DNA from: Blastocatellales bacterium
GTDB lineage: Bacteria > Acidobacteriota > Blastocatellia > RBC074
NCBI GenBank assembly: GCA_050187295.1
Contig: JBFWXQ010000001.1
Location: 27,574 to 91,573 of the forward strand
Length of the DNA stretch: 64,000 bases
Reading direction: 5' to 3'
The notes under the pieces are model-generated. The model had not been told where the DNA came from and ran no database searches. It was given only the letters and a program-made list of their open reading frames with translations. Shown here piece by piece: positions 1 to 64,000 of the stretch. The first letter of the stretch is position 1; every line of letters begins with the position of its first letter. The position numbers and the translations under genes are program-made.

Positions 1-3000
1 GGGGGGCTTTTCCGGCACCACTAATGTCAGCGTCGGCTCGGCCCCTCTGTCCGTAGCCATCGGGGATTTCAATGGTGATGGCAAGCAGGATTTCGCCACC
101 GCCAACGAGAGCTCAAACAATGTCTCAATCCGTATGGGGATATGCACCATACTGACGTTGAACAACTATCCGAACGCGACGGTCGCACTGGGCGGCTCAA
201 CGATCGTCACGCCGGATGCCGTGCCGCAGAATGCGACCAGCATACAGGTGGCGACCAACACAAATTTCAAGGGGACGTTTGCGGCCGATCCGGCGACAGG
301 CATCGTGCAGGTGACGAATGCGCATCCGGTCGGGACATATCCGGTGACGGTGACGGCGTTCAACGGTACGCAGAGCCTGCAGAAAACCTTCACGCTGATG
401 GTGCAGCCCGGCCCCGCCTGTAACGCCACGACCATCTTTACCGGCACGACCACTGTGGGCGTCGGCTCGGATCCTCAATCCCTGGCCATCGGAGATTTCA
501 ATGGGGACGGCAAACAGGATGTCGCCGTCGCGAACTCTGGCTCCGGCAATGTCTCAATCCGGCTGGGGGATGGGCTGGGGGGCTTCACCGGCACGACCAC
601 TGTGGGCGTCGGCTCGGGTCCTGCCTCCGTGGCCATCGGGGATTTCAATGGGGATGGCAAGCAGGATTTCGCCGTCGCCAACTCTGGCTCCAACAATGTC
701 TCAATCCGGCTGGGGGATGGGATGGGTGGCTTCTCCGGCACCACCAATGTGGGCGTCAGCACGAATCCCACTTCCGTGACCATCGGGGATTTCAATGGGG
801 ATGGCAAGCAGGATTTCGCCGTCGCCAACATTGGCTCCAGCAATGTCTCGATCCGGCTGGGGGATGGGCTGGGGGGCTTCTCCGGTTCAACCAATGTGAG
901 TGTCGGCACGAATCCTCGTTCTGTGGCCATCGGGGATTTCAATGGTGACGGCAAGCAGGATTTCGCCGCCGCCAACTTTGGCTCCAACACAGTCTCGATC
1001 CGGCTGGGTGATGGGATGGGTGGGTTCTCAGGTACGACCACCGTGGCCGTCGGCATACAGCCTATTTCCGTGGCCATCGGGGATTTCAATGGGGATGGCA
1101 AACAGGATTTCGCCGCCGTCAACCTTAATAACGCCAATGTCTCAATCCGGCTGGGGGATGGGATTGGTGGCTTTTCCGGTACAACCAATGTGGGTGTCAA
1201 CACTAATCCTTCTTCAGTGGCCATCGGGGATTTCAATGGTGACGGCAAGCAGGATTTCGCCGCCACCAACCTTAACTCCGCCACGGTCTCGATCCGGCTG
1301 GGGGATGGGATGGGGGGCTTCTCCGGCACGACTAATGTCAGCGTTGGCTCGTTACCTCAGACCGTGGCCATCGGGGATTTCAATGGGGATGGCCGCCAGG
1401 ATTTCGCCACCGCCAACCAGGGTTCCAGCAATGTCTCGATCCGGCTGGGAGGCTGCGATCTGCCACCGACGCTCATGCCCACGGGCCTTACGCTCACCGC
1501 AGGCCAAACCGCCAGCGCCGCGAATATTGCCACCGCCGCCGATGCTGAAGATACCCTTAACACACTGCAACTCGCGATCAGCGGCGACGGCATGACCTTC
1601 GGCAATACGGCCACGCTCAACGGTGTGACCGTCACGCTGACCGACAGCAACGCGGGCGCGACAGGCGTCAATCCCGATGCGATGGGACAGGTCCTGGCCG
1701 ATGTCGCCACGACCTGCACAGCCACGAATGCAACCTTCAAACTGCGCGTCACCGACAGCCGTGGACAAACCGACACCAAAGACTTCACCCTGAATACTCC
1801 ACATGTGGGCATCACGCTCGGCGCCAGTCCGACGGTTGGGCAGGGGACAACCAGCGCAAATTTACCTTACACGGCCACCACCGGCAGCCCGAATCAATAT
1901 AGCATTGACTACGATGCCGCTGCCGAAAGCGCGGGCTTCGTGGATGTGACGAATGCCGCCTTGCCGTCTTCGCCCATCGGGCTGGTGGTGCCGGCAGCGG
2001 CTCCGTTGGCAAGCTACAACGGGACGCTCACCGTCCGGGATGGCACGACAGGTTGCATCGGCAGCAGCATCCCCTTCACTGTGACGGTCATCGTTCCGCC
2101 GATCCTGGGCGACTATGCGAATGCGACGGTCACGCTGGGCGGCTCCACAACCGTTACGCCGGATGCCGCGCCACAGAATGCGACCAGCATACAGGTGGCA
2201 ACCAATACAAATTTCAAGGGGACATTCGCGGCGGATCCGGCGACAGGCGTCGTGCGGGTGACGAATGCGCATCCGGTCGGGACGTACGCGGTGACGGTGA
2301 CGGCATTCAATGGCACGGTGAGCACGCAAAAAAACTTCACGCTGACGGTGCAGCCCGGCCCCGCCTGTAACGCAACGACTATCTTCACCGGCACGACCGA
2401 TGTGGGTGTCGGCTCGTTACCACGTTCCGTAGCCATCGGGGATTTCAATGGCGATGGCAAACAGGATTTCGCCACCGCCAACTCTGGTTCCAACAATGTC
2501 TCGATCCGGCTGGGGGATGGGATGGGAGGATTCTCCGGCACGACCAATGTGGGTGTCGGAGCGGCTCCTTATTCCGTGGCCGTCGGAGATTTCAATGGGG
2601 ATGGCAAACAGGATTTCGCCGTTGCCAACATTGACTCCGCCAATGTCTCGATCCGGCTGGGGGATGGGCTGGGGGGCTTTTCCGGCACCACCAATGTCAG
2701 CGTCGGCTCGGCCCCTCTGTCTGTGGCCATCGGGGATTTCAATGGTGATGGCAAGCAGGATTTCGCCACCGCCAACCTCCTCTCCGCCAATGTCTCGATC
2801 CGGCTGGGGGATGGGCTGGGGGGCTTTTCCGGCACGACCAGTGTGGGCGTCGGCTCGGGTCCATATTCCGTGGCCATCGGGGATTTCAATGGGGATGGCA
2901 AGCAGGATTTCGTCACCGCCAACTCTGGCTCCGCCAATGTGTCGATCCGGCTGGGGGATGGGCTGGGGGGCTTTTTCGGCACGACCAATGTGGGGGTTGG

Positions 3001-6000
3001 ATTGACTCCTGTATCCGTTGCCATCGGAGATTTCAATGGTGATGGCAAGCTGGATTTCGCCGTTGCCAACATTGACTCCGCCAATGTGTCGATCCGGCTG
3101 GGGGATGGGCTGGGCGGCTTTTCCGGCACGACCGAGGTCAGTGTCGGCTCGGGTCCTTATTCCGTTGCCATCGGAGATTTCAATGGTGATGGCAAGCAGG
3201 ATTTCGCCGCCGCCAACTATTTCTCCGACACGGTCTCGATCCGGCTGGGGGATGGGATGGGCGGCTTTTCCGGCACGACCAATGTGGGTGTCGGCTCGGG
3301 CCCTGTTTCCGTGGCCATCGGTGATTTCAATGGGGATGGCAAACAGGATTTCGCCACCGCCAACAATTTATCCAACACGGTCTTGATCCGGCTGGGAGGC
3401 TGCGATCTGCCACCGACGATCACGCCCACGGGTCTTACGCTCACCGCGGGCCAAACCGCCAGCGCCGCGAATATTGCCACCGCCGCCGATGCTGAAGATA
3501 CCCTTAACACACTGCAACTCGCGATCAGCGGCGACGGCATGACCTTCGGCAATACGGCCACGCTCAACGGTGTGACCGTCACGCTGACCGACAGCAACGC
3601 GGGCGCGACAGGCGTCAATCCCGATGCGATGGGACAGGTCCTGGCCGATGTCGCCACGACCTGCACAGCCACGAATGCAACCTTCAAACTGCGCGTCACC
3701 GACAGCCGTGGACAAACCGACACCAAAGACTTCACCCTGAATACTCCACATGTGGGCATCACGCTCGGCGCCAGTCCGACGGTTGGGCAGGGGACAACCA
3801 GCGCAAATTTACCTTACACGGCCACCACCGGCAGCCCGAATCAATATAGCATTGACTACGATGCCGCCGCCGAAAGCGCGGGCTTCGTGGATGTCGGCGT
3901 GACCGTGCTGCCCGCCTCGCCCATCGGGCTGGTGGTGCCGGCAGCGGCTCCGTTGGCAAGCTACAACGGGACGCTCACCGTCCGGGATGGCACGACAGGT
4001 TGCATCGGCAGCAGCATCCCCTTCACTGTGACGGTCATTGTTCCGCCGATCCTGGGCGACTATGCGAATGCGACGGTGACGCTGGGCGGCTCCGCGACCG
4101 TCACGCCGAATGCCGCGCCGCTGAATACGACCAGCATCCAGGTTGCGACCAATACGAATTTCAAGGGGACGTTCGCGGCGGATCCGGCGACAGGCGTCGT
4201 GCGGGTGACGAATGCGCATCCGGTCGGGACGTACGCGGTGACGGTGGCGGCGTTTAATGGCACGGTGAGAACGCAAAAAAACTTCACGCTGACGGTGCAG
4301 CCCGGCCCCGCTTGTAACGCAACGACTATCTTCACCGGCACGACCAATGTGGGCGTCGGCTCGTTACCACAATCCGTAGCCATCGGGGATTTCAATGGCG
4401 ATGGCAAACAGGATGTCGCCGTTGCGAACTCTGGTTCCGCCACGGTCTCGATTCGGCTGGGGGATGGGCTGGGCGGCTTCTCCGGCACGACCAACGTGGG
4501 TGTCGGCACGACTCCTGTTTCCGTGGCCATCGGAGATTTCAATGGGGATGGCAAACAGGATTTCGCCACCGCCAACTCCGGCTCCGCCAATGTCTCGATC
4601 CGGCTGGGGGATGGGCTGGGCGGATTCTCCGGCACGACCAATGTGGGTGTCGGAGCGGTTCCTTATTCCGTGGCCATCGGGGATTTCAACGGGGATGGCA
4701 AACAGGATGTCGCCACCGCCAACCGCGGTTCCAACAATGTCTCGATCCGGCTGGGGGATGGGCTGGGCGGTTTCTTCGGCACGACCAATGTTGGCGTCGG
4801 CTTGTTCCCTCGTTCCGTGGCCATCGGGGATTTCAATGGGGATGGCAAGCAGGATTTCGCCGCCGCCAACCAGGCCTTCAACACGGTCTCGATCCGGCTG
4901 GGGGATGGGATGGGCGGCTTTTCCGGCTCGACCGAGGTAAGTGTCGGCGCGAATATTTTTTCCGTGGCGATCGGAGATTTCAATGGGGATGGCAAGCAGG
5001 ATTTCGCCACCAACAACTTTGATTCCAACACAGTCTCGATCCGGCTGGGGGATGGGATGGGCGGATTTTCCGGCACGACCGATGTGGGCGTCGGCTCAAG
5101 ACCTTATTCCGTGGCCATCGGAGATTTCAATGGGGATGGCAAGCAGGATTTCGCCGCCGCCAACTCTAACTCCGCTAATGTCTCGATCCGGCTGGGGGAT
5201 GGGATGGGCGGCTTCTCCGGGACGACCAGTGTGGGCGTCGGCATGAGTCCTCGATTCGTGGCTATCGGGGATTTCAATGGGGATGGCTGGCAGGATTTCG
5301 CCGCTCCCAACCAGGATTCCAACACAGTCTCGATCCGTCTGGGAGGCTGCGGTATGCCGCCGACGATCTCGCCCACTGGCCTGACGCTTACCGCAGGCCA
5401 AACTGTCAGCGCTGCGACAATTGGCAATACCGCCGATGCTGAAGATGCGCTCAATACTCTGCAACTCGCCATCAGCAGCGATGGCATGACCTTCGGCAAT
5501 ACGGCCACGCTCAACGGCATGACCGTCACCCTGACCGACAGCAATGGGGGCGCGACAGGCATCAATCCCAATGCAATGGGGCAGGTCATCGCCGATGCCA
5601 GCGCGTCCCTGACGGCGACCGACGCAACATTCAAACTGCGCGTCACCGATAGCAGTGGACTAACCGACATCCAGAACTTCTCCGTGACGATCAATTGCCC
5701 GACGATCACCGTCACCCCAGCAACGGCAGCGAATGGCTTCGTAGGAACGGCTTATTCGCAAACCTTCACGCAGACGGGCGGCAACGGAGCAATTACCTGG
5801 AGCAGCACCGGAACCCTGCCTGATGGATTGACGCTCGATCCTTCAACCGGCGAGTTGGCTGGTACGCCCACGGCTGTCGGCGCGTTCACTTTCACCGTTC
5901 GCGCCACAGACCAGAACAACTGCTTTGGCGAGACCCAATACACCGTCGTCATCAGCGGCAACGGATTGATGTATTACCCGCTGCCCAGGCCGATCAGGTT

Positions 6001-7186
6001 GTTTGACACTCGCGCACCGATTCCGGGATTCCCGGCTTGCGAGTATTTGAGCCAGCCGCTGGTGGCCAATGGCGAACTTGTCAAAAACGCTCGGATAACC
6101 TGCGACAGCATCACCATTCCGGCCAACGCCGCCGCCATCGTGGGCAATGCCACGGTCATCACTCCTGCCACTGCTGGTTTCATAACCTTGTGGCCGGATG
6201 GACAGGCGCGGCCTCCGGTCTCGAATCTGAACTTCACTGCGGGTCAGGTCGTCCCGAATGCTTTCACCGTCGGTTTGAGCATCACCGGCACCGGCAATTT
6301 CAGAATTTACTCCACCTCAGACACAGACTTCGCTGTGGACGTGACCGGATACTTCGCGCCGCCATCACCCAGCGGTTTGTATTACCACCCATTGCCGAGG
6401 CCGATTCGCTTGTTCGACACACGCGCAGCCATTCCGGGCTTCCCGGCTTGCGAGTATTTGAATCAACCGCTGGTCGGGGGCGGCGAATTGTCCAAGCAGG
6501 CTCAAATCACCTGCGACGGCATCACCATCCCAGCCGACGCAATGGCCATCGTCGGCAACGCTACGGTTGTTACGCCTTCCGGCAATGGTTTCATCACGTT
6601 GTGGCCGGATGGGCAGTCGCGTCCTCCGGTCTCGAATCTGAACTTCGTGACCGGGCAGGTTGTTCCGAACGCCTTCACAGTAGGTCTGGGAGTCAGTGGC
6701 GAATTCCGTACGTTCTCGTCTTCAAATGCTGACTTCATCGTGGACATCACGGGTTATTACAGCCCTTCGCCGACCGACGCTAACGGAGCGGGTTTGCTGT
6801 ATTCACCGCTGACAAAACCGATTCGTTTGTTTGACACGCGAGCGACGATTCCAGGCTTCCCGGCCTGCGAGTATCTGAATCAACCGCTCATCGCTAACGG
6901 CGAACTCGTTAAGTCTGCGCACACGACCTGCGACAACATCACGATTCCTGCGACTGCGGCCGCTATCGTCGGCAACGCGACAGTGGTTTCGCCCGCAGCG
7001 AACGGCTTTATCACGCTGTGGCCTGACGGACAATCACGGCCTCCGGTGTCGAATCTGAATTATCTGGCGGGGCAGGTAGTCCCGAACGCTTTCACCGTAG
7101 GGTTGAACGTGGGTGGGAGCTTCCGCATCTACAGCTTCGCCGGTATGGATTTCATAGTGGATATCACCGGATTCTTCGCTCCGTAA
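1..7186 (+). CDS. Giant secreted repeat protein, 5'-truncated at the window edge. Three blocks of ~7 FG-GAP-like repeats alternate with a ~320-aa 'GGCDLPPT…' module and an Ig-like module, followed by a putative Ig domain and three ~140-aa C-terminal repeats.
   Basis: Frame 2 is open from nt 2, so the M at 134 is internal. The unit 'GGFSGTTNVGVG..P.SVAIGDFNGDGKQDFA.AN..S.NVSIRLGDG' recurs more than 24 times. The motif 'TGGNGAITWSSTGTLPDGLTLDPSTGELAGTP' is Ig-like. Three repeats begin 'YYPLPRPIRLFDTRA.IPGFPACEYL'. The ORF runs 134..7186 and stops at TAA 7184-7186. Confidence 0.8.
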   Translation, partial: GGFSGTTNVSVGSAPLSVAIGDFNGDGKQDFATANESSNNVSIRMGICTILTLNNYPNATVALGGSTIVTPDAVPQNATSIQVATNTNFKGTFAADPATGIVQVTNAHPVGTYPVTVTAFNGTQSLQKTFTLMVQPGPACNATTIFTGTTTVGVGSDPQSLAIGDFNGDGKQDVAVANSGSGNVSIRLGDGLGGFTGTTTVGVGSGPASVAIGDFNGDGKQDFAVANSGSNNVSIRLGDGMGGFSGTTNVGVSTNPTSVTIGDFNGDGKQDFAVANIGSSNVSIRLGDGLGGFSGSTNVSVGTNPRSVAIGDFNGDGKQDFAAANFGSNTVSIRLGDGMGGFSGTTTVAVGIQPISVAIGDFNGDGKQDFAAVNLNNANVSIRLGDGIGGFSGTTNVGVNTNPSSVAIGDFNGDGKQDFAATNLNSATVSIRLGDGMGGFSGTTNVSVGSLPQTVAIGDFNGDGRQDFATANQGSSNVSIRLGGCDLPPTLMPTGLTLTAGQTASAANIATAADAEDTLNTLQLAISGDGMTFGNTATLNGVTVTLTDSNAGATGVNPDAMGQVLADVATTCTATNATFKLRVTDSRGQTDTKDFTLNTPHVGITLGASPTVGQGTTSANLPYTATTGSPNQYSIDYDAAAESAGFVDVTNAALPSSPIGLVVPAAAPLASYNGTLTVRDGTTGCIGSSIPFTVTVIVPPILGDYANATVTLGGSTTVTPDAAPQNATSIQVATNTNFKGTFAADPATGVVRVTNAHPVGTYAVTVTAFNGTVSTQKNFTLTVQPGPACNATTIFTGTTDVGVGSLPRSVAIGDFNGDGKQDFATANSGSNNVSIRLGDGMGGFSGTTNVGVGAAPYSVAVGDFNGDGKQDFAVANIDSANVSIRLGDGLGGFSGTTNVSVGSAPLSVAIGDFNGDGKQDFATANLLSANVSIRLGDGLGGFSGTTSVGVGSGPYSVAIGDFNGDGKQDFVTANSGSANVSIRLGDGLGGFFGTTNVGVGLTPVSVAIGDFNGDGKLDFAVANIDSANVSIRLGDGLGGFSGTTEVSVGSGPYSVAIGDFNGDGKQDFAAANYFSDTVSIRLGDGMGGFSGTTNVGVGSGPVSVAIGDFNGDGKQDFATANNLSNTVLIRLGGCDLPPTITPTGLTLTAGQTASAANIATAADAEDTLNTLQLAISGDGMTFGNTATLNGVTVTLTDSNAGATGVNPDAMGQVLADVATTCTATNATFKLRVTDSRGQTDTKDFTLNTPHVGITLGASPTVGQGTTSANLPYTATTGSPNQYSIDYDAAAESAGFVDVGVTVLPASPIGLVVPAAAPLASYNGTLTVRDGTTGCIGSSIPFTVTVIVPPILGDYANATVTLGGSATVTPNAAPLNTTSIQVATNTNFKGTFAADPATGVVRVTNAHPVGTYAVTVAAFNGTVRTQKNFTLTVQPGPACNATTIFTGTTNVGVGSLPQSVAIGDFNGDGKQDVAVANSGSATVSIRLGDGLGGFSGTTNVGVGTTPVSVAIGDFNGDGKQDFATANSGSANVSIRLGDGLGGFSGTTNVGVGAVPYSVAIGDFNGDGKQDVATANRGSNNVSIRLGDGLGGFFGTTNVGVGLFPRSVAIGDFNGDGKQDFAAANQAFNTVSIRLGDGMGGFSGSTEVSVGANIFSVAIGDFNGDGKQDFATNNFDSNTVSIRLGDGMGGFSGTTDVGVGSRPYSVAIGDFNGDGKQDFAAANSNSANVSIRLGDGMGGFSGTTSVGVGMSPRFVAIGDFNGDGWQDFAAPNQDSNTVSIRLGGCGMPPTISPTGLTLTAGQTVSAATIGNTADAEDALNTLQLAISSDGMTFGNTATLNGMTVTLTDSNGGATGINPNAMGQVIADASASLTATDATFKLRVTDSSGLTDIQNFSVTINCPTITVTPATAANGFVGTAYSQTFTQTGGNGAITWSSTGTLPDGLTLDPSTGELAGTPTAVGAFTFTVRATDQNNCFGETQYTVVISGNGLMYYPLPRPIRLFDTRAPIPGFPACEYLSQPLVANGELVKNARITCDSITIPANAAAIVGNATVITPATAGFITLWPDGQARPPVSNLNFTAGQVVPNAFTVGLSITGTGNFRIYSTSDTDFAVDVTGYFAPPSPSGLYYHPLPRPIRLFDTRAAIPGFPACEYLNQPLVGGGELSKQAQITCDGITIPADAMAIVGNATVVTPSGNGFITLWPDGQSRPPVSNLNFVTGQVVPNAFTVGLGVSGEFRTFSSSNADFIVDITGYYSPSPTDANGAGLLYSPLTKPIRLFDTRATIPGFPACEYLNQPLIANGELVKSAHTTCDNITIPATAAAIVGNATVVSPAANGFITLWPDGQSRPPVSNLNYLAGQVVPNAFTVGLNVGGSFRIYSFAGMDFIVDITGFFAP

Positions 7187-7212
7187 GAAAACGGTTCATC
7201 CATAACTGAAAT

Positions 7213-7267
7213 ATCCCGCGACAAGGCAACAATATGGTTTCGATTTCCTTGTCGCGGGATTTTTTGT
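7213..7267. terminator. Rho-independent terminator hairpin, bidirectional between the giant gene and sdhB
   Basis: Perfect 14-bp stem ATCCCGCGACAAGG (7213-7226) pairs with CCTTGTCGCGGGAT (7247-7260), followed by TTTTTT at 7261-7266. Confidence 0.6.
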
Positions 7268-7297
7268 CGGGAATGCGACTTCCTTTGTATCTCAGGT

Positions 7298-8050
7298 TCA
7301 ACTCAGCTTGCTTGTCAGCACTGCTTTCAAATAGAGACGATTCATGCGGGCGATGTTGTCGAGAGTGATTTCTTTCGGGCAGGCGGCTTCGCACGAACCT
7401 ATATTTGTGCAATTGCCGAAGCCTTCGGCGTCCATTTGCGCGACCATATTCAGCACGCGGCGAGTTTCCTCGACTTTGCCTTGCGGCATCAGGCTCAGGT
7501 GAGAAATCTTGGCTGATACGAACAGCATTGCCGAGGCGTTCTTGCATGCGGCGACGCAGGCTCCGCAGCCGATGCAGGCGGCGGCGTCAAAGGCCTTGTC
7601 AGCGTCATCCTTTGGAATTGGAATGGCGTTGCCGTCGGGCGCTCCTCCGGTTGAAACCGAAACGTATCCGCCGGATTGGATGATGCGGTCGAAAGCGCTG
7701 CGGTCAACGACCAGGTCTTTGATGACGGGAAACGGAGCCGCACGCCAGGGTTCGATGGTGATGGTGTCACCGTCTTTGAAGGATCGCATGTGAAGCTGGC
7801 AGGATGTCGTCGCTTTCAACGGGCCGTGCGGAGTTCCGTTGATGACCAGAGAGCACATTCCGCAAATGCCTTCACGGCAATCGTGGTCAAATGCAATCTG
7901 TTCTTCCCCTCGTTTGATCAATTCCTCATTGACGACATCAAGCATTTCCAGAAATGACATATCCTCACTGATGTCTTTGGCTTCGTAAGTGACAAATTGT
8001 CCTGGTGTGTTGGAATTCTTTTGCCGCCAGACACGTAGTGTCAGGTTCAT
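7298..8050 (-). CDS. sdhB: Succinate dehydrogenase/fumarate reductase iron-sulfur subunit
   Basis: Cys motifs '[10 protein letters not shown]' (2Fe-2S), '[12 protein letters not shown]' and '[12 protein letters not shown]' ([4Fe-4S] and [3Fe-4S]). Start chosen at MNLTLRV (ATG 8050-8048) with a GAGGAG RBS upstream; the ORF-track start at 8125 has no RBS. Confidence 0.85.
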
Positions 8051-8152
8051 TGATGTTTCTCCTCGAAATAACCAATCAAGCAACAGACGACCGATCGCTT
8101 TCACAAGCAAGTCTAGGGTTTTCACGACCGGCCGCCGGTTGCTAGCTCAAAA

Positions 8153-10075
<1,923 letters not shown>

Positions 10076-10089
10076 AGCTTATTGATTAA

Positions 10090-10806
10090 TCATTTGATGA
10101 CGCCAGCCAATATCGCCAACGGAATAGCGCAATTACCGGCAAATAATATGAGCGCTGCTCCTTTCGCAAATTTGTCAAAAACGTTGAAAGTTTTTTTGCT
10201 TCGCAATCCCAGCGATTGAAACAGGCTGCTGACGCCATGGCTCAAATGAAGCAGCAGCAATCCCATTGAGACGATGTAAAAAATCGAAACCGCCGGATTG
10301 GAAAATCCCGTGATTACCATTCGATAAACATCGTGTCGCCCCTGCGCGTCTTCAAGCCGAAGCAGGGCGGGATCAACGACTCCGACCGTGTAATGCGCCA
10401 GGTGAAAGATAATGAACGCTAGAATGATCAAACCGCTGATGAGAATCGTCCGGTTGGCAAATGAGGATGCGACCGGTTTGGAGTTTGCGTAGGCAACCGG
10501 CCTGGCTTGGCGGTTGATCTTTGACAATTGCACCGCGGATACGATGTGCAGGCTGACAATTGCCAGCAAACTCAGTCGCGCTCCCCACAAAATGAGAGGG
10601 TTTGATTTCAATGTTGCTGCATATGAGTTGATGGCGTCCGGGCCAATGAAGACCTGAAGATTGCCGAGCATATGGATGATCACAAAGCCAAACAACCCGA
10701 GTCCGGTCACAGCCATGATGTACTTCTTGCCAAGAGAAGACTGCCAGATACGCATCAATATGCCTGCCGACGATAATTTCTGCAGACGTTCAGCCGAAGC
10801 CGCCAT
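10090..10806 (-). CDS. sdhC: Succinate dehydrogenase cytochrome b558 membrane anchor (type B, single large anchor)
   Basis: 238-aa polytopic membrane protein directly upstream of sdhA. Helix-embedded His residues are positioned as in B. subtilis SdhC. GGAGG RBS sits 4-5 nt before the ATG. Confidence 0.6.
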
Positions 10807-10927
10807 CTTGCCTCCATAAATTTTTAGTTTTGTTGGGTGTACTACCTGTCGTTGGTAGCGCGGAAAATATCAGTCTTGACCGGATAAGTAAAATGCAAAA
10901 AGCTTATACTGAAGATAAGGCAAACTT

Positions 10928-11818
10928 ATGCACATCGAAACACTGAAGACATTTTGCGACCTGGTTGAAACGGGCAGCTTTTCCAGGGCTGCGGCGCTGA
11001 ATTTCGTTTCTCAATCCGCGGTCAGCCAGCAGATCAAATCACTGGAGCAGCGATTTGACCTGCAAATGATCGAGCGCAGTCAACGTAACAACGTCGTGCC
11101 GACTGAGGCAGGGAAGATACTGTATGCCGAATTCAAAGAGATAGTTGAGCGCTACCTGGCGCTTGAACTTCGTTTGCGCGCGAAATCGGAGGTTGTCAGC
11201 GGGACCATTCGCGTGGCGACAGTTTACAGCATTGGGTTGCATGAGTTGCCGCCTCACGTGAAAGCGTTTATGAAAGCGCATCCGCAGGTTAGAGTTCACA
11301 TCGAATACAGCCGAACTGACAAGGTTTATGAAGCATGCCTGAACAACACCATTGATTTCGGCATCGTTGCCTTGCCATTGAGGATGCCGAATCTGGCCGT
11401 CATACCAATGCGCAACGACAAACTGGTCGTAGTCTGCAATCCTGAACACGCTTTGGCTCAGCGCAGAAAACGAATCAGCATCAAGCAATTGACCGGGATG
11501 GAATTTGTCGCCTTCGAACGAGACATTCCGACTCGCAAAACAATTGACCGCATATTGAAGCAACATAAAGTTGCCGTAAATTACGCCATGGAATTTGACA
11601 ACATCGAAACGATCAAACGTTCGGTCGAAGTCGGCGTCGGTCTTTCGATCCTGCCAGAAACCGCAGTGGTCAATGAAGTTCGCAGCCGGTCGCTGGTTTC
11701 ACTGGAATTCAGCGAAGGTACTTTCACCCGCGCCATTGGCATCATTCATCGCAAGGGCAAGGTTTTCAGCGCCGCGGTCAGAGAATTCCTGAATCTGTTG
11801 ACGGCGGAACAAAGCTGA
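10928..11818 (+). CDS. LysR-family transcriptional regulator, divergent from sdhCAB and upstream of frdABCD
   Basis: N-terminal HTH '[23 protein letters not shown]'; C-terminal LysR substrate-binding fold; 296 aa. Confidence 0.85.
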
Positions 11819-12029
11819 CAGAGTTTTTCCATTCAATTCCGAGCTACAAATTTGTTTGAGTTTTTATGAGGCCGGTGTTAGTCTGCGCGACGTCAACATA
11901 TTGATATTTCTTTCATTCATCACTTTCTTTACATCATAATTTTTCATCAACGCAGCGCCGGAGCGCAGCCTTTTTGCTTCCGGCAATCATCGTTACTTTG
12001 ACACTAACAACGGTTTCAGGTGACAAGAT

Positions 12030-13772
12030 ATGGACATCTCTTCTCACGATGTTCTGCTGGTTGGTGGTGGTGGTGCGGGCTTAAGAGCCGCCATCGCTGT
12101 TTCTGAGTTCAATCCAAAATTAAGCGTCGCTGTCGTCTCAAAGGTTTACCCGATGCGCAGCCATACGGTTTCAGCCGAAGGCGGAGCCGCTGGCGTAATC
12201 AAATCGGGTGATTCGTTGGACGAACACGCCTACGACACAATCTCCGGCGGCGATTGGATGTGCGATCAGGACGCCGTCGAAGCCTTCGTCAAAGAAGCTC
12301 CCAAAGAATTGCTACGTCTGGAACACTGGGGCTGTCCGTGGAGCCGCGAGCCGGATGGTCATATTGCCGTCCGTCCGTTCGGCGGCATGAAAAAAGAGCG
12401 CACGTGGTTTGCCGCGGACAAAACCGGATTCCACATGCTGCACGCGCTGTTTCAGACCTCGCTGAAATACGATCCCATCAAACGTTACGACGAATGGTTT
12501 GTGACGAAGTTGCTGGTTGATGACGGACGCGTGCAGGGCGTCGTCGCCATCGAACTGATGAGCGGCAAAATCCAGTGCATTCTGGCCAAAGCTGTCATCA
12601 TCTGCACAGGCGGCGCGGGCAAGGTTTTTCCGTTCACCACCAATGCCAACATCAAATGCGGCGACGGAATGTCTCTGGCTTTCCGCGCGGGCGTGCCGCT
12701 GAAAGACATGGAGTTCATCCAATACCATCCGACGGGACTTCCTTTCACCGGCATTCTGATCACCGAAGCCGCGCGCGCTGAAGGCGGATGGATGCTGAAC
12801 AAGGACGGTTATCGTTATTTGCAGGATTACGATCTGGGCACGCCTTCGCCGACGCCCGTTTTGCGTTCGATGGAATTGGGGCCGCGCGACCGTTTGTCGC
12901 AAGCCTTCGTCAAAGAGTTTGAACGCGGACGAACGATTGAAACTCCTTACGGCCACGTAGTTCATTTGGACATTCGCCATCTGGGCGAAAAGAAGATCAA
13001 CGCCAAGATTCCTTTCGTTCGCGAACTGTGCCTGAAGTATCAGGGCATTGATCCGGTCAAAGAAATGATTCCTGTTCGTCCGGTCGTGCATTACGTGATG
13101 GGCGGAGTTCACACGGACATCAACGCCGCCACGCCGATCAAAGGTTTGTATGCCGCCGGCGAAGCCGCATGCGTCAGCATCAACGGCGCGAATCGGCTGG
13201 GGTCGAATTCGTTGACTGAATGTCTGGTCTTCGGCGCGCGCGCTGGCAACGCCGCAGCCGAATTCGCTTCCAGTCAATCTGAACCTGGCAGTCAGATTGT
13301 CGCGCAAGCGCTGGACGAAGCTCGCCGCGTGGAATCTCAATACCTGAACAAAACCACCGGACGCGAACGCATCGCCGACATCCGCACCGAAATGCAGAAA
13401 GCTATGGAAGACGGCGCGGGTATTTATCGCACGCAGGATTCGCTGGCCGCCGCCGCCACTAAGATCGCCGAATTGCAGGAACGATTCCGCGACATCGCCA
13501 TCGAAGATCACAGCCATACTTTCAACACTGAACTGACCGTGGCGCTGGAGCTTTCCTATATGCTGGACGTGGCCGGAGCGATGATCCAATCGGCGCTGCA
13601 ACGCCAGGAATCGCGCGGTTCGCATCAGCGAACTGATTTTCCAAAACGCGACGACGAAAAGTTCCTCGCTCATTCTTTGGCTTATCGAAATGAAGACGGT
13701 TCTACGCGAATCGAGTACCTGCCTGTGAAGATTACGCGCTGGCCGCCGGGCGAGCGCGTTTATGGAAGATAG
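12030..13772 (+). CDS. frdA: Fumarate reductase/succinate dehydrogenase flavoprotein subunit (second paralog)
   Basis: '[13 protein letters not shown]', '[11 protein letters not shown]', 'RSHQRTDFP'; 580 aa. Confidence 0.9.
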
Positions 13773-13777
13773 ATCAC

Positions 13778-13888
13778 CCTTATAGCAGTTTTCAGGTGCG
13801 TGCGACTTATTCACGCGGGAATTGCAGGGCCGGCTAATAACCTGTTCTACACCTCAAAGGTCGCACTCAGCTACAAACCGCTATAAAA
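13778..13888. repeat. MITE/REP-like intergenic repeat between frdA and frdB. Core CCTTATAGCAGTTTTCAGGTGNGTGCGACTTATNCACGCGGGAAT with TTATAGCNGTT terminal inverted repeats.
   Basis: The 45-nt core at 13778-13822 is nearly identical to 36767-36811. The ends 'ttatagcagtt' and 'aaccgctataa' are inverted repeats. 'taataacctgt' is shared with the 36.8-kb copy. Confidence 0.45.
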
Positions 13889-13922
13889 GTTGCGCAGATG
13901 TTCCAACCGGAGAAATTTGACA

Positions 13923-14663
13923 ATGGCTGAAACAATCAAACTTGAAGTTGCACGCTATCGTCCCGAACAGGAAGCCGAGCCGACGTTCCAAAGCTTTGAA
14001 GTTCCTTTGCGAAAGGACTGGGTCGTGCTGGACGCCTTGAATTACATCAAGGACAGGCAAGACGGCTCGCTTTCTTATCGTTGGTCTTGCCGCATGGGCG
14101 TCTGCGGAAGTTGCGGGATGATGGTCAATGGCGAACCGAAGCTGACTTGCGCGACTTTTCTGACGCATTACGCACCGGGGCCGATCAAGGTCGAACCGCT
14201 TCGTTATTTTCCCATTGTGCGCGACCTGGTTGTCGAAATCACCGGTTTCATGGAAAAGCTGAAAAGCGTCAAGCCCTGGATTCTGCGCGACGAAGAGAAA
14301 CCTGTTGACGAAGGTGAATACCTGCAAACCCCTGCGCAATTGGACAACTACAAACAGTTCAGCATGTGCATCAACTGTCTGTGCTGTTACGCTGCCTGTC
14401 CGGTTGTCGGATTGGATCAGCACTTCGTCGGGCCTGCAGCCATCGCGCTGGCTCAGCGATACAACAACGATTCGCGCGACGAAGGCAACGAAGAACGATT
14501 GGACATTCTGTCTCAGCACGATGGAATCTGGGGTTGCACCTTCAACGGCGAATGTTCAAAGGCTTGTCCGAAGAGCGTTGATCCGGCGGGCGCAATTCAG
14601 CAGTACAAGATCAAGGCCGTGACTGAATGGTACAAGTCCTGGCTGATGCCGTGGAAACGTTAG
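13923..14663 (+). CDS. frdB: Fumarate reductase/succinate dehydrogenase iron-sulfur subunit (second paralog)
   Basis: '[15 protein letters not shown]', '[12 protein letters not shown]' and '[12 protein letters not shown]' clusters. Start at MAETIKL (ATG 13923) with a GGAGA RBS; the ORF track used an upstream TTG at 13890. Confidence 0.85.
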
Positions 14664-14741
14664 TGTTCAGCAGGCAAGATGCCCTCAACACCGGGCGAGC
14701 AAGGATGCTCACGCTTCCAGATTCTCCGTAGGAGTTAGGTA

Positions 14742-15161
14742 ATGAAACAAGCTCCAGCTTATACGCTTTATCGTCCGAAGTGGTATCGCAAGCGCGTCTC
14801 TACCTGGTGGTGGGCGCAGCAATGGCGTTCGTTCAAATTCATTCTGCGCGAATTGAGCAGCATCGCTGTTGGATACGTCGTGTTGATTTTGCTCTTGCTG
14901 TTATGGACCCTGAGCCGTGGGCCTGAAAGTTATAACGAACTGATGTCTTGGTTGAAGTGGCCGCCGGTTATTTTGCTCAGTGCCATCGCCTTCCTGTTTG
15001 TCATTTATCATTCGATTACCTGGTTCAATCTGGCGCCGAAAGCGATGCCAATAAGGTTGGGCGGCAAGCGGCTTCCTGATTGGATGATCGCCGCGCCGAA
15101 TTACGTCATGTGGTTGGCGGTTTCGGCAATCATCGTCTGGTTTTTGATTGGAGGGAAATAA
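14742..15161 (+). CDS. frdC: Fumarate reductase membrane anchor subunit C-like
   Basis: 139 aa with 3 TM helices. 'ITWFNLAPKAMPI' matches E. coli FrdC 'KTWFELAPKAANI'. 'KRVSTWWWAQ' resembles FrdC 'MTSTWWKK'. Confidence 0.7.
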   Translation: MKQAPAYTLYRPKWYRKRVSTWWWAQQWRSFKFILRELSSIAVGYVVLILLLLLWTLSRGPESYNELMSWLKWPPVILLSAIAFLFVIYHSITWFNLAPKAMPIRLGGKRLPDWMIAAPNYVMWLAVSAIIVWFLIGGK

Positions 15162-15162
15162 A

Positions 15163-15513
15163 ATGCCCAAAAGATCGAACGAGCCTTTGTTGTGGTCGCT
15201 ATTCGCTTCGGGCGGAATGCTTTCCGCTCTGACCTTTCCGATTCTGATCGTGCTGTTCGGTCTGGCCATCCCGCTTGGATTGCTGGAAACGCCGAGTTAC
15301 GAAAGCTTGATGACGCTGGTGCGGCATCCTCTGACGAGGTTGGTATTATTTGGGCTTTGTTCATTGCCGCTATTTCACGGAGCGCATCGTTTCCGGTTTA
15401 CGCTTTACGATGGATTGCAGATCAAACATCTAAACGAATTGATTGCGGTTTTCTGTTACGGCAGCGCAATTGTCGGGACAGCACTGGCAGCTTATCTGTT
15501 GTGGAACATTTGA
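15163..15513 (+). CDS. frdD: Fumarate reductase membrane anchor subunit D-like
   Basis: 'MPKRSNEPLLWSLFASGGMLSALTFPILIVLFGL…LPLGL' parallels E. coli FrdD '[23 protein letters not shown]…LPLGL'. ATG 15163 lies 2 nt after the frdC stop, preceded by GGAGGG. Confidence 0.7.
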   Translation: MPKRSNEPLLWSLFASGGMLSALTFPILIVLFGLAIPLGLLETPSYESLMTLVRHPLTRLVLFGLCSLPLFHGAHRFRFTLYDGLQIKHLNELIAVFCYGSAIVGTALAAYLLWNI

Positions 15514-15574
15514 TTGCAGAGGGGTAAGGACGTCGAGTTGTAGTCAATCAAAAAAATGGCTTTGCGGAGGAATC

Positions 15575-16072
15575 ATGTTCGAGCTGAAAAAAATACATCA
15601 GGATGCCATCGCGCAGGCTTTGGAAAGAGCGCACTTTTATCGACTGCTGAACGAACCCGGAGCGGCGGAAAGCATTTGTCTGGATGTGCTGGAAGTTGAC
15701 CCTGACAATCAGCAGGCGCTGATCACCTTGCTGACAGCCATCACGGATCGTTTCAATAAAGGATATGCGGTTGGAGCGACGCTGGCCAAAGATGTTCTGC
15801 CGCGTATCAAGGATGATTATCAGCGGGCTTATTACGCAGGATTGATTTGCGAGCGTCAGGCCAAGGCGAGGTTACAGCACGGCGGCCCCGGTTCCAAGTA
15901 CGATGCTTACGAATTGTTGCGCGACGCGATGGAACATTTCGAAAAAGCCGAGGCCTGTCGTCCCACAGGCAATGACGATTCGATTTTGCGCTGGAATGCC
16001 TGCGCCAGAATGATCATGCAGAACAACCTGTCAGCCAGAGCTTCAGATAATTCCGAGCCGTATCTGGAATGA
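15575..16072 (+). CDS. Hypothetical helical protein, 165 aa
   Basis: Start chosen at MFELKK (ATG 15575) with a GGAGGAA RBS. No recognisable motif. Follows frdD by 60 nt. Confidence 0.4.
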   Translation: MFELKKIHQDAIAQALERAHFYRLLNEPGAAESICLDVLEVDPDNQQALITLLTAITDRFNKGYAVGATLAKDVLPRIKDDYQRAYYAGLICERQAKARLQHGGPGSKYDAYELLRDAMEHFEKAEACRPTGNDDSILRWNACARMIMQNNLSARASDNSEPYLE

Positions 16073-16140
16073 ATGTTCGGTCAGGTATCACAAGTAGCCC
16101 TGAGTGTTATTGCTGATTCAAACAGGCAATAATTTCAAGC

Positions 16141-17169
16141 TCAGTTTTGCCAGATGTCAGTAGCGATTCCCACATCCAGCATTTGCCGAGCGCCGTTGAT
16201 GACAGCCATCATCGGATCATCAGCCACTCGCACATCCAGTGAAGTTGCCGCCGCCAATCGCTCAGGCAATCCCTGCAATTGAGCGCCTCCGCCTGTCAGG
16301 CAGATTCCGTTTTCGATCACCTCGCATGAGGTTTCCTCTGGTAATTTGCGAACTGTGTTGTGAATGGCTTCGACTATGTTTTCCAGAATCGGTTCGATGG
16401 CTTCGTTCAGGTCGTGGCTGCTGACGCACAAATCCAAAGGTTCGCCGGTCAGCAAATCTGTTCCGGTGGTGACGACCAGTTCTTCCTGTTCGTAATCGAA
16501 GCTTGCGCCGATCAACTGCATCAGCCGCTCGGCCTCCTGCGGAAACAGCAGCACACCGTGACGAAAGGAAACCATTTGTGCGACGGCGTTGCGCAGATCG
16601 CTGCAAGCCGTTCGAACTGCTGAAGTCAAAATCAGATTTCCGGAACGAACCACGGCGATGTCCGTCACGCCGTCGCCTATGTCCACGATCATCTGAGCGT
16701 AATGCGATGCGACGTCCAATCCTGCGCCGATGGCCGCGGCCAGAGGTTCGGGCGCGATGTAAACTTCGGAAGCTCCCGCGCGCTGAGCAGCTTCGATCAA
16801 TGCGGCGCGTTCTTCTTCGCAGGCGTCGGTCGGAGCGCATGCCAGCACACGCGGTTTGAACAGACCGAACCGTTGAGCGCGTTTCAAAAATGGTTTGAGC
16901 AGAGAGCTGGCGGCTTCGATGTCGGCGACGACTCCGGCGTGAAGTGGAGATACCGTCGGAGAATACGGATCAACGTTGGCCAGCCAGGCGGCTTCGGCGC
17001 CGACGGCTTCGACTTCGCCGGTGTAAGGTTGAAAACGAATGAGCGACGGTTCGTCGGCGATCAATCCGTGACCAAGCGCATAAAGACGAGTGTTGGCGGT
17101 TCCAAGATCAATTGCCAGATCGGGCGGAGCGACGAGTTTTCGTAAGCCTGCGGTAATGCCTCGAGGCAT
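16141..17169 (-). CDS. mreB: MreB/Mbl-like actin-family ATPase (divergent rod-shape protein homolog)
   Basis: 'AIDLGTANTRLY', 'EPSLIRF', 'VDIGDGVTDIAVV' and the C-terminal 'LTGGGAQLQGLPERL…VADDPMMAVINGA' match MreB phosphate-1, connect and adenosine motifs. No mreC or mreD follows. Confidence 0.7.
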   Translation of the reverse strand: MPRGITAGLRKLVAPPDLAIDLGTANTRLYALGHGLIADEPSLIRFQPYTGEVEAVGAEAAWLANVDPYSPTVSPLHAGVVADIEAASSLLKPFLKRAQRFGLFKPRVLACAPTDACEEERAALIEAAQRAGASEVYIAPEPLAAAIGAGLDVASHYAQMIVDIGDGVTDIAVVRSGNLILTSAVRTACSDLRNAVAQMVSFRHGVLLFPQEAERLMQLIGASFDYEQEELVVTTGTDLLTGEPLDLCVSSHDLNEAIEPILENIVEAIHNTVRKLPEETSCEVIENGICLTGGGAQLQGLPERLAAATSLDVRVADDPMMAVINGARQMLDVGIATDIWQN

Positions 17170-17244
17170 GAAGACATCCTTTTGGTTTGCTCAGGGGGGA
17201 AGAGCAGTTAACAACTTGGGGACAACACAGACGCCAACATCAAT

Positions 17245-18102
17245 TCAATTGATCGTCAGTAACGAGATTTCGGGCGGAACGCCGAAACGAACCGGGATAA
17301 TGCTGGTTCCTATGCCTGGTGTCACGAACAAATGCTTGCCGTCTTCGATGATGTGGCCAATTGCGAATCGTTGGCCAAAATTGGACGGAATGATCGGCCG
17401 TCCAATCAGCGGCAATGCCACCTGTCCGCCGTGAGTATGACCGGCAATGGTCAGCGAAACTCGTTTCGGAACGGCTGGAAACAGATCGGGGTTGTGAGTA
17501 AATGCGATGATTGGCGAATCGTCAGCAATATGCTTCAGCGTTTCGTTTATCTTCGGATTGCCTTCCCATTCATCGGCAAACCCTGCCAGCCAAAATGACC
17601 GGCCTTTCAATTCGATCTTTACAGCCTGATTGTCAAGAACTCGAATACCCGCTAATTCAAGTGGGTTCCGAACACGAGCGGCATTATACCACCAGTCGTG
17701 ATTTCCCAAAGTGGCGAAGACTCCGCCTTCGGCTTTCAGCGTTTTTAACTCGACGGCAAGCGTTTCCGGTTCGATAAAACTGCCACCGATTACATCCTGA
17801 ATGACGAAATCACCGGCCAGCAGAATCAGGTCAGGTTGCTGGCTGTTCGTCATTTCAACCATTCGCCGAATCTTTTCAATGGTGATGTGCGGCGAACCCG
17901 CGTGAATGTCCGAAATCGCCGCCACGCGCAATCCATTCAACTCCGCCGGGCAGGGAATCAACTTGATCGTCGTTTCCCTGACAATCAAACGATCAGGTTC
18001 GATTGCGACAGCATATACGGCCAGCGAAATCGCAACGGCGATCAGCGAAAGCAGAACTATCTTGCCGCGAGGCCATCGCCGCCTTGAGCTTGTTTCATTC
18101 AA
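17245..18102 (-). CDS. Metallophosphoesterase (calcineurin-like) with an N-terminal TM helix
   Basis: 'AAISDIHAG', 'LAGDFV', 'GNHDWW' and 'GHTHGG' metal-ligand motifs; 285 aa. Confidence 0.8.
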   Translation of the reverse strand: MNETSSRRRWPRGKIVLLSLIAVAISLAVYAVAIEPDRLIVRETTIKLIPCPAELNGLRVAAISDIHAGSPHITIEKIRRMVEMTNSQQPDLILLAGDFVIQDVIGGSFIEPETLAVELKTLKAEGGVFATLGNHDWWYNAARVRNPLELAGIRVLDNQAVKIELKGRSFWLAGFADEWEGNPKINETLKHIADDSPIIAFTHNPDLFPAVPKRVSLTIAGHTHGGQVALPLIGRPIIPSNFGQRFAIGHIIEDGKHLFVTPGIGTSIIPVRFGVPPEISLLTIN

Positions 18103-18155
18103 TGGGCTTTACCTCCATTCTTTCATCAACTTACGAATTATTTTTGACAGACCTC

Positions 18156-18184
18156 TTGACGATCTCTGATCCGATGCCTATTAT
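18156..18184 (+). promoter_or_regulatory. Sigma-70-like promoter candidate for the 18417 gene
   Basis: TTGACG (18156-18161), a 17-nt spacer, then TATTAT (18179-18184). Confidence 0.35.
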
Positions 18185-18416
18185 CCCGCCAGCTTTTTTA
18201 CAAAAACAGCCCTTTAATGCCCCCCCCTAAAACTTCTTCTACACACGCTACGCCAGATCAGTTCTTTAGTCGCACTGAAACATTGAATTCAATCAGCGGC
18301 CACACAAATTCAAATTTGACACGGGCCCCGACAGTTTCCTCCGATACGTTCTTTCAGATTGGCAGCTTGCCGCCTGAATATAGCAACAATAGTCTTTACG
18401 AAAGGAGAAACTTTCC

Positions 18417-19509
18417 ATGTCTAAAATCTTATTTGCAACAGTGACTCTTTTGTTTGTCTCCGCTTCCGCATTCGCTCAATCCCAACTGGGGAGGGGGGCA
18501 GTTTCCACCTCTCACTGCTGAGCAATTGCGCATCTTTACCGGATTGAACAAATCAATCCCAAATAAAGAGTTTGAACGCCGCATGCGAACCTTGTCCGAT
18601 CAGGCGACGGCAGAAAACTCAACATCCGCTGTTGCGGTTGAGGTGACAAACTCGGCTTCACTTCTTCCATGTACTCCCGGATCCCCGAATACCAATAAAT
18701 GCACCAACGGAATGTTTGTGACGTTTTACATCGGGCCGAACGCCACAAGCGTGACCGGGACGTTTAATTTTCCCTGGCCACAAATACTCGATGATCATTT
18801 TCAGCTTCGATTTGAATCCTGTGGGACTTTTCCAAACAACTCCATCGCCATGGCTATCCTTGGGGTTTACCAGCAGGATGGTTACCAGCAGGTGAACGCT
18901 TATGTGCAGGGAGACGAGCTAATAACTCAAGGGGAGCCATTCGGCCAATGCAACCCGATCAACGGAACATTGCCAAACGCCGCATTTAACATTGTGGCAG
19001 CTCCCAGTTCGCCTTTCCGCATTGCCAACGGGAACCAACAGAATTACTTCAAATTCGTGAATCTGGAGAAAGCTACGCCCGGCATATTTTCCGCCAATGG
19101 CAGTGGCGTTAACGGAGCGCCCGCCGGATTCCATCTGAAGTATGTAAATGGAGCGCCGATATACACTGCGCTTGCCACCTGCAACACAGATCCGTCGCAA
19201 TGTCCAATCACTACCAACGGACAAACCAATTACCTGGTTTTGTACACGACAGGCGGCGAAAACATTCAATGTGGGTCCTTGCCAGCATGTATGGCGGTAC
19301 CAGAAAGACCTGGGATTTCCTTCAAAAACCCTGCGGGTACAAGCTTCGTCAGGACGCCAATTTTCATCGGAGAGGTTTATCTCGGGCAAGAACAGTGGAA
19401 TATTGCAATAGACACTCTGGTCCCCAACCAGTACACACTGACTGCGGTGTTCGGGGTACGCGACGTATCCAGCCAGGCGCTGACCGTGACGTTTAGCTCC
19501 GGAAATTAA
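18417..19509 (+). pseudogene. Secreted hypothetical protein with a +1 frameshift at a G6 homopolymer. The signal peptide is in frame 0 and the body in frame +1.
   Basis: ATG 18417 follows an AGGAGA RBS and encodes MSKILFATVTLLFVSASAFAQSQLGRGAVSTSHC*. The 351-aa body ORF (18454..19509) is in the +1 frame. The two frames meet at 'ctggggaGGGGGGcag' (~18492-18497); deleting one G gives a continuous signal-peptide protein. Confidence 0.5.
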
Positions 19510-19641
19510 CCCACTTTCCTTTTCCTCAGCCTGCCTTCAGGCCTGCAGGTAGGCTGAGCCCAAGCCTCGTTATAGTGGCTTTACTGGTTGTTATTCAATC
19601 TCAGTTAGCAGATCAATACATGCCTAAAATGGAGTTGTAAG

Positions 19642-21507
19642 ATGTTTAAGTTGTTATTTTTGCCCTTTATTTGTTTGTTGCTGACAGCGCTGGCTTTGCC
19701 TCAAAGCAAGTGGCCTGATTTCGACGTTCGAGCGCATGCCGTATACCCCAATCTGGCCAATGGGAAAATCAGGAGTTTCTCCGGTTGTCTTCGCCTGCTG
19801 GATGATCGAATTTTTTGCGCCGGAGCGACGACGATTGGAGATGGCGGAAAATTTATTCCAACGACTGAGACCGCAATCTACAACCCGCGGACAGGAGAAT
19901 GGACAACGGGAGCGCCATTGCAAGCAGCGCGCAGAACACAGGTGATGAATTTATTGCCGGATGGCTGCGTGTTAATGGTTGGCGGATTTAACGAGATTCC
20001 CGACCCCGGCGGTTATCCTTATAGCGCCGTGCGAAGCGTAGAAATTTATGACCCATACAAAAACAAGTCAGAGTTTGTTCCTATTTCGAACTATACAGGA
20101 GATTATTTCTATAACGCTTTGTTGCAAGCCCCAGTGGGGATTATTTTGCCCGATTCTCGATTGTTGTTAATAGCTCTAACCTCGAGAAACACATTAATCC
20201 TGGACTGGAAGAAAGGGATGGTGGAAATAATTCCCATTCCTCCCGGACACGTTATACACGGCACGACCACGTTATCTTATTTACAGGACGGACGTATTTT
20301 GTGTTCCATTCATCAAATTGATCAATCAGGTGAAAGGCCTACGGATGCGCCGCCGACATTGAGCATTTTTGACCCGGCAAAGAAAGAATGGTCGCTTCTT
20401 CCGATTGAGTCGCCTGCGAATCAGCTATATTCGAGTTGGGCTGTTCTGCCAGCTTTGCCACTGCAACAGTTCATTGCATTCTATACTATGAATATCTGGG
20501 CGGATGAATTTCCAAAGCCGCCCAGTATTGATTTTTTTGATGTAAACAATGGGATCACATCGGGTTTTACGGTTGAACCCATCGCTCAAGATAGCCGGTG
20601 GTTAGTTAATATGACGCCTGCTGAATGGGGTGAGTATCTGGTGGTTGGCAATGAATTGCTTCCCGCGAACAAAGAAAGAATACTTAATCTGAATAACAAA
20701 ACAGTGACATACTTTGATAATCCATTTAGATGGAGGTATGGAACAATACCTCTGTCGAACGGAGATTTTTGGAATCTTGATTACTCCTACCACAATCCGG
20801 TGGATAACCCGTTGAATGCCGTAGTGACAACTTCAGCCAGTTATTCGTTAAAGCCATTGGCGCGCGGGTCGTTGATCACGCTGTTCGGAGAGAATTTGAC
20901 CGAAGGACAAAATGCTCCTCAGATGACATTGCTTACAACGGCGAAGCAACAACTGCCGGTCAGGGTTCTTTTTTCATCGCCTACTCAGATCAACGCAGTA
21001 TTGCCTGACGCGCCTGGAATAGAAGGCCGGGCGCTGATTTGTGCATCGCACTCTTCTCAGCAGAAATGCGCGCCGATTACAATCGTTCGGACGGCGCCGG
21101 ATGTGTTTACTGCGGACGCTTCGGGACGAGGAGCGGCGGCGGCTCTCTTTTATCGAGCTAAAAAAGACGGGACGGAAGGGCGATACGAGCCGGCAACGAC
21201 ATTTGAGAATGGCAAACCAGTTTTGATTCCTGCGCGGCCACCATCTGAAGATGAAGTGTTGTATTTGATCTTATTCGGCACAGGCTGGCGAAATCATGCG
21301 GCGGCAAACGGGCGTTTGAGAGAAGGAGCTTCGGCCTATCTCAACGATACTTCCGCGCCAGTGACTTTCGCGGGAGCGCAAGGAGAGTTTTTCGGACTCG
21401 ACCAGATGAACATTCAAATCGCTCCGTCGCTCAGAGGCAAACAGGTAGTGCAAATCCAGGCAGACGGCAAGCTGGCCAATCCCGTCGAAATAGCTTTGCG
21501 AGATTAG
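19642..21507 (+). CDS. Secreted Kelch/galactose-oxidase-like beta-propeller protein with a TIGR03437-like Acidobacteria C-terminal domain
   Basis: Signal peptide 'MFKLLFLPFICLLLTALALPQ'. Repeated 'DGxVLxVGG…YDP' Kelch-like blades. C-terminus 'VTFAGAQGEFFGLDQMNIQIAPSL…' resembles the end of the 61606..63399 gene. Confidence 0.6.
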   Translation: MFKLLFLPFICLLLTALALPQSKWPDFDVRAHAVYPNLANGKIRSFSGCLRLLDDRIFCAGATTIGDGGKFIPTTETAIYNPRTGEWTTGAPLQAARRTQVMNLLPDGCVLMVGGFNEIPDPGGYPYSAVRSVEIYDPYKNKSEFVPISNYTGDYFYNALLQAPVGIILPDSRLLLIALTSRNTLILDWKKGMVEIIPIPPGHVIHGTTTLSYLQDGRILCSIHQIDQSGERPTDAPPTLSIFDPAKKEWSLLPIESPANQLYSSWAVLPALPLQQFIAFYTMNIWADEFPKPPSIDFFDVNNGITSGFTVEPIAQDSRWLVNMTPAEWGEYLVVGNELLPANKERILNLNNKTVTYFDNPFRWRYGTIPLSNGDFWNLDYSYHNPVDNPLNAVVTTSASYSLKPLARGSLITLFGENLTEGQNAPQMTLLTTAKQQLPVRVLFSSPTQINAVLPDAPGIEGRALICASHSSQQKCAPITIVRTAPDVFTADASGRGAAAALFYRAKKDGTEGRYEPATTFENGKPVLIPARPPSEDEVLYLILFGTGWRNHAAANGRLREGASAYLNDTSAPVTFAGAQGEFFGLDQMNIQIAPSLRGKQVVQIQADGKLANPVEIALRD

Positions 21508-21547
21508 CTTGCCGGGTAATTCAGTCCACAATTCAACCGGTCAAAAG

Positions 21548-21572
21548 GGGCGCTATCAAAGGCATAGCGCCC
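21548..21572 (+). terminator. Stem-loop downstream of the 19642 gene (possible terminator, no T-tract)
   Basis: GGGCGCTAT, loop caaaggc, ATAGCGCCC: a 9-bp perfect stem. Confidence 0.25.
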
Positions 21573-21681
21573 TCGATCCTCTGCCCTCAATCTAAAGCCC
21601 TGGCGCGGCGCATTGCCGCCGTCTAACACCAAATTCAACAACCAGCCCCCGGCAATTCCAACAATAGAAGGAGTATTTCCT

Positions 21682-22317
21682 ATGAGACCGAATAAACAGG
21701 TTCTGTTCGTTTCAATCTTCATCTTGCTCACGGCGTTTTGTTCGACGGCGATGGCTCAATCCGAGCTTCCTAAAACAGAGGTAGGCATACAAGTGACTTT
21801 GCCGATAGCCACAGTAAATCAGTTCCTTACGGACACAGGAATCGGAGGAAGGCTCACTTACAATTTGAATGAGCATATAGCTGTGGAAGGCGCAGTAAGC
21901 TATTTCCCCAACAATCTTGGCATTTGCGATATTGGAGCAGGTTTTTGCAATGTTCGAAGGTATGAAGGATTCGGCGATCAAAGGCTGCTCGGTGTATTTG
22001 GCGCAAAAGCCGGTTACCGTTATGACAAGTTCGGCCTTTTTCTGAAGGCCAGACCAGGCTTTATTCAGTTGGATAAATTCGAAGGAAAAACAACGGGCTG
22101 TGTGACACGCATTCGGAACTTGGGCCCGGATGAGGGACCCTGTGTCAGCAGAGTCAACTTCTTTGCATTCGATACGGGCGGCGTTATCGAGTTTTATCCG
22201 TCAAGGCCTCTGATGCTCCGCACGGATCTTGGAACGGCGTTGGTTTGGCAGCGCAACGCCCCCAGCAGAGTAAAAGGCCTGGTTCAGGTCAGCATCGGAG
22301 TCGGTTTGCGTTTTTGA
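21682..22317 (+). CDS. Outer-membrane beta-barrel-like hypothetical protein
   Basis: Start at MRPNKQ (ATG 21682) after an AAGGAG RBS. Signal peptide ends at AMA-Q. Alternating amphipathic beta strands. C-terminal 'VGLRF' ends in Phe. Confidence 0.5.
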   Translation: MRPNKQVLFVSIFILLTAFCSTAMAQSELPKTEVGIQVTLPIATVNQFLTDTGIGGRLTYNLNEHIAVEGAVSYFPNNLGICDIGAGFCNVRRYEGFGDQRLLGVFGAKAGYRYDKFGLFLKARPGFIQLDKFEGKTTGCVTRIRNLGPDEGPCVSRVNFFAFDTGGVIEFYPSRPLMLRTDLGTALVWQRNAPSRVKGLVQVSIGVGLRF

Positions 22318-22331
22318 TTTATTTTGCCGAT

Positions 22332-22607
22332 TCAACGAAGCGGATCGCCGGAGTTGATGTGAAAGTGCAGGTGTTTGGAATCCTGATACTGACCCAGGTT
22401 GGTCAGCACGCGAGCCGCGCCGTGTTCGGCGACGACTTTGGCAGCGATTTGTTTGATCGCGTCGAACAATTCAATCAGCAATTGGTCGTCGTCTTATTCG
22501 AGCGTCAGCAGGGAGTTGATGTGTCGTTTGAGAATGACGACGATGTGAACCGGCCAGAACGGTCGAGTGTGGTGGAACGCCAGCACGTATTCTGTTTCCA
22601 GGACTTC
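22332..22607 (-). pseudogene. Truncated, frameshifted copy of the HIT-family gene (3' ~280 nt duplicated)
   Basis: 22322-22607 is ~90 % identical to 25417-25700. It still encodes …HLHFHINSGDPLR* at the 3' end, but a 1-nt indel near 22480 breaks the frame and the 5' half is missing. Confidence 0.5.
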
Positions 22608-22608
22608 A

Positions 22609-22700
22609 CAGGCGCGGCATTATCCCACCAGTCATGATTTCCCAAAATGGCAAAGACTCCGCATCGCTATGGCCAGCATTGAAGCAAAAACCATTTTGCG
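22609..22700 (-). pseudogene. Relic fragment of a metallophosphoesterase paralog
   Basis: The minus strand encodes 'GVFAILGNHDWWDNAAP', matching 'GVFATLGNHDWWYNAARV' of the 17245..18102 gene (~85 % nt identity), followed by an in-frame stop. Confidence 0.35.
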
Positions 22701-22741
22701 GCGAGACCAGGGCTGCATCGGGCCAGTTTGATTCAAATGCC

Positions 22742-25402
22742 TTACCTCCTTTTGCCGGATTCTCTAACGGTCAGTTCCAGCGTGGCTGATTGGTACTTAT
22801 TGCTTTCGTTTGATGCAGGAAATGCCACCTCAATCAGCTTCCAATCATCAGCCTCACTTTTGAGCTTGCCGCCCTGAACATTGAGTATGCTCATTCCACC
22901 GCGAAAACGCAGTTCATAGCCGTGCCCGGCAAGTCCTTCCACTTTGAGTATCAAACGATTCGTTGCCGGAGTGGTGACTTCCAATACCTTCAGAGAGGTA
23001 GTGCGTTCGCCAACCTGAGCCGGCAGGTTTATCGCTTCAAATTCGATACCGTCTTTATAGCTGATTTCGATTACGCTTCGGCGTTTCAACAAAGCTTCGA
23101 ACTGGCAGGCTGTGTTCGCGCCGTAATAGCCGGTTGTGAATTTGACCTGTTTGCCGTCAACCGTCACGCGTGTGATTTTTGCCAGTGCCGGTAGAGCGGG
23201 TGACAGCGCCAGCTTCAATGGTTCGTCATCCTGTTTTTCCATCTCAAGCCTGAGCCGCGAATCGGGCACGCGGCGCGATTTCAATTTGCTTTGATCAACC
23301 GGAAATCGCGTCGTGGTGATCGTCAGTTTGCCTGGGCCTATGCGGTAGTTTTTGATTTGCAGTCTGTCCCACGATGCCGGAAGTTGCGGCGCGATGCGAA
23401 GCGTTTGTTTGGCGGCATCGGCTCTGAACCCCATCAGGCCGCGAATGAAAGGAGTGACGACCATTCCTGTCGAAAACAATTGATGCGGTACTGATTCATC
23501 CAAAGGACGGTAATAATCACCCGAAAGAATTTCTGGCTGATAACCCAGCGAATGATCGAAGGCGAGGTTTGCCACTTGTTGCAAATGATCGAAGCCGGAA
23601 TGCGGGCGGTGGTATTCGTATTCAGCGCAGGCGACAAAGCCTGTCAGGAAAGGCCAGACCCCGCCGTTGTTGTAAGCGATGGGATCGTAGGCCGGGCTGC
23701 GATTGCTGAGCATTCGCGCGCCCCAATCCGTGCTGATGGCCGATGAACTCAGACCATTGAGCGTTTCGCTGATTCGTTTGGCATCGAGTTGGCCGAACAT
23801 CATCGGCACGGCCGCCCAGGCTGTGATTTCGTTATTCTGCTTGCCGGTTTTGGTCAATGCGTACGCATAACGATTTGTTTGCGGATTCCAGTAAAGCTCA
23901 TTCAACGAAGCGAAAGCCTTGTTTTCACGCTCAAGCGCAAGACGAGCCAGCGTGCCGTCATTCATTACCTGAGCCAAATCAACCATTGCAGTCGAAGCTT
24001 CAAGGTTGGTTGCCGCCAGATAAATGTCCTGGTGAAGGTCTTCGAGCAACGAGCCTAGTTCCGATGCGCCGAGTCCCGCCATGGAGTTTTCAAGAATTCC
24101 GTCACCGTCTGAATCATTGGCGATGCAAAACTCGTAGGCTTTTTTCAGCGTCGGCCACAGCTCCTCAATCAGCTTTTTGTCGCCGCTTTGCCGGTACAAG
24201 TTGTAAACAGCAGAGATGTAGAACGGCGTCGTGTCGGCGTGAAAGAAAGCATAGGGATATTCTTCGAACCATTTGATCATCGCCGCCGACTGGGAAATTT
24301 CGTGGGTGATCTTGCCATCGGCGCGTTGATATTTGGCCAGAAATTTGAACTCAGCCCGCATAGAATCAAAGTCGCCGTAACCTGTCATTGCATAGGAATT
24401 GATTGCCGCGTCTCCGCCAAAATACCATCCGAAGCCCGGACGCGCGCCATCGCCCGTTGCTCCCCAACCGGCAATCAGTCCAAGTCCGAGTTCAGGGTTG
24501 TCAACCATTCCCTTGTCCATTGCCACTTTTGCCCATTCAAAGGCCAGATTGAATTTAGCATCGGGCGTTTCGACGCTCATCATCTCATCGCGCAATCGGC
24601 GGTAATGGTTGAAAGTCTTCTGGTACTGTTCGGCGACTGAACCGGCCAGACGGTTGTAAAGATCAATCACCGGTTGACGCCCGTTGATGCCAGCGGCAAT
24701 GATCAGCGGGTAATAAGATTGTTTCGCTTGTTGCGGATCGACCTTGATGTCAAAACGCAACGCCCCGGAAGCCAGTTGATGCGCTGGTGTGGAGATACCG
24801 CGAGTTGCCGCCGGACAGCCGAAAAAAGCGTTGAACTTGCGCCGGCTTTCGCTGATCACGAAAGCTTTCATATCGTCACGCCAACCCGCGCTTTGACCGC
24901 CCAAACCGCCGGGCCACATAGGCTTCATGTCGGGCACGAAACTAACGGTGATCGTCAGTGCGCGAGGCGAATCAACATCCAGCAGAATGATCGAACCGGC
25001 CTCGTCAATCGGCGAAAAGAAAGTCGCGCGAATGGTGAACAATTGATTTGAAACAACAAGCGTGGTTGATTCAGGTCGGGCGATGATGCGTTCGACGTTT
25101 GATGCGAAATCAACCGGCGCGTCCTGCCCCTCGACGCTGACTGAAATTCGCGCGTCGTGAAACAGCTTCATCGGAAAAGCCCAGGCTTCGAAGACGCCGT
25201 TTTCGTGACCGAAGATCGCCGATTTTCGGCCAACCGCTTCGTAATAGACATTCGGCTTGGCGGTTCGCGATAATTCAATCGGATTGGCAGGAAGCGCAAA
25301 CTTTGCCGGTAAAGTTGTTTGTGACGGAGTTTGCGCGTGGGCATAAACCCCGCAGGCAAACAGAAGCATGGCAGCAGTATTTAAAATTCTGGGGATCGGC
25401 AT
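22742..25402 (-). CDS. Secreted six-hairpin (alpha/alpha)6 glycosidase-like protein (GDE_C / amylo-alpha-1,6-glucosidase-like superfamily)
   Basis: Signal peptide 'MPIPRILNTAAMLLFACGVYAHAQ'. Motifs 'GWGATGDGARPGFGWYFGGDA', 'GGVWPFLTGF' and 'DGDGILEN' are typical of six-hairpin glycosidases. 886 aa. Confidence 0.5.
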   Translation of the reverse strand: MPIPRILNTAAMLLFACGVYAHAQTPSQTTLPAKFALPANPIELSRTAKPNVYYEAVGRKSAIFGHENGVFEAWAFPMKLFHDARISVSVEGQDAPVDFASNVERIIARPESTTLVVSNQLFTIRATFFSPIDEAGSIILLDVDSPRALTITVSFVPDMKPMWPGGLGGQSAGWRDDMKAFVISESRRKFNAFFGCPAATRGISTPAHQLASGALRFDIKVDPQQAKQSYYPLIIAAGINGRQPVIDLYNRLAGSVAEQYQKTFNHYRRLRDEMMSVETPDAKFNLAFEWAKVAMDKGMVDNPELGLGLIAGWGATGDGARPGFGWYFGGDAAINSYAMTGYGDFDSMRAEFKFLAKYQRADGKITHEISQSAAMIKWFEEYPYAFFHADTTPFYISAVYNLYRQSGDKKLIEELWPTLKKAYEFCIANDSDGDGILENSMAGLGASELGSLLEDLHQDIYLAATNLEASTAMVDLAQVMNDGTLARLALERENKAFASLNELYWNPQTNRYAYALTKTGKQNNEITAWAAVPMMFGQLDAKRISETLNGLSSSAISTDWGARMLSNRSPAYDPIAYNNGGVWPFLTGFVACAEYEYHRPHSGFDHLQQVANLAFDHSLGYQPEILSGDYYRPLDESVPHQLFSTGMVVTPFIRGLMGFRADAAKQTLRIAPQLPASWDRLQIKNYRIGPGKLTITTTRFPVDQSKLKSRRVPDSRLRLEMEKQDDEPLKLALSPALPALAKITRVTVDGKQVKFTTGYYGANTACQFEALLKRRSVIEISYKDGIEFEAINLPAQVGERTTSLKVLEVTTPATNRLILKVEGLAGHGYELRFRGGMSILNVQGGKLKSEADDWKLIEVAFPASNESNKYQSATLELTVRESGKRR

Positions 25403-25425
25403 CGCGCTTGTTTGGTTGTGGCGAT

Positions 25426-25755
25426 TCAGCGTAGCGGATCGCCGGAGTTGATGTGAAAGTGCAGGTGTTTGGAATCCTGATACTGACCCAGGTTGGTCAG
25501 CACGCGAGCCGCGCCGTGTTCGGCGACGACTTTGGCGGCGATTTGTTTGATCGCGTCGAACAATTCAATCAGCAGATTGTTGTCGGCAGGTTCCAGTGTC
25601 AGCAGGGAACTGATGTGTCGTTTGGGAATGACGACGATGTGAACAGGCCAGAACGGACGCGTGTGGTGGAACGCCAGTATGTTTTCCGTTTCCAGGACTT
25701 TGTTGATCGGCGTGCGCCCGCTCAAGGCTTCTTCGCAGTAAAAATCTTCAGTCAT
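25426..25755 (-). CDS. HIT-family (histidine triad) protein
   Basis: 109 aa with a 'HLHFHI' histidine triad near the C-terminus. Confidence 0.85.
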   Translation of the reverse strand: MTEDFYCEEALSGRTPINKVLETENILAFHHTRPFWPVHIVVIPKRHISSLLTLEPADNNLLIELFDAIKQIAAKVVAEHGAARVLTNLGQYQDSKHLHFHINSGDPLR

Positions 25756-25758
25756 AAT

Positions 25759-26475
25759 TCAATCAGAGCCCTTTCCATTCGTTGGAATACGTATGGAAAG
25801 ACAGGTGCGTTGATAAGTAGCTTCAAGATCAACCGGTAAACACAGATTGCCGTGGAGCCAGAGCGGCATTGTTGGCAATGCTGAGCCAACGCTTAACGGT
25901 TCTTCCCAGAAATCAAGGGTGATTTGGCCGAGTTTCTCGACGACACGATATGCCGATGCATAAAGTTCGCATTCCATATCCGTCGCGTCATCGAGTTTTG
26001 ACAGGAGTTCTTTATGTAAATTGCCACTTCGCTCGGTCACGATGTCCACTAAAATCAGCCCGATGCCGTCCTGCAAAAGGGTTTGACACTTGGAAACAAA
26101 CGCATCTCTGCTTGCCGGGCGATCTTTGTTAGCCGGACTTATCAACTCAATAGCTCCAGCCAGAACTGGTCCGGCGGTGCTGTCGAAAACATTTACCTCA
26201 ACTTTGTCGGTGACCAGGGTAAACGGAATGGATTTGGCGGGAGTTGGCGGAGACCAGTTTGAAAGTGCCGCAGTTGTCGCCGCAATTGTTTTTTGGGCGT
26301 CGTCAAATGCAGCAACATCAACCTCGATTCCAAACTGAACATTTGGTTCAGCGAACCAGCCATCAGGCAGCCGTCTGTTTAAGTCAAATGCAATTGTCGT
26401 TGCCCAAGCCTGGTGAAAAGAATGCCAGTGGCGATGACCTTTCAATGGTGGATGAAAATGATCAAGTAAAGGCAT
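25759..26475 (-). CDS. Hypothetical protein (possibly DUF4058-like)
   Basis: Start at MPLLDHFHPPL (ATG 26475) after a GGGGGAG RBS. The 322-aa ORF-track version would overlap hpnJ and lacks an RBS. Confidence 0.45.
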   Translation of the reverse strand: MPLLDHFHPPLKGHRHWHSFHQAWATTIAFDLNRRLPDGWFAEPNVQFGIEVDVAAFDDAQKTIAATTAALSNWSPPTPAKSIPFTLVTDKVEVNVFDSTAGPVLAGAIELISPANKDRPASRDAFVSKCQTLLQDGIGLILVDIVTERSGNLHKELLSKLDDATDMECELYASAYRVVEKLGQITLDFWEEPLSVGSALPTMPLWLHGNLCLPVDLEATYQRTCLSIRIPTNGKGSD

Positions 26476-26491
26476 AGCTCCCCCAGTCAGA

Positions 26492-27943
26492 CTAAATCTG
26501 TCCGGCTTTGACCAGTTCACGGCGACGGGCGCGAGTGGCCAGGTATTCCTTAGCTTCCTTGTACAGGCGTTTGCGTTCAGCCGGTTTGAAGATCGCGCCT
26601 TTGACGATGCGGTAAATCGGTTTCGGGCGGAAGTAATATTCGTCGTAAAACTTGTGAACCCATTCCAGCATTTCCGCTCCCGACAGGTGAGGGAAGTTGG
26701 CCATCGGCAATTGCTGTCCCAATTCATCCGACATGGTCGTGTTCAGAATCACGCCGTTGGCTTTGAACCATTCGTACATTTCTGTTCCGGGGTAAGCGTG
26801 AGCGACCGAAACCTGCAATGTTTCGGCGTCCATCTCTTTGGCGTAGGCGATGGTTTCCTTGATCGTTTCGCGGGTTTCGCCCGGCAAACCGATGATGAAA
26901 TCGGCGTGGACTTTGATTCCGGCGCGCTTGCAATCCTTGACGAATTGCAGCGAGCGTTTGGCGGTGATGCCTTTCTTGATGTTCTTCAGGATTTGTTCAT
27001 TGCCGGATTCAAAACCGACGATGAACAAACGGCATCCGGCGTCGCGCATGACTTTCAGTGTTTCGTAATCCAGATGAGCGCGCGAAGTTGACGACCATTG
27101 AAACTTCAGCGGTTTGAATGCCTTCGACATTTCAATCATTCGGTTAGGATTGAAGGTGAAAGTGTCGTCATCGAAGAAAATTTCCTGCAAGCCTTCGGGT
27201 TTGAAAGCGTCCAGCGCCCATTCCACTTCATCGCGCACGCTTTGGACTGAACGTTGACGCCAGCGATGATCGTCGAAAGTTTGCGGCCACAAACAGAAAG
27301 TGCAAAGCGCAGGACATCCGCGCGTGGAATAAAAAGCTATGTAAGGATGCAACAGGAACGGGACGTTGTATTTGGTGATGTCCATGTCCCGTTTGTAAAT
27401 CGGCGTCACCCACGGCAGTTTGTCCAGGTCTGTGACGAGCGGTTCTGGCACGGTCGAAACCAGCTTGCCGTCACGCAGAAAATGAACCCCGGGAATTTTG
27501 TCGAGCGGCTCTCCGCTGGCAAAACGCGTCACCGTGTAATCGAATTCCTTGTGAGTGACGAAATCAATCGCCGAGCTTGAGCGCAATGCGACTTCAGGAT
27601 GAGTCGTGACGGGCGGGCCGACAAATGCGATCTTCAACGCCGGGTTCAGCTCTTTCATGCGTTCGGCCAGCTTGACGTCGTTTTTGAATCCGACGTGCGA
27701 AGTGAACAGCACAACGAATTCGTAATCTTTGGCAATCTCAGCGGTTTCTTCGGGACTGACGTGATGCGGCGGAGCGTCCAGCAATCTGGATTCCCCGCCG
27801 AGGTCGCGAATCATCGCCGCCGGATAAGCCAGCCAGACCGGATACCAGTAACTTTCAATTTCACGCGTCGCAGGCCAGCGCGAACTGGCGCCGCCGTCGA
27901 ACTTTTCAAATGAAGGCGGATTGAGCAGAAGAGTTTTTAACAA
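26492..27943 (-). CDS. hpnJ: Hopanoid-biosynthesis-associated B12-binding radical SAM protein HpnJ
   Basis: N-terminus 'LLLNPPSFEKFDGGASSRWPATREIESYWYPVWLAYPAAM' matches the HpnJ signature. Radical SAM 'CPALCTFCLW'. Start placed at TTG 27943 (MLKTLLLNPPSF) after AAGGAGA; the ORF-track TTG is at 27964. Confidence 0.8.
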   Translation of the reverse strand: MLKTLLLNPPSFEKFDGGASSRWPATREIESYWYPVWLAYPAAMIRDLGGESRLLDAPPHHVSPEETAEIAKDYEFVVLFTSHVGFKNDVKLAERMKELNPALKIAFVGPPVTTHPEVALRSSSAIDFVTHKEFDYTVTRFASGEPLDKIPGVHFLRDGKLVSTVPEPLVTDLDKLPWVTPIYKRDMDITKYNVPFLLHPYIAFYSTRGCPALCTFCLWPQTFDDHRWRQRSVQSVRDEVEWALDAFKPEGLQEIFFDDDTFTFNPNRMIEMSKAFKPLKFQWSSTSRAHLDYETLKVMRDAGCRLFIVGFESGNEQILKNIKKGITAKRSLQFVKDCKRAGIKVHADFIIGLPGETRETIKETIAYAKEMDAETLQVSVAHAYPGTEMYEWFKANGVILNTTMSDELGQQLPMANFPHLSGAEMLEWVHKFYDEYYFRPKPIYRIVKGAIFKPAERKRLYKEAKEYLATRARRRELVKAGQI

Positions 27944-28291
27944 GGCGTCGTATCTCCTTAACAAACGGCAATTTCATTTTAGGCGCTGCTGGTAATTTAG
28001 TGGGTAAACAGTTTGAGGAAAAAACGAACGGCAAAATCGATAACCATCAGCCATTAACCATTAACAGAGAGGGGGGAAAGTTTTCTCTCCTGCCCAATAA
28101 TTGCTAATGATTAGTGGCTAATGGTTAATTCCTTTCCTTACCCATGGAATTTACAGTAGCACATCAATTGAGAATGAATTATTTCCAAAAACATTCGAAA
28201 GCTTAGCAGCATGGTCGAGGGCTTGCAATTCGCGGTTTTGACTGTAAAGTGCCCGAAATGCCATGCGTTTCCAATCATTCAACCGACAACC

Positions 28292-29185
28292 ATGAACAAG
28301 CAAAATCCAGTGAAGGAATCCAAAAACTCCGACGGCGTCGAATCTGCCTACGCTTATTGCCAGCAGATGGCCGAAGAACATTATGAAAATTTTCCTGTCG
28401 GTTCGGTGCTCGTGCCGAAGCGATTGAGAAAGCACGTTTACAGCATCTACGCTTTTGCGCGCACAGCCGACGATTTTGCGGATGAAGATTATGAAACAAA
28501 CGGCTTGACTGAGGATGTAAGACTGGCAGCTCTGAACGATTGGCAGCAAAAGCTTGAAAGCTGTTATGACGGACGAGCGGATCATCCAATCTTCATCGCC
28601 TTGTCCGAAACTGTCCGCGAGCTTGATTTGCCGATCAAACTTTTCAGAGATCTGCTTTCGGCATTCAAACAGGATGTGGTCAAACGCCGATACGCCAATT
28701 TCGACGAAGTGCTGGATTACTGCGCTCGTTCGGCCAATCCGGTCGGACGGTTGATTCTGCTGTTGTTCGGTTATCGCGACGAAAAACTGATGGAGCTTTC
28801 CGATAACATTTGCACGGCGTTGCAATTGGCGAATTTCTGGCAGGACGTCTCGGTTGACATTCGCAAGGATCGGATTTACCTGCCGCAGGATGAAATGCAG
28901 AAGTTCGCAGTGACGGTCGAAGACCTGCGCGAAAACAGGTTCAGTGAACGATATGCGTCCTTGCTCAAGTTTCAGGTTGAACGCACTTGGCAGCTTTTCG
29001 ATCAGGGAAGACCGTTACCGGAAATGGTCAGCGGAAGACTGAAATACGAATTGCGGCTGACGTGGTTTGGCGGAACGCGTATTCTGCGACTTATCGAAAG
29101 GCTCGGTTACGACACGCTCAATCATCGGCCAGTAATTTCAAGCTTGGACAAATTGGTTTTGCTGGCAAAAATGATCAGCGGGTGA
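28292..29185 (+). CDS. Squalene/phytoene synthase family protein (HpnC/HpnD-like)
   Basis: 'YCQQMAEEHYENFPVGSVL' and 'YAFARTADDFADE' (DxxxD) are typical of trans-isoprenyl diphosphate synthase head-to-head enzymes. Start at MNKQ (28292); no clear RBS. Confidence 0.7.
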   Translation: MNKQNPVKESKNSDGVESAYAYCQQMAEEHYENFPVGSVLVPKRLRKHVYSIYAFARTADDFADEDYETNGLTEDVRLAALNDWQQKLESCYDGRADHPIFIALSETVRELDLPIKLFRDLLSAFKQDVVKRRYANFDEVLDYCARSANPVGRLILLLFGYRDEKLMELSDNICTALQLANFWQDVSVDIRKDRIYLPQDEMQKFAVTVEDLRENRFSERYASLLKFQVERTWQLFDQGRPLPEMVSGRLKYELRLTWFGGTRILRLIERLGYDTLNHRPVISSLDKLVLLAKMISG

Positions 29186-29969
29186 AGAATTCTGTCAGAG
29201 CAGCATTCACTTCCTCGGCCTTCTCGATAAAAAAAAGATGGCCGGCATTGGCCAATTCAATCAACTGCGCGTTTGGAATTCGGTTGGCGATGATTTTTGA
29301 ATTGCCGGGCGGAATCAGAACGTCATCCGCGCCGGTCATCACCAATGTCGGCGATGAAATCTCAGGCAATCGGTCGTAAGCATCGAATCCGTAAACCGCG
29401 TTCAATTGCCGCAGGTAAGCTTGCAGGCTTTGCCGATTGTCCACAAACAACGGGATGAGTGATTCGATCAGTTCTGGCCGGTGCTGTTGCGTGTGAGGTG
29501 AGTAATTGATCGGCGTGCAATCGCGCACAACTTGTTGGCGAGGTTTGCCCGGAAGGCTTTTGAAAATTTCCGTCACCCATTCCGGCGAAGGCACGCAATG
29601 TTTGATTCCGCAATGTGTGCAACCGAGCGCCAGCTTTCTGATTTTGGCAGAATGTCTCAGGGCGAATTCCTGAGCGATCATTCCGCCCATCGAGATGCCG
29701 AAAACAAAAGCTGATTCGATCTTCAGCGCGTCCAGCAATCCCGCCGCGTCGTCCGCCATCTGCGCAATCGAGTATGGTTCGTCGGGTTGATCGGTTTCGC
29801 CAACGCCGCGATTGTCGAATGTGATCAAGCGAAAGCGATGCGATAAGCCTTCAACCTGAAACTTCCATCCATTGCCGCGACCGGCCAGCCCGTAAATCAA
29901 AAGCAGTGGCTCGCCTTCACTGTAGGCTTCGTAATAAAGATTGATTCCGTTGACTTGAACTTCAGGCAT
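29175..29969 (-). CDS. Alpha/beta-fold hydrolase
   Basis: 'GISMGGMIAQ' nucleophile elbow (GxSxG); 264 aa. 3' end overlaps the squalene-synthase-family gene by 11 nt (convergent). Confidence 0.8.
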   Translation of the reverse strand: MPEVQVNGINLYYEAYSEGEPLLLIYGLAGRGNGWKFQVEGLSHRFRLITFDNRGVGETDQPDEPYSIAQMADDAAGLLDALKIESAFVFGISMGGMIAQEFALRHSAKIRKLALGCTHCGIKHCVPSPEWVTEIFKSLPGKPRQQVVRDCTPINYSPHTQQHRPELIESLIPLFVDNRQSLQAYLRQLNAVYGFDAYDRLPEISSPTLVMTGADDVLIPPGNSKIIANRIPNAQLIELANAGHLFFIEKAEEVNAALTEFFTR

Positions 29970-29981
29970 TGTGGCTCATCC

Positions 29982-30350
29982 CTACACCCGGCCAAAATCA
30001 TCCTGCAAACGAACGATGTCATCTTCGCCCAGATAATTGCCGCGCTGGACTTCAATGAAGATGACTTTCTCTTCGCCGGGATTTTCTATCCGATGAGCCG
30101 CACCGACGGGAATGTCTACGTATTGATCGGCGTTGAGCATGATCTCTTTGCCATCAAGGGTGACTTTGGCAGTGCCTTGCACGATGTACCAATGCTCGGC
30201 GCGTTGAGCATGTTTCTGGTAACTCAATCGTTTGCCGGGCAGAACTTCTATGCGTTTGACTTTGTAACCCTCGGCTTCGTCCAGAACGGTGAAGTTTCCC
30301 CACGGGCGTTCGTCGTATTTTGGCGAATTGTTTTCAGATGAAGACATCAA
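29982..30350 (-). CDS. Cupin-domain protein (mannose-6-phosphate isomerase type II C-terminal-like)
   Basis: 'PWGNFTVL…YKVKRIEVLPGKRLSYQKHAQRAEHWYIVQG' cupin motifs; 122 aa. Confidence 0.7.
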   Translation of the reverse strand: MMSSSENNSPKYDERPWGNFTVLDEAEGYKVKRIEVLPGKRLSYQKHAQRAEHWYIVQGTAKVTLDGKEIMLNADQYVDIPVGAAHRIENPGEEKVIFIEVQRGNYLGEDDIVRLQDDFGRV

Positions 30351-30358
30351 AATCGCTC

Positions 30359-30805
30359 CTATAAAGACAGATCATCCAAAACCAGCACTTGCAGTTCGGT
30401 AACACGTTTTAGTTTAGAGTCGTTGGTAAGGAAAGCGTCGCAATTGGCATTAAGCGCCGCGGCAAGTTGAAGTGAATCCGGCAGTTTCAAATTGTATTTA
30501 GCCCGTAATTGGGCCGCGGTTTCACCTGTTTTCTGTTCGATACTGATAAATGTCGTCCCCGTTCCATTAACTACCACATCAATGAAATCCTGGCACAATT
30601 GATTAAGCCCAAGCCGTAACGGATAAACCAAGCATTCAGCCAGGGTGATCGGCGAAGTTACAACGCTTAATTGACCCGCATCCACTCGCTGAAAAATATC
30701 TTTGATTCGATCCAGATAATCAGGATTCTTTTCGACCAAATAAATAATTGGCGCAGTGTCGAGGAAGATTGAGGCAATTCCCTGAAGCGCAATGGAAATG
30801 TTCAC
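30359..30805 (-). CDS. PIN-domain toxin (VapC-like), TA pair 1
   Basis: 'FLDTAPIIYLVE' N-terminal PIN acidic motif. 'DSLQLAAAL' region. Probable GTG start at 30805 overlaps the antitoxin stop (GTGA coupling); alternative ATG at 30820. Confidence 0.7.
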   Translation of the reverse strand: MNISIALQGIASIFLDTAPIIYLVEKNPDYLDRIKDIFQRVDAGQLSVVTSPITLAECLVYPLRLGLNQLCQDFIDVVVNGTGTTFISIEQKTGETAAQLRAKYNLKLPDSLQLAAALNANCDAFLTNDSKLKRVTELQVLVLDDLSL

Positions 30806-31059
30806 CTTGTGCGCTCCCATGATTTCTCGCGTTCACTATCTCCCTCTTGCCTCTCGCGAGAGACCCAGGCTTGAGCATCTTCTTCAGCCAGCGGATATGG
30901 GGCGGCACCCATAACGTCCAGCCAGTTGCGTTTTCCAGACTGTGTAGCAGATTTCTTTCGAGCTTGCTCAATCAATATTGAAGCTAGAGCCAACTGCTCA
31001 TCAGCGGATAGGGTCTCAACCTGGCTTAGAATTTCTTTTACTGTCGGAACCATAAGCAT
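30802..31059 (-). CDS. Putative antitoxin / addiction-module component (TIGR02574-like), TA pair 1
   Basis: 85 aa. 'VKEILSQVETLSADEQLALASILIEQ' resembles the addiction-module-component motif. Overlaps the PIN gene start. Confidence 0.5.
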   Translation of the reverse strand: MLMVPTVKEILSQVETLSADEQLALASILIEQARKKSATQSGKRNWLDVMGAAPYPLAEEDAQAWVSRERQEGDSEREKSWERTR

Positions 31060-31070
31060 TACTCCAAAAT

Positions 31071-31478
31071 CTAAATCACTTTCACGGCCAATCGGGCGGC
31101 GATGGAATTCAGCCGATCATCGTTGGCCCAGAATTCTGCGCATCCGTGATGCTGTGCTGCGGCCAAATGAATCGCGTCGGGCGTTTTGAGTTTCGGATGA
31201 TCGGCGCGCAGTTGAGCAGCTTTCTCGAAAATTGATCTGTTGATCGCAAGATAGTTCGCTCGTTGAAACCAGTTACGGAACTTGTCAATCACCGCCTGCT
31301 GTTGATTTCTAATGGGGATAACCAGGCATTCCATTTCTGACAAAGCTGTGTAAGCCAGGACTGAATCCGGGGAATGCTGCAATCGGGCTTCAATTGGCGA
31401 TCTGTATAACTGATGCTCCTCGACCAGATAAATGATGATGCAGGAATCAAGGTAAATAAGCGGCTGTGTTAATCCCAT
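31071..31478 (-). CDS. PIN-domain toxin (VapC-like), TA pair 2
   Basis: 'IYLDSCIIIYLVE…' with the conserved D. 'DAIHLAAA' motif. 135 aa. Confidence 0.75.
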   Translation of the reverse strand: MGLTQPLIYLDSCIIIYLVEEHQLYRSPIEARLQHSPDSVLAYTALSEMECLVIPIRNQQQAVIDKFRNWFQRANYLAINRSIFEKAAQLRADHPKLKTPDAIHLAAAQHHGCAEFWANDDRLNSIAARLAVKVI

Positions 31479-31717
31479 GAATTCCGCTCCTCTTCGATCT
31501 GCGCATCAATCTCTTCAGCGCTTCTGCGCATTTCTGAAGGGAGGCGGTTGGCACGCAGAAAAGCAAGAATCTCCGCCGCGTTCCCTTTGCCCGTAGTTGA
31601 TTCATCCGTCTCTTCGAGCAGTGTAACCAGCGCACGAGTAGGTTTGGTGAGCTTGACCGGTTCACACAAACGGACATTGCCATTTACATCAATTTCGGCT
31701 TCAACTGTTTGCAGCAT
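31469..31717 (-). CDS. Putative antitoxin (DUF104-like), TA pair 2
   Basis: 82 aa. 'TVEAEIDVNGNVRLCEPVKL' resembles the DUF104 antitoxin N-terminus. 10-nt overlap with the PIN gene. Confidence 0.5.
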   Translation of the reverse strand: MLQTVEAEIDVNGNVRLCEPVKLTKPTRALVTLLEETDESTTGKGNAAEILAFLRANRLPSEMRRSAEEIDAQIEEERNSWD

Positions 31718-31750
31718 AACTATTACCTCTCAAAACTTCTCGACCCATTT

Positions 31751-33421
31751 TTACTTCTTTGACTCCATCTCGCGCAACTCGCGGCGAAGAACCTTGCCGA
31801 CGGCGCTTTTCGGCAAGGCGGGAACTATTTCGATCACCGAAGGCACTTTGTATTTCGCCAGATTCGTTTTGCAAAACTCCGACAGTTCTTCGACCGTCGC
31901 CGATGCGCCGGGTTTCAGCACGACGAAAGCCTTGACCGCTTCGCCGCGATATTCGTCGGGAACGCCAATGACTGCGGCTTCCAGCACCGCCGGATGCGTG
32001 AACAAAACGTCTTCGACTTCGTTCGGATAAACGTTGAAACCGCTGACTATGATCATGTCTTTCTTGCGCTGGACTATGTAAAAGTAACCGTCTTCGTCCA
32101 TGCGCGCGACATCGCCTGTGTAAAGCCATCCGTCGCGCAAAGCGATGGCGGTTTCTTCTGGGCGGTTCCAATAACCTTTCATGACCTGAGGGCCGCGAAT
32201 GCAAAGCTCGCCTTCCTGGCCGAGCGGCACTTCCTGAGTTCCAGTTTCCAGATCAACGATTTTGACTTCGGTCGAAGGATATGTCAGCCCTATGCTGCCG
32301 GGTTTGCGGCGAGCCAGCGTCGGCGTCGAATGCGTGGTCGGCGATGTTTCCGTCAGTCCGTATCCTTCGTATAGCATTGCCCCGCTCATCTGTTCGAACT
32401 TTTCAATCACTTCAACCGGCAACGGAGCCGAGCCGCTGTTGAATCGCCGCACGTATTCCAGGCCGCAGGTTTTGATTTCAGGATGATTGAGCATGGAAAT
32501 GTACAGCGTCGGCACGCCCGGAAAGAAAGTCGGTCTGTAAGTTTTGATCGCTTGAATCAGCGCGTCGGGATCGAACTTCGGCACGGGAATCTGCATCGCG
32601 CCGGTCCAGGTTCCCAACAGCAAACCGACCGTCTGGCCGTAAATGTGAAAGTATGGGATGACCATCAGATAACGTTCGTCGCCGCGTTGAGTCAGTTCTT
32701 TGCCCCAGACGTATGATTGAATGACGTTCGAGTAAAGATTGAAATGCGTCAGCATCGCGCCTTTGGGAACGCCGGTCGTGCCGCCGGTGTATTGCAACAC
32801 GGCCACGTCTTCTTCTGGCGTGATGGAAACGCGCGGCAGAGAAATCCCCGCAACTTCGTTGATCAAAGCGGTGAGAGAAAGCGTGCCTTCTGGCGCGGGC
32901 GGCGCAGTTTCCGGCTTTGCCGAATATTCCTGAAGACTGGTGACGATGACGTTTTCAATCGCGGTGTTGGGTTGAACGCCAAGCACTGTCTGCGCCATCA
33001 GGTCGAGGACGATAATCGCCTTGATGCCGGAATCCTTCGCCACCATTTCGACTTCGCGTGGCGTGTAAATCGGATTGATGTTCGTGACAATAGCTCCCAA
33101 TCGAACGATGGCGAAAAAACCGATCAGATATTGCGGGCAGTTCGGCAACATAATGCCCACGCGGTCGCCTTTCGATACGCCCAGCTTCGCCAACGAAGTC
33201 GCCAACCGGTCAACCTGCGATTTGATTTCGCTGAAAGTCAGAAACGCGCCCAGAAAAGCCGTCGCTCTTTTGTCGCGAAAACTGCTGCTGGCGATTTGCA
33301 GAATCTGGTAAAGCTGCTGGCGCGGCATGTTCAATTCAGCCGGAACCCAGAAATCGTAATGTTTCAGCCAGGGTTTGGCGGCATACGGTGAACTGTTGGC
33401 ATTATCGGCAGTGTTTGTCAT
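31751..33421 (-). CDS. Long-chain fatty-acid--CoA ligase (AMP-binding enzyme)
   Basis: AMP-binding signatures '[16 protein letters not shown]' and 'YGLTETSP'. C-terminal '[10 protein letters not shown]'. 556 aa. Confidence 0.85.
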
Positions 33422-33455
33422 CGTTCAGTTTGATCTCCATTTTGATTTGGCCGGC

Positions 33456-34028
33456 TTATTTAATGCGTTTGGCTTCTTCCTGAATGACTTCATTCAGCGC
33501 GTTCATGATTTTGGGCATCATGATTTCGCCCGATTTCTGAATGCTATCGGTTGCCAGTTTCGGCATAATCTGAATCGTTTTTTTGCCCGTCGGGGTTCTG
33601 TAAAACACAAGCAGGTCTTTCAGCTCGTCTTCAGTGAAATATTTGTCGTATAACTCCAGGCTGATCTGTTCCAGCAACTCAGCGTAATTGATTGTCCCGA
33701 ACACCTTCTCTCGAAATGCCTTGAGCATTCGGTCTGAATATTTATTGTAATCGTTCTGCAAGGCCTCTCTTTGCCTGGGTGTCAATTTGTCTTCCGCCAT
33801 TTGCTGGGCCATCAACTGATTCATGATTCTGGGGAATTCCTGCTCCATCTGCATCATCATTGACCTGCTGGTGGCTTCTGCCAGTTTGACGGATTCGGTG
33901 ACTTCCAATAACTCTTTGATCAATGCACGCTTTTGTGGAGCGATAGCATTTTGGGAATAAGCCTGTGCGCAAAATGCCACGAGTAGCAAAATTATGCTGA
34001 AGATTGAAAAGGTTGTTTTGATTCTCAT
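33456..34028 (-). CDS. Secreted DUF2059-like protein
   Basis: Signal peptide. 'LLVFYRTPTGKKT' matches the DUF2059 core. 190 aa. Confidence 0.55.
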   Translation of the reverse strand: MRIKTTFSIFSIILLLVAFCAQAYSQNAIAPQKRALIKELLEVTESVKLAEATSRSMMMQMEQEFPRIMNQLMAQQMAEDKLTPRQREALQNDYNKYSDRMLKAFREKVFGTINYAELLEQISLELYDKYFTEDELKDLLVFYRTPTGKKTIQIMPKLATDSIQKSGEIMMPKIMNALNEVIQEEAKRIK

Positions 34029-34075
34029 TTATTCTCCATTTTCAGTTTGGCCGAAGAGCAATATTGCCATCAGAA

Positions 34076-35581
34076 TCACCTGATTGGTTTACCCCATTCG
34101 ACGGAATTTCGCAGGGTGGGTTTCAGAATCTTGCCGCCGGGATTGCGCGGCAACATTTCCGGGCGGATGACGACATATTGCGGGACTTTGAAATCGGCCA
34201 GATGTTTGCGCGCGAAGGCGATCAATTCTGATTCGTCAATTTGCTGGCCCGGCCGCGGCACAATCACCGCGCCGACTTTTTCGCCCATCACTTCGTCTGG
34301 AACTCCGATCACGGCGACTTCAAACACCGCCGGGTGAGCCGCCAGAGCGTTTTCAACCTCGACGCAATAAACGTTTTCGCCGCCGCGACAGATCATGTCC
34401 TTTTTGCGATCAACTATGTAAACGAAACCTTCCGGGCTGATGCGAGCCATATCGCCCGTATGCAACCATCCATTGACGAAAGCGGCTTCAGTCGCTTCGG
34501 GCTTGTTCCAATAACCTTTGACGACGTTGGCTCCGCGAATCAGCAATTCGCCGACGCCGCTTTCTTGATCAACCTCGAACAATTGCAAATCCACAACCGG
34601 AGCGGCGAAACCAACCGAATCGGCATGTTCGCGCGAATATTCGTGCGGCAGAAAAGTCGCCACCGACGAGGTTTCGGACAATCCGAATCCATTGCCGACG
34701 CGGGCGTTCGGGAAAGCTTCGATCAGTTTGCCGACCAGTTCCGGCGCAATCGGCGCTCCGCCGTAAGTCAGCCAGCGAACGTGGCTGACATCGTATTCCT
34801 TGAAATTCGGCTGACTGATTGCCAGCCAATGAATTGCCGGGACAGTGGTCACGGAATTTGTCCGTTCTTCAACCATCGCTTTCAGATATTCCTGGACGTT
34901 GAACGCGGGCATGATCACCGAAGCGCTGCCGGTAGCACAGCAGCAAAGAAACTGCGAATTGCATCCCGTGACGTGAAACAGCGGAACCGAAATCAATGTG
35001 CGAACGCTGCCATCGGTTGGCAGGTTGACGACGCGAACGCAGTTTTCGTTGTTGGTCAGAAAATTGGCGTGAGTCGTAATCGCGCCTTTCGGAAAGCCCG
35101 TCGTGCCGCTGGTGTAAAAAATGGCGGAAGCGTCTTCGGCCTGCAAATCTTCAACCGCGAAAGGCGAGCCATCCGGCAATGCTTCGCCCGGCTTGAAAGA
35201 ATACTTCGAGCCTGAATCGTTGATGACATATTCGACTTCAGGTTCGGCAAAACGCGTGTTTACCGGAACCGCAATCGCGCCCGCCAGTTGAATGCCAAAG
35301 AAAGCCAGGCACCAATCCAAACCGTTGCCTAGCTGAATCGCCACGCGGTCGCCGCGATTGATGTCCATGGCTTTCAAACCGCCGGCCACGCGCGCCGCTC
35401 GATCCCAAAGCTGTTGGTAATTGACGCGCTCGCCGCCGAGTTCGACAACGGCTTCAGCGTTCGGCGATTTGTCGGTCGTAGCTCGCAACATTTCGACCAG
35501 CGAGTTCTGCATGTTGTCATATCGCAAAATGCCGTCCGTTCCGCGAATCGTGCCTGAATAATCGAATGGGCGAATCATCAA
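34076..35581 (-). CDS. Acyl-CoA synthetase / AMP-dependent ligase
   Basis: 'YTSGTTGFPKGAITTH', 'GLSETSS', 'GWLHTGD'. 501 aa. Confidence 0.85.
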   Translation of the reverse strand: MMIRPFDYSGTIRGTDGILRYDNMQNSLVEMLRATTDKSPNAEAVVELGGERVNYQQLWDRAARVAGGLKAMDINRGDRVAIQLGNGLDWCLAFFGIQLAGAIAVPVNTRFAEPEVEYVINDSGSKYSFKPGEALPDGSPFAVEDLQAEDASAIFYTSGTTGFPKGAITTHANFLTNNENCVRVVNLPTDGSVRTLISVPLFHVTGCNSQFLCCCATGSASVIMPAFNVQEYLKAMVEERTNSVTTVPAIHWLAISQPNFKEYDVSHVRWLTYGGAPIAPELVGKLIEAFPNARVGNGFGLSETSSVATFLPHEYSREHADSVGFAAPVVDLQLFEVDQESGVGELLIRGANVVKGYWNKPEATEAAFVNGWLHTGDMARISPEGFVYIVDRKKDMICRGGENVYCVEVENALAAHPAVFEVAVIGVPDEVMGEKVGAVIVPRPGQQIDESELIAFARKHLADFKVPQYVVIRPEMLPRNPGGKILKPTLRNSVEWGKPIR

Positions 35582-36555
35582 TAAGCTCCTTGTGTTTCAA
35601 AAATCCTGCGCGGGTTTTCAACCAGCATGGTGTTCAATTGTTCGTCCGTCACTCCGCGCGATTTCAACGCCGGAATCACGTCGTTGTGAATGTGCAGGTA
35701 ATGCCAGTTCGGCAACACGACGGGCAGCGCGCGTTCCGGCAACCAGTCGTTGACGCAGGCAGCATCGTGCGACAAAACCATTTTATCGGCGTGGCCGCGT
35801 TCGCACATTTTGGCAACCGTGTTCACGCGGTCTTCAAACGGCAGCAAGGTGTCTATGCCAAAACGATCCATGCCGATGTAAGAACCGTTGGCGATTAATT
35901 CTTCCAGGTAGCCGATGTCGGTCGTGTCTCCACTGTGGCCGATGACGACGCGCGAAAGGTCGACACCTTCTTCTGCAAAAATCCTCTGCTGTTCCAATCC
36001 TCGCCGGGTGTGAGCGTGCGTGTGAGTCGAAATCGGCACTCCGGTCTGACGATGCGCCTGAGCCGTTGCTCTGAGCACGCGTTCAATGCCCGGAGTCACG
36101 CCCGGTTCGTCCGTCGCGCATTTCAACATACCGGCTTTGATTCCGGTGTCGGCGATTCCCTCAGTGATGTCGCGGATGAACATTGCGGTCATCAATTCAT
36201 CGCCGCCCAGAATTGTCCCGGGCCCCTGAAAGTGAAAATAAAACGGCAGGTCATTGTATGTGTAAACGCCCGTCGCGACGATGATGTTGATTTCGGTTTG
36301 AGCGGCGATGCGCTGGATGCGCGGAATGTAACGGCCAAGCCCGATCACGGTCAGATCAACGACGGTGTCAACTCCGCGAGCCTTCAATTCGTTCATTCGC
36401 TCAACGGCGTCGGCAATGCGTTTTTCTTCGTCTCCCCACTGTTCGGGAAAGTTCTGCATGATTTCTGTCGAAAGCACAAAGATGTGTTCGTGCATCAGCG
36501 TCACGCCAAGCTGCGATGTGTCAACCGCGCCGCGCACGGTGTTGATTGATGGCAT
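35578..36555 (-). CDS. Phosphotriesterase-family (PTE/Php) metal-dependent hydrolase
   Basis: 'GVTLMHEHIFV' HxH metal site near the N-terminus. Start at MPSINTV (ATG 36555) after AGGAGA. 4-nt ATGA overlap with the upstream ligase gene. Confidence 0.8.
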   Translation of the reverse strand: MPSINTVRGAVDTSQLGVTLMHEHIFVLSTEIMQNFPEQWGDEEKRIADAVERMNELKARGVDTVVDLTVIGLGRYIPRIQRIAAQTEINIIVATGVYTYNDLPFYFHFQGPGTILGGDELMTAMFIRDITEGIADTGIKAGMLKCATDEPGVTPGIERVLRATAQAHRQTGVPISTHTHAHTRRGLEQQRIFAEEGVDLSRVVIGHSGDTTDIGYLEELIANGSYIGMDRFGIDTLLPFEDRVNTVAKMCERGHADKMVLSHDAACVNDWLPERALPVVLPNWHYLHIHNDVIPALKSRGVTDEQLNTMLVENPRRIFETQGAY

Positions 36556-36720
36556 TGTTTTGATCTCCTGTTGAAACGCGTGAAGCAGGCCTGAACCGCC
36601 TTGCCCGATTGGCGCGGTATTTTGGAATAGACCCGCTAAGTTGACAAGCAAGCCGCTGATTCATTCGTCCATAGCACGATTGTATTTGGTGTGGTTTGAG
36701 AGAATGTTCATAGAGAATGT

Positions 36721-36892
36721 TCATATAGTTAGCTCCGTCAGGAGCGACCTGTTTATAGCTTTGGTTTAGCAATTTCCTTATAGCAGTTTTCAGGTGAGTG
36801 CGACTTATACACGCGGGAATAGTAGGACAGGTTAATAACCTGTCCTACTATCGGGTCGCGCCTGACGGAGCTACCACCCGCGCAAACTACTT
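36721..36892. repeat. Palindromic MITE/REP-like element upstream of the NACHT gene. Contains the 45-nt core shared with 13778-13822.
   Basis: 'TAGCTCCGTCAGGAGCGACCTGTTTATAG' at 36721 pairs as an inverted repeat with 'GTCGCGCCTGACGGAGCTA' at 36857-36875. The end 'GGAGCTACCACCCGC' matches the end of the 40.8-kb copy. Confidence 0.5.
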
Positions 36893-37005
36893 TTGTGCCT
36901 CAGTTCTTTTCTTCCCGCTGTGTTAAACTTCGCGCCGCCGCAGAAGCCTCAAGCGGCAGCAACCGACGCCAAACTTCAACCACGAATCCGGGCAAGTGAA
37001 CCCTT

Positions 37006-40000
37006 ATGAGCTATCCCAACCGCGACATCTTTCTGACGCAGACCGAACAAGACCGATTGCGAAAACTGTTCGATGAAAAGAAGGTCAAACCCATCACAGA
37101 CTTTCTTTCAAAAGCCGTCGAACAGGTCAAAGACGGCAAGGGCTGGGCTGAATCCTTTCTGGCCGCCGCTCCGTGGATGGCCGACATAGCCGAAGCCGTT
37201 GGAACCGCGCTGCCGATTATCGGCGCAGCCGTCAAGTTGATCGAGAAATGGCTGGAGCCTGAGTTGTGGGAATTGGGAGCGATTGCCTGCACTCTGGCTT
37301 ATCAATCGGCGGTTCGCGATGCGCTTGAAGCCGAAAAATCTTCGTCCGTGGATCAATACCGCGCGGGCAAAAAGATTGACGCCAAAATCGTCCGCCAAAT
37401 CAGAGATGCCTCGCCAGCCGAACAAGCCGACCTGAGTACCTTTTCATTCGAAGACGCAGCCAATCACGTTTTCGTTCGTCGAGCTGACCGCGCTCTGGAA
37501 ATCGCGCTTGATGCGGCTGGTTTTGACGCAAAACAGCAAGCCGGAATCTTTAATCGTGTCCACGATGGTTTTGTTGAAAAGCTGAAACTGTTGCTGTCTG
37601 ACCGCCGGACCGCCGAAAAGTTCGAGCCATTCCATAAAGCCATAAATGAACTGGGTAACGAAGAGAAGCGGGCGCATATCGCTCTGGCCACTCACGCCGA
37701 ATATCAGCGAGAACAGTATGAAGCCGCGCCGGTCTTTCGCTTTGAACCATTCGCGCTGAAAGACGTTTACGTCGAAACCGAATGCGGCGTGCTGGAATGG
37801 CGGGAAATCAAAAAGCATATGGACAAACGGCAGGCTCACGACGGCGAACCGGCAGAGCGCGACTTTTCTCCGTTCAGTCCAAAGCACGGCGGGCGGCATA
37901 ACCTGATTAATACGGTGATGGGTTTTATTCGCGATCCCGATTTCAAAGAAGCCATCGTTCTGCAGGGAGAAACGGGCGCGGGGAAATCTTCCTTCACCAT
38001 TCGTCTCAGCACCGAATTGCTCAATGCCGGATTCTGTCCAATTCGCGTCAGGCTAAAAAAGTTGCGTTTGGGCGAACCGCTGATCGAATCACTGCCGGAT
38101 GCCATCGAACTCGGCGACGAAGATCGGCTGGCGAAAAACCCGCTGACCAAACCGCGAGACATGCTGTTGGGCGGGCGAATTTTCAATGAACGATATGGCA
38201 CGACGAACCTGTGCCGATACGTTTTGATTTTGGACGGTTGGGACGAATTGAGTCTGGCCGACAACAAAAGCTTCCGCGACAACGTACAGGAAATGTTGCG
38301 GCAAGTGCGAGACGAATTCTGGGGCGGTAAATACTCCACGCTGGTTCGTGTCCTTGTCACCGGACGGCCATCGAATGAAGTGGGAGAGGATAAATACTTC
38401 CTGCGCTCTGAAACCAAAATCCTGACGATGCGGCGGATGAAGTCTGCCCAACTTAGCCAACTTGTCGGCGCGATGAAAACCGCGCTGGAAACTCAGCCGG
38501 TTTACACCGAAAACGAAGCCACCTGGCAGATTACCGACCTGACAAAGTTCGAGCCTGTTTTCAATGACAACATAAAATTCTTAGATGAAGAAGAGGCCTT
38601 ACGGTTGGAAGTTTTGGGTTCGCCATTGCTGGCTTATCTGGCGATTCGAGTGATGGCCGAAACCGAAGGCGATCTGACCGAACTGATCAATCAACCAACA
38701 CGGCTTTATCGCGAACTGACCGATCTGACCTGCGGCGGCGCCGGCAAATACATTGCGGACAAACGCGACAAACCCGGCGAGCGCGATGTCTGGTGGCGAA
38801 CCGAACAGCCCAAATTGCGCCGTTTGTTGCAACGCACGGCGGCGGCGATGACCATCAACGGCAAGGAATACATTTCAAAAGAACAATTGTTGCGCCGCGT
38901 TTTTGACGACGGCGAAAACGACGAAGCTGACGACATCATCGCCCAGGCAGAGCGCGAATCTTCGCTGTCCAGGCTGATGGTCAGTTTCTTTTTCAAAGGC
39001 GGTCATCCTGAAATGGGTTGCGAGTTTTCGCATAAATCCTTCCGCGAATATCTGACTGCCGAATGCATTGTCGAAGTGTTAAAGGATTTCGGACACCGTA
39101 GCGATGGTTTTGATTTCCGGCGACGCCCGAAACCGGAGCGGGATTTTTTGTCGAATGGCGACGACCCGCGACATGAATTTTCCCGGCGATTGTCTGAACT
39201 GCTGGCTCCACAATGGTTGAAGTGGGAAGTCATCGGATATCTGGGCGAATTGCTGCGATGGGAAATTCAACGCAGCCGTAACGGTACGGAGAGCGTGAGC
39301 GACCCGGACCTGACTCGGGTCGCTCACGCTCCCCGTACTGCATCGCCGTCAGCCAATACCTTTCGCCAATGGGAACAGATTCGTGACGGGCTGGCCGACT
39401 TGTGGGAATGGTGGGTTGACGGAGCGCATCTGCGACCCCAATGGGAGGGAAAAGGCAAGAAGCGCTATATTGTTCCGGCATATGTTCACGATTTGATCAA
39501 ATGGTCTGCGCCGCTGGATGAACAGGAAACATACGATCAATCCATTGGCTTTGAAACTGCTACGGCAATGGACGCGCATATGGGCGACGGGTTGTTCAGG
39601 CTTTGTGCCTGGGTGCATTTTTTTATTGCCGAAGCCGATGGTTGGCTGGAAGAACAAGAAGAGGAAAAACAAATAACACCAAGTATTTTATCGGGAAAAA
39701 CCATAGCTCCCTCTCAACGTTACTATCAAAGTTTAACCATACGAGAAAAACGGGAATGGCGAGTCTTTGCACCTTCTGGGATCAGATGGGAGTCTTTCGA
39801 TCACATCATTGCCCGTATCAACTCCGATTCAAGCCGCCCCGGATGGTTATTTCCTTCGAATAGCAACTTGTCTGGAATTGATTTTAGTAATACACGGTTG
39901 GCTGGTACACTCCTTGATGACTCAATCCTAAAATGGGCCAATCTCAGTAATACCACTCTCCGACGTGCAGCACTTTATAGTGTAAATTTTGAAGGCGCAT

Positions 40001-40329
40001 TTCTTGATTGGGCAAGTCTAGAACACGCACGACTTGACGGCGCTATCCTCGACCGCGCTCGCCTCTCCGGCGCTCGCCTCTCCGGCGCTAGCCTCGACGG
40101 CGCTAGCCTCGACGGCGCTAGCCTCGACGGCGCAGACTTATCAGATGCTCGTAATCTGACACGAGAGCAGATTGAGAGCGCGCACATTGACGAACACACG
40201 CAATTGCCCAAGGAGTTCGAGCAGTTGAAACAGGAGATGCTGGCGCGACAGCGGCATGCGGAATCGGAATCGGAAGAGTTGGAGATTGAAGAAGAGTCGG
40301 ATGAATTGGATGACGACGGCGAATCTTGA
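37006..40329 (+). CDS. STAND/NACHT-family P-loop NTPase with an N-terminal helical domain of unknown function, C-terminal pentapeptide repeats and an acidic tail
   Basis: Walker A 'GETGAGKSS' and Walker B 'YVLILDGWDEL' (the NACHT hhhhDGxDE form). More than 20 pentapeptide repeats 'A(N/D)LSN / ARLSG / ASLDG' at aa ~960-1060. Tail 'ESESEELEIEEESDELDDDGES'. Hydrophobic stretch 'FLAAAPWMADIAEAVGTALPIIGAAVKLI' near the N-terminus. Confidence 0.7.
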   Translation: MSYPNRDIFLTQTEQDRLRKLFDEKKVKPITDFLSKAVEQVKDGKGWAESFLAAAPWMADIAEAVGTALPIIGAAVKLIEKWLEPELWELGAIACTLAYQSAVRDALEAEKSSSVDQYRAGKKIDAKIVRQIRDASPAEQADLSTFSFEDAANHVFVRRADRALEIALDAAGFDAKQQAGIFNRVHDGFVEKLKLLLSDRRTAEKFEPFHKAINELGNEEKRAHIALATHAEYQREQYEAAPVFRFEPFALKDVYVETECGVLEWREIKKHMDKRQAHDGEPAERDFSPFSPKHGGRHNLINTVMGFIRDPDFKEAIVLQGETGAGKSSFTIRLSTELLNAGFCPIRVRLKKLRLGEPLIESLPDAIELGDEDRLAKNPLTKPRDMLLGGRIFNERYGTTNLCRYVLILDGWDELSLADNKSFRDNVQEMLRQVRDEFWGGKYSTLVRVLVTGRPSNEVGEDKYFLRSETKILTMRRMKSAQLSQLVGAMKTALETQPVYTENEATWQITDLTKFEPVFNDNIKFLDEEEALRLEVLGSPLLAYLAIRVMAETEGDLTELINQPTRLYRELTDLTCGGAGKYIADKRDKPGERDVWWRTEQPKLRRLLQRTAAAMTINGKEYISKEQLLRRVFDDGENDEADDIIAQAERESSLSRLMVSFFFKGGHPEMGCEFSHKSFREYLTAECIVEVLKDFGHRSDGFDFRRRPKPERDFLSNGDDPRHEFSRRLSELLAPQWLKWEVIGYLGELLRWEIQRSRNGTESVSDPDLTRVAHAPRTASPSANTFRQWEQIRDGLADLWEWWVDGAHLRPQWEGKGKKRYIVPAYVHDLIKWSAPLDEQETYDQSIGFETATAMDAHMGDGLFRLCAWVHFFIAEADGWLEEQEEEKQITPSILSGKTIAPSQRYYQSLTIREKREWRVFAPSGIRWESFDHIIARINSDSSRPGWLFPSNSNLSGIDFSNTRLAGTLLDDSILKWANLSNTTLRRAALYSVNFEGAFLDWASLEHARLDGAILDRARLSGARLSGASLDGASLDGASLDGADLSDARNLTREQIESAHIDEHTQLPKEFEQLKQEMLARQRHAESESEELEIEEESDELDDDGES

Positions 40330-40680
40330 TCCGCCAATTTTCTGTTGGCGCTACCGTACTTTGTATGGGTGAAAACCGCATCTGCGGCTGCGGCTGCCTG
40401 ATGTGCGGAAGGTCTTTGACCTTCCGGCATTGCTTTCAATTTCTCCTGGGGCTACGCCCCGACCGCTGGGGCATAGGCCCAAAATCATCGCCCATTTACC
40501 GGTATGGCTAAGCTATACCACACATCGGGCGGCGAAGCCGCGAAATCTTACCTGCTGAAATTATGGAATGTCGTGATTTCCCATCCTTCAAGTGCAACTG
40601 CTTGACGATTGGCGAGGCTGGCTCTTAAACTCCGACGCTAAAGCAATCAAATCAAATCCGGCACTACCGAATTTGTGTGG

Positions 40681-40845
40681 GTTGTAGTTCCGTAGGAACG
40701 ACCTGTTTATAGTTATCAGGGTGACAGATCTTGAAGCTCCGTCAGGAGCGACCTGTGACCAGAGATCGCTCCTGACGGAGCTTTGTGGAAATTGAATAGC
40801 TCCATCTATAAACAGGCCGCTCCTGATGGAGCTAACCACCGCCAA
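40681..40845. repeat. Palindromic MITE/REP-like element, same family as 36721-36892
   Basis: Perfect 17-bp hairpin 'AGCTCCGTCAGGAGCGA…TCGCTCCTGACGGAGCT' (40735-40782). Outer inverted repeat 'cgacctgtttatag' / 'ctataaacaggccgc'. Ends 'GGAGCTAACCACCGCC'. Confidence 0.5.
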
Positions 40846-41038
40846 TTCCCACACCAATCACCGTAGCGCCTCAAAATTCAAACAGACTGGAACGCGGGCA
40901 ATGCCGTCATTCGTTGGCAATAGCAGTGAAATCAACCGCAGACTCTTTGCTGCTGCGCCGCCTGATGTGCGGAAGGCCTGTGGCCTTCCGGGTAATTGAA
41001 AAGATATTGAAGTCAAGAAGATGATTTTCCGATCAGAA

Positions 41039-41227
41039 CCCCGGAGGGGTGAAAAGAAATTAGCCCAGGGTGAAACCCTGGGTGTAGTTAGCAAAGTTTC
41101 CAAGCCCCAGCGGGGCGACAGACGTCGCTATTCCGAAGGTGCTTCTACCGCCCCGCTGGGGCTTGAATGGTTAATGGCCTCGTTCCCCGGATTGCATCCG
41201 GGGCTATCCTCTTGCTGTCCCTCCGAG
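41039..41227 (+). ncRNA. Candidate GC-rich structured RNA of unknown family (~190 nt)
   Basis: Closing helix CCGGAGGG(41042) with CCCTCCG(41219). Hairpin CCCAGGG-tgaaa-CCCTGGG. Perfect 13-bp long-range helix AGCCCCAGCGGGG(41103-41115) with CCCCGCTGGGGCT(41151-41163), enclosing hairpin GCGAC-aga-CGTCGC. Hairpin CCCCGGA-ttgca-TCCGGGG. No ORF with an RBS. Strand not determined. Confidence 0.3.
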
Positions 41228-41410
41228 ACTTTCTTCTGAAGTTCATTCTCTTAAATGCTATATCATTTGCGCGCAAGCAGCACTCCTTATCGAGGATGGT
41301 GATGATGCAGTCATAGCCACCAATAACGTTGCCCATCTGTCATTATTTGCGCCTGCTGTTCTTTGGCAAGATATTCAATAACTTAAATCCAAGAGCTTTG
41401 AACCCTATGC

Positions 41411-41440
41411 TTGACGATTGGCGAGGCTGGCTCTTAAACT
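41411..41440 (+). promoter_or_regulatory. Sigma-70-like promoter candidate upstream of acnA; a second copy is at 40602-40631
   Basis: TTGACG (41411-41416), 17-nt spacer ATTGGCGAGGCTGGCTC, then TTAAAC/TAAACT. The identical 36-nt string occurs at 40602-40637. Confidence 0.35.
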
Positions 41441-41528
41441 CCGGCACTACTGCAATTAAATCAAATCCAAACAGACTGGAGCGCAGTCACCGTCCGCGTT
41501 CCAGCTTCAAATCAGGTGAAAACAGCAA

Positions 41529-44402
41529 ATGTCACACAATCTATTCAATACAAATCAATCGTTCGATCTGGGAAATGGAAAGCAGGGCAAGTTTTATTCG
41601 TTGCCTGAACTGGAACGGCAGGGCGTCGGGCCGGTGTCGAAATTGCCGGTCAGCATTCGCATCGTGCTGGAATCCGTTCTGCGAAATTGCGACGGCAAAA
41701 AAGTCAGGGAAGACGACGTGCGCGCTCTGGCCAATTGGCAAGCCAACGCCGAACGGACGGCGGAAATTCCATTCGTCGTCGCGCGCATAGTTTTGCAGGA
41801 TTTCACGGGCGTGCCGTTGCTGGTTGATCTGGCGGCGATGCGTTCGACCGTGGCCGGGTTGGGCAAAAATCCCAAGCTGATCGAACCGCTGGTTCCGGTT
41901 GATCTGGTGGTTGATCATTCGGTTCAGGTTGATGTGGCCGGGACTTCGGACGCTTTGCAGAAAAACATGGAAATCGAATTCGAGCGCAATCGCCAACGCT
42001 ACGAATTTCTGAAATGGGGCATGCAGGCTTTCGACACTTTCAAAGTCGTGCCGCCCGGCATAGGCATCGTCCATCAGGTCAATCTGGAATACCTGGCCAA
42101 AGGCGTGCTGGAAAAAGACGGCGTTTATTATCCTGACACTCTGGTCGGGACTGATTCGCACACGACGATGATCAACGGTTTGGGCGTTGTGGCCTGGGGC
42201 GTCGGCGGCATCGAAGCCGAAGCCGGAATGCTGGGACAGCCGGTTTACTTCCTGACGCCGGATGTCGTCGGCGTTCACATGTTCGGCAAATTGAAAGAAG
42301 GCGTGACGGCGACCGATCTGGTTTTGCATTGCACCGAAATGCTGCGCAGCGCGAAAGTCGTCGGCAAATTCGTCGAATACTTCGGCGAAGGCGCGGCCAG
42401 TTTGTCGCTGACTGACCGCGCGACGATTGCGAACATGGCTCCGGAATACGGCGCGACGATGGGCTTTTTCGGCGTTGACGAAGAAACCTGCAATTACCTG
42501 AAAGCCACCGGCCGCACGGATGATCAGATCAACGCGTTTAGGAATTACTTCCAGGCGCAAGGGCTGTTCGGCATTCCGCGCGCGGGCGAAATCGAATACA
42601 GCCAGGCGCTGGAACTTGACCTGGCGACGGTTGTGCCCAATCTGGCCGGGCCTAAACGCCCGCAGGATCGGATTGAGCTGACCAGCATCAAAAAGACATT
42701 CAATGAATTGTTCAGCAAACCAGTTACTGAAAACGGTTACAACAAACCTGCCGATGAATTGCAGAAGCGTTATCAGGTCAGTCTGGGAACACGCAACGGA
42801 AGAATTGTGACTGGTGGTGGCAATCAGGACCCGAACAGTTTGCCTGTCATTCAGAAGGGGATTGAAACCACCCAAAACACAAGCTCGTTGACCGAACTGG
42901 AAATGGTCAACAATCGTCCGACGCCTGATCGGGTTGCAGATGAATCCGCAGATGGCGACACAAGCGTGTCCACCGATTTAGGTCACGGCGATGTTCTGAT
43001 TGCGGCGATTACCTCCTGCACCAACACGTCGAATCCGAGCGTCATGCTGGCGGCGGGATTGCTGGCGAAGAAAGCCGTCGAGAAAGGTTTGCGAGTCAAG
43101 CCTACTGTTAAAACCTCTCTTGGGCCGGGTTCGCGTGTGGTGTCTGATTATCTGGCCAGGACGGGTTTGCAAGCTTATTTGGATCAACTCGGCTTCAATA
43201 TCGTCGGTTACGGATGCACGACCTGCATCGGCAATTCGGGGCCGCTTGATCCGAAGATCGAAGAAGTCGTCGTCAAAAACGATTTGATCGCCGCTTCGGT
43301 TTTGTCCGGCAATCGCAACTTCGAAGCCCGCGTACATCAAAACATCAAAGCCAACTTCCTGATGTCACCTCCGTTGGTCGTAGCCTTTGCATTGGCCGGA
43401 CGCGTGGACATCAACATGACTTCTGAACCGATAGGACGCGACAAAGACGGCGCTGACGTTTACCTGAAAGACATCTGGCCAACCAATGCCGAGATCAAAT
43501 CCGTGTTGAGCGCGGCGACAGATGCGGCGACTTATCGGCGGTTGTATTCCGACTTCACTTCTGAAAATCCGCTGTGGAATGAAATTCCCGCCAGCGCCGG
43601 CGATGTTTACGAATGGGACGCGAAATCAACTTACATCCAGGAGCCGCCATTCTTTGAAAACTTCGGCATGGAAGCGGGAACGGCCGCCGACATCAAAGGC
43701 GCGCGTCCGCTGGGCATTTTTGGAGATTCGGTGACGACCGATCACATCAGCCCGGCGGGTTCGATCAAAGCGACTTCTCCGGCGGGAAAGTATCTGATCG
43801 AAAACGGCGTCGAGCAGAAGGATTTCAACAGCTACGGTTCGCGGCGCGGCAATGATCGCGTCATGACTCGCGGAACATTCGCCAATGTCCGCATCAAAAA
43901 CCTGATGGTTCCCGGAACCGAAGGCGGCGTGACGAAGTTTCATCCGGGCGGCGAACAGATGAGCATTTACGACGCTTCGATGAAATATCAGGCAGCGGGA
44001 ATTCCGCTGGTGGTCATCGCCGGTCAGGAATACGGCACGGGCAGTTCGCGCGATTGGGCGGCCAAGGGAACCAGATTGCTGGGCGTCAAAGCCGTTGTCG
44101 CGCAAAGCTTCGAACGCATTCATCGCTCGAATCTGGTCGGCATGGGCGTTTTGCCGCTGCAATTCAAAGACGGCGTCAATGCTCAAACGCTGGGGTTGGA
44201 TGGAACTGAAACTTTCGATGTTGTTGGTTTGGATGGCGGCATTAAACCTCAACAGGACGTGACTCTGGTCATTCATCGCGCCAACGGATCGAAAGAGGAA
44301 GTTCCGGTCAGATTGAGAATTGATACTGCGATTGAAGTTGATTATTACCAGCACGGAGGCATTTTGCCTTACGTGCTGCGGCAATTGATCGCGCAGGGCT
44401 GA
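41529..44402 (+). CDS. acnA: Aconitate hydratase A (aconitase/IRP family)
   Basis: 957 aa. '[11 protein letters not shown]', 'GTDSHTTM', '[10 protein letters not shown]', 'CTTCIGNSG', 'SR' active-site motifs. Start '[10 protein letters not shown]'. Confidence 0.9.
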
Positions 44403-44419
44403 CTATAAAGTCAGGTTTT
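44399..44419 (+). terminator. Short stem-loop plus T-run overlapping the acnA stop
   Basis: CTGACT-ataa-AGTCAG followed by GTTTT. The stem is only 6 bp, so the call is weak. A second hairpin AGGGCAGAT-tggaaa-ATCTGCCCT follows at ~44452-44476. Confidence 0.3.
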
Positions 44420-44489
44420 CCAACCTGACAATGTTTTCTTAACAGCGAGAATCAGGGCAGATTGGAAAATCTGCCCTACACCCAAAGCA

Positions 44490-44912
44490 ATGATCGTTTT
44501 GATTGATTCACTGGCGATTGTTTGTATGGTTCTGGCGTGGTGGGTGGCGTTCAGCAGTTATCCGCATTTGCCGGAACGGATTCCAGTTCATTTTGGGTTG
44601 TCGGGCGAACCTGACGGTTGGGGCGGACGCTGGATGATTTTTTTGATGCCGGTTGTCGCTTCGGCAATTGTCGCGTTCGATTGGTACATCTTCACGCGGG
44701 TTGAAGGCTCGCCAAAAGCGCCTACGGCGGCGATGAAATTGCCGCTGCATTTGCTGATGCTGGAACTGACGGCGCTCTTCGCCTACATCACCTGGCGGAT
44801 GAGCGAAGTCGCTTTTGAGCGGGCAAAAGGATTGGGCGTTTGGTTTCTGCCCATCGTGTTGTTGGGGATTATGGGAACCAGCGCCTGGATGGTCGTTGCC
44901 GGAAAACGCTGA
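44490..44912 (+). CDS. Small integral membrane protein (DUF1648-like)
   Basis: 140 aa with 4 TM helices. 'IPVHFGLSGEPDGWGGR' between TM1 and TM2 resembles DUF1648. Confidence 0.5.
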   Translation: MIVLIDSLAIVCMVLAWWVAFSSYPHLPERIPVHFGLSGEPDGWGGRWMIFLMPVVASAIVAFDWYIFTRVEGSPKAPTAAMKLPLHLLMLELTALFAYITWRMSEVAFERAKGLGVWFLPIVLLGIMGTSAWMVVAGKR

Positions 44913-44918
44913 GGCGAT

Positions 44919-45440
44919 TTGATGAGTTACAGCAGGCATTCGGGTTTGCACGTCGCATTGATCGAACCGGAGATTCCTCCGAACACAGGCAACATCGCCC
45001 GGTTATGCGGGGCGACTTTCACGACCTTGCATCTTGTTGGCAAACTCGGATTCCGCACCGATGAAGCCGCCGTTCGCCGCGCGGGTTTGGATTACTGGGA
45101 CGATGTGGAAATCCAGTACCATCGCAACATCGAGGCTCTTTATGAAGCCTTGCCCGCCTGCCGGTTCATTTATTTTTCAACCAAAGCCGGGCGAATTTAC
45201 ACCGATTGGCAATATCAATCGAATGATTGTCTGGTATTTGGGCGCGAAACTCGCGGTCTGCCGGTGGACTTGCTACACGCGAATTGGGATCGTTGTTTGC
45301 GAATCCCAATGCCCAATCCTCAGATAAGATCGCTCAATCTGGCCACCTCGGTCGGTATAGCTCTGTATGAAGCCCTGAGGCAAATCGGATGTGGAGTCGA
45401 AACTCAGGCGTTTGATTCATGGCGGGAAATGGGTGAATAA
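44919..45440 (+). CDS. trmL: tRNA (cytidine/uridine-2'-O)-methyltransferase TrmL (SpoU family)
   Basis: '[21 protein letters not shown]' matches E. coli TrmL '[21 protein letters not shown]'. 'RRAGLDYWD'. '[17 protein letters not shown]'. True start may be TTG at 44946. Confidence 0.8.
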   Translation: [173 protein letters not shown]

Positions 45441-45640
45441 TTTATCTGATTTACAGCCGGTAGTTGATCACAGTCAGCTTTTGTTTTACATTTCCCGCGT
45501 GCCCACATCATCTCTGACTTATTCACTGGGCGTCAGATTATTAATCCAACCTGCAATCATTATTCGAATCTTTGCTTTGTCCTGTCCTGGCTCTGATGTG
45601 ATTAACGCAAAGATGTAGCCTTAAAAAGGATAATCACCAG

Positions 45641-48175
45641 ATGCGTTTGAGCTTGCCTGCAATGCTTGGGCGGGTGCTGATCTGCGTCAGTCTGTCGCTC
45701 TTGTTATTTACAAAACCTGCTGCGCCGACCCAGGCACAGAGCAGCAGCGTCATTGTCGCCCGCGTTACCATCAAATCGTCAGAAGCTATGAATCGCTTTG
45801 TGCGTCTGGGGCTGGACGTTTTGGAAACTCGCGACGGCGATGACCTGTTTGTCGCGGTGTCATTGCAGCAATTCAATGAACTGCAAAATCAGGGCTGGCA
45901 GATAAAGGTTGAAACAGAGCAAACGCGTTTGTTAAGTCAACTGACGCCGAACACTTTTCAAGGTGGTTATCACACGGTCGGTGAAATCCGTCAGATGCTG
46001 GAATCCAAAGCGGCGCAGTTTCCCAATCTGGCAGAGTTTTTCATTTATGGCCAAAGCTGGAAGAAGATCAACTCCGGCGGAGCTTTGGGCGAAGATTTGT
46101 TTGGCATCAGGCTGACGAATCGCCAGATTTCAGGGAACAAGCCTGTCTTGTTGCTTCACGCGGCAATTCATGCGCGCGAACTGACCACGGCGGAATTGGC
46201 CTGGCGTTTTGTTGATTACCTGCTGACCAATTATGGCGTGAATGGCGATGTGACCTGGTTGCTGGACGAACATCAGATTGTGATCATTCCACAGGGGAAT
46301 CCGGACGGACGCGCGTTGGCAGAGCAGGGTTATTACCAGCGCAAGAACGTCAATGATTCATATGGCGGAAATTGTTCCAATCCGCCAACCGTCTTTGATC
46401 AATTTGGCGTAGACCTGAACCGCAACAACAGTTTCAAATGGGGAGTTGTCAATACTCCCGGTGAAGACAAATGCGGTCAGACTTACCCTGGGCCATCCGC
46501 CGCATCTGAGCCGGAAACAGCCGCTTTTCATACTCTGGTCAGGTCTTTGTTCCCGGATCAACGTGGCCCGCTGGATACAGACCCTGCGCCATCAACTGCG
46601 ACCGGAATCATGTTATCGCTTCACTCTTATGGCAATCTGGTTTTATGGCCCTGGGGATGGACGGCCAATCAATCACCGAATTATCCGGATTTGTCCAGAA
46701 TAGGCGGAAAGTTCGGCGCTTACACCGGGTTCACTTCACAACCGTCTTCCCAATTGTATCCGTCGTCCGGTTCCACGACAGATTGGCTTTATGGCGAGTT
46801 GGGCGTTGCTTCATTCACATTTGAGGTTGGATCGGATCAGGGAACTTGCGGTGGATTCTTTCCATCTTATTCGTGTCTGGACGGCAATGCTGAGGGGAAT
46901 TTCTGGGGACGGACGTTGCCTGCTTTTTTATATGCTGCACGAATCGCACGGACTCCCTATCAATTGGCGCAAGGGCCGACGGCTGAATCGGTATCGACAA
47001 TTTCCCTGAGCAATGGGGCATTTGAAATCAACGCGCAACTGAGCGAGCAGTTCAACGGCAACCAGAACATCGTTGCGGCTGAGTATTATGTTGATGTTCC
47101 TCCCTGGCGCGGAGGAATCGGATTGCCGATGGTTGCCAATGACGGAAGTTTCAATAGTCCTCTTGAAAATGCGAAAGCGTCTACCAGCGCACTGTCAGCG
47201 GGCAGACATCAGGTGTTTGTTCGCGCTCAGGATAGTTTGGGAAATTGGGGGCCGGTCAGAGCTGTCTTTGTGGACAGCGCCGGTCGTTTGCACGCGGCGA
47301 AAAGTGATTTCGACGGCGATGGCAGAACGGATTTTGCTGTCTGGCGCGGTATGACGGGTAATTGGTCGATTCTGCAAAGTGGTGATAACGCTTTGCGGAA
47401 TGTCGTTTGGGGAACATCGCAATCGCCCGATAACGACCAACCAGTGCCCGGAGATTATGACGGCGATGGCAAGTTCGACATCGCCGTCTGGCGGTCATCA
47501 ACCGGGGAATGGTTGATCGCGAATAGTGGAGGCGGAACTCAGAGTTTCACTCTCGGCTCGCCCGGCGATGTCCCTGTTCCGGCTGATTACGATGGTGATG
47601 GGAAGACTGATCCGGCGGTTTGGACTGGAGCCAGCGGCCACTGGCTGATCAAACGGAGCAGTGGAGGCGCAATCCAGACGATCAATTGGGGCACATCGGC
47701 GGCGCCGTATTTCGATCTGCCTGTGGCTGGTGATTACGACGGCGATGGGAAGGCCGATGCCGCCGTCTGGCGGCAAGGGGACGGAAAATGGTACGTCCTG
47801 AAAAGCTCAACCGGTCAGTATCAAATAACCGCCTGGGGGGCTGCTTACTCGCCTTATCTTGATGTCCCTGTGCCGGGTGATTACGACGGAGATGGAAAAT
47901 TCGATATTGCCGTCTGGCGCAGAGGCAATGGAACCTGGTTTGTGCTTCGCAGTTCGGATGGCAATTTTCGTATGATGAATTGGGGCGCTGCGCAAACTCC
48001 ATACAATGATGTGCCTGTGCCGGGTGATTACGATGGCGATGGAAAATACGATATTGCCATCTGGCGGCCTTTGGACGGTAATTGGTATGTAATCAAAAGT
48101 TCCAATGGTGGATGGATCATCCAGAATCAAGGTCAGAATGGCGACGTTCCGGCGCCAGCGAGTGGTGTCAGGTAA
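45641..48175 (+). CDS. Secreted M14 zinc carboxypeptidase fused to a C-terminal ~7-blade FG-GAP/VCBS-like propeller
   Basis: Signal peptide. M14 motifs 'HAREL' (HxxE zinc) and 'SLHSYGNLVLWPWG'. Seven repeats 'DFDGDGRTDFAVWR / DYDGDGKFDIAVWR…'. Terminal 'GDVPAPASGVR*'. Confidence 0.8.
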   Translation: MRLSLPAMLGRVLICVSLSLLLFTKPAAPTQAQSSSVIVARVTIKSSEAMNRFVRLGLDVLETRDGDDLFVAVSLQQFNELQNQGWQIKVETEQTRLLSQLTPNTFQGGYHTVGEIRQMLESKAAQFPNLAEFFIYGQSWKKINSGGALGEDLFGIRLTNRQISGNKPVLLLHAAIHARELTTAELAWRFVDYLLTNYGVNGDVTWLLDEHQIVIIPQGNPDGRALAEQGYYQRKNVNDSYGGNCSNPPTVFDQFGVDLNRNNSFKWGVVNTPGEDKCGQTYPGPSAASEPETAAFHTLVRSLFPDQRGPLDTDPAPSTATGIMLSLHSYGNLVLWPWGWTANQSPNYPDLSRIGGKFGAYTGFTSQPSSQLYPSSGSTTDWLYGELGVASFTFEVGSDQGTCGGFFPSYSCLDGNAEGNFWGRTLPAFLYAARIARTPYQLAQGPTAESVSTISLSNGAFEINAQLSEQFNGNQNIVAAEYYVDVPPWRGGIGLPMVANDGSFNSPLENAKASTSALSAGRHQVFVRAQDSLGNWGPVRAVFVDSAGRLHAAKSDFDGDGRTDFAVWRGMTGNWSILQSGDNALRNVVWGTSQSPDNDQPVPGDYDGDGKFDIAVWRSSTGEWLIANSGGGTQSFTLGSPGDVPVPADYDGDGKTDPAVWTGASGHWLIKRSSGGAIQTINWGTSAAPYFDLPVAGDYDGDGKADAAVWRQGDGKWYVLKSSTGQYQITAWGAAYSPYLDVPVPGDYDGDGKFDIAVWRRGNGTWFVLRSSDGNFRMMNWGAAQTPYNDVPVPGDYDGDGKYDIAIWRPLDGNWYVIKSSNGGWIIQNQGQNGDVPAPASGVR

Positions 48176-48209
48176 AGGCTCTGAACTGTGGTTTTTATAG
48201 GAGTAGACG

Positions 48210-51200
48210 GTGATGAGAAATTTGTTTTTGGCGATAGTTGTTTTTGTTCTGATGGTGCCATGTTTGGTTTTGTGGCGTTGGCCTTTCGGTGCTGATTCGG
48301 GTGCGATTGCGGCCGGTCAACAGATTCCGGTCAGACGTTCAATCAGAACTGGCGCAGATGAAGCTACGCTGGCTGCGCGTAAATCCACCAACAAGCTGAT
48401 TCGATTTTCCGTTCGCAACGAAGAAGATCGCGAAGCGGCGTTAATGAATGGCACTCTGATCGAAGATTACGGATCGTTTATCGTTGTGGCTATGAACGAG
48501 AAAGGAACCAGAAACACCAGGAAGTTAAATCCGGTTTCGAAGGCGGCTGATTCTGATGTGATTGACACTTCGATCAATCTGCGTGGCCGAAGTTTTGATC
48601 CATTGAAAGATAAATTGTCCAAAGCAACCGCTTCGGCAAATAAATTGTTGCAGGAACCTGCCACGGCAGGAGGTTATTACATTGTTCAGTTTGCCGCTCC
48701 TGTCCGTGATCAGTGGTTGGATGAGATTCGAGCCGCCGGAGCGGAAGTATTGCAGTATGTGCCCAATCAGGCTTTTTTCGTTTATGCCACGCCTGAAGCG
48801 ATGGCGACAATATCCGAGCACCCGCGTGTGCGATGGACGGGCGATTTTCTTCCTTCTGATAAACTTTCGCCTGAAATGAGCCAGTTGCTGAGCCGTAGCC
48901 AGGGTGGCAATTCGGAAAAAAGACTTTTTGATCTGGTGGTTTTTGCAAAAGCCGATTTGAATCTGGCTTCGGCGACAGTCGCCGACTTCGGGGCCACGAT
49001 ACTTCACCGCATAATTCTGCCGAACAATTACTTCAACGTCTTGCGCGTTGAAATGGAGCCGGGACTGGCGCTGCCGATGTTGCAGATTCCTGGCGTGATT
49101 TCCATTGATCCTTATATAACTCCGACCGCCGAAGACGAACGTTCCTCGCAGATTATGGCGGGCAACTTCACCAGCTCAACTCAGCTAAACTCTCCGGGCT
49201 ATGATTCGCTCTCGCAATTCGGAGTGGATGGAACAGGCGTCACGGTTGCCGTTATAGATGACGGGATTGCCATTCCAGGCGATGGAGGGTTTTACATCAC
49301 ATCAAGCAATGCCGCCAACGGACCTATGCGCGGCACAGCCCCGGGAATTGTTTCCGGGCACGGACATTTGAACGCAACGATCATCGGTGGCGATCTGCCG
49401 TTCTCTACGCTCGACCCACTCGGATACAACTACGGCATGGGTGTGGCGCGCAAGGCCCATCTCCTGAACATTCCGATGTTGATTCCAGGGTATACCGGAA
49501 CTGAGGCCGACACCTGTAATGACACAGTCACCACCGCCGGCCCAAATGGAATCAAAGGATTTATTTCGAACAACAGTTGGGGCTCAGGAACCAATGGCAA
49601 TGCTTACGATTCTCTGGCGGCTCAGTATGATGGGTTCGTGCGCGATTCTTCGGCGGCGGCGACCATTGACCCTTTGGTAATCGTGTTTTCGGCTGGTAAC
49701 CAGTCAACAAGCGGACTGACACGTCCAAAAATGTCAAAAAACACAATTGCCGTAGCCAGTTCGAAAAACATTCGACCGGAGCTTTCTGCTTCAGCCAACA
49801 ACCTCAACGATCTGAGCAGCTTTTCCAGCCGCGGGCCTGCGGCGGACGGACGCATCAAGCCGGACATTACTGCGCCCGGTGAAGCCATCACCGGTGGACG
49901 CGCAGGGCTCAGTCCCTTATATGGCAATATTGATGATTTTCATCGTTGGAGTTCAGGAACTTCACATGCTGCTCCGCAAATTGCCGGAGCAGCCGCGCTC
50001 TTCACTCAGTACTGGAAAACGAACAACAGCGGAAATAACCCCAGTCCTGCGCTGGTCAAAGCGGCATTGATCAGTGGAACTCAGGATATGACCGGCACCG
50101 GAGCCTCAGCGGCAATCCCAAATGGAAATGAAGGTTGGGGACGATTGAACCTGCAAAACATGCTGAACACAGGAGTGGCGACGAAGTACGTCAACCAAAC
50201 GACGACGCTTTCATCCGTAGGTGAGGAAGTCATATACACAGGCACAGTCAGCACGACCAGTCGCCATTTTCGCGTCAGTCTGGTTTGGACTGATCCGCCC
50301 GGAGCCACTGATCCGGCGTTGGTCAACAATCTAGACCTGGAGGTGAATGTTGGCGGGACCATTTATAAGGGCAATGTTTTTGCTGGCGGGATTTCAACCA
50401 CTGGAGGCGCAGCCGACATTCGTAACAACGTCGAAAACGTTTTTCTGCCTTCAGGAATTGAAGCCGGAACTGCCGTGACCATTCGCATCAGGGCTACTGG
50501 CCTGAATGGTGACGGCGTTTTGGGTAACGGAGATTCGACGGATCAACACTTCGCTCTGGTGGCGTTCAACTTCAACGAAGGCGCTGGCGTTTGTAATTAC
50601 AGTGTCAATCCCGGATCCCAAAGCTTCCCGCTGGCTGGAGGAAACGGAACCGTCACGGTGACTGCCGGACCGGGTTGCGCCTGGAGCGTGGTGAGCAACG
50701 ACAACTGGATTATACCGGTTGAAAACGGCGGCACAGGCAATGGTGTTGTGAATTACACCGTGCAGGCTTTCGCCGGTCAGCAGCGTACGGGAAGCCTGAC
50801 CGTTGCGGGGCAGACTTTCACCGTGAATCAATCAATGTCTTTCGTCGTCAGAAAAAGTGATTTCGATGGCGACGGCAAGACGGATTTTTCAACCTGGCGG
50901 GGGGCGGATACTTTCTGGCGAATAATCCGCAGTTCTGACAGTCAGCCGCAGAATCAGGCCTGGGGATCGGGCAATGCGCCATATAACGATCTGCCTGTTC
51001 CCGGCGATTACGATGGGGATGGAAAAACGGACTTCGCCGTTTGGCGACCGTCCGATGGCAACTGGTATGTGATCAGAAGCTCGAACGGATCGTTCTTCTG
51101 GAAAGCCTGGGGAACGAATGGCGATATTCCGGTACCGGGCGATTACGATGGCGATGGAAAGACCGATCTCGCAGTTTGGCGTGGTCAGGAAGGCAACTGG

Positions 51201-51719
51201 TACATATTGCGAAGCTCGGACAATCAGTTTCAGGTCAGGAACTGGGGCTTGCAGTCTACGCCATTCAACGATATTCCGGTGGCCGCCGATTATGATGGAG
51301 ACGGCAAAACTGACATTGCCGTTTTTCGCTCATCTGACTCCACCTGGTACGTGGTTCGGAGTTCCAATAATTCCATTCAGATTCAGCCCTTCGGTTTGGG
51401 AACGGATATACCGGTTCCGGGCGATTACGACGGTGACGGCAAATATGATTTCGCCACCTGGCGCGGAGCCGACAACAACTGGCGCATTCTGCAAAGTTCC
51501 AACAGCCAGATTTCGATCACAAATTGGGGGGTGCAAGCTGCGCCTTTCAATGATGTGGCGGTGCCGGGCGATTACGACGGCGACGGCAGATATGACATTG
51601 CCGTTTTCCGGCGCAGCGATGCCACGTGGTACGTGATACGAAGTTCAAATGGGCAATTCCTTATTCAGACTCACGGGCAGGGTGGAGATACGCCTGTTCC
51701 ATCAACCGGCGTGCGCTAA
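48210..51719 (+). CDS. Secreted subtilisin-like (S8) serine peptidase fused to a C-terminal FG-GAP/VCBS-like propeller
   Basis: 'VAVIDDGI' (Asp), 'GHGHLNATIIGG' (His) and 'GTSHAAPQIAGAAAL' (Ser) catalytic-triad motifs. Seven or more 'D(F/Y)DGDGKTDxAVWR' repeats. Terminal 'GDTPVPSTGVR*'. 1169 aa. Confidence 0.8.
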   Translation: MMRNLFLAIVVFVLMVPCLVLWRWPFGADSGAIAAGQQIPVRRSIRTGADEATLAARKSTNKLIRFSVRNEEDREAALMNGTLIEDYGSFIVVAMNEKGTRNTRKLNPVSKAADSDVIDTSINLRGRSFDPLKDKLSKATASANKLLQEPATAGGYYIVQFAAPVRDQWLDEIRAAGAEVLQYVPNQAFFVYATPEAMATISEHPRVRWTGDFLPSDKLSPEMSQLLSRSQGGNSEKRLFDLVVFAKADLNLASATVADFGATILHRIILPNNYFNVLRVEMEPGLALPMLQIPGVISIDPYITPTAEDERSSQIMAGNFTSSTQLNSPGYDSLSQFGVDGTGVTVAVIDDGIAIPGDGGFYITSSNAANGPMRGTAPGIVSGHGHLNATIIGGDLPFSTLDPLGYNYGMGVARKAHLLNIPMLIPGYTGTEADTCNDTVTTAGPNGIKGFISNNSWGSGTNGNAYDSLAAQYDGFVRDSSAAATIDPLVIVFSAGNQSTSGLTRPKMSKNTIAVASSKNIRPELSASANNLNDLSSFSSRGPAADGRIKPDITAPGEAITGGRAGLSPLYGNIDDFHRWSSGTSHAAPQIAGAAALFTQYWKTNNSGNNPSPALVKAALISGTQDMTGTGASAAIPNGNEGWGRLNLQNMLNTGVATKYVNQTTTLSSVGEEVIYTGTVSTTSRHFRVSLVWTDPPGATDPALVNNLDLEVNVGGTIYKGNVFAGGISTTGGAADIRNNVENVFLPSGIEAGTAVTIRIRATGLNGDGVLGNGDSTDQHFALVAFNFNEGAGVCNYSVNPGSQSFPLAGGNGTVTVTAGPGCAWSVVSNDNWIIPVENGGTGNGVVNYTVQAFAGQQRTGSLTVAGQTFTVNQSMSFVVRKSDFDGDGKTDFSTWRGADTFWRIIRSSDSQPQNQAWGSGNAPYNDLPVPGDYDGDGKTDFAVWRPSDGNWYVIRSSNGSFFWKAWGTNGDIPVPGDYDGDGKTDLAVWRGQEGNWYILRSSDNQFQVRNWGLQSTPFNDIPVAADYDGDGKTDIAVFRSSDSTWYVVRSSNNSIQIQPFGLGTDIPVPGDYDGDGKYDFATWRGADNNWRILQSSNSQISITNWGVQAAPFNDVAVPGDYDGDGRYDIAVFRRSDATWYVIRSSNGQFLIQTHGQGGDTPVPSTGVR

Positions 51720-51987
51720 TAATTGATCCCTCCGTCAGTCGATTCCACAGGATAAATTGCTTCGTTGATGCCCGCAGGAATGCGGGCATCACTGCCTAAT
51801 AGCCGAGCGCACTTCCGTTTACATATCAATATCCAGCAGTGTAAAGTTTTGCGCGGATGACGCGATAAGACCATCCAAAACTTCCAGGCGATTTTCTCCA
51901 CGACCTTTTCTTGAAACATGAACTGACAAACAGTTTCAGCAATGCCTCAGAACAGACTGAAATGGCATTACTGAAGAGGGAGCTTTT

Positions 51988-53763
51988 ATGCGATTGGCCG
52001 GAATAAAAATTTTGCTGCCAGCAGTCTTTTTACTATCCTTCGGCGTTTCGGCTTCCTGCTTTGCTCAAAATCAAATCCGGAAAAAAGAGGTTGCGTCGGA
52101 TGCCTTGAGCGCCGAAACGCTGAAAATTGACACTTCGCTGGTGTTGGTGGACGCTGCAGTGATCAGCAAACGCACAAGCGCAATGGTCGGGGATTTGAAG
52201 CGCGAAGATTTTCAGATTTTCGAGGATGGCAAAGTGCAGGAGATCACGCATTTCAGCAAAGAGGAATTGCCGTTATCCGTGGTGCTGTTGCTGGATGTCA
52301 GCAGCAGCGTTTTTCCAGTTATTGAGAAGATAAGGGATTCCGCTCAGGAAGCATTGGCCAAATTGAAATCCACGGATCGAGTAGCGGTGATGTTGTTTGC
52401 CAGCAGAGCCAAACTGACGGCTTCTTTGACGACGAACCGGCGGACTGTGACCAATGCGCTGGAAGATTTCTGGGAAAATGTTCGCGAAGTCGGATCAGAG
52501 GGAACAGTGATTGGGGAAGGTGTTTATGCTGCCGCTCAATATTTGCGCCGGGAGACAGCGCCTACAGAACGTCGCGCCATCATTCTGATTACAGATGACG
52601 AAGATTACGGTTATGGTAGCCCTCCACAGGGGCTGGTGTTGCGCGAACTTCACGCAGGAAACATCACGCTCAGCGCCATCCTCGTCAATCCGCGAAAGAA
52701 AAGTCGGGCGGGAATTGCCATGAGCGTCAGCACGGCGGCAATGCTGGCAGCTATCAATCCCATTTCCGGTGCAATCATGCTCGGCAGCGCCCTGTTGCTT
52801 GGCAAGAACAAAAAGCCGGCCAGCACCTCAGTCTTTTTTTCGGAAAACACCGGGGGGGTGACGGTCAACACCAAGAAAGAAGATGTCGAACGAATGTTCG
52901 TCGAGATGATGACAATGCTGAGGACTCGTTACACCTTCGGTTATCCGTTTCCCGAACAACCCGGTCAGGAGGACGACCGCCGGTTCAGAGAAATCAGGTT
53001 GAACATTCTTGACGATGTGCAAAAACAAAGAGGCGAGATGGTCGTATTGGCCAGACGTGGTTATTTCAATAATCGCAAACATCAATCGGAAACCCATTCC
53101 ACGAAGCTGGCCGGACAACAGAATGAAGTTCAGGAATCCGAACCCGCGGGTTTTCATCCGGCAGCGTCTGCCCGGCTGTCTGACAACCTTTTCGAATGGC
53201 CGACGGAAAAAGAGAACTCCGATGTGGGCGTTGAAAAAGCTCAGCAGGTTAGTACCGATTTCGGATTACCGGAACTTCACATCATCAGAAAAGTCACGCT
53301 TGGCCCAGGTTACGACTGTCGTTCCGCGGGGGAATTGAAACAAGGGTATCAGAGCGCGGCGTTGTTTCTCTCTGATTTCTCCAGGAAGAAAAACAACCCT
53401 GACCTGCTCTTCAGCGGAGCCTGCCTGTCAGAGGATTATTTTCAGGCGAGTACTGCAAATGACAATATGTCATTGATCGCTGATTTGGGAGACGTTTCGA
53501 TTGACGAGGTGACAGCTCAAAAGGCATTCAATTTCCAACAGGTTCATTCCTTCAATGCTTATTCCAGATTCGCCAGAGCCATTAAAGTAGAATTTAATCA
53601 CACTTATGTAGTGTTGCTGAACGAAAGCTCCAGGCGCGCTTTGTTTGTCTTGAGAGTCGTCGGCTATCTGCCGAATGAACGCGTGGATTTGCTTTATGCC
53701 GTCAAACACTACCAGATTCTCAATGTCAGAAGCGGCGCTGAGGGATTCGACTGGAGGCGATAA
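51988..53763 (+). CDS. Secreted VWA-domain protein of the Acidobacteria-type (TIGR03436-like)
   Basis: Signal peptide. 'LSVVLLLDVSSSV' (DxSxS MIDAS) with an N-terminal 'DLKREDFQIFEDGKVQEITHF' beta-sandwich, typical of the VWFA-related Acidobacterial domain. GAGGGAG RBS. Confidence 0.6.
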   Translation: MRLAGIKILLPAVFLLSFGVSASCFAQNQIRKKEVASDALSAETLKIDTSLVLVDAAVISKRTSAMVGDLKREDFQIFEDGKVQEITHFSKEELPLSVVLLLDVSSSVFPVIEKIRDSAQEALAKLKSTDRVAVMLFASRAKLTASLTTNRRTVTNALEDFWENVREVGSEGTVIGEGVYAAAQYLRRETAPTERRAIILITDDEDYGYGSPPQGLVLRELHAGNITLSAILVNPRKKSRAGIAMSVSTAAMLAAINPISGAIMLGSALLLGKNKKPASTSVFFSENTGGVTVNTKKEDVERMFVEMMTMLRTRYTFGYPFPEQPGQEDDRRFREIRLNILDDVQKQRGEMVVLARRGYFNNRKHQSETHSTKLAGQQNEVQESEPAGFHPAASARLSDNLFEWPTEKENSDVGVEKAQQVSTDFGLPELHIIRKVTLGPGYDCRSAGELKQGYQSAALFLSDFSRKKNNPDLLFSGACLSEDYFQASTANDNMSLIADLGDVSIDEVTAQKAFNFQQVHSFNAYSRFARAIKVEFNHTYVVLLNESSRRALFVLRVVGYLPNERVDLLYAVKHYQILNVRSGAEGFDWRR

Positions 53764-53930
53764 AACGATCGGCCACCCAATGGAGTGTCTTGAACTGCGC
53801 GTAAGCGCAGAACCTGAATAGTTTCTCGATTCGTAACCTGATTGTGGTTGGTATCGTATTACCCCTTGCAGGCAATTCTTCCTGTAACTCACGCGGAAAG
53901 TTTCAACTCAACTAATTGGAGGTTTCAGTC

Positions 53931-56360
53931 ATGAACCGTAACCTGCGTAAGCTTGCGTTTTACGTTTTGACACTAGCCCTGCTTGTTCCGAGCTTCAATC
54001 TTCAGGCACAGACGCCTTATCAAAAGCCGCCTAAAGCAATTATGGATGTGCTGGATGCGCCGGCATCGCCGTTTGTTTCCGTCAGCCCATCGCATAATCG
54101 CATGCTGCTGATGCAATCGAACAGGTATCCGTCAATAGCCGAATTGTCTGAGCCGATGTTGCGACTGGCGGGGCTTCGCATTAATCCGAAGACCAACGCC
54201 AGGCATATGGCCGGGCGAATCGTCGGTTTGACCTTGAAGGCCATTCCAGACGGCAAGGAGACGAAAATCATTCTTCCGCCAAATGCCAGCCTGAATCCGC
54301 CTTTGTGGTCGCCTGACGGTGAGCAATTCGCCGTCACCAACGTTACGCCATCGGGCGTTGAGTTATGGATTGCCAGTGCGGCAACAGGGAAGCTCAGGAA
54401 AATTCCTGCGGTCAAGATCAATGCAGCATATGGCGAGGCAGTGCAATGGATGCCAGACAGCAAAACATTGCTGGTGCAGACAATTCCTGTCGGGCGGGGA
54501 TCCGCTCCAGTTGCCTCTGAAGTCCCCATCGGCCCGAATGTTCAGGAAAATTACGGCAAAGCGGCTCCGGCAGTGACTTATCAGGATTTATTGAAGAACC
54601 CGCACGACGAAAAACTTTTCGATTATTACGCAACGTCACAACTGGCTTTCGTTAATTCGGTCAACAGCCGTGTGACGCAACTTGGCAAACCTGCAGTTTA
54701 CGCCGGAGTTGATGTCGCGCCGGACGGCAATCATCTGCTGCTTACCATCAATCACAAACCTTATTCTTACTCGCTGACGGCCGGATCGTTTCCGCGTGAA
54801 GTCGAAATCTGGGATCGCAGCGGCAAACTGATTCATAAGGTCGCCAGTTTACCTTTGCAGGATCAGGTTCCGATTGAAGGGGTTCCGACCGGCCCGCGCA
54901 ACATCAACTGGCGTCCGACGGAACCGGCGACGCTGGTCTGGGTCGAAGCCCTGGATGGTGGTGACACTAAAAAGAAAGCCGATCTGCGAGACGTGGTGAA
55001 AATGCTCAAGGCTCCGTTCAACGGACAGCCGGTAGAACTGATTAGAACTCAGCATCGCTTCGCCGGATTGACCTGGGGAGAAAAAAACGGGTTGGTCATG
55101 GCTCGCGACCTGGATCGTAACACTCGCCGAAGTCGTACTTTCATGCTCAACGCCGACAATCCCTCGCAAGCTCCAAAGCTGATCTGGGACCTTTCAATTC
55201 AGGATCGTTACAACAATCCAGGCTCGCCGGAAATGAAGCGTTTGCCGAACGGGCAACAGGTCATGTTGCAAAGCGGCGACAACATTTTTCTGACCGGGCA
55301 GGGCGCAAGTCCCAAAGGCGACAGGCCGTTTCTGGATCGCTTTAACCTGACGACGCTGAAATCCGAAAGGATTTTCCGTTGCGACGAAAACAGCTATGAG
55401 AGCGTTGTTGAGCTGCTTTCCGGCGACGGATCGAAATTTATCACGCGTTACGAAACACAGACCACTCCGCCGAATTATTACATCCGCACAGCCAATGGCG
55501 GCGACAAGGTTGCGCTGACTAATTTCCCTGACCCGACTCCGCAACTGCGCGGGATAAAAAAACAACTCGTCCGTTACAAACGCAAAGACGGAGTTGACCT
55601 TTCCTTCACGCTTTATCTGCCGCCGGATTACAAGGAGGGGACGCGTCTGCCGACCGTCGTCTGGGCTTATCCGCGCGAATTTGGAGACGCCAGCGTCGCC
55701 GGACAGGTCAGCGGTTCGACAAATCGTTTCACAACCATTGGCGGAATTTCTCATCTCTTCTTCCTGCTGCAGGGGTACGCAATTCTGGACGACGCGACAA
55801 TGCCTGTTATTGGCGATCCTGAAACGATGAACAACACATACGTCGAACAAATCGTCGCCAGCGCCGAGGCTGCCATCAACAAGGCGGTTGAAATGGGAGT
55901 CACAGACCGCGACCGTGTTGGCGTGGGGGGCCACAGTTACGGAGCCTTTATGACTGCCAACTTGCTGGCACATTCCGATTTGTTCAGAGCCGGAATTGCT
56001 CGCAGTGGAGCTTACAACCGCACGCTGACTCCGTTCGGTTTTCAGAGCGAGCGTCGTACTTTTTGGGAAGCGCCGGATATGTATTTCAAGGTTTCACCGT
56101 TTATGTACGCTCAGAAGATCAAGGAACCCATCCTGCTGATTCACGGTGAAGCCGACAACAACACCGGCACACATCCGATTCAGAGCGACCGTATGTTCCA
56201 GGCCATCAAAGGTAACGGCGGCAACGTTCGTTATGTCACCTTGCCCAACGAATCGCATGGCTATTCGGCTCGCGAATCAATCGAGCATACTTTGTGGGAA
56301 ATGGTTACCTGGTTCGAAAAATACGTGAAAGGCGCGCCACCAGCGACGGCCTCAAGATGA
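53931..56360 (+). CDS. Secreted S9-family serine peptidase (prolyl oligopeptidase/acylaminoacyl-peptidase-like) with an N-terminal beta-propeller
   Basis: 'GVGGHSYGAFMTANLL' (GxSxG nucleophile), 'HGEADNNTG' (Asp) and 'ESHGY' (His). Start at MNRNLRK (ATG 53931) after a GGAGG RBS; the ORF track used TTG at 53916. Confidence 0.8.
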   Translation: MNRNLRKLAFYVLTLALLVPSFNLQAQTPYQKPPKAIMDVLDAPASPFVSVSPSHNRMLLMQSNRYPSIAELSEPMLRLAGLRINPKTNARHMAGRIVGLTLKAIPDGKETKIILPPNASLNPPLWSPDGEQFAVTNVTPSGVELWIASAATGKLRKIPAVKINAAYGEAVQWMPDSKTLLVQTIPVGRGSAPVASEVPIGPNVQENYGKAAPAVTYQDLLKNPHDEKLFDYYATSQLAFVNSVNSRVTQLGKPAVYAGVDVAPDGNHLLLTINHKPYSYSLTAGSFPREVEIWDRSGKLIHKVASLPLQDQVPIEGVPTGPRNINWRPTEPATLVWVEALDGGDTKKKADLRDVVKMLKAPFNGQPVELIRTQHRFAGLTWGEKNGLVMARDLDRNTRRSRTFMLNADNPSQAPKLIWDLSIQDRYNNPGSPEMKRLPNGQQVMLQSGDNIFLTGQGASPKGDRPFLDRFNLTTLKSERIFRCDENSYESVVELLSGDGSKFITRYETQTTPPNYYIRTANGGDKVALTNFPDPTPQLRGIKKQLVRYKRKDGVDLSFTLYLPPDYKEGTRLPTVVWAYPREFGDASVAGQVSGSTNRFTTIGGISHLFFLLQGYAILDDATMPVIGDPETMNNTYVEQIVASAEAAINKAVEMGVTDRDRVGVGGHSYGAFMTANLLAHSDLFRAGIARSGAYNRTLTPFGFQSERRTFWEAPDMYFKVSPFMYAQKIKEPILLIHGEADNNTGTHPIQSDRMFQAIKGNGGNVRYVTLPNESHGYSARESIEHTLWEMVTWFEKYVKGAPPATASR

Positions 56361-56407
56361 TTATCTGAAGCCAGTCTGCGGGTTATTTTGAAAACAAGGA
56401 GAACTTT

Positions 56408-56956
56408 ATGAAACGCTATATGGCAATCGCTCTGGTCTTGATCTTTATGATTATGGCAGCCACGAATGTGTTGGCTCAGCAATCGGCAAGCGCCGCTTCG
56501 CAGAATTCCAACCCATTCATTGGCGAACTCAAGCAGATGTACATCGGCGTCAAAAACAACCTGAGCAAGATGGCCGAAAAAATGCCTGAGGAGCATTACA
56601 AGTTCAAGGCGACTGAAGATGTTCGCACCTTTGGACAGCTGATCGGACATGTTGCAGATTCTCAGGCTCGCGCCTGTTCGGCTGCCAACGGTGAACAAAA
56701 GTCTGTTGATGCTGCATCGAAGACAACAAAAGCTGATCTAATCGCTGCGTTGAAAGAGTCCTTCGCCATTTGCGATAAGGCTTTCGACTCGCTGACCGAC
56801 GCCAAAGCCGGTCAAATGATCCAGGTGGGGCAACGCCAGCGCTCATTGCTGGGAATCTTGACCGGAACGATCTCGCATTCAAATGAAGAGTACGGTTACA
56901 TGGCCGTTTACATGCGATTGAAAGGTGTAGTTCCACCTTCAAGCGAAAGGCGTTAA
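56408..56956 (+). CDS. Secreted DinB_2/DinB-YfiT-like four-helix-bundle protein
   Basis: Signal peptide. 'RTFGQLIGHVADS' and 'HSNEEYGYM' His motifs. Confidence 0.55.
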   Translation: MKRYMAIALVLIFMIMAATNVLAQQSASAASQNSNPFIGELKQMYIGVKNNLSKMAEKMPEEHYKFKATEDVRTFGQLIGHVADSQARACSAANGEQKSVDAASKTTKADLIAALKESFAICDKAFDSLTDAKAGQMIQVGQRQRSLLGILTGTISHSNEEYGYMAVYMRLKGVVPPSSERR

Positions 56957-56990
56957 TCGTCCAAGGCGCTTACTGTTGTCCGAAAATAAA

Positions 56991-57033
56991 CGGGCGGAGA
57001 AACTATCAATCGTTTCTCCGCCCGGCTTTTTTG
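56991..57033. terminator. Bidirectional rho-independent terminator
   Basis: CGGGCGGAGAAAC (56991-57003), 8-nt loop, GTTTCTCCGCCCG (57012-57024), then GCTTTTTTG. Confidence 0.6.
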
Positions 57034-57057
57034 AAACGGCTGAACCCAACAATGGGG

Positions 57058-58674
57058 TTACAGTGTCCATCCTTTGCGATATTCGCGTTGCAAATATTGG
57101 TTGGCGTCTGAATTGTTGGTGATGACACCTTTTTCTCCGTCGTAGTAAATCTTCTTGCTTTGGCCGGTCTTCATCGCCACTACGCCGAGCAGCATGGTTT
57201 CGGTCAGTCGCGAAGCATACTCGAACGGACAAGTGGCTTTCTCCTTGCCCTTGATCGCGTTGATCCAGTTCATGCGGTGTTTTGCCGAAGCAAACTGGCC
57301 TTCACCGGACTTTTCAACGCGGAAATAAGTTTTGGGCACTTTGGCTGCGACATCGTGCAGCGATTGCGGATACAGCTTCGGATTCGATGCATATGTGGCG
57401 TGAACCAGAATTCCTTTTTCGCCGATGAAGATTACTCCGCCGCCGGGATCGAGTTGAACGTCGTCTGGCAGGATATCCGGACGCGCAGGCATCAGGCCGC
57501 CGTCGAACCAGGTCAGTTTGACGGGCGGTTGTTTACCGCGTGCGGGGAAGTGGTAAACGACGTGCGAACCCATCGGATAGGAAACTCTGTTGTTTTTGAT
57601 GTCGGTTCCCCAGGGAGTAAAAGTGGCCTCGACGCTGGTTGGATAAGTCAGCCCCAGCGCCCAATACGGATGGTCAATCAAGTGCGCGGCCATGTCGCCG
57701 ATTGCGCCGGTTCCCCAATCCAACCATCCACGCCAATTGAACGGATGATAAATCGGGTGATAGGCGACTTCCGGCCCGGGTCCCAGGAATAAGTCCCAAT
57801 CCAAATCTTTAGGAACCGGATAATCGCCGTCCATTGCCGACGCCAGCGCGCGATTGACCACGCGAGCAGTCCAATCGGTCCCGAAGTTATTACCTCCTTC
57901 AGCATTGGCGGCGGAAGGAACTTTGGCAGGACGCGGAACGCCCTGTGGCCAATAACCAAGCGGACGATTTGTCCAGACGTTTACTTCTTTGACTTGTCCG
58001 ATGACACCCGCTTGCACCCATTCGTTGACAAGCGCTGCGCCTTCGCTGGAATGTCCCATGTTGCCCATCTGAGTAACGGCTTTGGTTCGGGCGGCGGTTT
58101 CGCGCAGGACGCGGGCTTCGTGGATTGACCAGGTCAGTGGTTTTTCAATGTAGGCATGTTTGCCGAGTTCCATCGCCGTTTTGCCTATGATCGCATGAGT
58201 GTGATCCGGTGTGGCGACGACAATGGCGTCAATGTCTTTCTGTGTTTCCAGCATTTTGCGGAAATCGGAGTAGCGCTTGGCGTTTTTGTATGCTTCCTGA
58301 AGCTTGACGGCCTGAGCGCGGCGTTCTTCAGCAGCTTTTTGCATCGCAGCCATTTGCGCTTCGCTCATTTGCTGACCGCCGGGACGGCCACCGCCCCCAC
58401 CCGGTCTGCGCTCTCTGGTCAGATTGGCCACTTCACGGTCAACATAACCAAAATCCACATCGCAAAGCGCAACCATATTTTGACCGCCGGCTACAAGTTC
58501 TCCGGAGTCGGTTTTACCCTGACCGCCGCAACCGATCAGCGCAAAGTTGACAGTATCGCTGGGCGGGTTATAACCCACTCCGCCAAGCACGTGTCGCGGC
58601 ACAATCATCGCTCCCAATGAGACCCCAGCCGTAGACGCGACAAATTTCCGTCTGCTGATTTTGTCTTTTTTCAT
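57058..58674 (-). CDS. Tat-exported Gfo/Idh/MocA-family oxidoreductase
   Basis: Twin-arginine 'SRRKFVAST'. Rossmann '[10 protein letters not shown]'. Gly/Pro-rich insert '[12 protein letters not shown]'. 538 aa. Confidence 0.8.
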
Positions 58675-58841
58675 AGCTGTTGTTTAGTTCCTTTCGAGTT
58701 TGAGGGTTTAATTCCGATGCACGGCGGGCAGGGGAGCCTGCCGAGAGTTTCCAGCACTTCATTTGAATCGCCTGTAAAGACGTTGGACTGACCAATTTAG
58801 TTTCAAGCCGACGCCTCTTTTGGCGGGATGTTGTAAAGGTT

Positions 58842-60248
58842 TCAAACTTTGATGTTGTAAACCTTGATCTTGCTGTTCAGCGTGGTGTTGTTCATGCCCA
58901 GCAGCTTGGCCGCGCGGCTCTGATGTCCGCCGGTAATTTCCAGTGCGCGGCGAATCAATTCGATTTCAAAACGGGATACTTCGTCATAAAAAGATATGCC
59001 GTGGGCGATGTCCAAACCGGCTGCCGAATCGCTCAGATTTGATTGAGACCCATTCGCAGATTGCGGACTGATGATCTCTTGGCGAAGACATTCAGTTGTC
59101 AATTCGTCGTTTCGGGCAATTATTACGGCTCGCTCAATGGCGGTTTCCAGTTCACGGACATTACCCGGCCACGGATAATCTTCCAGCGTCTTCAGAATTT
59201 CGGGCGATATTTGTTCGGAGATTGAACGGCCGTTTTCCTCGTTGTATTTACGAATGAAGTGTTGCGCCAGCGGTAAAATGTCTTCTTTCCTGTTCCTGAG
59301 CGGGGGCAGATGGATATTGATGACGTTCAGGCGGTAATACAAGTCTTCGCGGAAATCTCCTGATTTCACGGCTCGCTGCAAATCAGTATTTGTTGCGGCG
59401 ATGATTCGGGTATCAACCTTGCGCGGTTGCGTGTCGCCAAGCGGAGTGAACTCGCGCTCCTGAATCACGCGCAACAATCGCGCCTGAGTTTCAGGCGGAA
59501 TCGTGCTGATTTCGTCCAGGAAGATCGAGCCTCCGTCGGCGGCTTCAAACAAACCTTTTTTGGCGGCAATGGCTCCGGTAAATGCTCCCTTGGTGTGACC
59601 GAACAATTCTGATTCCAATAATTCGGATGGGATGTTGCTGCAGTTTACGGCGACGAATTGCCCCGATTCGGCACGCGGACTGGAAAAATGAATGGTGCGA
59701 GCGACGATTTCTTTGCCTGTCCCAGATTCGCCTGTAATCAAGACCGTCGATCGCGCGGGCGCAACCTGCTCTATCAAATCATATACTTCACGCATGGCGG
59801 TTGAAGTGCCGACGATGCGTTTGCGATCCCCGGACGTTTTCAAGGCACGACGCAGGACTCGGCGTTCTTCATCACCACGACGGCGGGAAATACCTGCCGC
59901 CACGGTTTTCAGAATCTGTTCGTTCTCGAACGGTTTGCGGATGCAGTTGAAAGCGCCGAGTTGCCAGGCTGCAATTGCAGTGTCGAATGTGGCGTAGGCA
60001 GTAATCATGATGACCACCGCTTCACGATCAAGTTTGAGCAACTCTTCCAGCGTCCTCAATCCGCCGATGCCGGGCATGGAAACGTCCAGCAAAACCACGT
60101 CATATGATCGTTCGCCAAAGCGCGCCAGACCTTCCTCTCCTGTTTTCGCCAAATCAACGCGATAGCCATCTTGCGCCAGCAGGCTTTCAAGCACGTCGCG
60201 CATGACTTCTTCGTCGTCAACAATTAGTACGTTGCCTTTCTTTGCCAT
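58842..60248 (-). CDS. Sigma-54-dependent response regulator (NtrC/Fis family)
   Basis: Receiver 'VLIVDDE…DVVLLDVSMPG'. AAA+ 'GESGTGKE' and 'GAFTGA'. C-terminal HTH. No adjacent histidine kinase. Confidence 0.85.
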   Translation of the reverse strand: MAKKGNVLIVDDEEVMRDVLESLLAQDGYRVDLAKTGEEGLARFGERSYDVVLLDVSMPGIGGLRTLEELLKLDREAVVIMITAYATFDTAIAAWQLGAFNCIRKPFENEQILKTVAAGISRRRGDEERRVLRRALKTSGDRKRIVGTSTAMREVYDLIEQVAPARSTVLITGESGTGKEIVARTIHFSSPRAESGQFVAVNCSNIPSELLESELFGHTKGAFTGAIAAKKGLFEAADGGSIFLDEISTIPPETQARLLRVIQEREFTPLGDTQPRKVDTRIIAATNTDLQRAVKSGDFREDLYYRLNVINIHLPPLRNRKEDILPLAQHFIRKYNEENGRSISEQISPEILKTLEDYPWPGNVRELETAIERAVIIARNDELTTECLRQEIISPQSANGSQSNLSDSAAGLDIAHGISFYDEVSRFEIELIRRALEITGGHQSRAAKLLGMNNTTLNSKIKVYNIKV

Positions 60249-60404
60249 ATTCTCCGTGTATGATTTTTAGGTTTGATTGAATTCGGATTATCAAGCATTG
60301 CTGACTGTGTGACAAGTTTTGCCTTTTGTTAAACGGCTAATTACCATCTGGTTTGCCAGTGTTCGGACTCAAACCGGTTTCAACTCATTATCAAGATTAC
60401 CAAC

Positions 60405-61613
60405 ATGACGAAAAAACTTTATTGGGAAGATTCGCATTTGTCGGCGTTCAACGCGCGTGTTGTTGATTCACGAATGCACGGTGACCACGGAATAATCGTG
60501 CTGGATCAAACAGCTTTTTATCCCGAAGGCGGCGGCCAACCCTGCGACAAGGGGTTGATAAATTCACTCCCGGTCTTTGATGTGCAAACGGCAGATGATG
60601 GAAGAATTCTGCATCACGTTGAAGGCAATCATTTGCCCGCAATTGGCGAACAGGCGGCTTGTGAAATTGATTGGTCGCGTCGCCGCGAAATGATGCAGCA
60701 GCACACAGGCCAACACATTCTGTCGCAGGCCTTCTTTCAGCTTTTTGGAGCTGAAACTCGCGGCTTCCGCATCAACGACAGAGTGACCGAAATTGACCTG
60801 ACGCTTGAACTTCAACCGGAAGAGATTGATCAGGCGATAGCTCGCGCCGAAGAATTATCCGCCAGCATCATTTTTGATGATCGCGAGATTCGCCTTCACG
60901 AGGTCCCGCCTGAAGAAGCCTTGAAGCTTCCGTTGCGCAAGGAGAGCTTTATCACGGATTGCATTCGAGTGGTTGAAATTGCCGATTATGATTGGTCGCC
61001 GTGCGGAGGCACCCACGCAAAACGAACAGGCGAAGTCGGGCTGATTACCGTCCGAGCCTGGGAGCGCGCAAAGAAAATGACTCGCGTTCATTTTGTTGCC
61101 GGAATTCGTGCGTTGCGCGATTACCGTACGGCAAATAAAGTTGCCGATGCCATTGCCTTGAAGTTCAGCGTTGGACGTGAAGAAGCCGAGGCTTCTGTCA
61201 AAAGGTTGATTGACGATAATAAACGTTTGTCGCGAAGAGTGCGCGAACTGGCTGAAATTGCCGCCAGGACTGAAGCCGCTGAAATTCTGGAATCAATGCC
61301 GACGGTTGATGGACTTCGGTTGGTCAGGCAAGTTTTCAGCGACCGGGATTTTGAGGAAGTGAAGCTGCTGGCTCATCGCCTGGTTGATGTTGAAGGAGTC
61401 GTGGCTCTGTTATCAGTGCGCGAACCTGAGATGGTCAGATTGGTTTTTGCGCGTTCGGCCAATGTTCAGATAGACATGAATGATCTGATGAAAACCGCCT
61501 GCGAAAAGCTTGGCGGACGTGGAGGCGGTAAGCCGGATTTCGCTCAGGGCGGCGGCGCAAATGTGAATGATCTGGAAACAGCCATTGATGCTGCGAAAGC
61601 CAAGATCATTTAA
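60405..61613 (+). CDS. alaX: Alanyl-tRNA editing protein AlaX-L (tRNA_SAD plus DHHA1-like)
   Basis: 'HTGQHILSQA' (HxxxH) and 'CGGTH' zinc motifs of the AlaRS editing domain. C-terminal 'GGRGGGKPDFAQGGG'. Confidence 0.7.
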   Translation: MTKKLYWEDSHLSAFNARVVDSRMHGDHGIIVLDQTAFYPEGGGQPCDKGLINSLPVFDVQTADDGRILHHVEGNHLPAIGEQAACEIDWSRRREMMQQHTGQHILSQAFFQLFGAETRGFRINDRVTEIDLTLELQPEEIDQAIARAEELSASIIFDDREIRLHEVPPEEALKLPLRKESFITDCIRVVEIADYDWSPCGGTHAKRTGEVGLITVRAWERAKKMTRVHFVAGIRALRDYRTANKVADAIALKFSVGREEAEASVKRLIDDNKRLSRRVRELAEIAARTEAAEILESMPTVDGLRLVRQVFSDRDFEEVKLLAHRLVDVEGVVALLSVREPEMVRLVFARSANVQIDMNDLMKTACEKLGGRGGGKPDFAQGGGANVNDLETAIDAAKAKII

Positions 61614-63399
61614 CGGCAATTGAAACCGTGTTGCTAATCACGCCATTTCGCATTGCTGCCAGCTTGTGCTCGCCCGGAGTTATACCCATCGGAAAGACTA
61701 TGTTCAGTTGGTTTAGTCCTGTGAAACCAGGAGCGCGACCGGCATAGGTAATGGTTACAGGTTGACCGTCGATTGTCGCCTCAACGCTTGCTGCCAGATT
61801 GGCGTCAATGTCAGTTCCATCCTTACCCAGGCCGGTGCAGAAAACCGCTATGATGTTTGGCTGCCCATCGCTGCGAGAGGCATTGAACGGCCCGCCTGTA
61901 AACGTGAAAGCATCCAGAGCCGCCGCCGCCCCGCGACCGCTGGCGTCCAGCGTAAAGATGGAAATTGCGCTTTGGGCGATGATCACTGCGCCATTGACCG
62001 TCAGACCATTACCATTGGTGAATTTAACCAACGCTGGGCCGGGCGCTGTATCCGCCGGAATCTGGTAATTGATCTGGTTTGGCGAGATGAAAAACAAAGG
62101 GGCGAATCGCTCGACACCTTTGAAATCCGTCACGGAGATCATGGAACCGCCAAGCGAAAGCGGCAAAGGGGATATGTTTGCCGCCAGCGTCGAAGCCGCC
62201 AGATTTATTCCAAAAGCCGAAACGATTGATTTGTCCGCAATTGCCGAAAAGCTGTAGCTGGCGGCTGAGACAGTGCTCGGGCCGGCCATCGCCGCCGTTG
62301 TATCAACAATAAACAATCCGCCATCAAGGTCGCTCAGCAATACACGGTCAAATCCGAGAAACGGGTAAACTCCCCAGCAGCCGTCAAAGCCATTTACCGA
62401 ACCAGGAAAAGTGTCATAAGTGCTAACCAGCCTGGGCTGGTGCGGGTTGGAAATATCAATGATGACCAATCCGGCCTGATACCAGGAAACGAACAGCAGA
62501 TTACCAATAATGTATGGATTATGCGCGGTGAAGGCATCCAGCCCCAACGATTGAGCGGAAATTGCCGAGAGCAAAACAGGATTGGCCGGATTTGAGATGT
62601 CGAATAGCCGAACATCGCCATTGGCTGTTTCGCGGGCACTGGCCAGCAATTTGCCGTCATTGCCTGGCCAGCTGGCGTGTGAGTTGGGGCCTGAATCAAT
62701 CGAACCGAGCAGTGCAGGCGCGGCATTCAACACATTGCTGACATCGTAAATGTCAGTCTTTCCACTCCAGCCTGAAGTGAAAAGCCTTCCATTGACGGCG
62801 ATGGGCGCATGTATGAATCGCGTGTCGGTCGTCTGAATGTCTCGAACAAATCGCGGATTGCGCGGATCGCGCACGTCGAAAACCTTGATGATGTTTGTCC
62901 GCGAATCGGCTTCATAAAGAACCCCGTCGGCGACGAATAACTCATGCACGTTGGGGAAACCGTTTTGCTCCTGAGAGATCTGACTGAGCAGAGTTGGATT
63001 GGCTGGATTGCTGACATCAACGATATGAAGTCCGCCGCGGTTTTCGCTGGAAAAATAACCTACGCCGTTGATGACCATCACATCCTGGAATCGTCCGCCT
63101 TCCGCAGGGTTGTAATGGCCAACCATTCGCGGCGTGGCCGGGTTGGAGATGTCAATTATCATCACCCCATTGCCGTTGTAAGAACCCAGATAAGCGTAAT
63201 TGCCCTCTCCCCACACGTCGCCATATCGGTTGTCGCCGTCGAAAGGATCAAGATGACCAATCAGTTTGATTGTCGCCTGGGCATTGGCGGTCGTAGCCAA
63301 AAGAACAGCCACCAACACGCTGAGCGTAATGGTGGCAAAGCGAAATGTGGATTTGGGAAGCATGAGCTTACAACCTCTGAACATTGGAATTGCCTGCAT
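61606..63399 (-). CDS. Secreted LVIVD-repeat beta-propeller protein with a TIGR03437-like Acidobacteria C-terminal domain
   Basis: Signal peptide. Six or more 'G(V/L)xI(I/V)D(I/V)SNPxxP' blades. C-terminus 'TITYAGRAPGFTGLNQLNIVFPMG…SNTVSIAVK'. Confidence 0.6.
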   Translation of the reverse strand: MQAIPMFRGCKLMLPKSTFRFATITLSVLVAVLLATTANAQATIKLIGHLDPFDGDNRYGDVWGEGNYAYLGSYNGNGVMIIDISNPATPRMVGHYNPAEGGRFQDVMVINGVGYFSSENRGGLHIVDVSNPANPTLLSQISQEQNGFPNVHELFVADGVLYEADSRTNIIKVFDVRDPRNPRFVRDIQTTDTRFIHAPIAVNGRLFTSGWSGKTDIYDVSNVLNAAPALLGSIDSGPNSHASWPGNDGKLLASARETANGDVRLFDISNPANPVLLSAISAQSLGLDAFTAHNPYIIGNLLFVSWYQAGLVIIDISNPHQPRLVSTYDTFPGSVNGFDGCWGVYPFLGFDRVLLSDLDGGLFIVDTTAAMAGPSTVSAASYSFSAIADKSIVSAFGINLAASTLAANISPLPLSLGGSMISVTDFKGVERFAPLFFISPNQINYQIPADTAPGPALVKFTNGNGLTVNGAVIIAQSAISIFTLDASGRGAAAALDAFTFTGGPFNASRSDGQPNIIAVFCTGLGKDGTDIDANLAASVEATIDGQPVTITYAGRAPGFTGLNQLNIVFPMGITPGEHKLAAMRNGVISNTVSIAVK

Positions 63400-63449
63400 G
63401 CTCCATTTTTATCATTGCGGAGTGCCGGTTTTCGAGTGCGGCGATCCAA

Positions 63450-64000
63450 TCAGGGATTCGGCACAGAACTTTGCAAACGGACGTAACTGACGATCCACGA
63501 CAAATGGCTATATCGAGCAAAGCGTATGTTTTTGTTCTGCAATCCGAACTCTTTGGACACAGTTCTCAAAATTTCGGCTCCGGCAATCAGATTACGAGGT
63601 GAATAAGTGTTGCGGATGGTTTCAATGTCCATTTCGACTTCCGCGCGCAACTGGCGATTCGAAATTCGTCTGGTCAGGTCTGGGTAAAGAAGTTTTTGCA
63701 ATGAGTCCGGGTCTTTCGTCACTGCTCGGTAAAACATTTCGATTTCGTCGGCGGTGATTGGGGTTAAAGTCCGGCGATCGTCCGGGCGCATCAATGTCAC
63801 CATCGCCCAAACTATGCCGCCGGTTAGATAAACGCGCTGGCGGTTGATCAGTCCCGGTTTGCGTTCCATCTCCTTTCGCAATTCCGAACGAATGGATGAA
63901 GGGCTTAACTCTCTGGCCTTCCTGACGAAATCGATCTGATCGCCCTGGTCGCCTACTGCGTCATTGATTTCGTTGGTGAAAGTAACCGTTCCTTTTGGAA
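63450..64000 (-). CDS. Hypothetical protein, 5'-truncated at the window end
   Basis: The minus-strand frame stays open from 63881 to nt 64000 ('PKGTVTFTNEINDAVGDQGDQIDFVRKARELSPSSIRSEL…'). The ORF-track TTG start is therefore internal. No confident family assignment. Confidence 0.4.
   Translation of the reverse strand, partial: PKGTVTFTNEINDAVGDQGDQIDFVRKARELSPSSIRSELRKEMERKPGLINRQRVYLTGGIVWAMVTLMRPDDRRTLTPITADEIEMFYRAVTKDPDSLQKLLYPDLTRRISNRQLRAEVEMDIETIRNTYSPRNLIAGAEILRTVSKEFGLQNKNIRFARYSHLSWIVSYVRLQSSVPNP

What the first reader, a model, noticed from the sequence alone, without database searches (positions are those of the whole stretch)
36721..40845. NACHT/STAND NTPase with pentapeptide-repeat sensor and acidic DNA-mimic-like tail, bracketed by palindromic MITE-like repeats: a candidate defense/NLR-type module
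The 1,107-aa protein has three parts. An N-terminal ~300-aa helical domain of unknown function carries a hydrophobic helix. A NACHT-type P-loop follows, with GETGAGKS and hhhhDGWDEL. The C-terminal ~100 aa are tandem pentapeptide repeats (ANLSN/ARLSG/ASLDG ×>20) ending in a poly-Glu/Asp tail. Bacterial STAND ATPases (Avs/bNACHT) usually carry TPR or WD40 sensors. A pentapeptide-repeat sensor (the Qnr/MfpA DNA-mimic fold) plus an acidic tail is an unusual architecture. It could sense, or itself mimic, nucleic acid. The gene is monocistronic. It is flanked on both sides by copies of one palindromic repeat family (36721-36892 and 40681-40845). Two VapBC-like TA pairs lie ~6 kb upstream, and a repeat-laden non-coding region lies downstream. 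That context is typical of defense islands.
Basis: partly seen in the sequence, partly recalled or inferred. Interest (0 to 1): 0.8.

Follow-up and report, generated by a model that had tools for sequence, protein, structure and literature searches.

The report
Fast-evolving bacterial NLR with pentapeptide sensor
This gene encodes a bacterial relative of animal NLR immune receptors with an already catalogued but untested domain layout, and near-identical soil-bacterium strains carry deeply different versions of it whose repeat "sensor" end changes fastest, as expected of an immunity or self-recognition gene.

Summary
The 1,107-aa ORF (37006-40329, +) is real. Its layout is NNH3 helical domain, then NACHT ATPase, a Trp-rich middle domain, 20 pentapeptide repeats, a cap helix and an acidic tail. 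The architecture is not unusual. NNH3/NNH4+NACHT+Pentapeptide is what rows numbered 9 (read as the clade) share in Table S1 of Kibby et al., and NNH3 is a Pfam family. No pentapeptide member appears to have been tested. The defence-island and DNA-mimic ideas are not supported: neighbours are metabolic genes, and the repeat domain is short and only mildly acidic. The flanking palindromes are real, but they belong to a REP/REPIN-like hairpin family found across phyla. Three sister genomes have the gene without them. The new observation is evolutionary. Five related genomes hold this gene in the same phosphotriesterase|NACHT|aconitase slot, in two allele classes only 44-49% identical. The nearest strain has flanks 96-100% identical (dS about 0.1) but a gene centre with saturated dS (1.5). 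Between vertically related alleles, dN/dS is 0.03-0.18 over NNH3, NACHT and the middle domain, but 1.0 in the pentapeptide array. Repeat number also varies from 16 to 25. Verdict: a new member of a known kind, probably a single-gene conflict sensor. Moderate interest.

The parts
37006..40329 (+). Complete ORF, 1107 aa: NNH3 - NACHT - middle domain - pentapeptide array - cap helix - acidic tail
   Evidence: ORF list. Identical to an NCBI MAG protein from a Blastocatellales bacterium, and more than 120 full-length homologues exist. AlphaFold model has pLDDT 82.5 and pTM 0.78.
37006..37875 (+). NNH3 (NACHT N-terminal helical domain 3), aa 1-290; conserved hydrophobic Gly/Ala-rich segment at aa 55-79 (nt 37168-37242)
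37891..39105 (+). NACHT module (NBD-HD-WHD), aa 296-700. Walker A GETGAGKS at nt 37966-37989; Walker B LILDGWDEL at 38224-38250; VTGRPS at 38356-38373; WHD motif CEFSHKSFREYL at 39019-39054
   Evidence: The motifs are invariant across 44-74 homologues, with coordinates. Foldseek top hits are NLRP3, NOD2 and NLRP9 (E 6e-10 to 1e-7). Pfam NACHT is hit by 38 of 44 family members, but is below cut-off in this protein.
39106..39840 (+). Conserved Trp-rich helical middle domain, aa 701-945, with a variable disordered loop at aa 760-778
   Evidence: Invariant residues W737, W789, W800, W802, W803. Helices have high pLDDT except aa 763-779. No Pfam or PDB sequence match.
39284..39338 (.). 55-nt palindrome inside the ORF (23-nt arms, 96% complementary), encoding the variable loop GTESVSDPDLTRVAHAPRT
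   Evidence: Inverted repeat I4. The loop is indel-rich in the alignment and is shared with P0002. Low pLDDT at aa 763-779.
39856..40155 (+). Pentapeptide-repeat array, 20 repeats (about 5 coils), aa 951-1050: the putative sensor
   Evidence: Pfam PF00805 at 6e-18. PDB profile hits are only to pentapeptide proteins. The model has a strand every 5 residues. dN/dS is 1.01 against 0.03-0.18 for the upstream domains. Repeat number is 16-25 among alleles.
40036..40133 (+). 15-nt tandem DNA repeat (6.5 copies, 89% matches) within the pentapeptide array
   Evidence: Tandem Repeats Finder and the repeat finder family D1.
40156..40326 (+). Cap motif LTREQIESAHIDEHTQLPKEF, a long helix, then the acidic tail (aa 1086-1107, nt 40261-40326)
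   Evidence: The cap motif is conserved in close homologues, whereas the tail has conservation 0.19-0.31 and a gap fraction of 0.33-0.55. Helix 1069-1100 is predicted. Net charge of the last 23 aa is -14.
40406..40436 (+). Terminator-like hairpin 77 nt after the stop codon
   Evidence: Consensus scan: 9-bp stem, 6 GC pairs, T-rich tail. Such sites are not enriched in the region overall.
36728..36873 (.). Upstream REP/REPIN-like doublet: units at 36728-36758 (+) and 36845-36873 (-), with an inner palindrome at 36819-36851. The left edge of the divergent segment (about 36849) lies inside it.
40684..40836 (.). Downstream nested quadruplet of the same hairpin units (+40684-40712, +40734-40757, -40760-40783, -40806-40836)
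41101..41165 (.). Variant doublet of the hairpin unit (stem GCCCC/GGGGC)
   Evidence: Inverted repeat I7; sequence.
36850..41490 (.). Hyper-divergent segment relative to the sister strain L003: gene plus both spacers
   Evidence: blastn HSP edges at 36849 and 41491. In 300-nt bins, identity is 87-100% (mostly 94% or more) outside and 14-74% inside. dS is 0.09-0.12 in the flanks and 1.48 in the gene centre.

Best explanation
The gene encodes a stand-alone bacterial NLR-related (bNACHT) protein with the NNH3-NACHT-pentapeptide architecture. It most likely acts as a single-gene intracellular conflict sensor.

Proposed mechanism:
1. The C-terminal pentapeptide beta-helix (about 5 coils, with its cap helix) is the ligand-recognition surface. 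It diversifies by surface substitutions and by gain or loss of 15-nt repeat units.
2. Ligand binding releases the NACHT ATPase (intact Walker A, Walker B, sensor-1 Arg and WHD His) to exchange nucleotide and oligomerise.
3. Oligomerisation brings the N-terminal NNH3 helical domains together as the output, either as an effector or as an adaptor of unknown chemistry.

Shown here: the architecture, motif conservation, NLR-like fold, allele-class replacement at a syntenic slot, and domain-specific dN/dS.

Inferred: that the trigger comes from a phage or other invader, that the protein oligomerises, and what NNH3 does.
For: Architecture and classification:
- Pentapeptide passes the Pfam cut-off.
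- Homologues hit NNH3 and NACHT above cut-off. Of 44 family members, 42 hit Pentapeptide, 38 NACHT and 13 NNH3 at E<=0.001.
- G321, G324, G326, K327, S328, D410, G411, W412, E414, G453, R454, P455, E673, F674 and F679 are invariant in both alignments. D413 and H676 are invariant in the 44-sequence set and at least 90% conserved in the 74-sequence set.
- Foldseek top hits are NLRP3, NOD2 and NLRP9.
- Kibby et al. list pentapeptide repeats as an 'antigen receptor type' sensor of bacterial NACHTs. Rows numbered 9 in their Table S1 are NNH3/NNH4+NACHT+Pentapeptide.
- NNH3 occurs almost only at the N-terminus of ~1000-1200-aa proteins: 245 clusters in 1.84 billion.

Conflict-type evolution:
- Five genomes share the PTE|NACHT|acnA slot.
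- Flank proteins are 83-99% identical to the window's, while the NACHT protein is 48-64% identical. There are two allele classes, 44-49% identical to each other, and their distribution disagrees with the flank phylogeny.
- Window vs L003: flank dS is 0.09-0.12 and gene-centre dS is 1.48, with sharp boundaries at 36849 and 41491.
- The alleles are mosaic: aa 1-100 are 88-90% identical and the tail 77-87%, but aa 101-1050 only 42-49%.
- Class-B pair L003 vs L210: gene dS (0.47) matches the flanks. dN/dS is 0.025-0.18 for NNH3, NACHT and the middle domain, but 1.01 for the pentapeptide array.
- Repeat number is 16-25. Inward-facing repeat positions change least. The 15-nt units have high internal conservation.
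Against: - No experiment exists for any pentapeptide-bearing bNACHT. No row numbered 9 in Table S1 carries a tested-gene label, and no later paper was found.
- PADLOC has no hit.
- The neighbourhood is metabolic, both here and in distant homologues. There are no defence genes beyond ubiquitous PIN and HigB toxin-antitoxin genes.
- No presence/absence polymorphism was found in the slot.
- NNH3 has no recognisable effector fold, so the output is unknown.
- dN/dS near 1 in a repeat array can also come from relaxed constraint, repeat misalignment or concerted evolution. Only a crude positional test was possible.
- Placement among Kibby's clade-9 sequences was inferred from architecture, not from a tree.
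Confidence: 0.6

Rival explanations
1. Kin or self/non-self recognition (allorecognition) rather than anti-phage defence. The two deep allele classes and the repeat-shuffling sensor would be maintained by balancing selection, as with fungal het-d/het-e NLRs. Recognising a non-self cell's component would trigger growth arrest or death.
For: - Two allele classes, 44-49% identical, sit at one syntenic slot and are incongruent with the flank phylogeny.
- The centre shows saturated dS within a 96-100% identical background.
- The repeat units have high internal conservation and vary in number.
- The family is concentrated in Blastocatellia, Polyangia (Sorangium) and cyanobacteria. Kaur et al. link such lineages with multicellular-type conflict systems.
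- The fungal NLR literature describes the same signatures.
Against: - No partner or ligand locus was identified.
- Only five genomes were sampled, and both classes were never seen in a single population sample.
- Bacterial NACHTs tested so far are anti-phage.
- Allele replacement by recombination explains the pattern equally well.
Confidence: 0.15
2. One reading: the pentapeptide beta-helix plus acidic tail is a DNA mimic of the Qnr/MfpA type. It would act as the output, or as bait for a DNA-binding protein such as gyrase or a phage DNA-binding factor.
For: - Weak partial hits to MfpA and Qnr models, and PDB profile hits to MfpA and QnrB1.
- Kaur et al. note that pentapeptide repeats can inhibit DNA-binding proteins.
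- The last 23 aa carry a net charge of -14.
Against: - Scores are 21-22 bits against cut-offs of 240-360.
- The array has only 20 repeats (about 5 coils) and a net charge of -4.
- It is the fastest-evolving, length-variable part of the protein. That is unexpected for a mimic of invariant B-DNA aimed at a conserved host enzyme.
- The acidic tail is not conserved across the family.
Confidence: 0.07
3. A housekeeping or regulatory STAND ATPase (a signal-transduction switch) that belongs to the core genome of this Blastocatellales lineage. Its rapid change would reflect weak constraint.
For: - The position between phosphotriesterase and aconitase is conserved in several genomes.
- There are no defence neighbours and no empty site was seen.
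- The family is chromosomal, with no phage hit and only one distant plasmid hit.
Against: - The slot association is confined to a narrow lineage. Among 80 loci with PTE orthologues, those with enough upstream sequence show neither NACHT nor aconitase beside PTE.
- The centre's dS is more than 10 times that of the flanks, which indicates replacement, not drift.
- There is strong purifying selection on the NBD (0.10) and on aa 1-100 (0.025), but about 1.0 on the sensor only.
- Distant homologues sit in unrelated contexts with no conserved partner.
Confidence: 0.1
4. A mobile cassette: the gene is carried by, or was inserted with, the flanking palindromic MITE-like repeats.
For: - The repeat cores occur only at this locus within the 64-kb window.
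- The left edge of the divergent segment lies inside the upstream palindrome.
Against: - L210, L008 and L001 have the gene in the same slot with short or repeat-free spacers (213, 219 and 201 nt) and no repeat units.
- The left unit of the upstream doublet lies in the conserved flank shared with L003.
- The units form local nested hairpin doublets, not one pair of terminal inverted repeats around the gene.
- The same unit family is scattered through genomes of many phyla.
Confidence: 0.03

Closest known systems
Bacterial NACHT (bNACHT) rows numbered 9 in Table S1 of Kibby et al. (bioRxiv 10.1101/2022.07.19.500537): NNH3/NNH4 + NACHT + Pentapeptide proteins of Nostoc, Anabaena, Symploca, Leptolyngbya, Vibrio, Runella and others
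   Same: - Same three-part order and similar size: NNH3 at about aa 1-250, NACHT at about aa 300-700, and pentapeptide repeats after a 100-250-aa linker.
- Homologues of the window protein hit the same Pfam NNH3 model.
- Full-length homology reaches a cyanobacterial member (P0108, Xenococcus; 34% identity over 93% of the query).
   Different: - This is an Acidobacteriota (Blastocatellales) member, a phylum not among the clade-9 rows read.
- Tree placement was not tested.
- It carries an acidic C-terminal tail.
- The population-level allele replacement and the sensor-specific dN/dS were not found described in the papers read.
Experimentally characterised bNACHT proteins (bNACHT01, 16, 25 and others) and animal NLRs (NLRP3, NOD2, NLRC4)
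   Same: - NACHT motifs: Walker A, D-G-h-D-E Walker B, TGRP, and FxHxSFxEY in the WHD.
- NLR-like fold.
- Tripartite logic of effector, switch and sensor.
   Different: - The sensor is a pentapeptide beta-helix, not LRR, TPR or a short C-terminal domain.
- The N-terminal domain has no known enzymatic or Death-fold relative.
- PADLOC models do not detect it, and there is no PDB sequence match outside the repeat array.
Fungal NLRs with highly internally conserved (HIC) repeats (het-e, het-d and similar; Ament-Velasquez & Saupe 2026, PMC13449251)
   Same: - Near-identical tandem repeat units in the sensor (15-nt period, 89% matches).
- Repeat-number variation among alleles.
- Elevated dN/dS and replacement of alleles between close lineages.
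   Different: - The repeat type is pentapeptide. The HIC surveys quoted covered WD40, ANK, TPR and LRR only.
- The organism is a bacterium.
- No allorecognition phenotype is known.
Qnr / MfpA / AlbG pentapeptide DNA mimics
   Same: Right-handed quadrilateral beta-helix built of A(D/N)LXX repeats.
   Different: - It is a fused C-terminal domain of only about 5 coils.
- Scores are far below family cut-offs.
- It is weakly acidic and evolves fast.
REP/REPIN elements (repetitive extragenic palindromes), compared for the flanking repeats
   Same: - Short GC-rich hairpin units with a conserved tail containing GTAG.
- Arranged as inverted doublets in intergenic DNA.
- Several copies in some genomes.
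- Compensatory changes in the stem.
   Different: - The same 19-nt core is exact across many phyla. As I recall, classical REPs are species-specific.
- No associated RAYT transposase was examined.
- No Rfam family matches.

Membership tests
NACHT clade of STAND NTPases | Walker A GxxxxGK[ST] | tested here: met
   GETGAGKS at aa 321-328. G321, G324, G326, K327 and S328 are invariant in 74 homologues.
NACHT clade of STAND NTPases | Walker B followed by acidic residues (hhhhD-G-h-D-E) | tested here: met
   LILDGWDEL at aa 407-415. D410, G411, W412 and E414 are invariant; D413 is at least 90% conserved in the 74-sequence set and invariant in the 44-sequence set. That this motif defines NACHT is from my own knowledge (Koonin & Aravind 2000).
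NACHT clade of STAND NTPases | Sensor-1 Arg in a T/S-x-R-P motif, and the WHD motif FxHxSFxE[FY] with the conserved His | tested here: met
   VTGRPS at aa 451-456, with G453, R454 and P455 invariant. CEFSHKSFREYL at aa 672-683, with E673, F674 and F679 invariant and H676 at least 90% conserved.
NACHT clade of STAND NTPases | Pfam PF05729 at or above the gathering score | tested here: not met
   19.2 bits against a cut-off of 26.7 in this protein. It is met in homologues P0037, P0046 and P0063, and 38 of 44 family members hit at E<=0.001.
NACHT clade of STAND NTPases | NBD-HD-WHD fold closest to NLR NACHT modules | tested here: met
   Foldseek with the full-length model (pLDDT 82.5): the top 19 hits are NLRP3, NOD2 or NLRP9, E 6e-10 to 8e-7.
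bNACHT clade 9 (Kibby et al.) | N-terminal NNH3 or NNH4 domain | tested here: met
   The window protein itself has no direct Pfam NNH3 hit at E<=1. Its aa 6-290 are 68% identical to P0004, which hits NNH3 at 29.9 bits (cut-off 27). 13 of 44 members hit NNH3.
bNACHT clade 9 (Kibby et al.) | C-terminal pentapeptide repeats after the NACHT module | tested here: met
bNACHT clade 9 (Kibby et al.) | Phylogenetic placement of the NACHT module inside the clade | not tested
Placement is inferred from the shared architecture only.
Pentapeptide repeat family | Tandem A(D/N)LXX repeats above the Pfam cut-off, folding as a quadrilateral beta-helix | tested here: met
   PF00805 at 64.5 bits against 20.2. 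20 repeats in register. Model strands every 5 residues with pLDDT about 96. PDB profile hits down to E 3e-41.
Qnr/MfpA-type DNA mimic | Membership by NCBIfam equivalog score | tested here: not met
   MfpA 22.5 bits against a cut-off of 360; Qnr 21.3 against 240.
Qnr/MfpA-type DNA mimic | Long, strongly electronegative helix of DNA-like dimensions | tested here: not met
   About 5 coils and net charge -4 over aa 946-1050. Dimerisation and surface potential were not computed.
Known anti-phage defence systems (PADLOC-DB v2) | Match to any defence-protein model | tested here: not met
   0 families at E<=1. NCBIfam gives only a 12.6-bit P-loop-level hit to an anti-phage model.
Defence island context | Neighbouring genes are defence systems or mobile elements | tested here: not met
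   The neighbours are acyl-CoA synthetases, DUF2059, phosphotriesterase, aconitase, SpoU, M14 and S8 peptidases. Two PIN genes lie 5.5-6.6 kb away. Homologue contexts are equally non-defence.
MITE carrying or bracketing the gene | The gene and its terminal repeats occur together as one unit | tested here: not met
   The gene is present without repeat units in L210, L008 and L001. The repeats form local doublets. Target-site duplications were not assessed.
REP/REPIN-like repeats | Short hairpin unit, inverted doublets, intergenic, multi-copy, covarying stem | tested here: met
   An associated RAYT transposase was not tested.
HIC (high internal conservation) repeat NLRs | Near-identical tandem repeat units in the sensor domain | tested here: met
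   15-nt period, 6.5 copies, 89% matches at 40036-40133. This covers only the last third of the array.

The most novel reading that the evidence does not exclude
The PTE|NACHT|acnA slot of this Blastocatellales lineage would be a bacterial counterpart of fungal and plant NLR polymorphism. Two ancient allele classes would be kept by balancing selection or repeatedly exchanged between species. The pentapeptide beta-helix would be a new kind of HIC sensor that makes new specificities by shuffling 15-nt repeats. NNH3, with its conserved hydrophobic hairpin at aa 55-79, would be a previously unrecognised cell-death or membrane-targeting output domain.
Probability: 0.2. Interest if true: 0.7.

Novelty: new member of a known kind. 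Interest (0 to 1): 0.4.

Why it matters
The pentapeptide-bearing bacterial NACHT group is catalogued, but nobody appears to have tested it. What a pentapeptide beta-helix senses, and what the NNH3 domain does, are both open questions.

This locus offers a natural comparison. Strains that are nearly identical elsewhere carry alleles from two deep classes. Within a class, change is concentrated on the outward faces and in the copy number of the pentapeptide repeats. That points to the repeat array as the specificity determinant and identifies which residues to swap in experiments.

It does not reveal a new kind of system.

Tried and rejected
- The afdb50 fold library was unavailable.
- A PDB sequence-profile search found only pentapeptide proteins and no NLR.
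- PADLOC gave nothing. NCBIfam gave only sub-threshold pentapeptide hits.
- Rfam on the locus found no family for the palindromic repeat. The microRNA-type hits are chance matches to hairpins.
- An exact-protein look-up of the M14 peptidase returned a contig that stops short of the locus.
- A metagenome scan with the flanking phosphotriesterase aimed to find more alleles or an empty site. It returned only more distant Acidobacteria in which neither NACHT nor aconitase lies beside PTE, so no empty site was found.
- The 430-aa N-terminal extension of the atypical member P0237 has no Pfam domain, so it gives no clue to NNH3's role.
- Phage and plasmid collections gave no phage hit and one distant plasmid hit.
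- I rejected the idea that the internal palindrome is a recent insertion specific to this allele, because the closest allele P0002 shares the loop sequence.

Full report
**1. What is in the sequence**

The window holds one long ORF at 37006-40329 (+) of 1107 aa. It is identical to a protein of an NCBI metagenome-assembled genome annotated 'pentapeptide repeat-containing protein [Blastocatellales bacterium]' (P0001).

Pfam on the protein gives Pentapeptide well above its cut-off (64.5 vs 20.2 bits). NACHT falls below its cut-off (19.2 vs 26.7 bits, aa 317-487). PADLOC returns nothing. NCBIfam returns only weak partial pentapeptide matches.

- GETGAGKS at aa 321-328.
- LILDGWDEL at aa 407-415.
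- VTGRPS at aa 451-456.
- CEFSHKSFREYL at aa 672-683.

The last two are, from my own knowledge of NACHT proteins, the sensor-1 Arg motif and the winged-helix His motif.

**2. Family and architecture**

More than 120 full-length homologues exist, 1000-1200 aa long and 33-67% identical. They come from Blastocatellia, Pyrinomonadaceae, Thermoanaerobaculia, Polyangium, Sorangium and cyanobacteria.

In alignments of 74 and of 44 sequences, conservation runs along the whole protein. The invariant or near-invariant residues include the Walker A, Walker B, GRP and FxHxSF motifs, and a set of tryptophans in the middle region.

Several homologues hit Pfam NNH3 ('NACHT N-terminal Helical domain 3') and NACHT above the curated cut-offs. 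Of 44 members scanned one by one, 42 hit Pentapeptide, 38 hit NACHT and 13 hit NNH3.

The window protein's aa 6-290 are 68% identical to P0004, which passes the NNH3 cut-off.

An exhaustive phmmer search with aa 1-290 against 1.84 billion representatives found only 245 relatives. Nearly all are N-terminal domains of ~1000-1200-aa proteins. NNH3 is therefore a dedicated module of this architecture.

**3. Structure**

The full-length AlphaFold model is confident (pLDDT 82.5, pTM 0.78). Its parts in order:
- a helical N-terminal domain;
- an alpha/beta NBD with helical and winged-helix parts;
- a helical middle domain;
- a small beta sheet;
- a region with one strand every five residues over aa 955-1050, as in a pentapeptide beta-helix;
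- a cap and a long C-terminal helix.

Foldseek against PDB puts NLRP3, NOD2 and NLRP9 first (E 6e-10 to 8e-7), followed by pentapeptide proteins.

**4. Comparison with what is known**

Kibby et al. ('Bacterial NLR-related proteins protect against phage', bioRxiv 10.1101/2022.07.19.500537) name pentapeptide repeats among the 'antigen receptor type' sensors of bacterial NACHT proteins. They name NNH among the N-terminal domains.

In their Table S1, the rows whose last column is 9 (which I read as the clade number) are NNH3 or NNH4 + NACHT + Pentapeptide proteins. They come from Nostoc, Anabaena, Symploca, Leptolyngbya, Vibrio, Runella and others. None of those rows carries a tested 'bNACHTxx' label.

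No paper in the library combines 'bNACHT' and 'pentapeptide' from 2023 onwards.

So the architecture is catalogued, not unusual, but appears to be functionally untested. I did not place the protein in their tree, so membership of that clade rests on shared architecture.

**5. Context**

The gene is flanked by two acyl-CoA synthetases, DUF2059 and a phosphotriesterase-family gene on one side. On the other side lie aconitase, a SpoU methylase and M14 and S8 peptidases.

Two PIN-domain genes with small upstream ORFs lie 5.5-6.6 kb away. This is not a defence island.

The gene is divergent from the phosphotriesterase gene. A terminator-like hairpin sits 77 nt after the stop codon, and a 1.2-kb spacer precedes aconitase. 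These fit a monocistronic unit.

Distant homologues sit in unrelated, mostly housekeeping neighbourhoods with no conserved partner gene. The family is absent from the phage collection and gives one distant plasmid match.

**6. The flanking repeats**

The 19-nt core AGCTCCGTCAGGAGCGACC occurs five times in the window with up to 3 mismatches. All five copies flank this gene, and none is expected by chance.

The unit is a 5-bp hairpin followed by GACCTGTTT(A/G)TAG. Units form an inverted doublet upstream (36728-36873) and a nested quadruplet downstream (40684-40836). A variant doublet lies at 41101-41165.

The exact core is present in more than 117 stretches of genomes from many phyla. The stem shows compensatory changes between copies. 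No Rfam family matches.

A strict scan finds no unit in the spacers of three sister loci that carry the gene in the same slot: L210, L008 and L001. Spacers there are as short as 201-219 nt.

The repeats are thus REP/REPIN-like spacer insertions and not part of a mobile NACHT cassette. One detail remains: the left edge of the divergent segment lies inside the upstream palindrome.

**7. The new observation: allele replacement at a syntenic slot**

L003 (ENA contig; protein P0007) has the same gene order over 19 kb. Nucleotide identity to the window, in 300-nt bins:

| Window region | Identity to L003 |
|---|---|
| 31721-36820 (left flank) | 87-100%, mostly 94% or more |
| Across the gene | 45-74% |
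| 40421-41320 (downstream spacer) | 14-35% (largely unalignable) |
| From about 41620 (right flank) | 95-100% |

The blastn edges of the divergent segment are at 36849 and 41491.

Independent assemblies support the junctions:
- L006 and L007 reproduce the window's left junction at 100% identity.
- L004 reproduces L003's right side.
- Three contigs (L210-L212) cover the whole slot for a third genome.

Protein identities to the window:

| Locus | PTE | Aconitase | NACHT protein |
|---|---|---|---|
| L003 | 98.8% | 99.3% | 49% |
| L210 | 93.2% | 95.2% | 48% |
| L008 | 90.5% | not covered | 64% |
| L001 | not covered | 83.3% | 64% |

Two allele classes emerge. Class A is the window, L008 and L001 (64-73% identical to each other). 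Class B is L003 and L210 (82%). Identity between classes is 44-49%. The nearest genome carries the most distant allele.

Synonymous divergence between the window and L003 is 0.09-0.12 in three flanking genes. It is 1.48 (saturated) over aa 101-1050 of the NACHT gene, 0.31 over aa 1-100 and 0.21 over the tail. The centre therefore has a different ancestry, and the alleles are mosaic. This matches the protein identities: 88-90% for aa 1-100, 77-87% for the tail and 42-49% in between.

In more distant Acidobacteria the phosphotriesterase-synthetase pair is kept, but no NACHT or aconitase lies beside it. The slot association is therefore specific to a narrow lineage. No empty site was found.

**8. 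Where selection acts**

The class-B pair L003 vs L210 has gene dS (0.47) similar to the flanks (0.36-0.42), so those two alleles look vertically related. dN/dS values:

| Gene or domain | dN/dS |
|---|---|
| PTE (flank) | 0.12 |
| Aconitase (flank) | 0.07 |
| aa 1-100 | 0.025 |
| NNH3 | 0.16 |
| NBD | 0.10 |
| HD/WHD | 0.17 |
| Middle domain | 0.18 |
| Pentapeptide array | 1.01 |
| Tail | 0.70 |

The class-A pair L008 vs L001 shows the same ranking.

Repeat number differs among alleles: 16, 18, 20, 22 and 25. In the L003 vs L210 comparison, the inward-facing positions change in 9-10 of 25 repeats. The two most variable outward-facing positions change in 18-19 of 25.

The last third of the window's array is a 15-nt tandem repeat with 89% matches. 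This resembles the highly internally conserved repeats described for fungal NLR sensors. The survey I read covered WD40, ANK, TPR and LRR only.

Caveats:
- The per-position comparison was ungapped and crude.
- Repeat arrays are prone to misalignment and concerted evolution.
- dN/dS near 1 is also what relaxed constraint gives.

**9. Interpretation**

The best reading is a stand-alone NLR-type conflict sensor. The pentapeptide beta-helix would be the variable recognition surface, NACHT the nucleotide-driven switch, and NNH3 the output of unknown chemistry.

The classification is well supported. The immune or self-recognition role is inferred from the family's known members and from the evolutionary signatures. 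The output is unknown.

The DNA-mimic idea is not supported. The array is short (about 5 coils), weakly acidic (net -4), far below Qnr/MfpA family scores and the fastest-changing part of the protein. The acidic tail is not conserved.

A housekeeping role is hard to square with a gene centre whose dS is more than ten times that of its flanks, and with sensor-specific dN/dS. Allorecognition remains a live alternative to anti-phage defence.

**10. Verdict**

This is a new member of a known kind. Its claim of an unusual architecture, the defence-island context, the MITE bracketing and the DNA-mimic idea are not supported.

The finding gains moderate interest from the allele-class replacement at a syntenic slot, and from the concentration of change in the pentapeptide array. 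Both make the sensor hypothesis directly testable.

Noticed in passing
window 36728-36873, 40684-40836, 41101-41165; loci L009-L125: The ~28-nt hairpin unit (A-GCTCC-GTNA-GGAGC-GACCTGTTTRTAG) belongs to a repeat family whose 19-nt core is exact in genomes of many phyla: Ignavibacteriota, Bacteroidota, Acidobacteriota, Planctomycetota/Brocadiaceae, Verrucomicrobiota, Chlorobi and Acidimicrobiia. The stem covaries between copies, and the typical element is a ~150-nt nested-doublet. No Rfam family matches. Translated, the units give spurious 'YKQVAPDGA'-type ORFs.
   Followed up: partly
window 41037-41082 (-): Near-threshold match to Rfam Acido-Lenti-1 sRNA (RF01687): 35.6 bits against a gathering score of 37, E 1.7e-5. 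It lies in the repeat-laden spacer between the NACHT gene and aconitase.
   Followed up: no
window 40599-40659 and 41408-41468: A 61-nt direct repeat (92% identical), each copy holding the same promoter-like TTGACG-18-TAAACT. The two copies bracket the ~750-nt repeat-rich segment. The second copy lies about 60 nt upstream of the aconitase start codon, and L003 appears to have a single copy. This suggests duplication of the aconitase upstream region around an insertion.
   Followed up: partly
window 39284-39338: A 55-nt near-perfect palindrome inside the NACHT ORF encodes a disordered, indel-rich loop (aa 760-778). It shares the GAGCGACC core with the flanking hairpin units and may be an old hairpin-element insertion tolerated in a loop.
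   Followed up: partly
L001 13492-14260: In the sister locus L001, a HigB-toxin gene and a second small gene are inserted between the NACHT gene and aconitase. The same spacer therefore accepts different insertions in different lineages.
   Followed up: no
L128 6160-6804: A small gene with a faint Y1 transposase (IS200/RAYT-like) signal lies directly upstream of the distant family member P0046. This may be relevant to REP-like elements near these genes.
   Followed up: no
window 134-7186 (+): A 2350-aa FG-GAP/VCBS-type repeat protein sits in a region of about 60% GC, against about 52% for the rest of the window. Two further FG-GAP-bearing peptidases lie at 45641-48175 and 48210-51719.
   Followed up: partly
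window 32621-33220: Within the otherwise 95-100% identical left flank, identity to L003 dips to 87-90% inside the second acyl-CoA synthetase gene. This is a second, small patch of local divergence between the two strains.
   Followed up: no
window 30359-31683 (-): Two tandem PIN-domain (VapC-like) genes, each preceded by an 78-85-aa ORF with no Pfam match. The same arrangement is present in the independent assembly L006.
   Followed up: partly

What the first reader, a model, noticed from the sequence alone, without database searches (positions are those of the whole stretch)
41039..41227. Compact GC-rich multi-helix RNA-like element in the 1.2-kb intergenic region upstream of acnA
About 190 nt with no RBS-supported ORF folds into a closed structure. 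A terminal helix CCGGAGGG/CCCTCCG closes it. There is a GNRA-type hairpin CCCAGGG-UGAAA-CCCUGGG. A perfect 13-bp long-range helix (41103-41115 with 41151-41163) encloses a further hairpin. A fourth hairpin is CCCCGGA-UUGCA-UCCGGGG. This level of nested perfect complementarity is not expected by chance at this GC content. It does not obviously match RNase P, tmRNA, SRP or 6S RNA. It could be an sRNA, a cis-regulatory leader, or a remnant of a mobile-element RNA.
Basis: seen in the sequence. Interest (0 to 1): 0.55.

Follow-up and report, generated by a model that had tools for sequence, protein, structure and literature searches.

The report
Hairpin-rich mobile repeat, not an RNA gene
The "multi-helix RNA" upstream of acnA is one copy of a small non-coding mobile DNA repeat, and its hairpin core matches repeats that flank a single-strand (IS200-like) transposase gene in related soil bacteria, so a database "small RNA" motif is probably transposon-end DNA.

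Summary
The hairpins are real. The region folds far better than shuffles (z -6.8 on the + strand, -7.6 on the - strand). It is not a locus-specific RNA.

It is the core of a ~258-bp element (41005-41262) with imperfect 28-nt terminal inverted repeats. Fourteen copies share these ends in at least 8 Acidobacteriota assemblies, all with unrelated flanks. The element is absent upstream of acnA in a 99%-identical strain and in an 84% relative. It lies the other way round in a 92% relative.

The core has two-fold symmetry. Two outward-facing Acido-Lenti-1-like units (Rfam RF01687, 35.6 bits against a threshold of 37) flank a 22-bp central hairpin.

The same core occurs:
- bare;
- inside other miniature inverted-repeat elements (MITEs) with different ends and true 6-bp or 9-bp target duplications;
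- flanking an IS200-like Y1 transposase gene in 6 of 6 loci examined. There the gene sits where the central loop would be, and cores keep remnants of the gene's 3' end.

Best reading: a REPIN-like deletion derivative of a Y1 transposon, carried in this lineage inside a MITE shell.

Still open: the transposase that moves this copy, its target duplication, and whether it is transcribed.

The parts
41005..41262 (.). Whole element (~258 bp): a MITE-like shell plus the symmetric hairpin core
   Evidence: nhmmer and MAFFT of 12 copies, later 14. Similarity stops at TATAG... on the left and ...CTATA on the right, and the flanks are unrelated.
41005..41032 (+). Left terminal inverted repeat of the shell: TATTGAAGTCAAGAAGATGATTTTCCGA. 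Family consensus: TATAGAAATCAAGAAAATGATTTTCCGA.
   Evidence: The same terminus occurs with a different core at L002:5031-5213 and L002:6752-6907.
41037..41082 (-). Left arm, an Acido-Lenti-1-like unit read on the minus strand: hairpin C 41082-41064, linker CTAATTTCTTTTC, hairpin D 41050-41038
   Evidence: Rfam RF01687, 35.6 bits (gathering score 37), E 6.7e-6 for the 2-kb search and 2e-4 for the whole window. Found by the arm HMM.
41101..41165 (.). Central hairpin: 22-nt arms 41101-41122 and 41144-41165, loop 41123-41143. Each arm contains its own small palindrome (GCCCC-AGC-GGGGC).
   Evidence: repeat I3. Stems are conserved with 3 pairs changed on both sides, and loops differ strongly between copies. 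In Y1 loci the transposase gene lies between the two stem halves.
41185..41229 (+). Right arm, an Acido-Lenti-1-like unit read on the plus strand: hairpin C 41185-41203, linker CTATCCTCTTGCT, hairpin D 41217-41229, degenerate here (GTCCC-TCC-GAGAC; other copies have GGGAC)
   Evidence: Arm HMM hit at 41185+. Alignment of the four arms of the window and L002. All other copies carry the intact CCCTCCGGGAC.
41235..41262 (-). Right terminal inverted repeat of the shell: TCTGAAGTTCATTCTCTTAAATGCTATA on the plus strand

Best explanation
Window 41005-41262 is a non-autonomous transposable element.

Its ~200-bp core (about 41033-41234) is a REPIN-like doublet. Two copies of a two-hairpin unit (stem-loop C, then GGCTA-N3-TCT, then stem-loop D) point outwards, one on each strand, around a central hairpin.

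Shown:
- The core is a dispersed repeat with conserved hairpins.
- In related Acidobacteriota the same units flank a small Y1 (HUH, IS200-like) transposase gene in inverted orientation, with the gene lying between the two halves of the central hairpin.
- Gene-less cores keep a piece of that gene's 3' end.

Inferred:
- The core arose by loss of the transposase gene.
- Its hairpins are the single-stranded-DNA recognition structures of that enzyme class. This explains why stems are kept by compensatory changes and why both strands 'fold'.
- In the Blastocatellia lineage of this window the core is always enclosed by a 28-nt terminal-inverted-repeat shell, which also occurs with another core. So this copy was most likely spread as a MITE by a still unidentified transposase that recognises those ends.

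No role in acnA expression is indicated.
For: Presence, absence and orientation:
- The 99% AcnA strain (L001) and the 84% relative (L003) lack the element. The 92% relative (L002) has it in the opposite arm orientation.

Copies:
- 14 copies share the ends TATAG...CTATA in at least 8 assemblies, with unrelated flanks.
It is multi-copy within single genomes.
- 188 arms were found, many as (-,+) pairs about 150-190 nt apart.

Rfam:
- Matches above the gathering score occur as such pairs in L029 and L115. L001 holds a 49.9-bit match.

Hairpin conservation:
- The outer pairs of hairpin D covary: CG53/TA35/GC3 and GC54/CG20/AT12/TA5, with 0 of 1000 shuffles reaching the observed pairing.

Sister families are true transposons:
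- 6-bp target duplications (TAACTA, TAATTA, TAGCTA; 7-bp TAGCCTG) in one family.
- 9-bp duplications (CGAAAAAAC, GACCGCGGG) in the Verrucomicrobiota family.
- A 9-bp duplication, TCCAAACAG, at a site that is empty in this window.

Y1 link:
- PF01797 genes lie directly between arms in L068 and L099.
- The same holds at 4 of 4 loci fetched through the protein alone: arm(-) 122-170 nt upstream; arm(+) 47 and 69 nt downstream at two of them, beyond an IS110 insertion at a third, and none detected downstream at the fourth (L136).
- The window core matches these arms directly (E 7e-7).
- Remnants of the gene's 3' end lie beside or inside gene-less arm units: inside a full core in L147, next to the arm upstream of the gene in L068.
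Against: - No precise empty site was found for this family, and its target duplication is unresolved. The ends are palindromic CTATAG, and there is no direct repeat beyond them.
- No transposase with these ends was found.
- No Y1 gene lies in the 64-kb window or in any locus carrying this family. The Y1 link therefore rests on Terriglobia-type relatives.
- The arms next to Y1 genes and the window's own arm score just under Rfam's threshold: 31-35.6 bits against 37.
- The Y1 protein passes NCBI's IS200 model but not its RAYT model: 26.8 bits against 80.
- Whether the element is transcribed is unknown.
Confidence: 0.75

Rival explanations
1. It is a trans-acting small RNA gene (the Rfam 'Acido-Lenti-1 sRNA'), or a longer ~190-nt structured RNA that contains it. 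It would be transcribed from the minus strand and act on its own.
For: - RF01687 match at 41082-41037 (-), E 6.7e-6.
- Weinberg et al. 2010 rated the motif a probable RNA with covariation and no gene association (PMC2864571).
- The stems covary.
- G-U pairs outnumber A-C pairs 33 to 16 on the Rfam strand in hairpin C. The way stems were selected favoured G-U, so this count is biased.
Against: - The motif comes in mirror-image pairs, one per strand. It also occurs in tandem arrays at 74, 100 and 192-nt spacing.
- It lies inside elements with target-site duplications.
- It flanks Y1 transposase genes.
- No conserved promoter was seen. The only promoter-like hit nearby is a weak 9-of-12 match on the + strand at 40996-41025.
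- Presence varies between near-identical strains.
- Covariation is equally expected for single-stranded-DNA hairpins.
Confidence: 0.1
2. It is an adopted bidirectional transcription terminator or insulator. Each outward-facing hairpin C followed by its T-rich linker would stop transcripts leaving the element. Here it would separate the upstream NACHT/pentapeptide gene from acnA.
For: - The terminator scan flags 41082-41064 (-): an 8-bp stem followed by CTAATTTCTT.
- The linker consensus is T-rich (CTAwTwTCTt).
- The symmetric design would act on both strands.
- MITEs and REPs are known to act this way in other bacteria (general knowledge; PMC3733652 background).
Against: - The U-tract is weak and interrupted.
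- The right arm's linker here is CTATCCTCTTGCT.
- A conventional terminator-like hairpin already follows the upstream gene at 40406-40426.
- No positional bias to gene 3' ends was tested.
- This reading can coexist with the mobile-element explanation rather than replace it.
Confidence: 0.12
3. It is a cis-regulatory leader or upstream regulatory element of acnA.
For: It lies in the 1.2-kb region upstream of acnA, on the same DNA.
Against: - It ends 266 bp before the acnA start. A duplicated promoter-like segment (41408-41468) lies between them.
- It is absent from the orthologous region in L001 and L003 and inverted in L002.
- All other copies are next to unrelated genes.
Confidence: 0.02
4. 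It is a degraded protein-coding sequence.
For: ORFs of 72 aa (+) and 63 aa (-) overlap it.
Against: - Neither ORF has a Pfam match.
- Family copies differ by 1-nt and 15-18-nt indels.
- Conservation follows stems, not codons.
Confidence: 0.01

Closest known systems
REP/REPIN sequences with their RAYT (Y1, HUH) transposases ('REPtrons')
   Same: - Short hairpin repeats occur as singlets, inverted doublets and clusters in intergenic DNA.
- A small single-copy Y1 transposase gene, at a conserved chromosomal position, is flanked by inverted copies of the repeat.
- An invariant CTA follows the stem. On the other strand this reads DTAG, against GTAG in classical REPs.
- Stems are kept by compensatory change.
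   Different: - The unit is bigger: two hairpins of about 46 nt, and the doublet has its own central hairpin.
- The tag is GTAG in only 31% of arms.
- The flanked protein passes NCBI's IS200 model, not its RAYT model.
- In this window's lineage the doublet sits inside a terminal-inverted-repeat shell.
TIRtrons / TIRYT genes of Acidobacteria (Di Nocera et al. 2013, PMC3733652)
   Same: They are IS200-like tyrosine transposase genes flanked by long terminal inverted repeats instead of canonical REPs. Acidobacteria form a sharply defined group, and some of the repeats form repeat families arranged as dimers or clusters.
   Different: I could not compare sequences, because the repeats are shown only in a figure that is not held. 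The paper's GGGGWSAS motif does not fit these arms on inspection. The paper makes no link to RF01687.
Acido-Lenti-1 RNA motif (Rfam RF01687; Weinberg et al. 2010)
   Same: - The same two-hairpin unit with GGCUA after the first stem.
- The same phyla.
- Sister copies score 38-49.9 bits, above the threshold.
- The seed alignment already shows multi-copy and tandem occurrences.
   Different: - The window's arm scores 35.6 bits, under the threshold of 37.
- Rfam treats the motif as a stand-alone sRNA of 46 nt.
- Here it is half of a symmetric ~200-bp DNA module tied to transposons.
Bacterial MITEs (Correia/NEMIS, ERIC, RUP, Nezha) and palindrome-associated elements derived from IS200/IS605
   Same: - 100-300 bp, non-coding, with terminal inverted repeats.
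- Intergenic, multi-copy, with strong predicted folding.
- Sister families show 6-bp and 9-bp target duplications.
   Different: - One and the same core occurs with at least four unrelated termini and two duplication lengths. Conversely, this family's termini occur with another core.
- The parent transposase of the shell is unknown.

Membership tests
Rfam RF01687 Acido-Lenti-1 | Covariance-model score at or above the gathering score (37 bits) | tested here: not met
   The window's left arm scores 35.6 bits. The right arm is not reported because its second hairpin is broken. Related elements score 38-49.9 bits.
Rfam RF01687 Acido-Lenti-1 | Two hairpins joined by a linker that starts GGCUA, with stems supported by covariation | tested here: met
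   Alignment to the model. Arm alignments. Outer pairs of hairpin D covary, with 0 of 1000 shuffles reaching the observed pairing.
MITE (non-autonomous DNA transposon) | Short, non-coding, with terminal inverted repeats shared by many dispersed copies | tested here: met
   258 bp with a 28-nt imperfect terminal inverted repeat. 14 copies with unrelated flanks. The ORFs have no Pfam match.
MITE (non-autonomous DNA transposon) | Target-site duplication, ideally checked against an empty site | tested here: inconclusive
   This family shows no direct repeat beyond the palindromic CTATAG ends, and no empty site was found. Sister families clearly have 6-bp and 9-bp duplications.
MITE (non-autonomous DNA transposon) | A full-length insertion sequence with the same ends that encodes the transposase | tested here: not met
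   None was found among 125 loci, nor in the metagenome scan for the terminus. The sample is limited, so this does not exclude one.
REPIN-RAYT system | Inverted doublet of a hairpin repeat | tested here: met
   Arms at 41037(-) and 41185(+). The same (-,+) spacing of about 150-190 nt recurs in more than 30 loci.
REPIN-RAYT system | Y1 transposase gene flanked by inverted copies of the same repeat | tested here: met
   Met in relatives: L068, L099, and 4 of 4 loci fetched through the protein alone. Not testable for the window's own genome. No Y1 gene lies in the 64 kb.
REPIN-RAYT system | RAYT-specific protein signature | tested here: not met
   The L068-type protein scores 26.8 bits on NF047646 REP_Tyr_transpos (cut-off 80) and 75.4 bits on NF033573 IS200 (cut-off 55). 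One true RAYT (L053, 107.6 bits) lies 2 kb from an arm, not adjacent to it.
REPIN-RAYT system | Conserved GTAG tetranucleotide next to the stem | tested here: inconclusive
   CTA is essentially invariant. The next base is T in 78 arms, C in 57, A in 48 and G in 2. So the tag reads GTAG in 31% and DTAG overall.
cis-regulatory leader of acnA | Conserved position and orientation upstream of the orthologous gene | tested here: not met
   Absent in L001 and L003, inverted in L002.

The most novel reading that the evidence does not exclude
The ~200-bp symmetric core may be a self-standing module that moves between transposon systems of different chemistry.

It would be born as the ends of a Y1 (single-strand, no duplication) element. 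It would then have been picked up repeatedly by unrelated double-strand MITE shells: 6-bp duplication, 9-bp duplication, and CTATAG ends. This spans at least Acidobacteriota and Verrucomicrobiota.

The reason could be that its hairpins give the carrier an advantage, for example termination or insulation, or access to single-stranded DNA. Alternatively, hairpin DNA may itself be the preferred landing site.

On this reading the Rfam 'sRNA' family RF01687 is a DNA-level transposon signal, and these would be chimeric elements with two possible ways of moving.
Probability: 0.2. Interest if true: 0.6.

Novelty: new variant of a known kind. Interest (0 to 1): 0.4.

Why it matters
Three reasons.

1. 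It removes a false lead. This is not an acnA riboswitch or leader, and not a locus-specific sRNA.

2. It gives a concrete, testable identity to an Rfam family whose function has stayed open since 2010. Acido-Lenti-1-like units are the hairpin ends of IS200-like Y1 elements and of their gene-less doublets. This matters for annotating soil Acidobacteriota and Verrucomicrobiota genomes, where such repeats break assemblies and are labelled as RNA genes.

3. The core and the termini combine freely: one core with several termini, and one terminus with several cores. That makes this a convenient natural system for asking how single-strand and double-strand transposition systems exchange parts.

Tried and rejected
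- Other Rfam hits in the region (MIR398, mraW, sR30) fall far below their thresholds. They lie on a different palindromic repeat and were dismissed.
- No other copy of the element exists in the 64-kb window.
- An empty-site search in metagenomes, joining the window's two flanks, found nothing.
- Flanks of the other copies have no unfilled counterpart among the loci held.
- The arm pattern has no match in viral contigs. The whole elements have no match in plasmids.
- Looking for a recurrent transposase ORF next to arms by all-against-all BLAST found no recurrent transposase. It found only paralogous giant genes in one Verrucomicrobiota genome.
- Listing ORFs inward of single arms gave 93 unspecific candidates, which I did not pursue.
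- A metagenome scan for the shell terminus gave only 2 further MITE copies and no insertion sequence.
- Counting G-U against A-C pairs to choose the functional strand gave 33 to 16. My stem selection favoured G-U, so I treat the result as inconclusive.
- MAFFT misaligned arms with 3-nt and 4-nt loops, so I did not build a covariance model. I used an HMM from a global alignment instead.
- My guess that 41283-41381 is the tail of a PIN/VapC gene got no Pfam support.
- The GGGGWSAS motif of published Acidobacteria TIRtrons does not fit these arms on inspection.
- The papers held that name Acido-Lenti-1 or RF01687 show no sign, from their titles and abstracts, of reinterpreting it. Only Weinberg et al. 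2010 was read.

Full report
**Observation.**

The window comes from a Blastocatellales (Acidobacteriota) metagenome-assembled genome. Its AcnA protein is 100% identical to a protein that NCBI labels that way.

The finding lies in the 1199-bp gap between two genes. Upstream is a NACHT/pentapeptide-repeat gene (37006-40329). Downstream is acnA (41529-44402).

The long one is part of a 22-nt inverted repeat, 41101-41122 with 41144-41165.

The 189 nt fold at -98.9 kcal/mol on the plus strand (z -6.8) and -100.8 on the minus strand (z -7.6). None of 200 shuffles did as well. The complementarity is therefore not chance.

Some details of the description do not hold:
- The region is not GC-rich.
- The 'GNRA' loop is a 5-nt loop that varies between copies or carries a 15-18-nt insert.
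- Both strands fold equally well. That already hints at DNA symmetry rather than at an RNA.

**First lead.**

Rfam gives one near-threshold match: Acido-Lenti-1 (RF01687) on the minus strand at 41082-41037. It scores 35.6 bits against a gathering score of 37, with E 6.7e-6. It is the only notable hit in the whole window.

Weinberg et al. 2010 described this 46-nt two-hairpin motif as a probable non-coding RNA of unknown function. They noted it is sometimes near group II introns (PMC2864571). Their seed alignment already shows many copies per genome and tandem copies 74, 110-115 and 192-200 nt apart.

**It is not tied to acnA.**

I fetched the acnA neighbourhoods of relatives.
- A strain with 99% identical AcnA (L001) lacks the element.
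- An 84% relative (L003) also lacks it.
- A 92% relative (L002) has it at 78% identity, but with the two arms exchanged relative to acnA.

The central loop (GCTATTCCGAAG) keeps the same orientation in the window and L002 while the arms are swapped. So the loop has flipped relative to the arms.

**True extent and family.**

The four arms of the window and L002 copies align with each other when each is read outwards. The element is therefore two-fold symmetric. The right arm is a second Acido-Lenti-1-like unit on the plus strand (41185-41229), and its second hairpin is broken here by one G>A change.

Hits fell in Acidobacteriota, Verrucomicrobiota, Planctomycetota and Cloacimonadota, often with many hits per genome.

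nhmmer with the window element found full-length close relatives in 10 further loci. Two more came from a metagenome scan.

Aligned, all copies share the ends TATAGAAaTCAAGAAAATGATTTTCCGA ... TCGGAAATTCTTTTTCTTAAAAGCTATA. Beyond those ends the flanks are unrelated. The window copy is therefore 41005-41262.

Within this close family the stems hardly vary.

Across 105 distinct arms, the two outer pairs of hairpin D switch among CG/TA/GC and among GC/CG/AT/TA. None of 1000 shuffles reached the observed level of pairing.

**A core shared by different transposons.**

More distant elements match only model positions 55-253, which correspond to window 41034-41232. So that interval is a module.

The module occurs in several settings:

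1. With the ends GTTTCTGTCGCGAAAC and real 6-bp target duplications (one 7-bp) that differ between copies and match within a copy: TAACTA, TAATTA, TAGCTA, TAGCCTG. Rfam calls the arms of this family above its threshold, as (-,+) pairs.

2. With the ends CTGATGTCAGG and a 9-bp duplication, TCCAAACAG, in L001. The site is uninterrupted in this window at 41463-41471. That element contains a 49.9-bit Acido-Lenti-1 match.

3. As a single arm in a 243-bp Verrucomicrobiota element with 20-nt inverted repeats and 9-bp duplications.

4. 'Bare', with the symmetry ending at hairpin D.

Conversely, the termini of the window's family also enclose a quite different core at L002:5031-5213 and L002:6752-6907. 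Core and shell are therefore separable.

**Link to a transposase.**

No recurrent transposase ORF lies beside the arms in the 120 loci.

A paper on REP-like repeats describes IS200-like tyrosine transposases of Acidobacteria flanked by long inverted repeats (PMC3733652). Prompted by it, I searched the loci with those protein sequences.

Two loci have a Y1 gene (PF01797, passing NCBI's IS200 model) directly between arms: L068 and L099. A third locus, L053, has a true RAYT 2 kb from an arm.

To remove the selection bias, I fetched homologues of the L068 protein through the protein alone. I read four independent chromosomal sites, each conserved across many samples.

All four have arms within 170 nt upstream of the gene:
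- L137: arm(-) 143 nt upstream and arm(+) 69 nt downstream.
- L147: arm(-) at -122, arm(+) at +47, followed by a complete core.
- L126: arm(-) at -170. Then comes an IS110-family insertion, and then arms(+).
- L136: four arms(-) at 100-nt spacing upstream.

In L137 the gene lies between the two halves of the central hairpin (CCCGTCCCGGAGGGC ... GCCCTCCGGGGCGGG). That is exactly the core with a gene in its loop.

In L147 a gene-less core retains about 25 nt of the gene's 3' end, and L068 keeps a similar remnant beside the arm upstream of its gene. Cores are therefore deletion derivatives.

The window's core matches these arms directly (E 7e-7). Rfam itself scores these arms just under its threshold.

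**Interpretation.**

What is shown:
- The feature is one copy of a dispersed, structured, non-coding repeat.
- Its hairpin units are homologous to the inverted repeats that flank a Y1 transposase gene.
- Sister elements have transposed with target duplications.

What is inferred:
- Y1/HUH enzymes work on hairpins in single-stranded DNA, as established for IS200/IS605 and REP-RAYT. On that basis, the stems are probably maintained as the enzyme's recognition structures. The invariant CTA after hairpin C would parallel the GTAG tag of REPs, though it reads GTAG in only 31% of arms.
- This window's copy always travels inside its 28-nt terminal-inverted-repeat shell. It was therefore probably spread as a MITE by another, unidentified transposase.

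The target duplication of this family could not be resolved, because the ends are palindromic CTATAG and no empty site was found.

**Rivals.**

- An sRNA, which is the Rfam label, is not excluded. It fits poorly with mirror-image pairs, tandem arrays, target duplications and transposase flanking.
- A terminator or insulator role is possible and could coexist with mobility. The terminator scan flags hairpin C plus its T-rich linker on the minus strand, but the U-tract is weak.
- An acnA leader and a decayed gene are contradicted.

**Novelty.**

REPIN-RAYT systems, TIR-flanked Y1 genes of Acidobacteria and MITEs are all known.

In the papers held I found no sign of the following, although I read only Weinberg et al. 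2010 among the papers that name the motif:
- that RF01687-type units are these transposon ends;
- that the doublet has its own central hairpin marking the place of the lost gene;
- that the same core sits inside several unrelated MITE shells.

I rate it a new variant of a known kind, of moderate interest. For the acnA locus itself the finding is ordinary.

Noticed in passing
window 40680-40860: A second, unrelated foldback repeat in the same intergenic region. It has nested inverted repeats: 40694-40712 with 40806-40824, 40734-40757 with 40760-40783, and 40735-40756 with 40812-40833. Short matches occur in L001:1211-1241. It produces the spurious MIR398 Rfam hits.
   Followed up: partly
window 40393-40427/40957-40991, 40599-40659/41408-41468, 40874-40900/41463-41489: Three segments upstream of acnA are duplicated in the same order, at 85-92% identity. 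They include a promoter-like TTGACG-18-TAAACT (40602 and 41411) and a terminator-like hairpin. The region looks like a partial tandem duplication that was later invaded by two repeats.
   Followed up: partly
L001:5640-5880 against window 41463-41471: A 250-bp MITE in the 99% strain, with ends TTGATGTCAGG.../...CCTGACATCAG and a 9-bp duplication, TCCAAACAG. The site is empty in the window. The MITE carries the same core type, including a 49.9-bit Acido-Lenti-1 match.
   Followed up: yes
window 41123-41143 against L002:550-570: The central-hairpin loop keeps the same orientation relative to acnA in both genomes, while the two arms are exchanged. This is a 'flip' of the spacer between inverted repeats.
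   Followed up: yes
L002:5031-5213, 5214-5345 and 6752-6907: Elements with the same CTATAG.../28-nt termini as the window's family but a different internal sequence (CGCGAATCACGCGG...). There are three within 6.9 kb.
   Followed up: partly
L126:2759-3796 (also L127, L128, L131, L134): An IS110-family transposase gene (DEDD_Tnp_IS110 + Transposase_20) lies between the Y1 gene and its downstream arms. This fits hairpin repeats acting as insertion targets for insertion sequences.
   Followed up: no
L136:1672-1960: Four arms in the same orientation at 100-nt spacing, directly upstream of a Y1 gene. They resemble the tandem arrays of the motif in the Lentisphaera seed sequences of Rfam.
   Followed up: no
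L022:4923-5165 and about 15 other JBEKRX01 loci: A 243-bp Verrucomicrobiota MITE with a single arm. It often lies about 200 nt from paralogous very large genes (up to 2297 aa). In L022 the sequence just downstream of it could, in one reading frame, encode a signal-peptide-like stretch; no ORF was confirmed there.
   Followed up: no
window 41283-41381 against L001:5407-5541: A short conserved reading frame (...DGD..V.AT.NV.HLSLF.PA..W.DIQ*) abuts the right end of the element. In L001 it follows an 83-aa ORF with overlapping stop and start codons. It looks like a decayed toxin-antitoxin pair, but Pfam gives no support.
   Followed up: partly
window 39284-39338 and 36819-36851: A 23-nt inverted repeat, 96% complementary, lies inside the NACHT/pentapeptide gene. 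A perfect 16-bp palindrome (ATAGTAGGACAGGTTA/TAACCTGTCCTACTAT) lies about 155 bp upstream of that gene's start.
   Followed up: no
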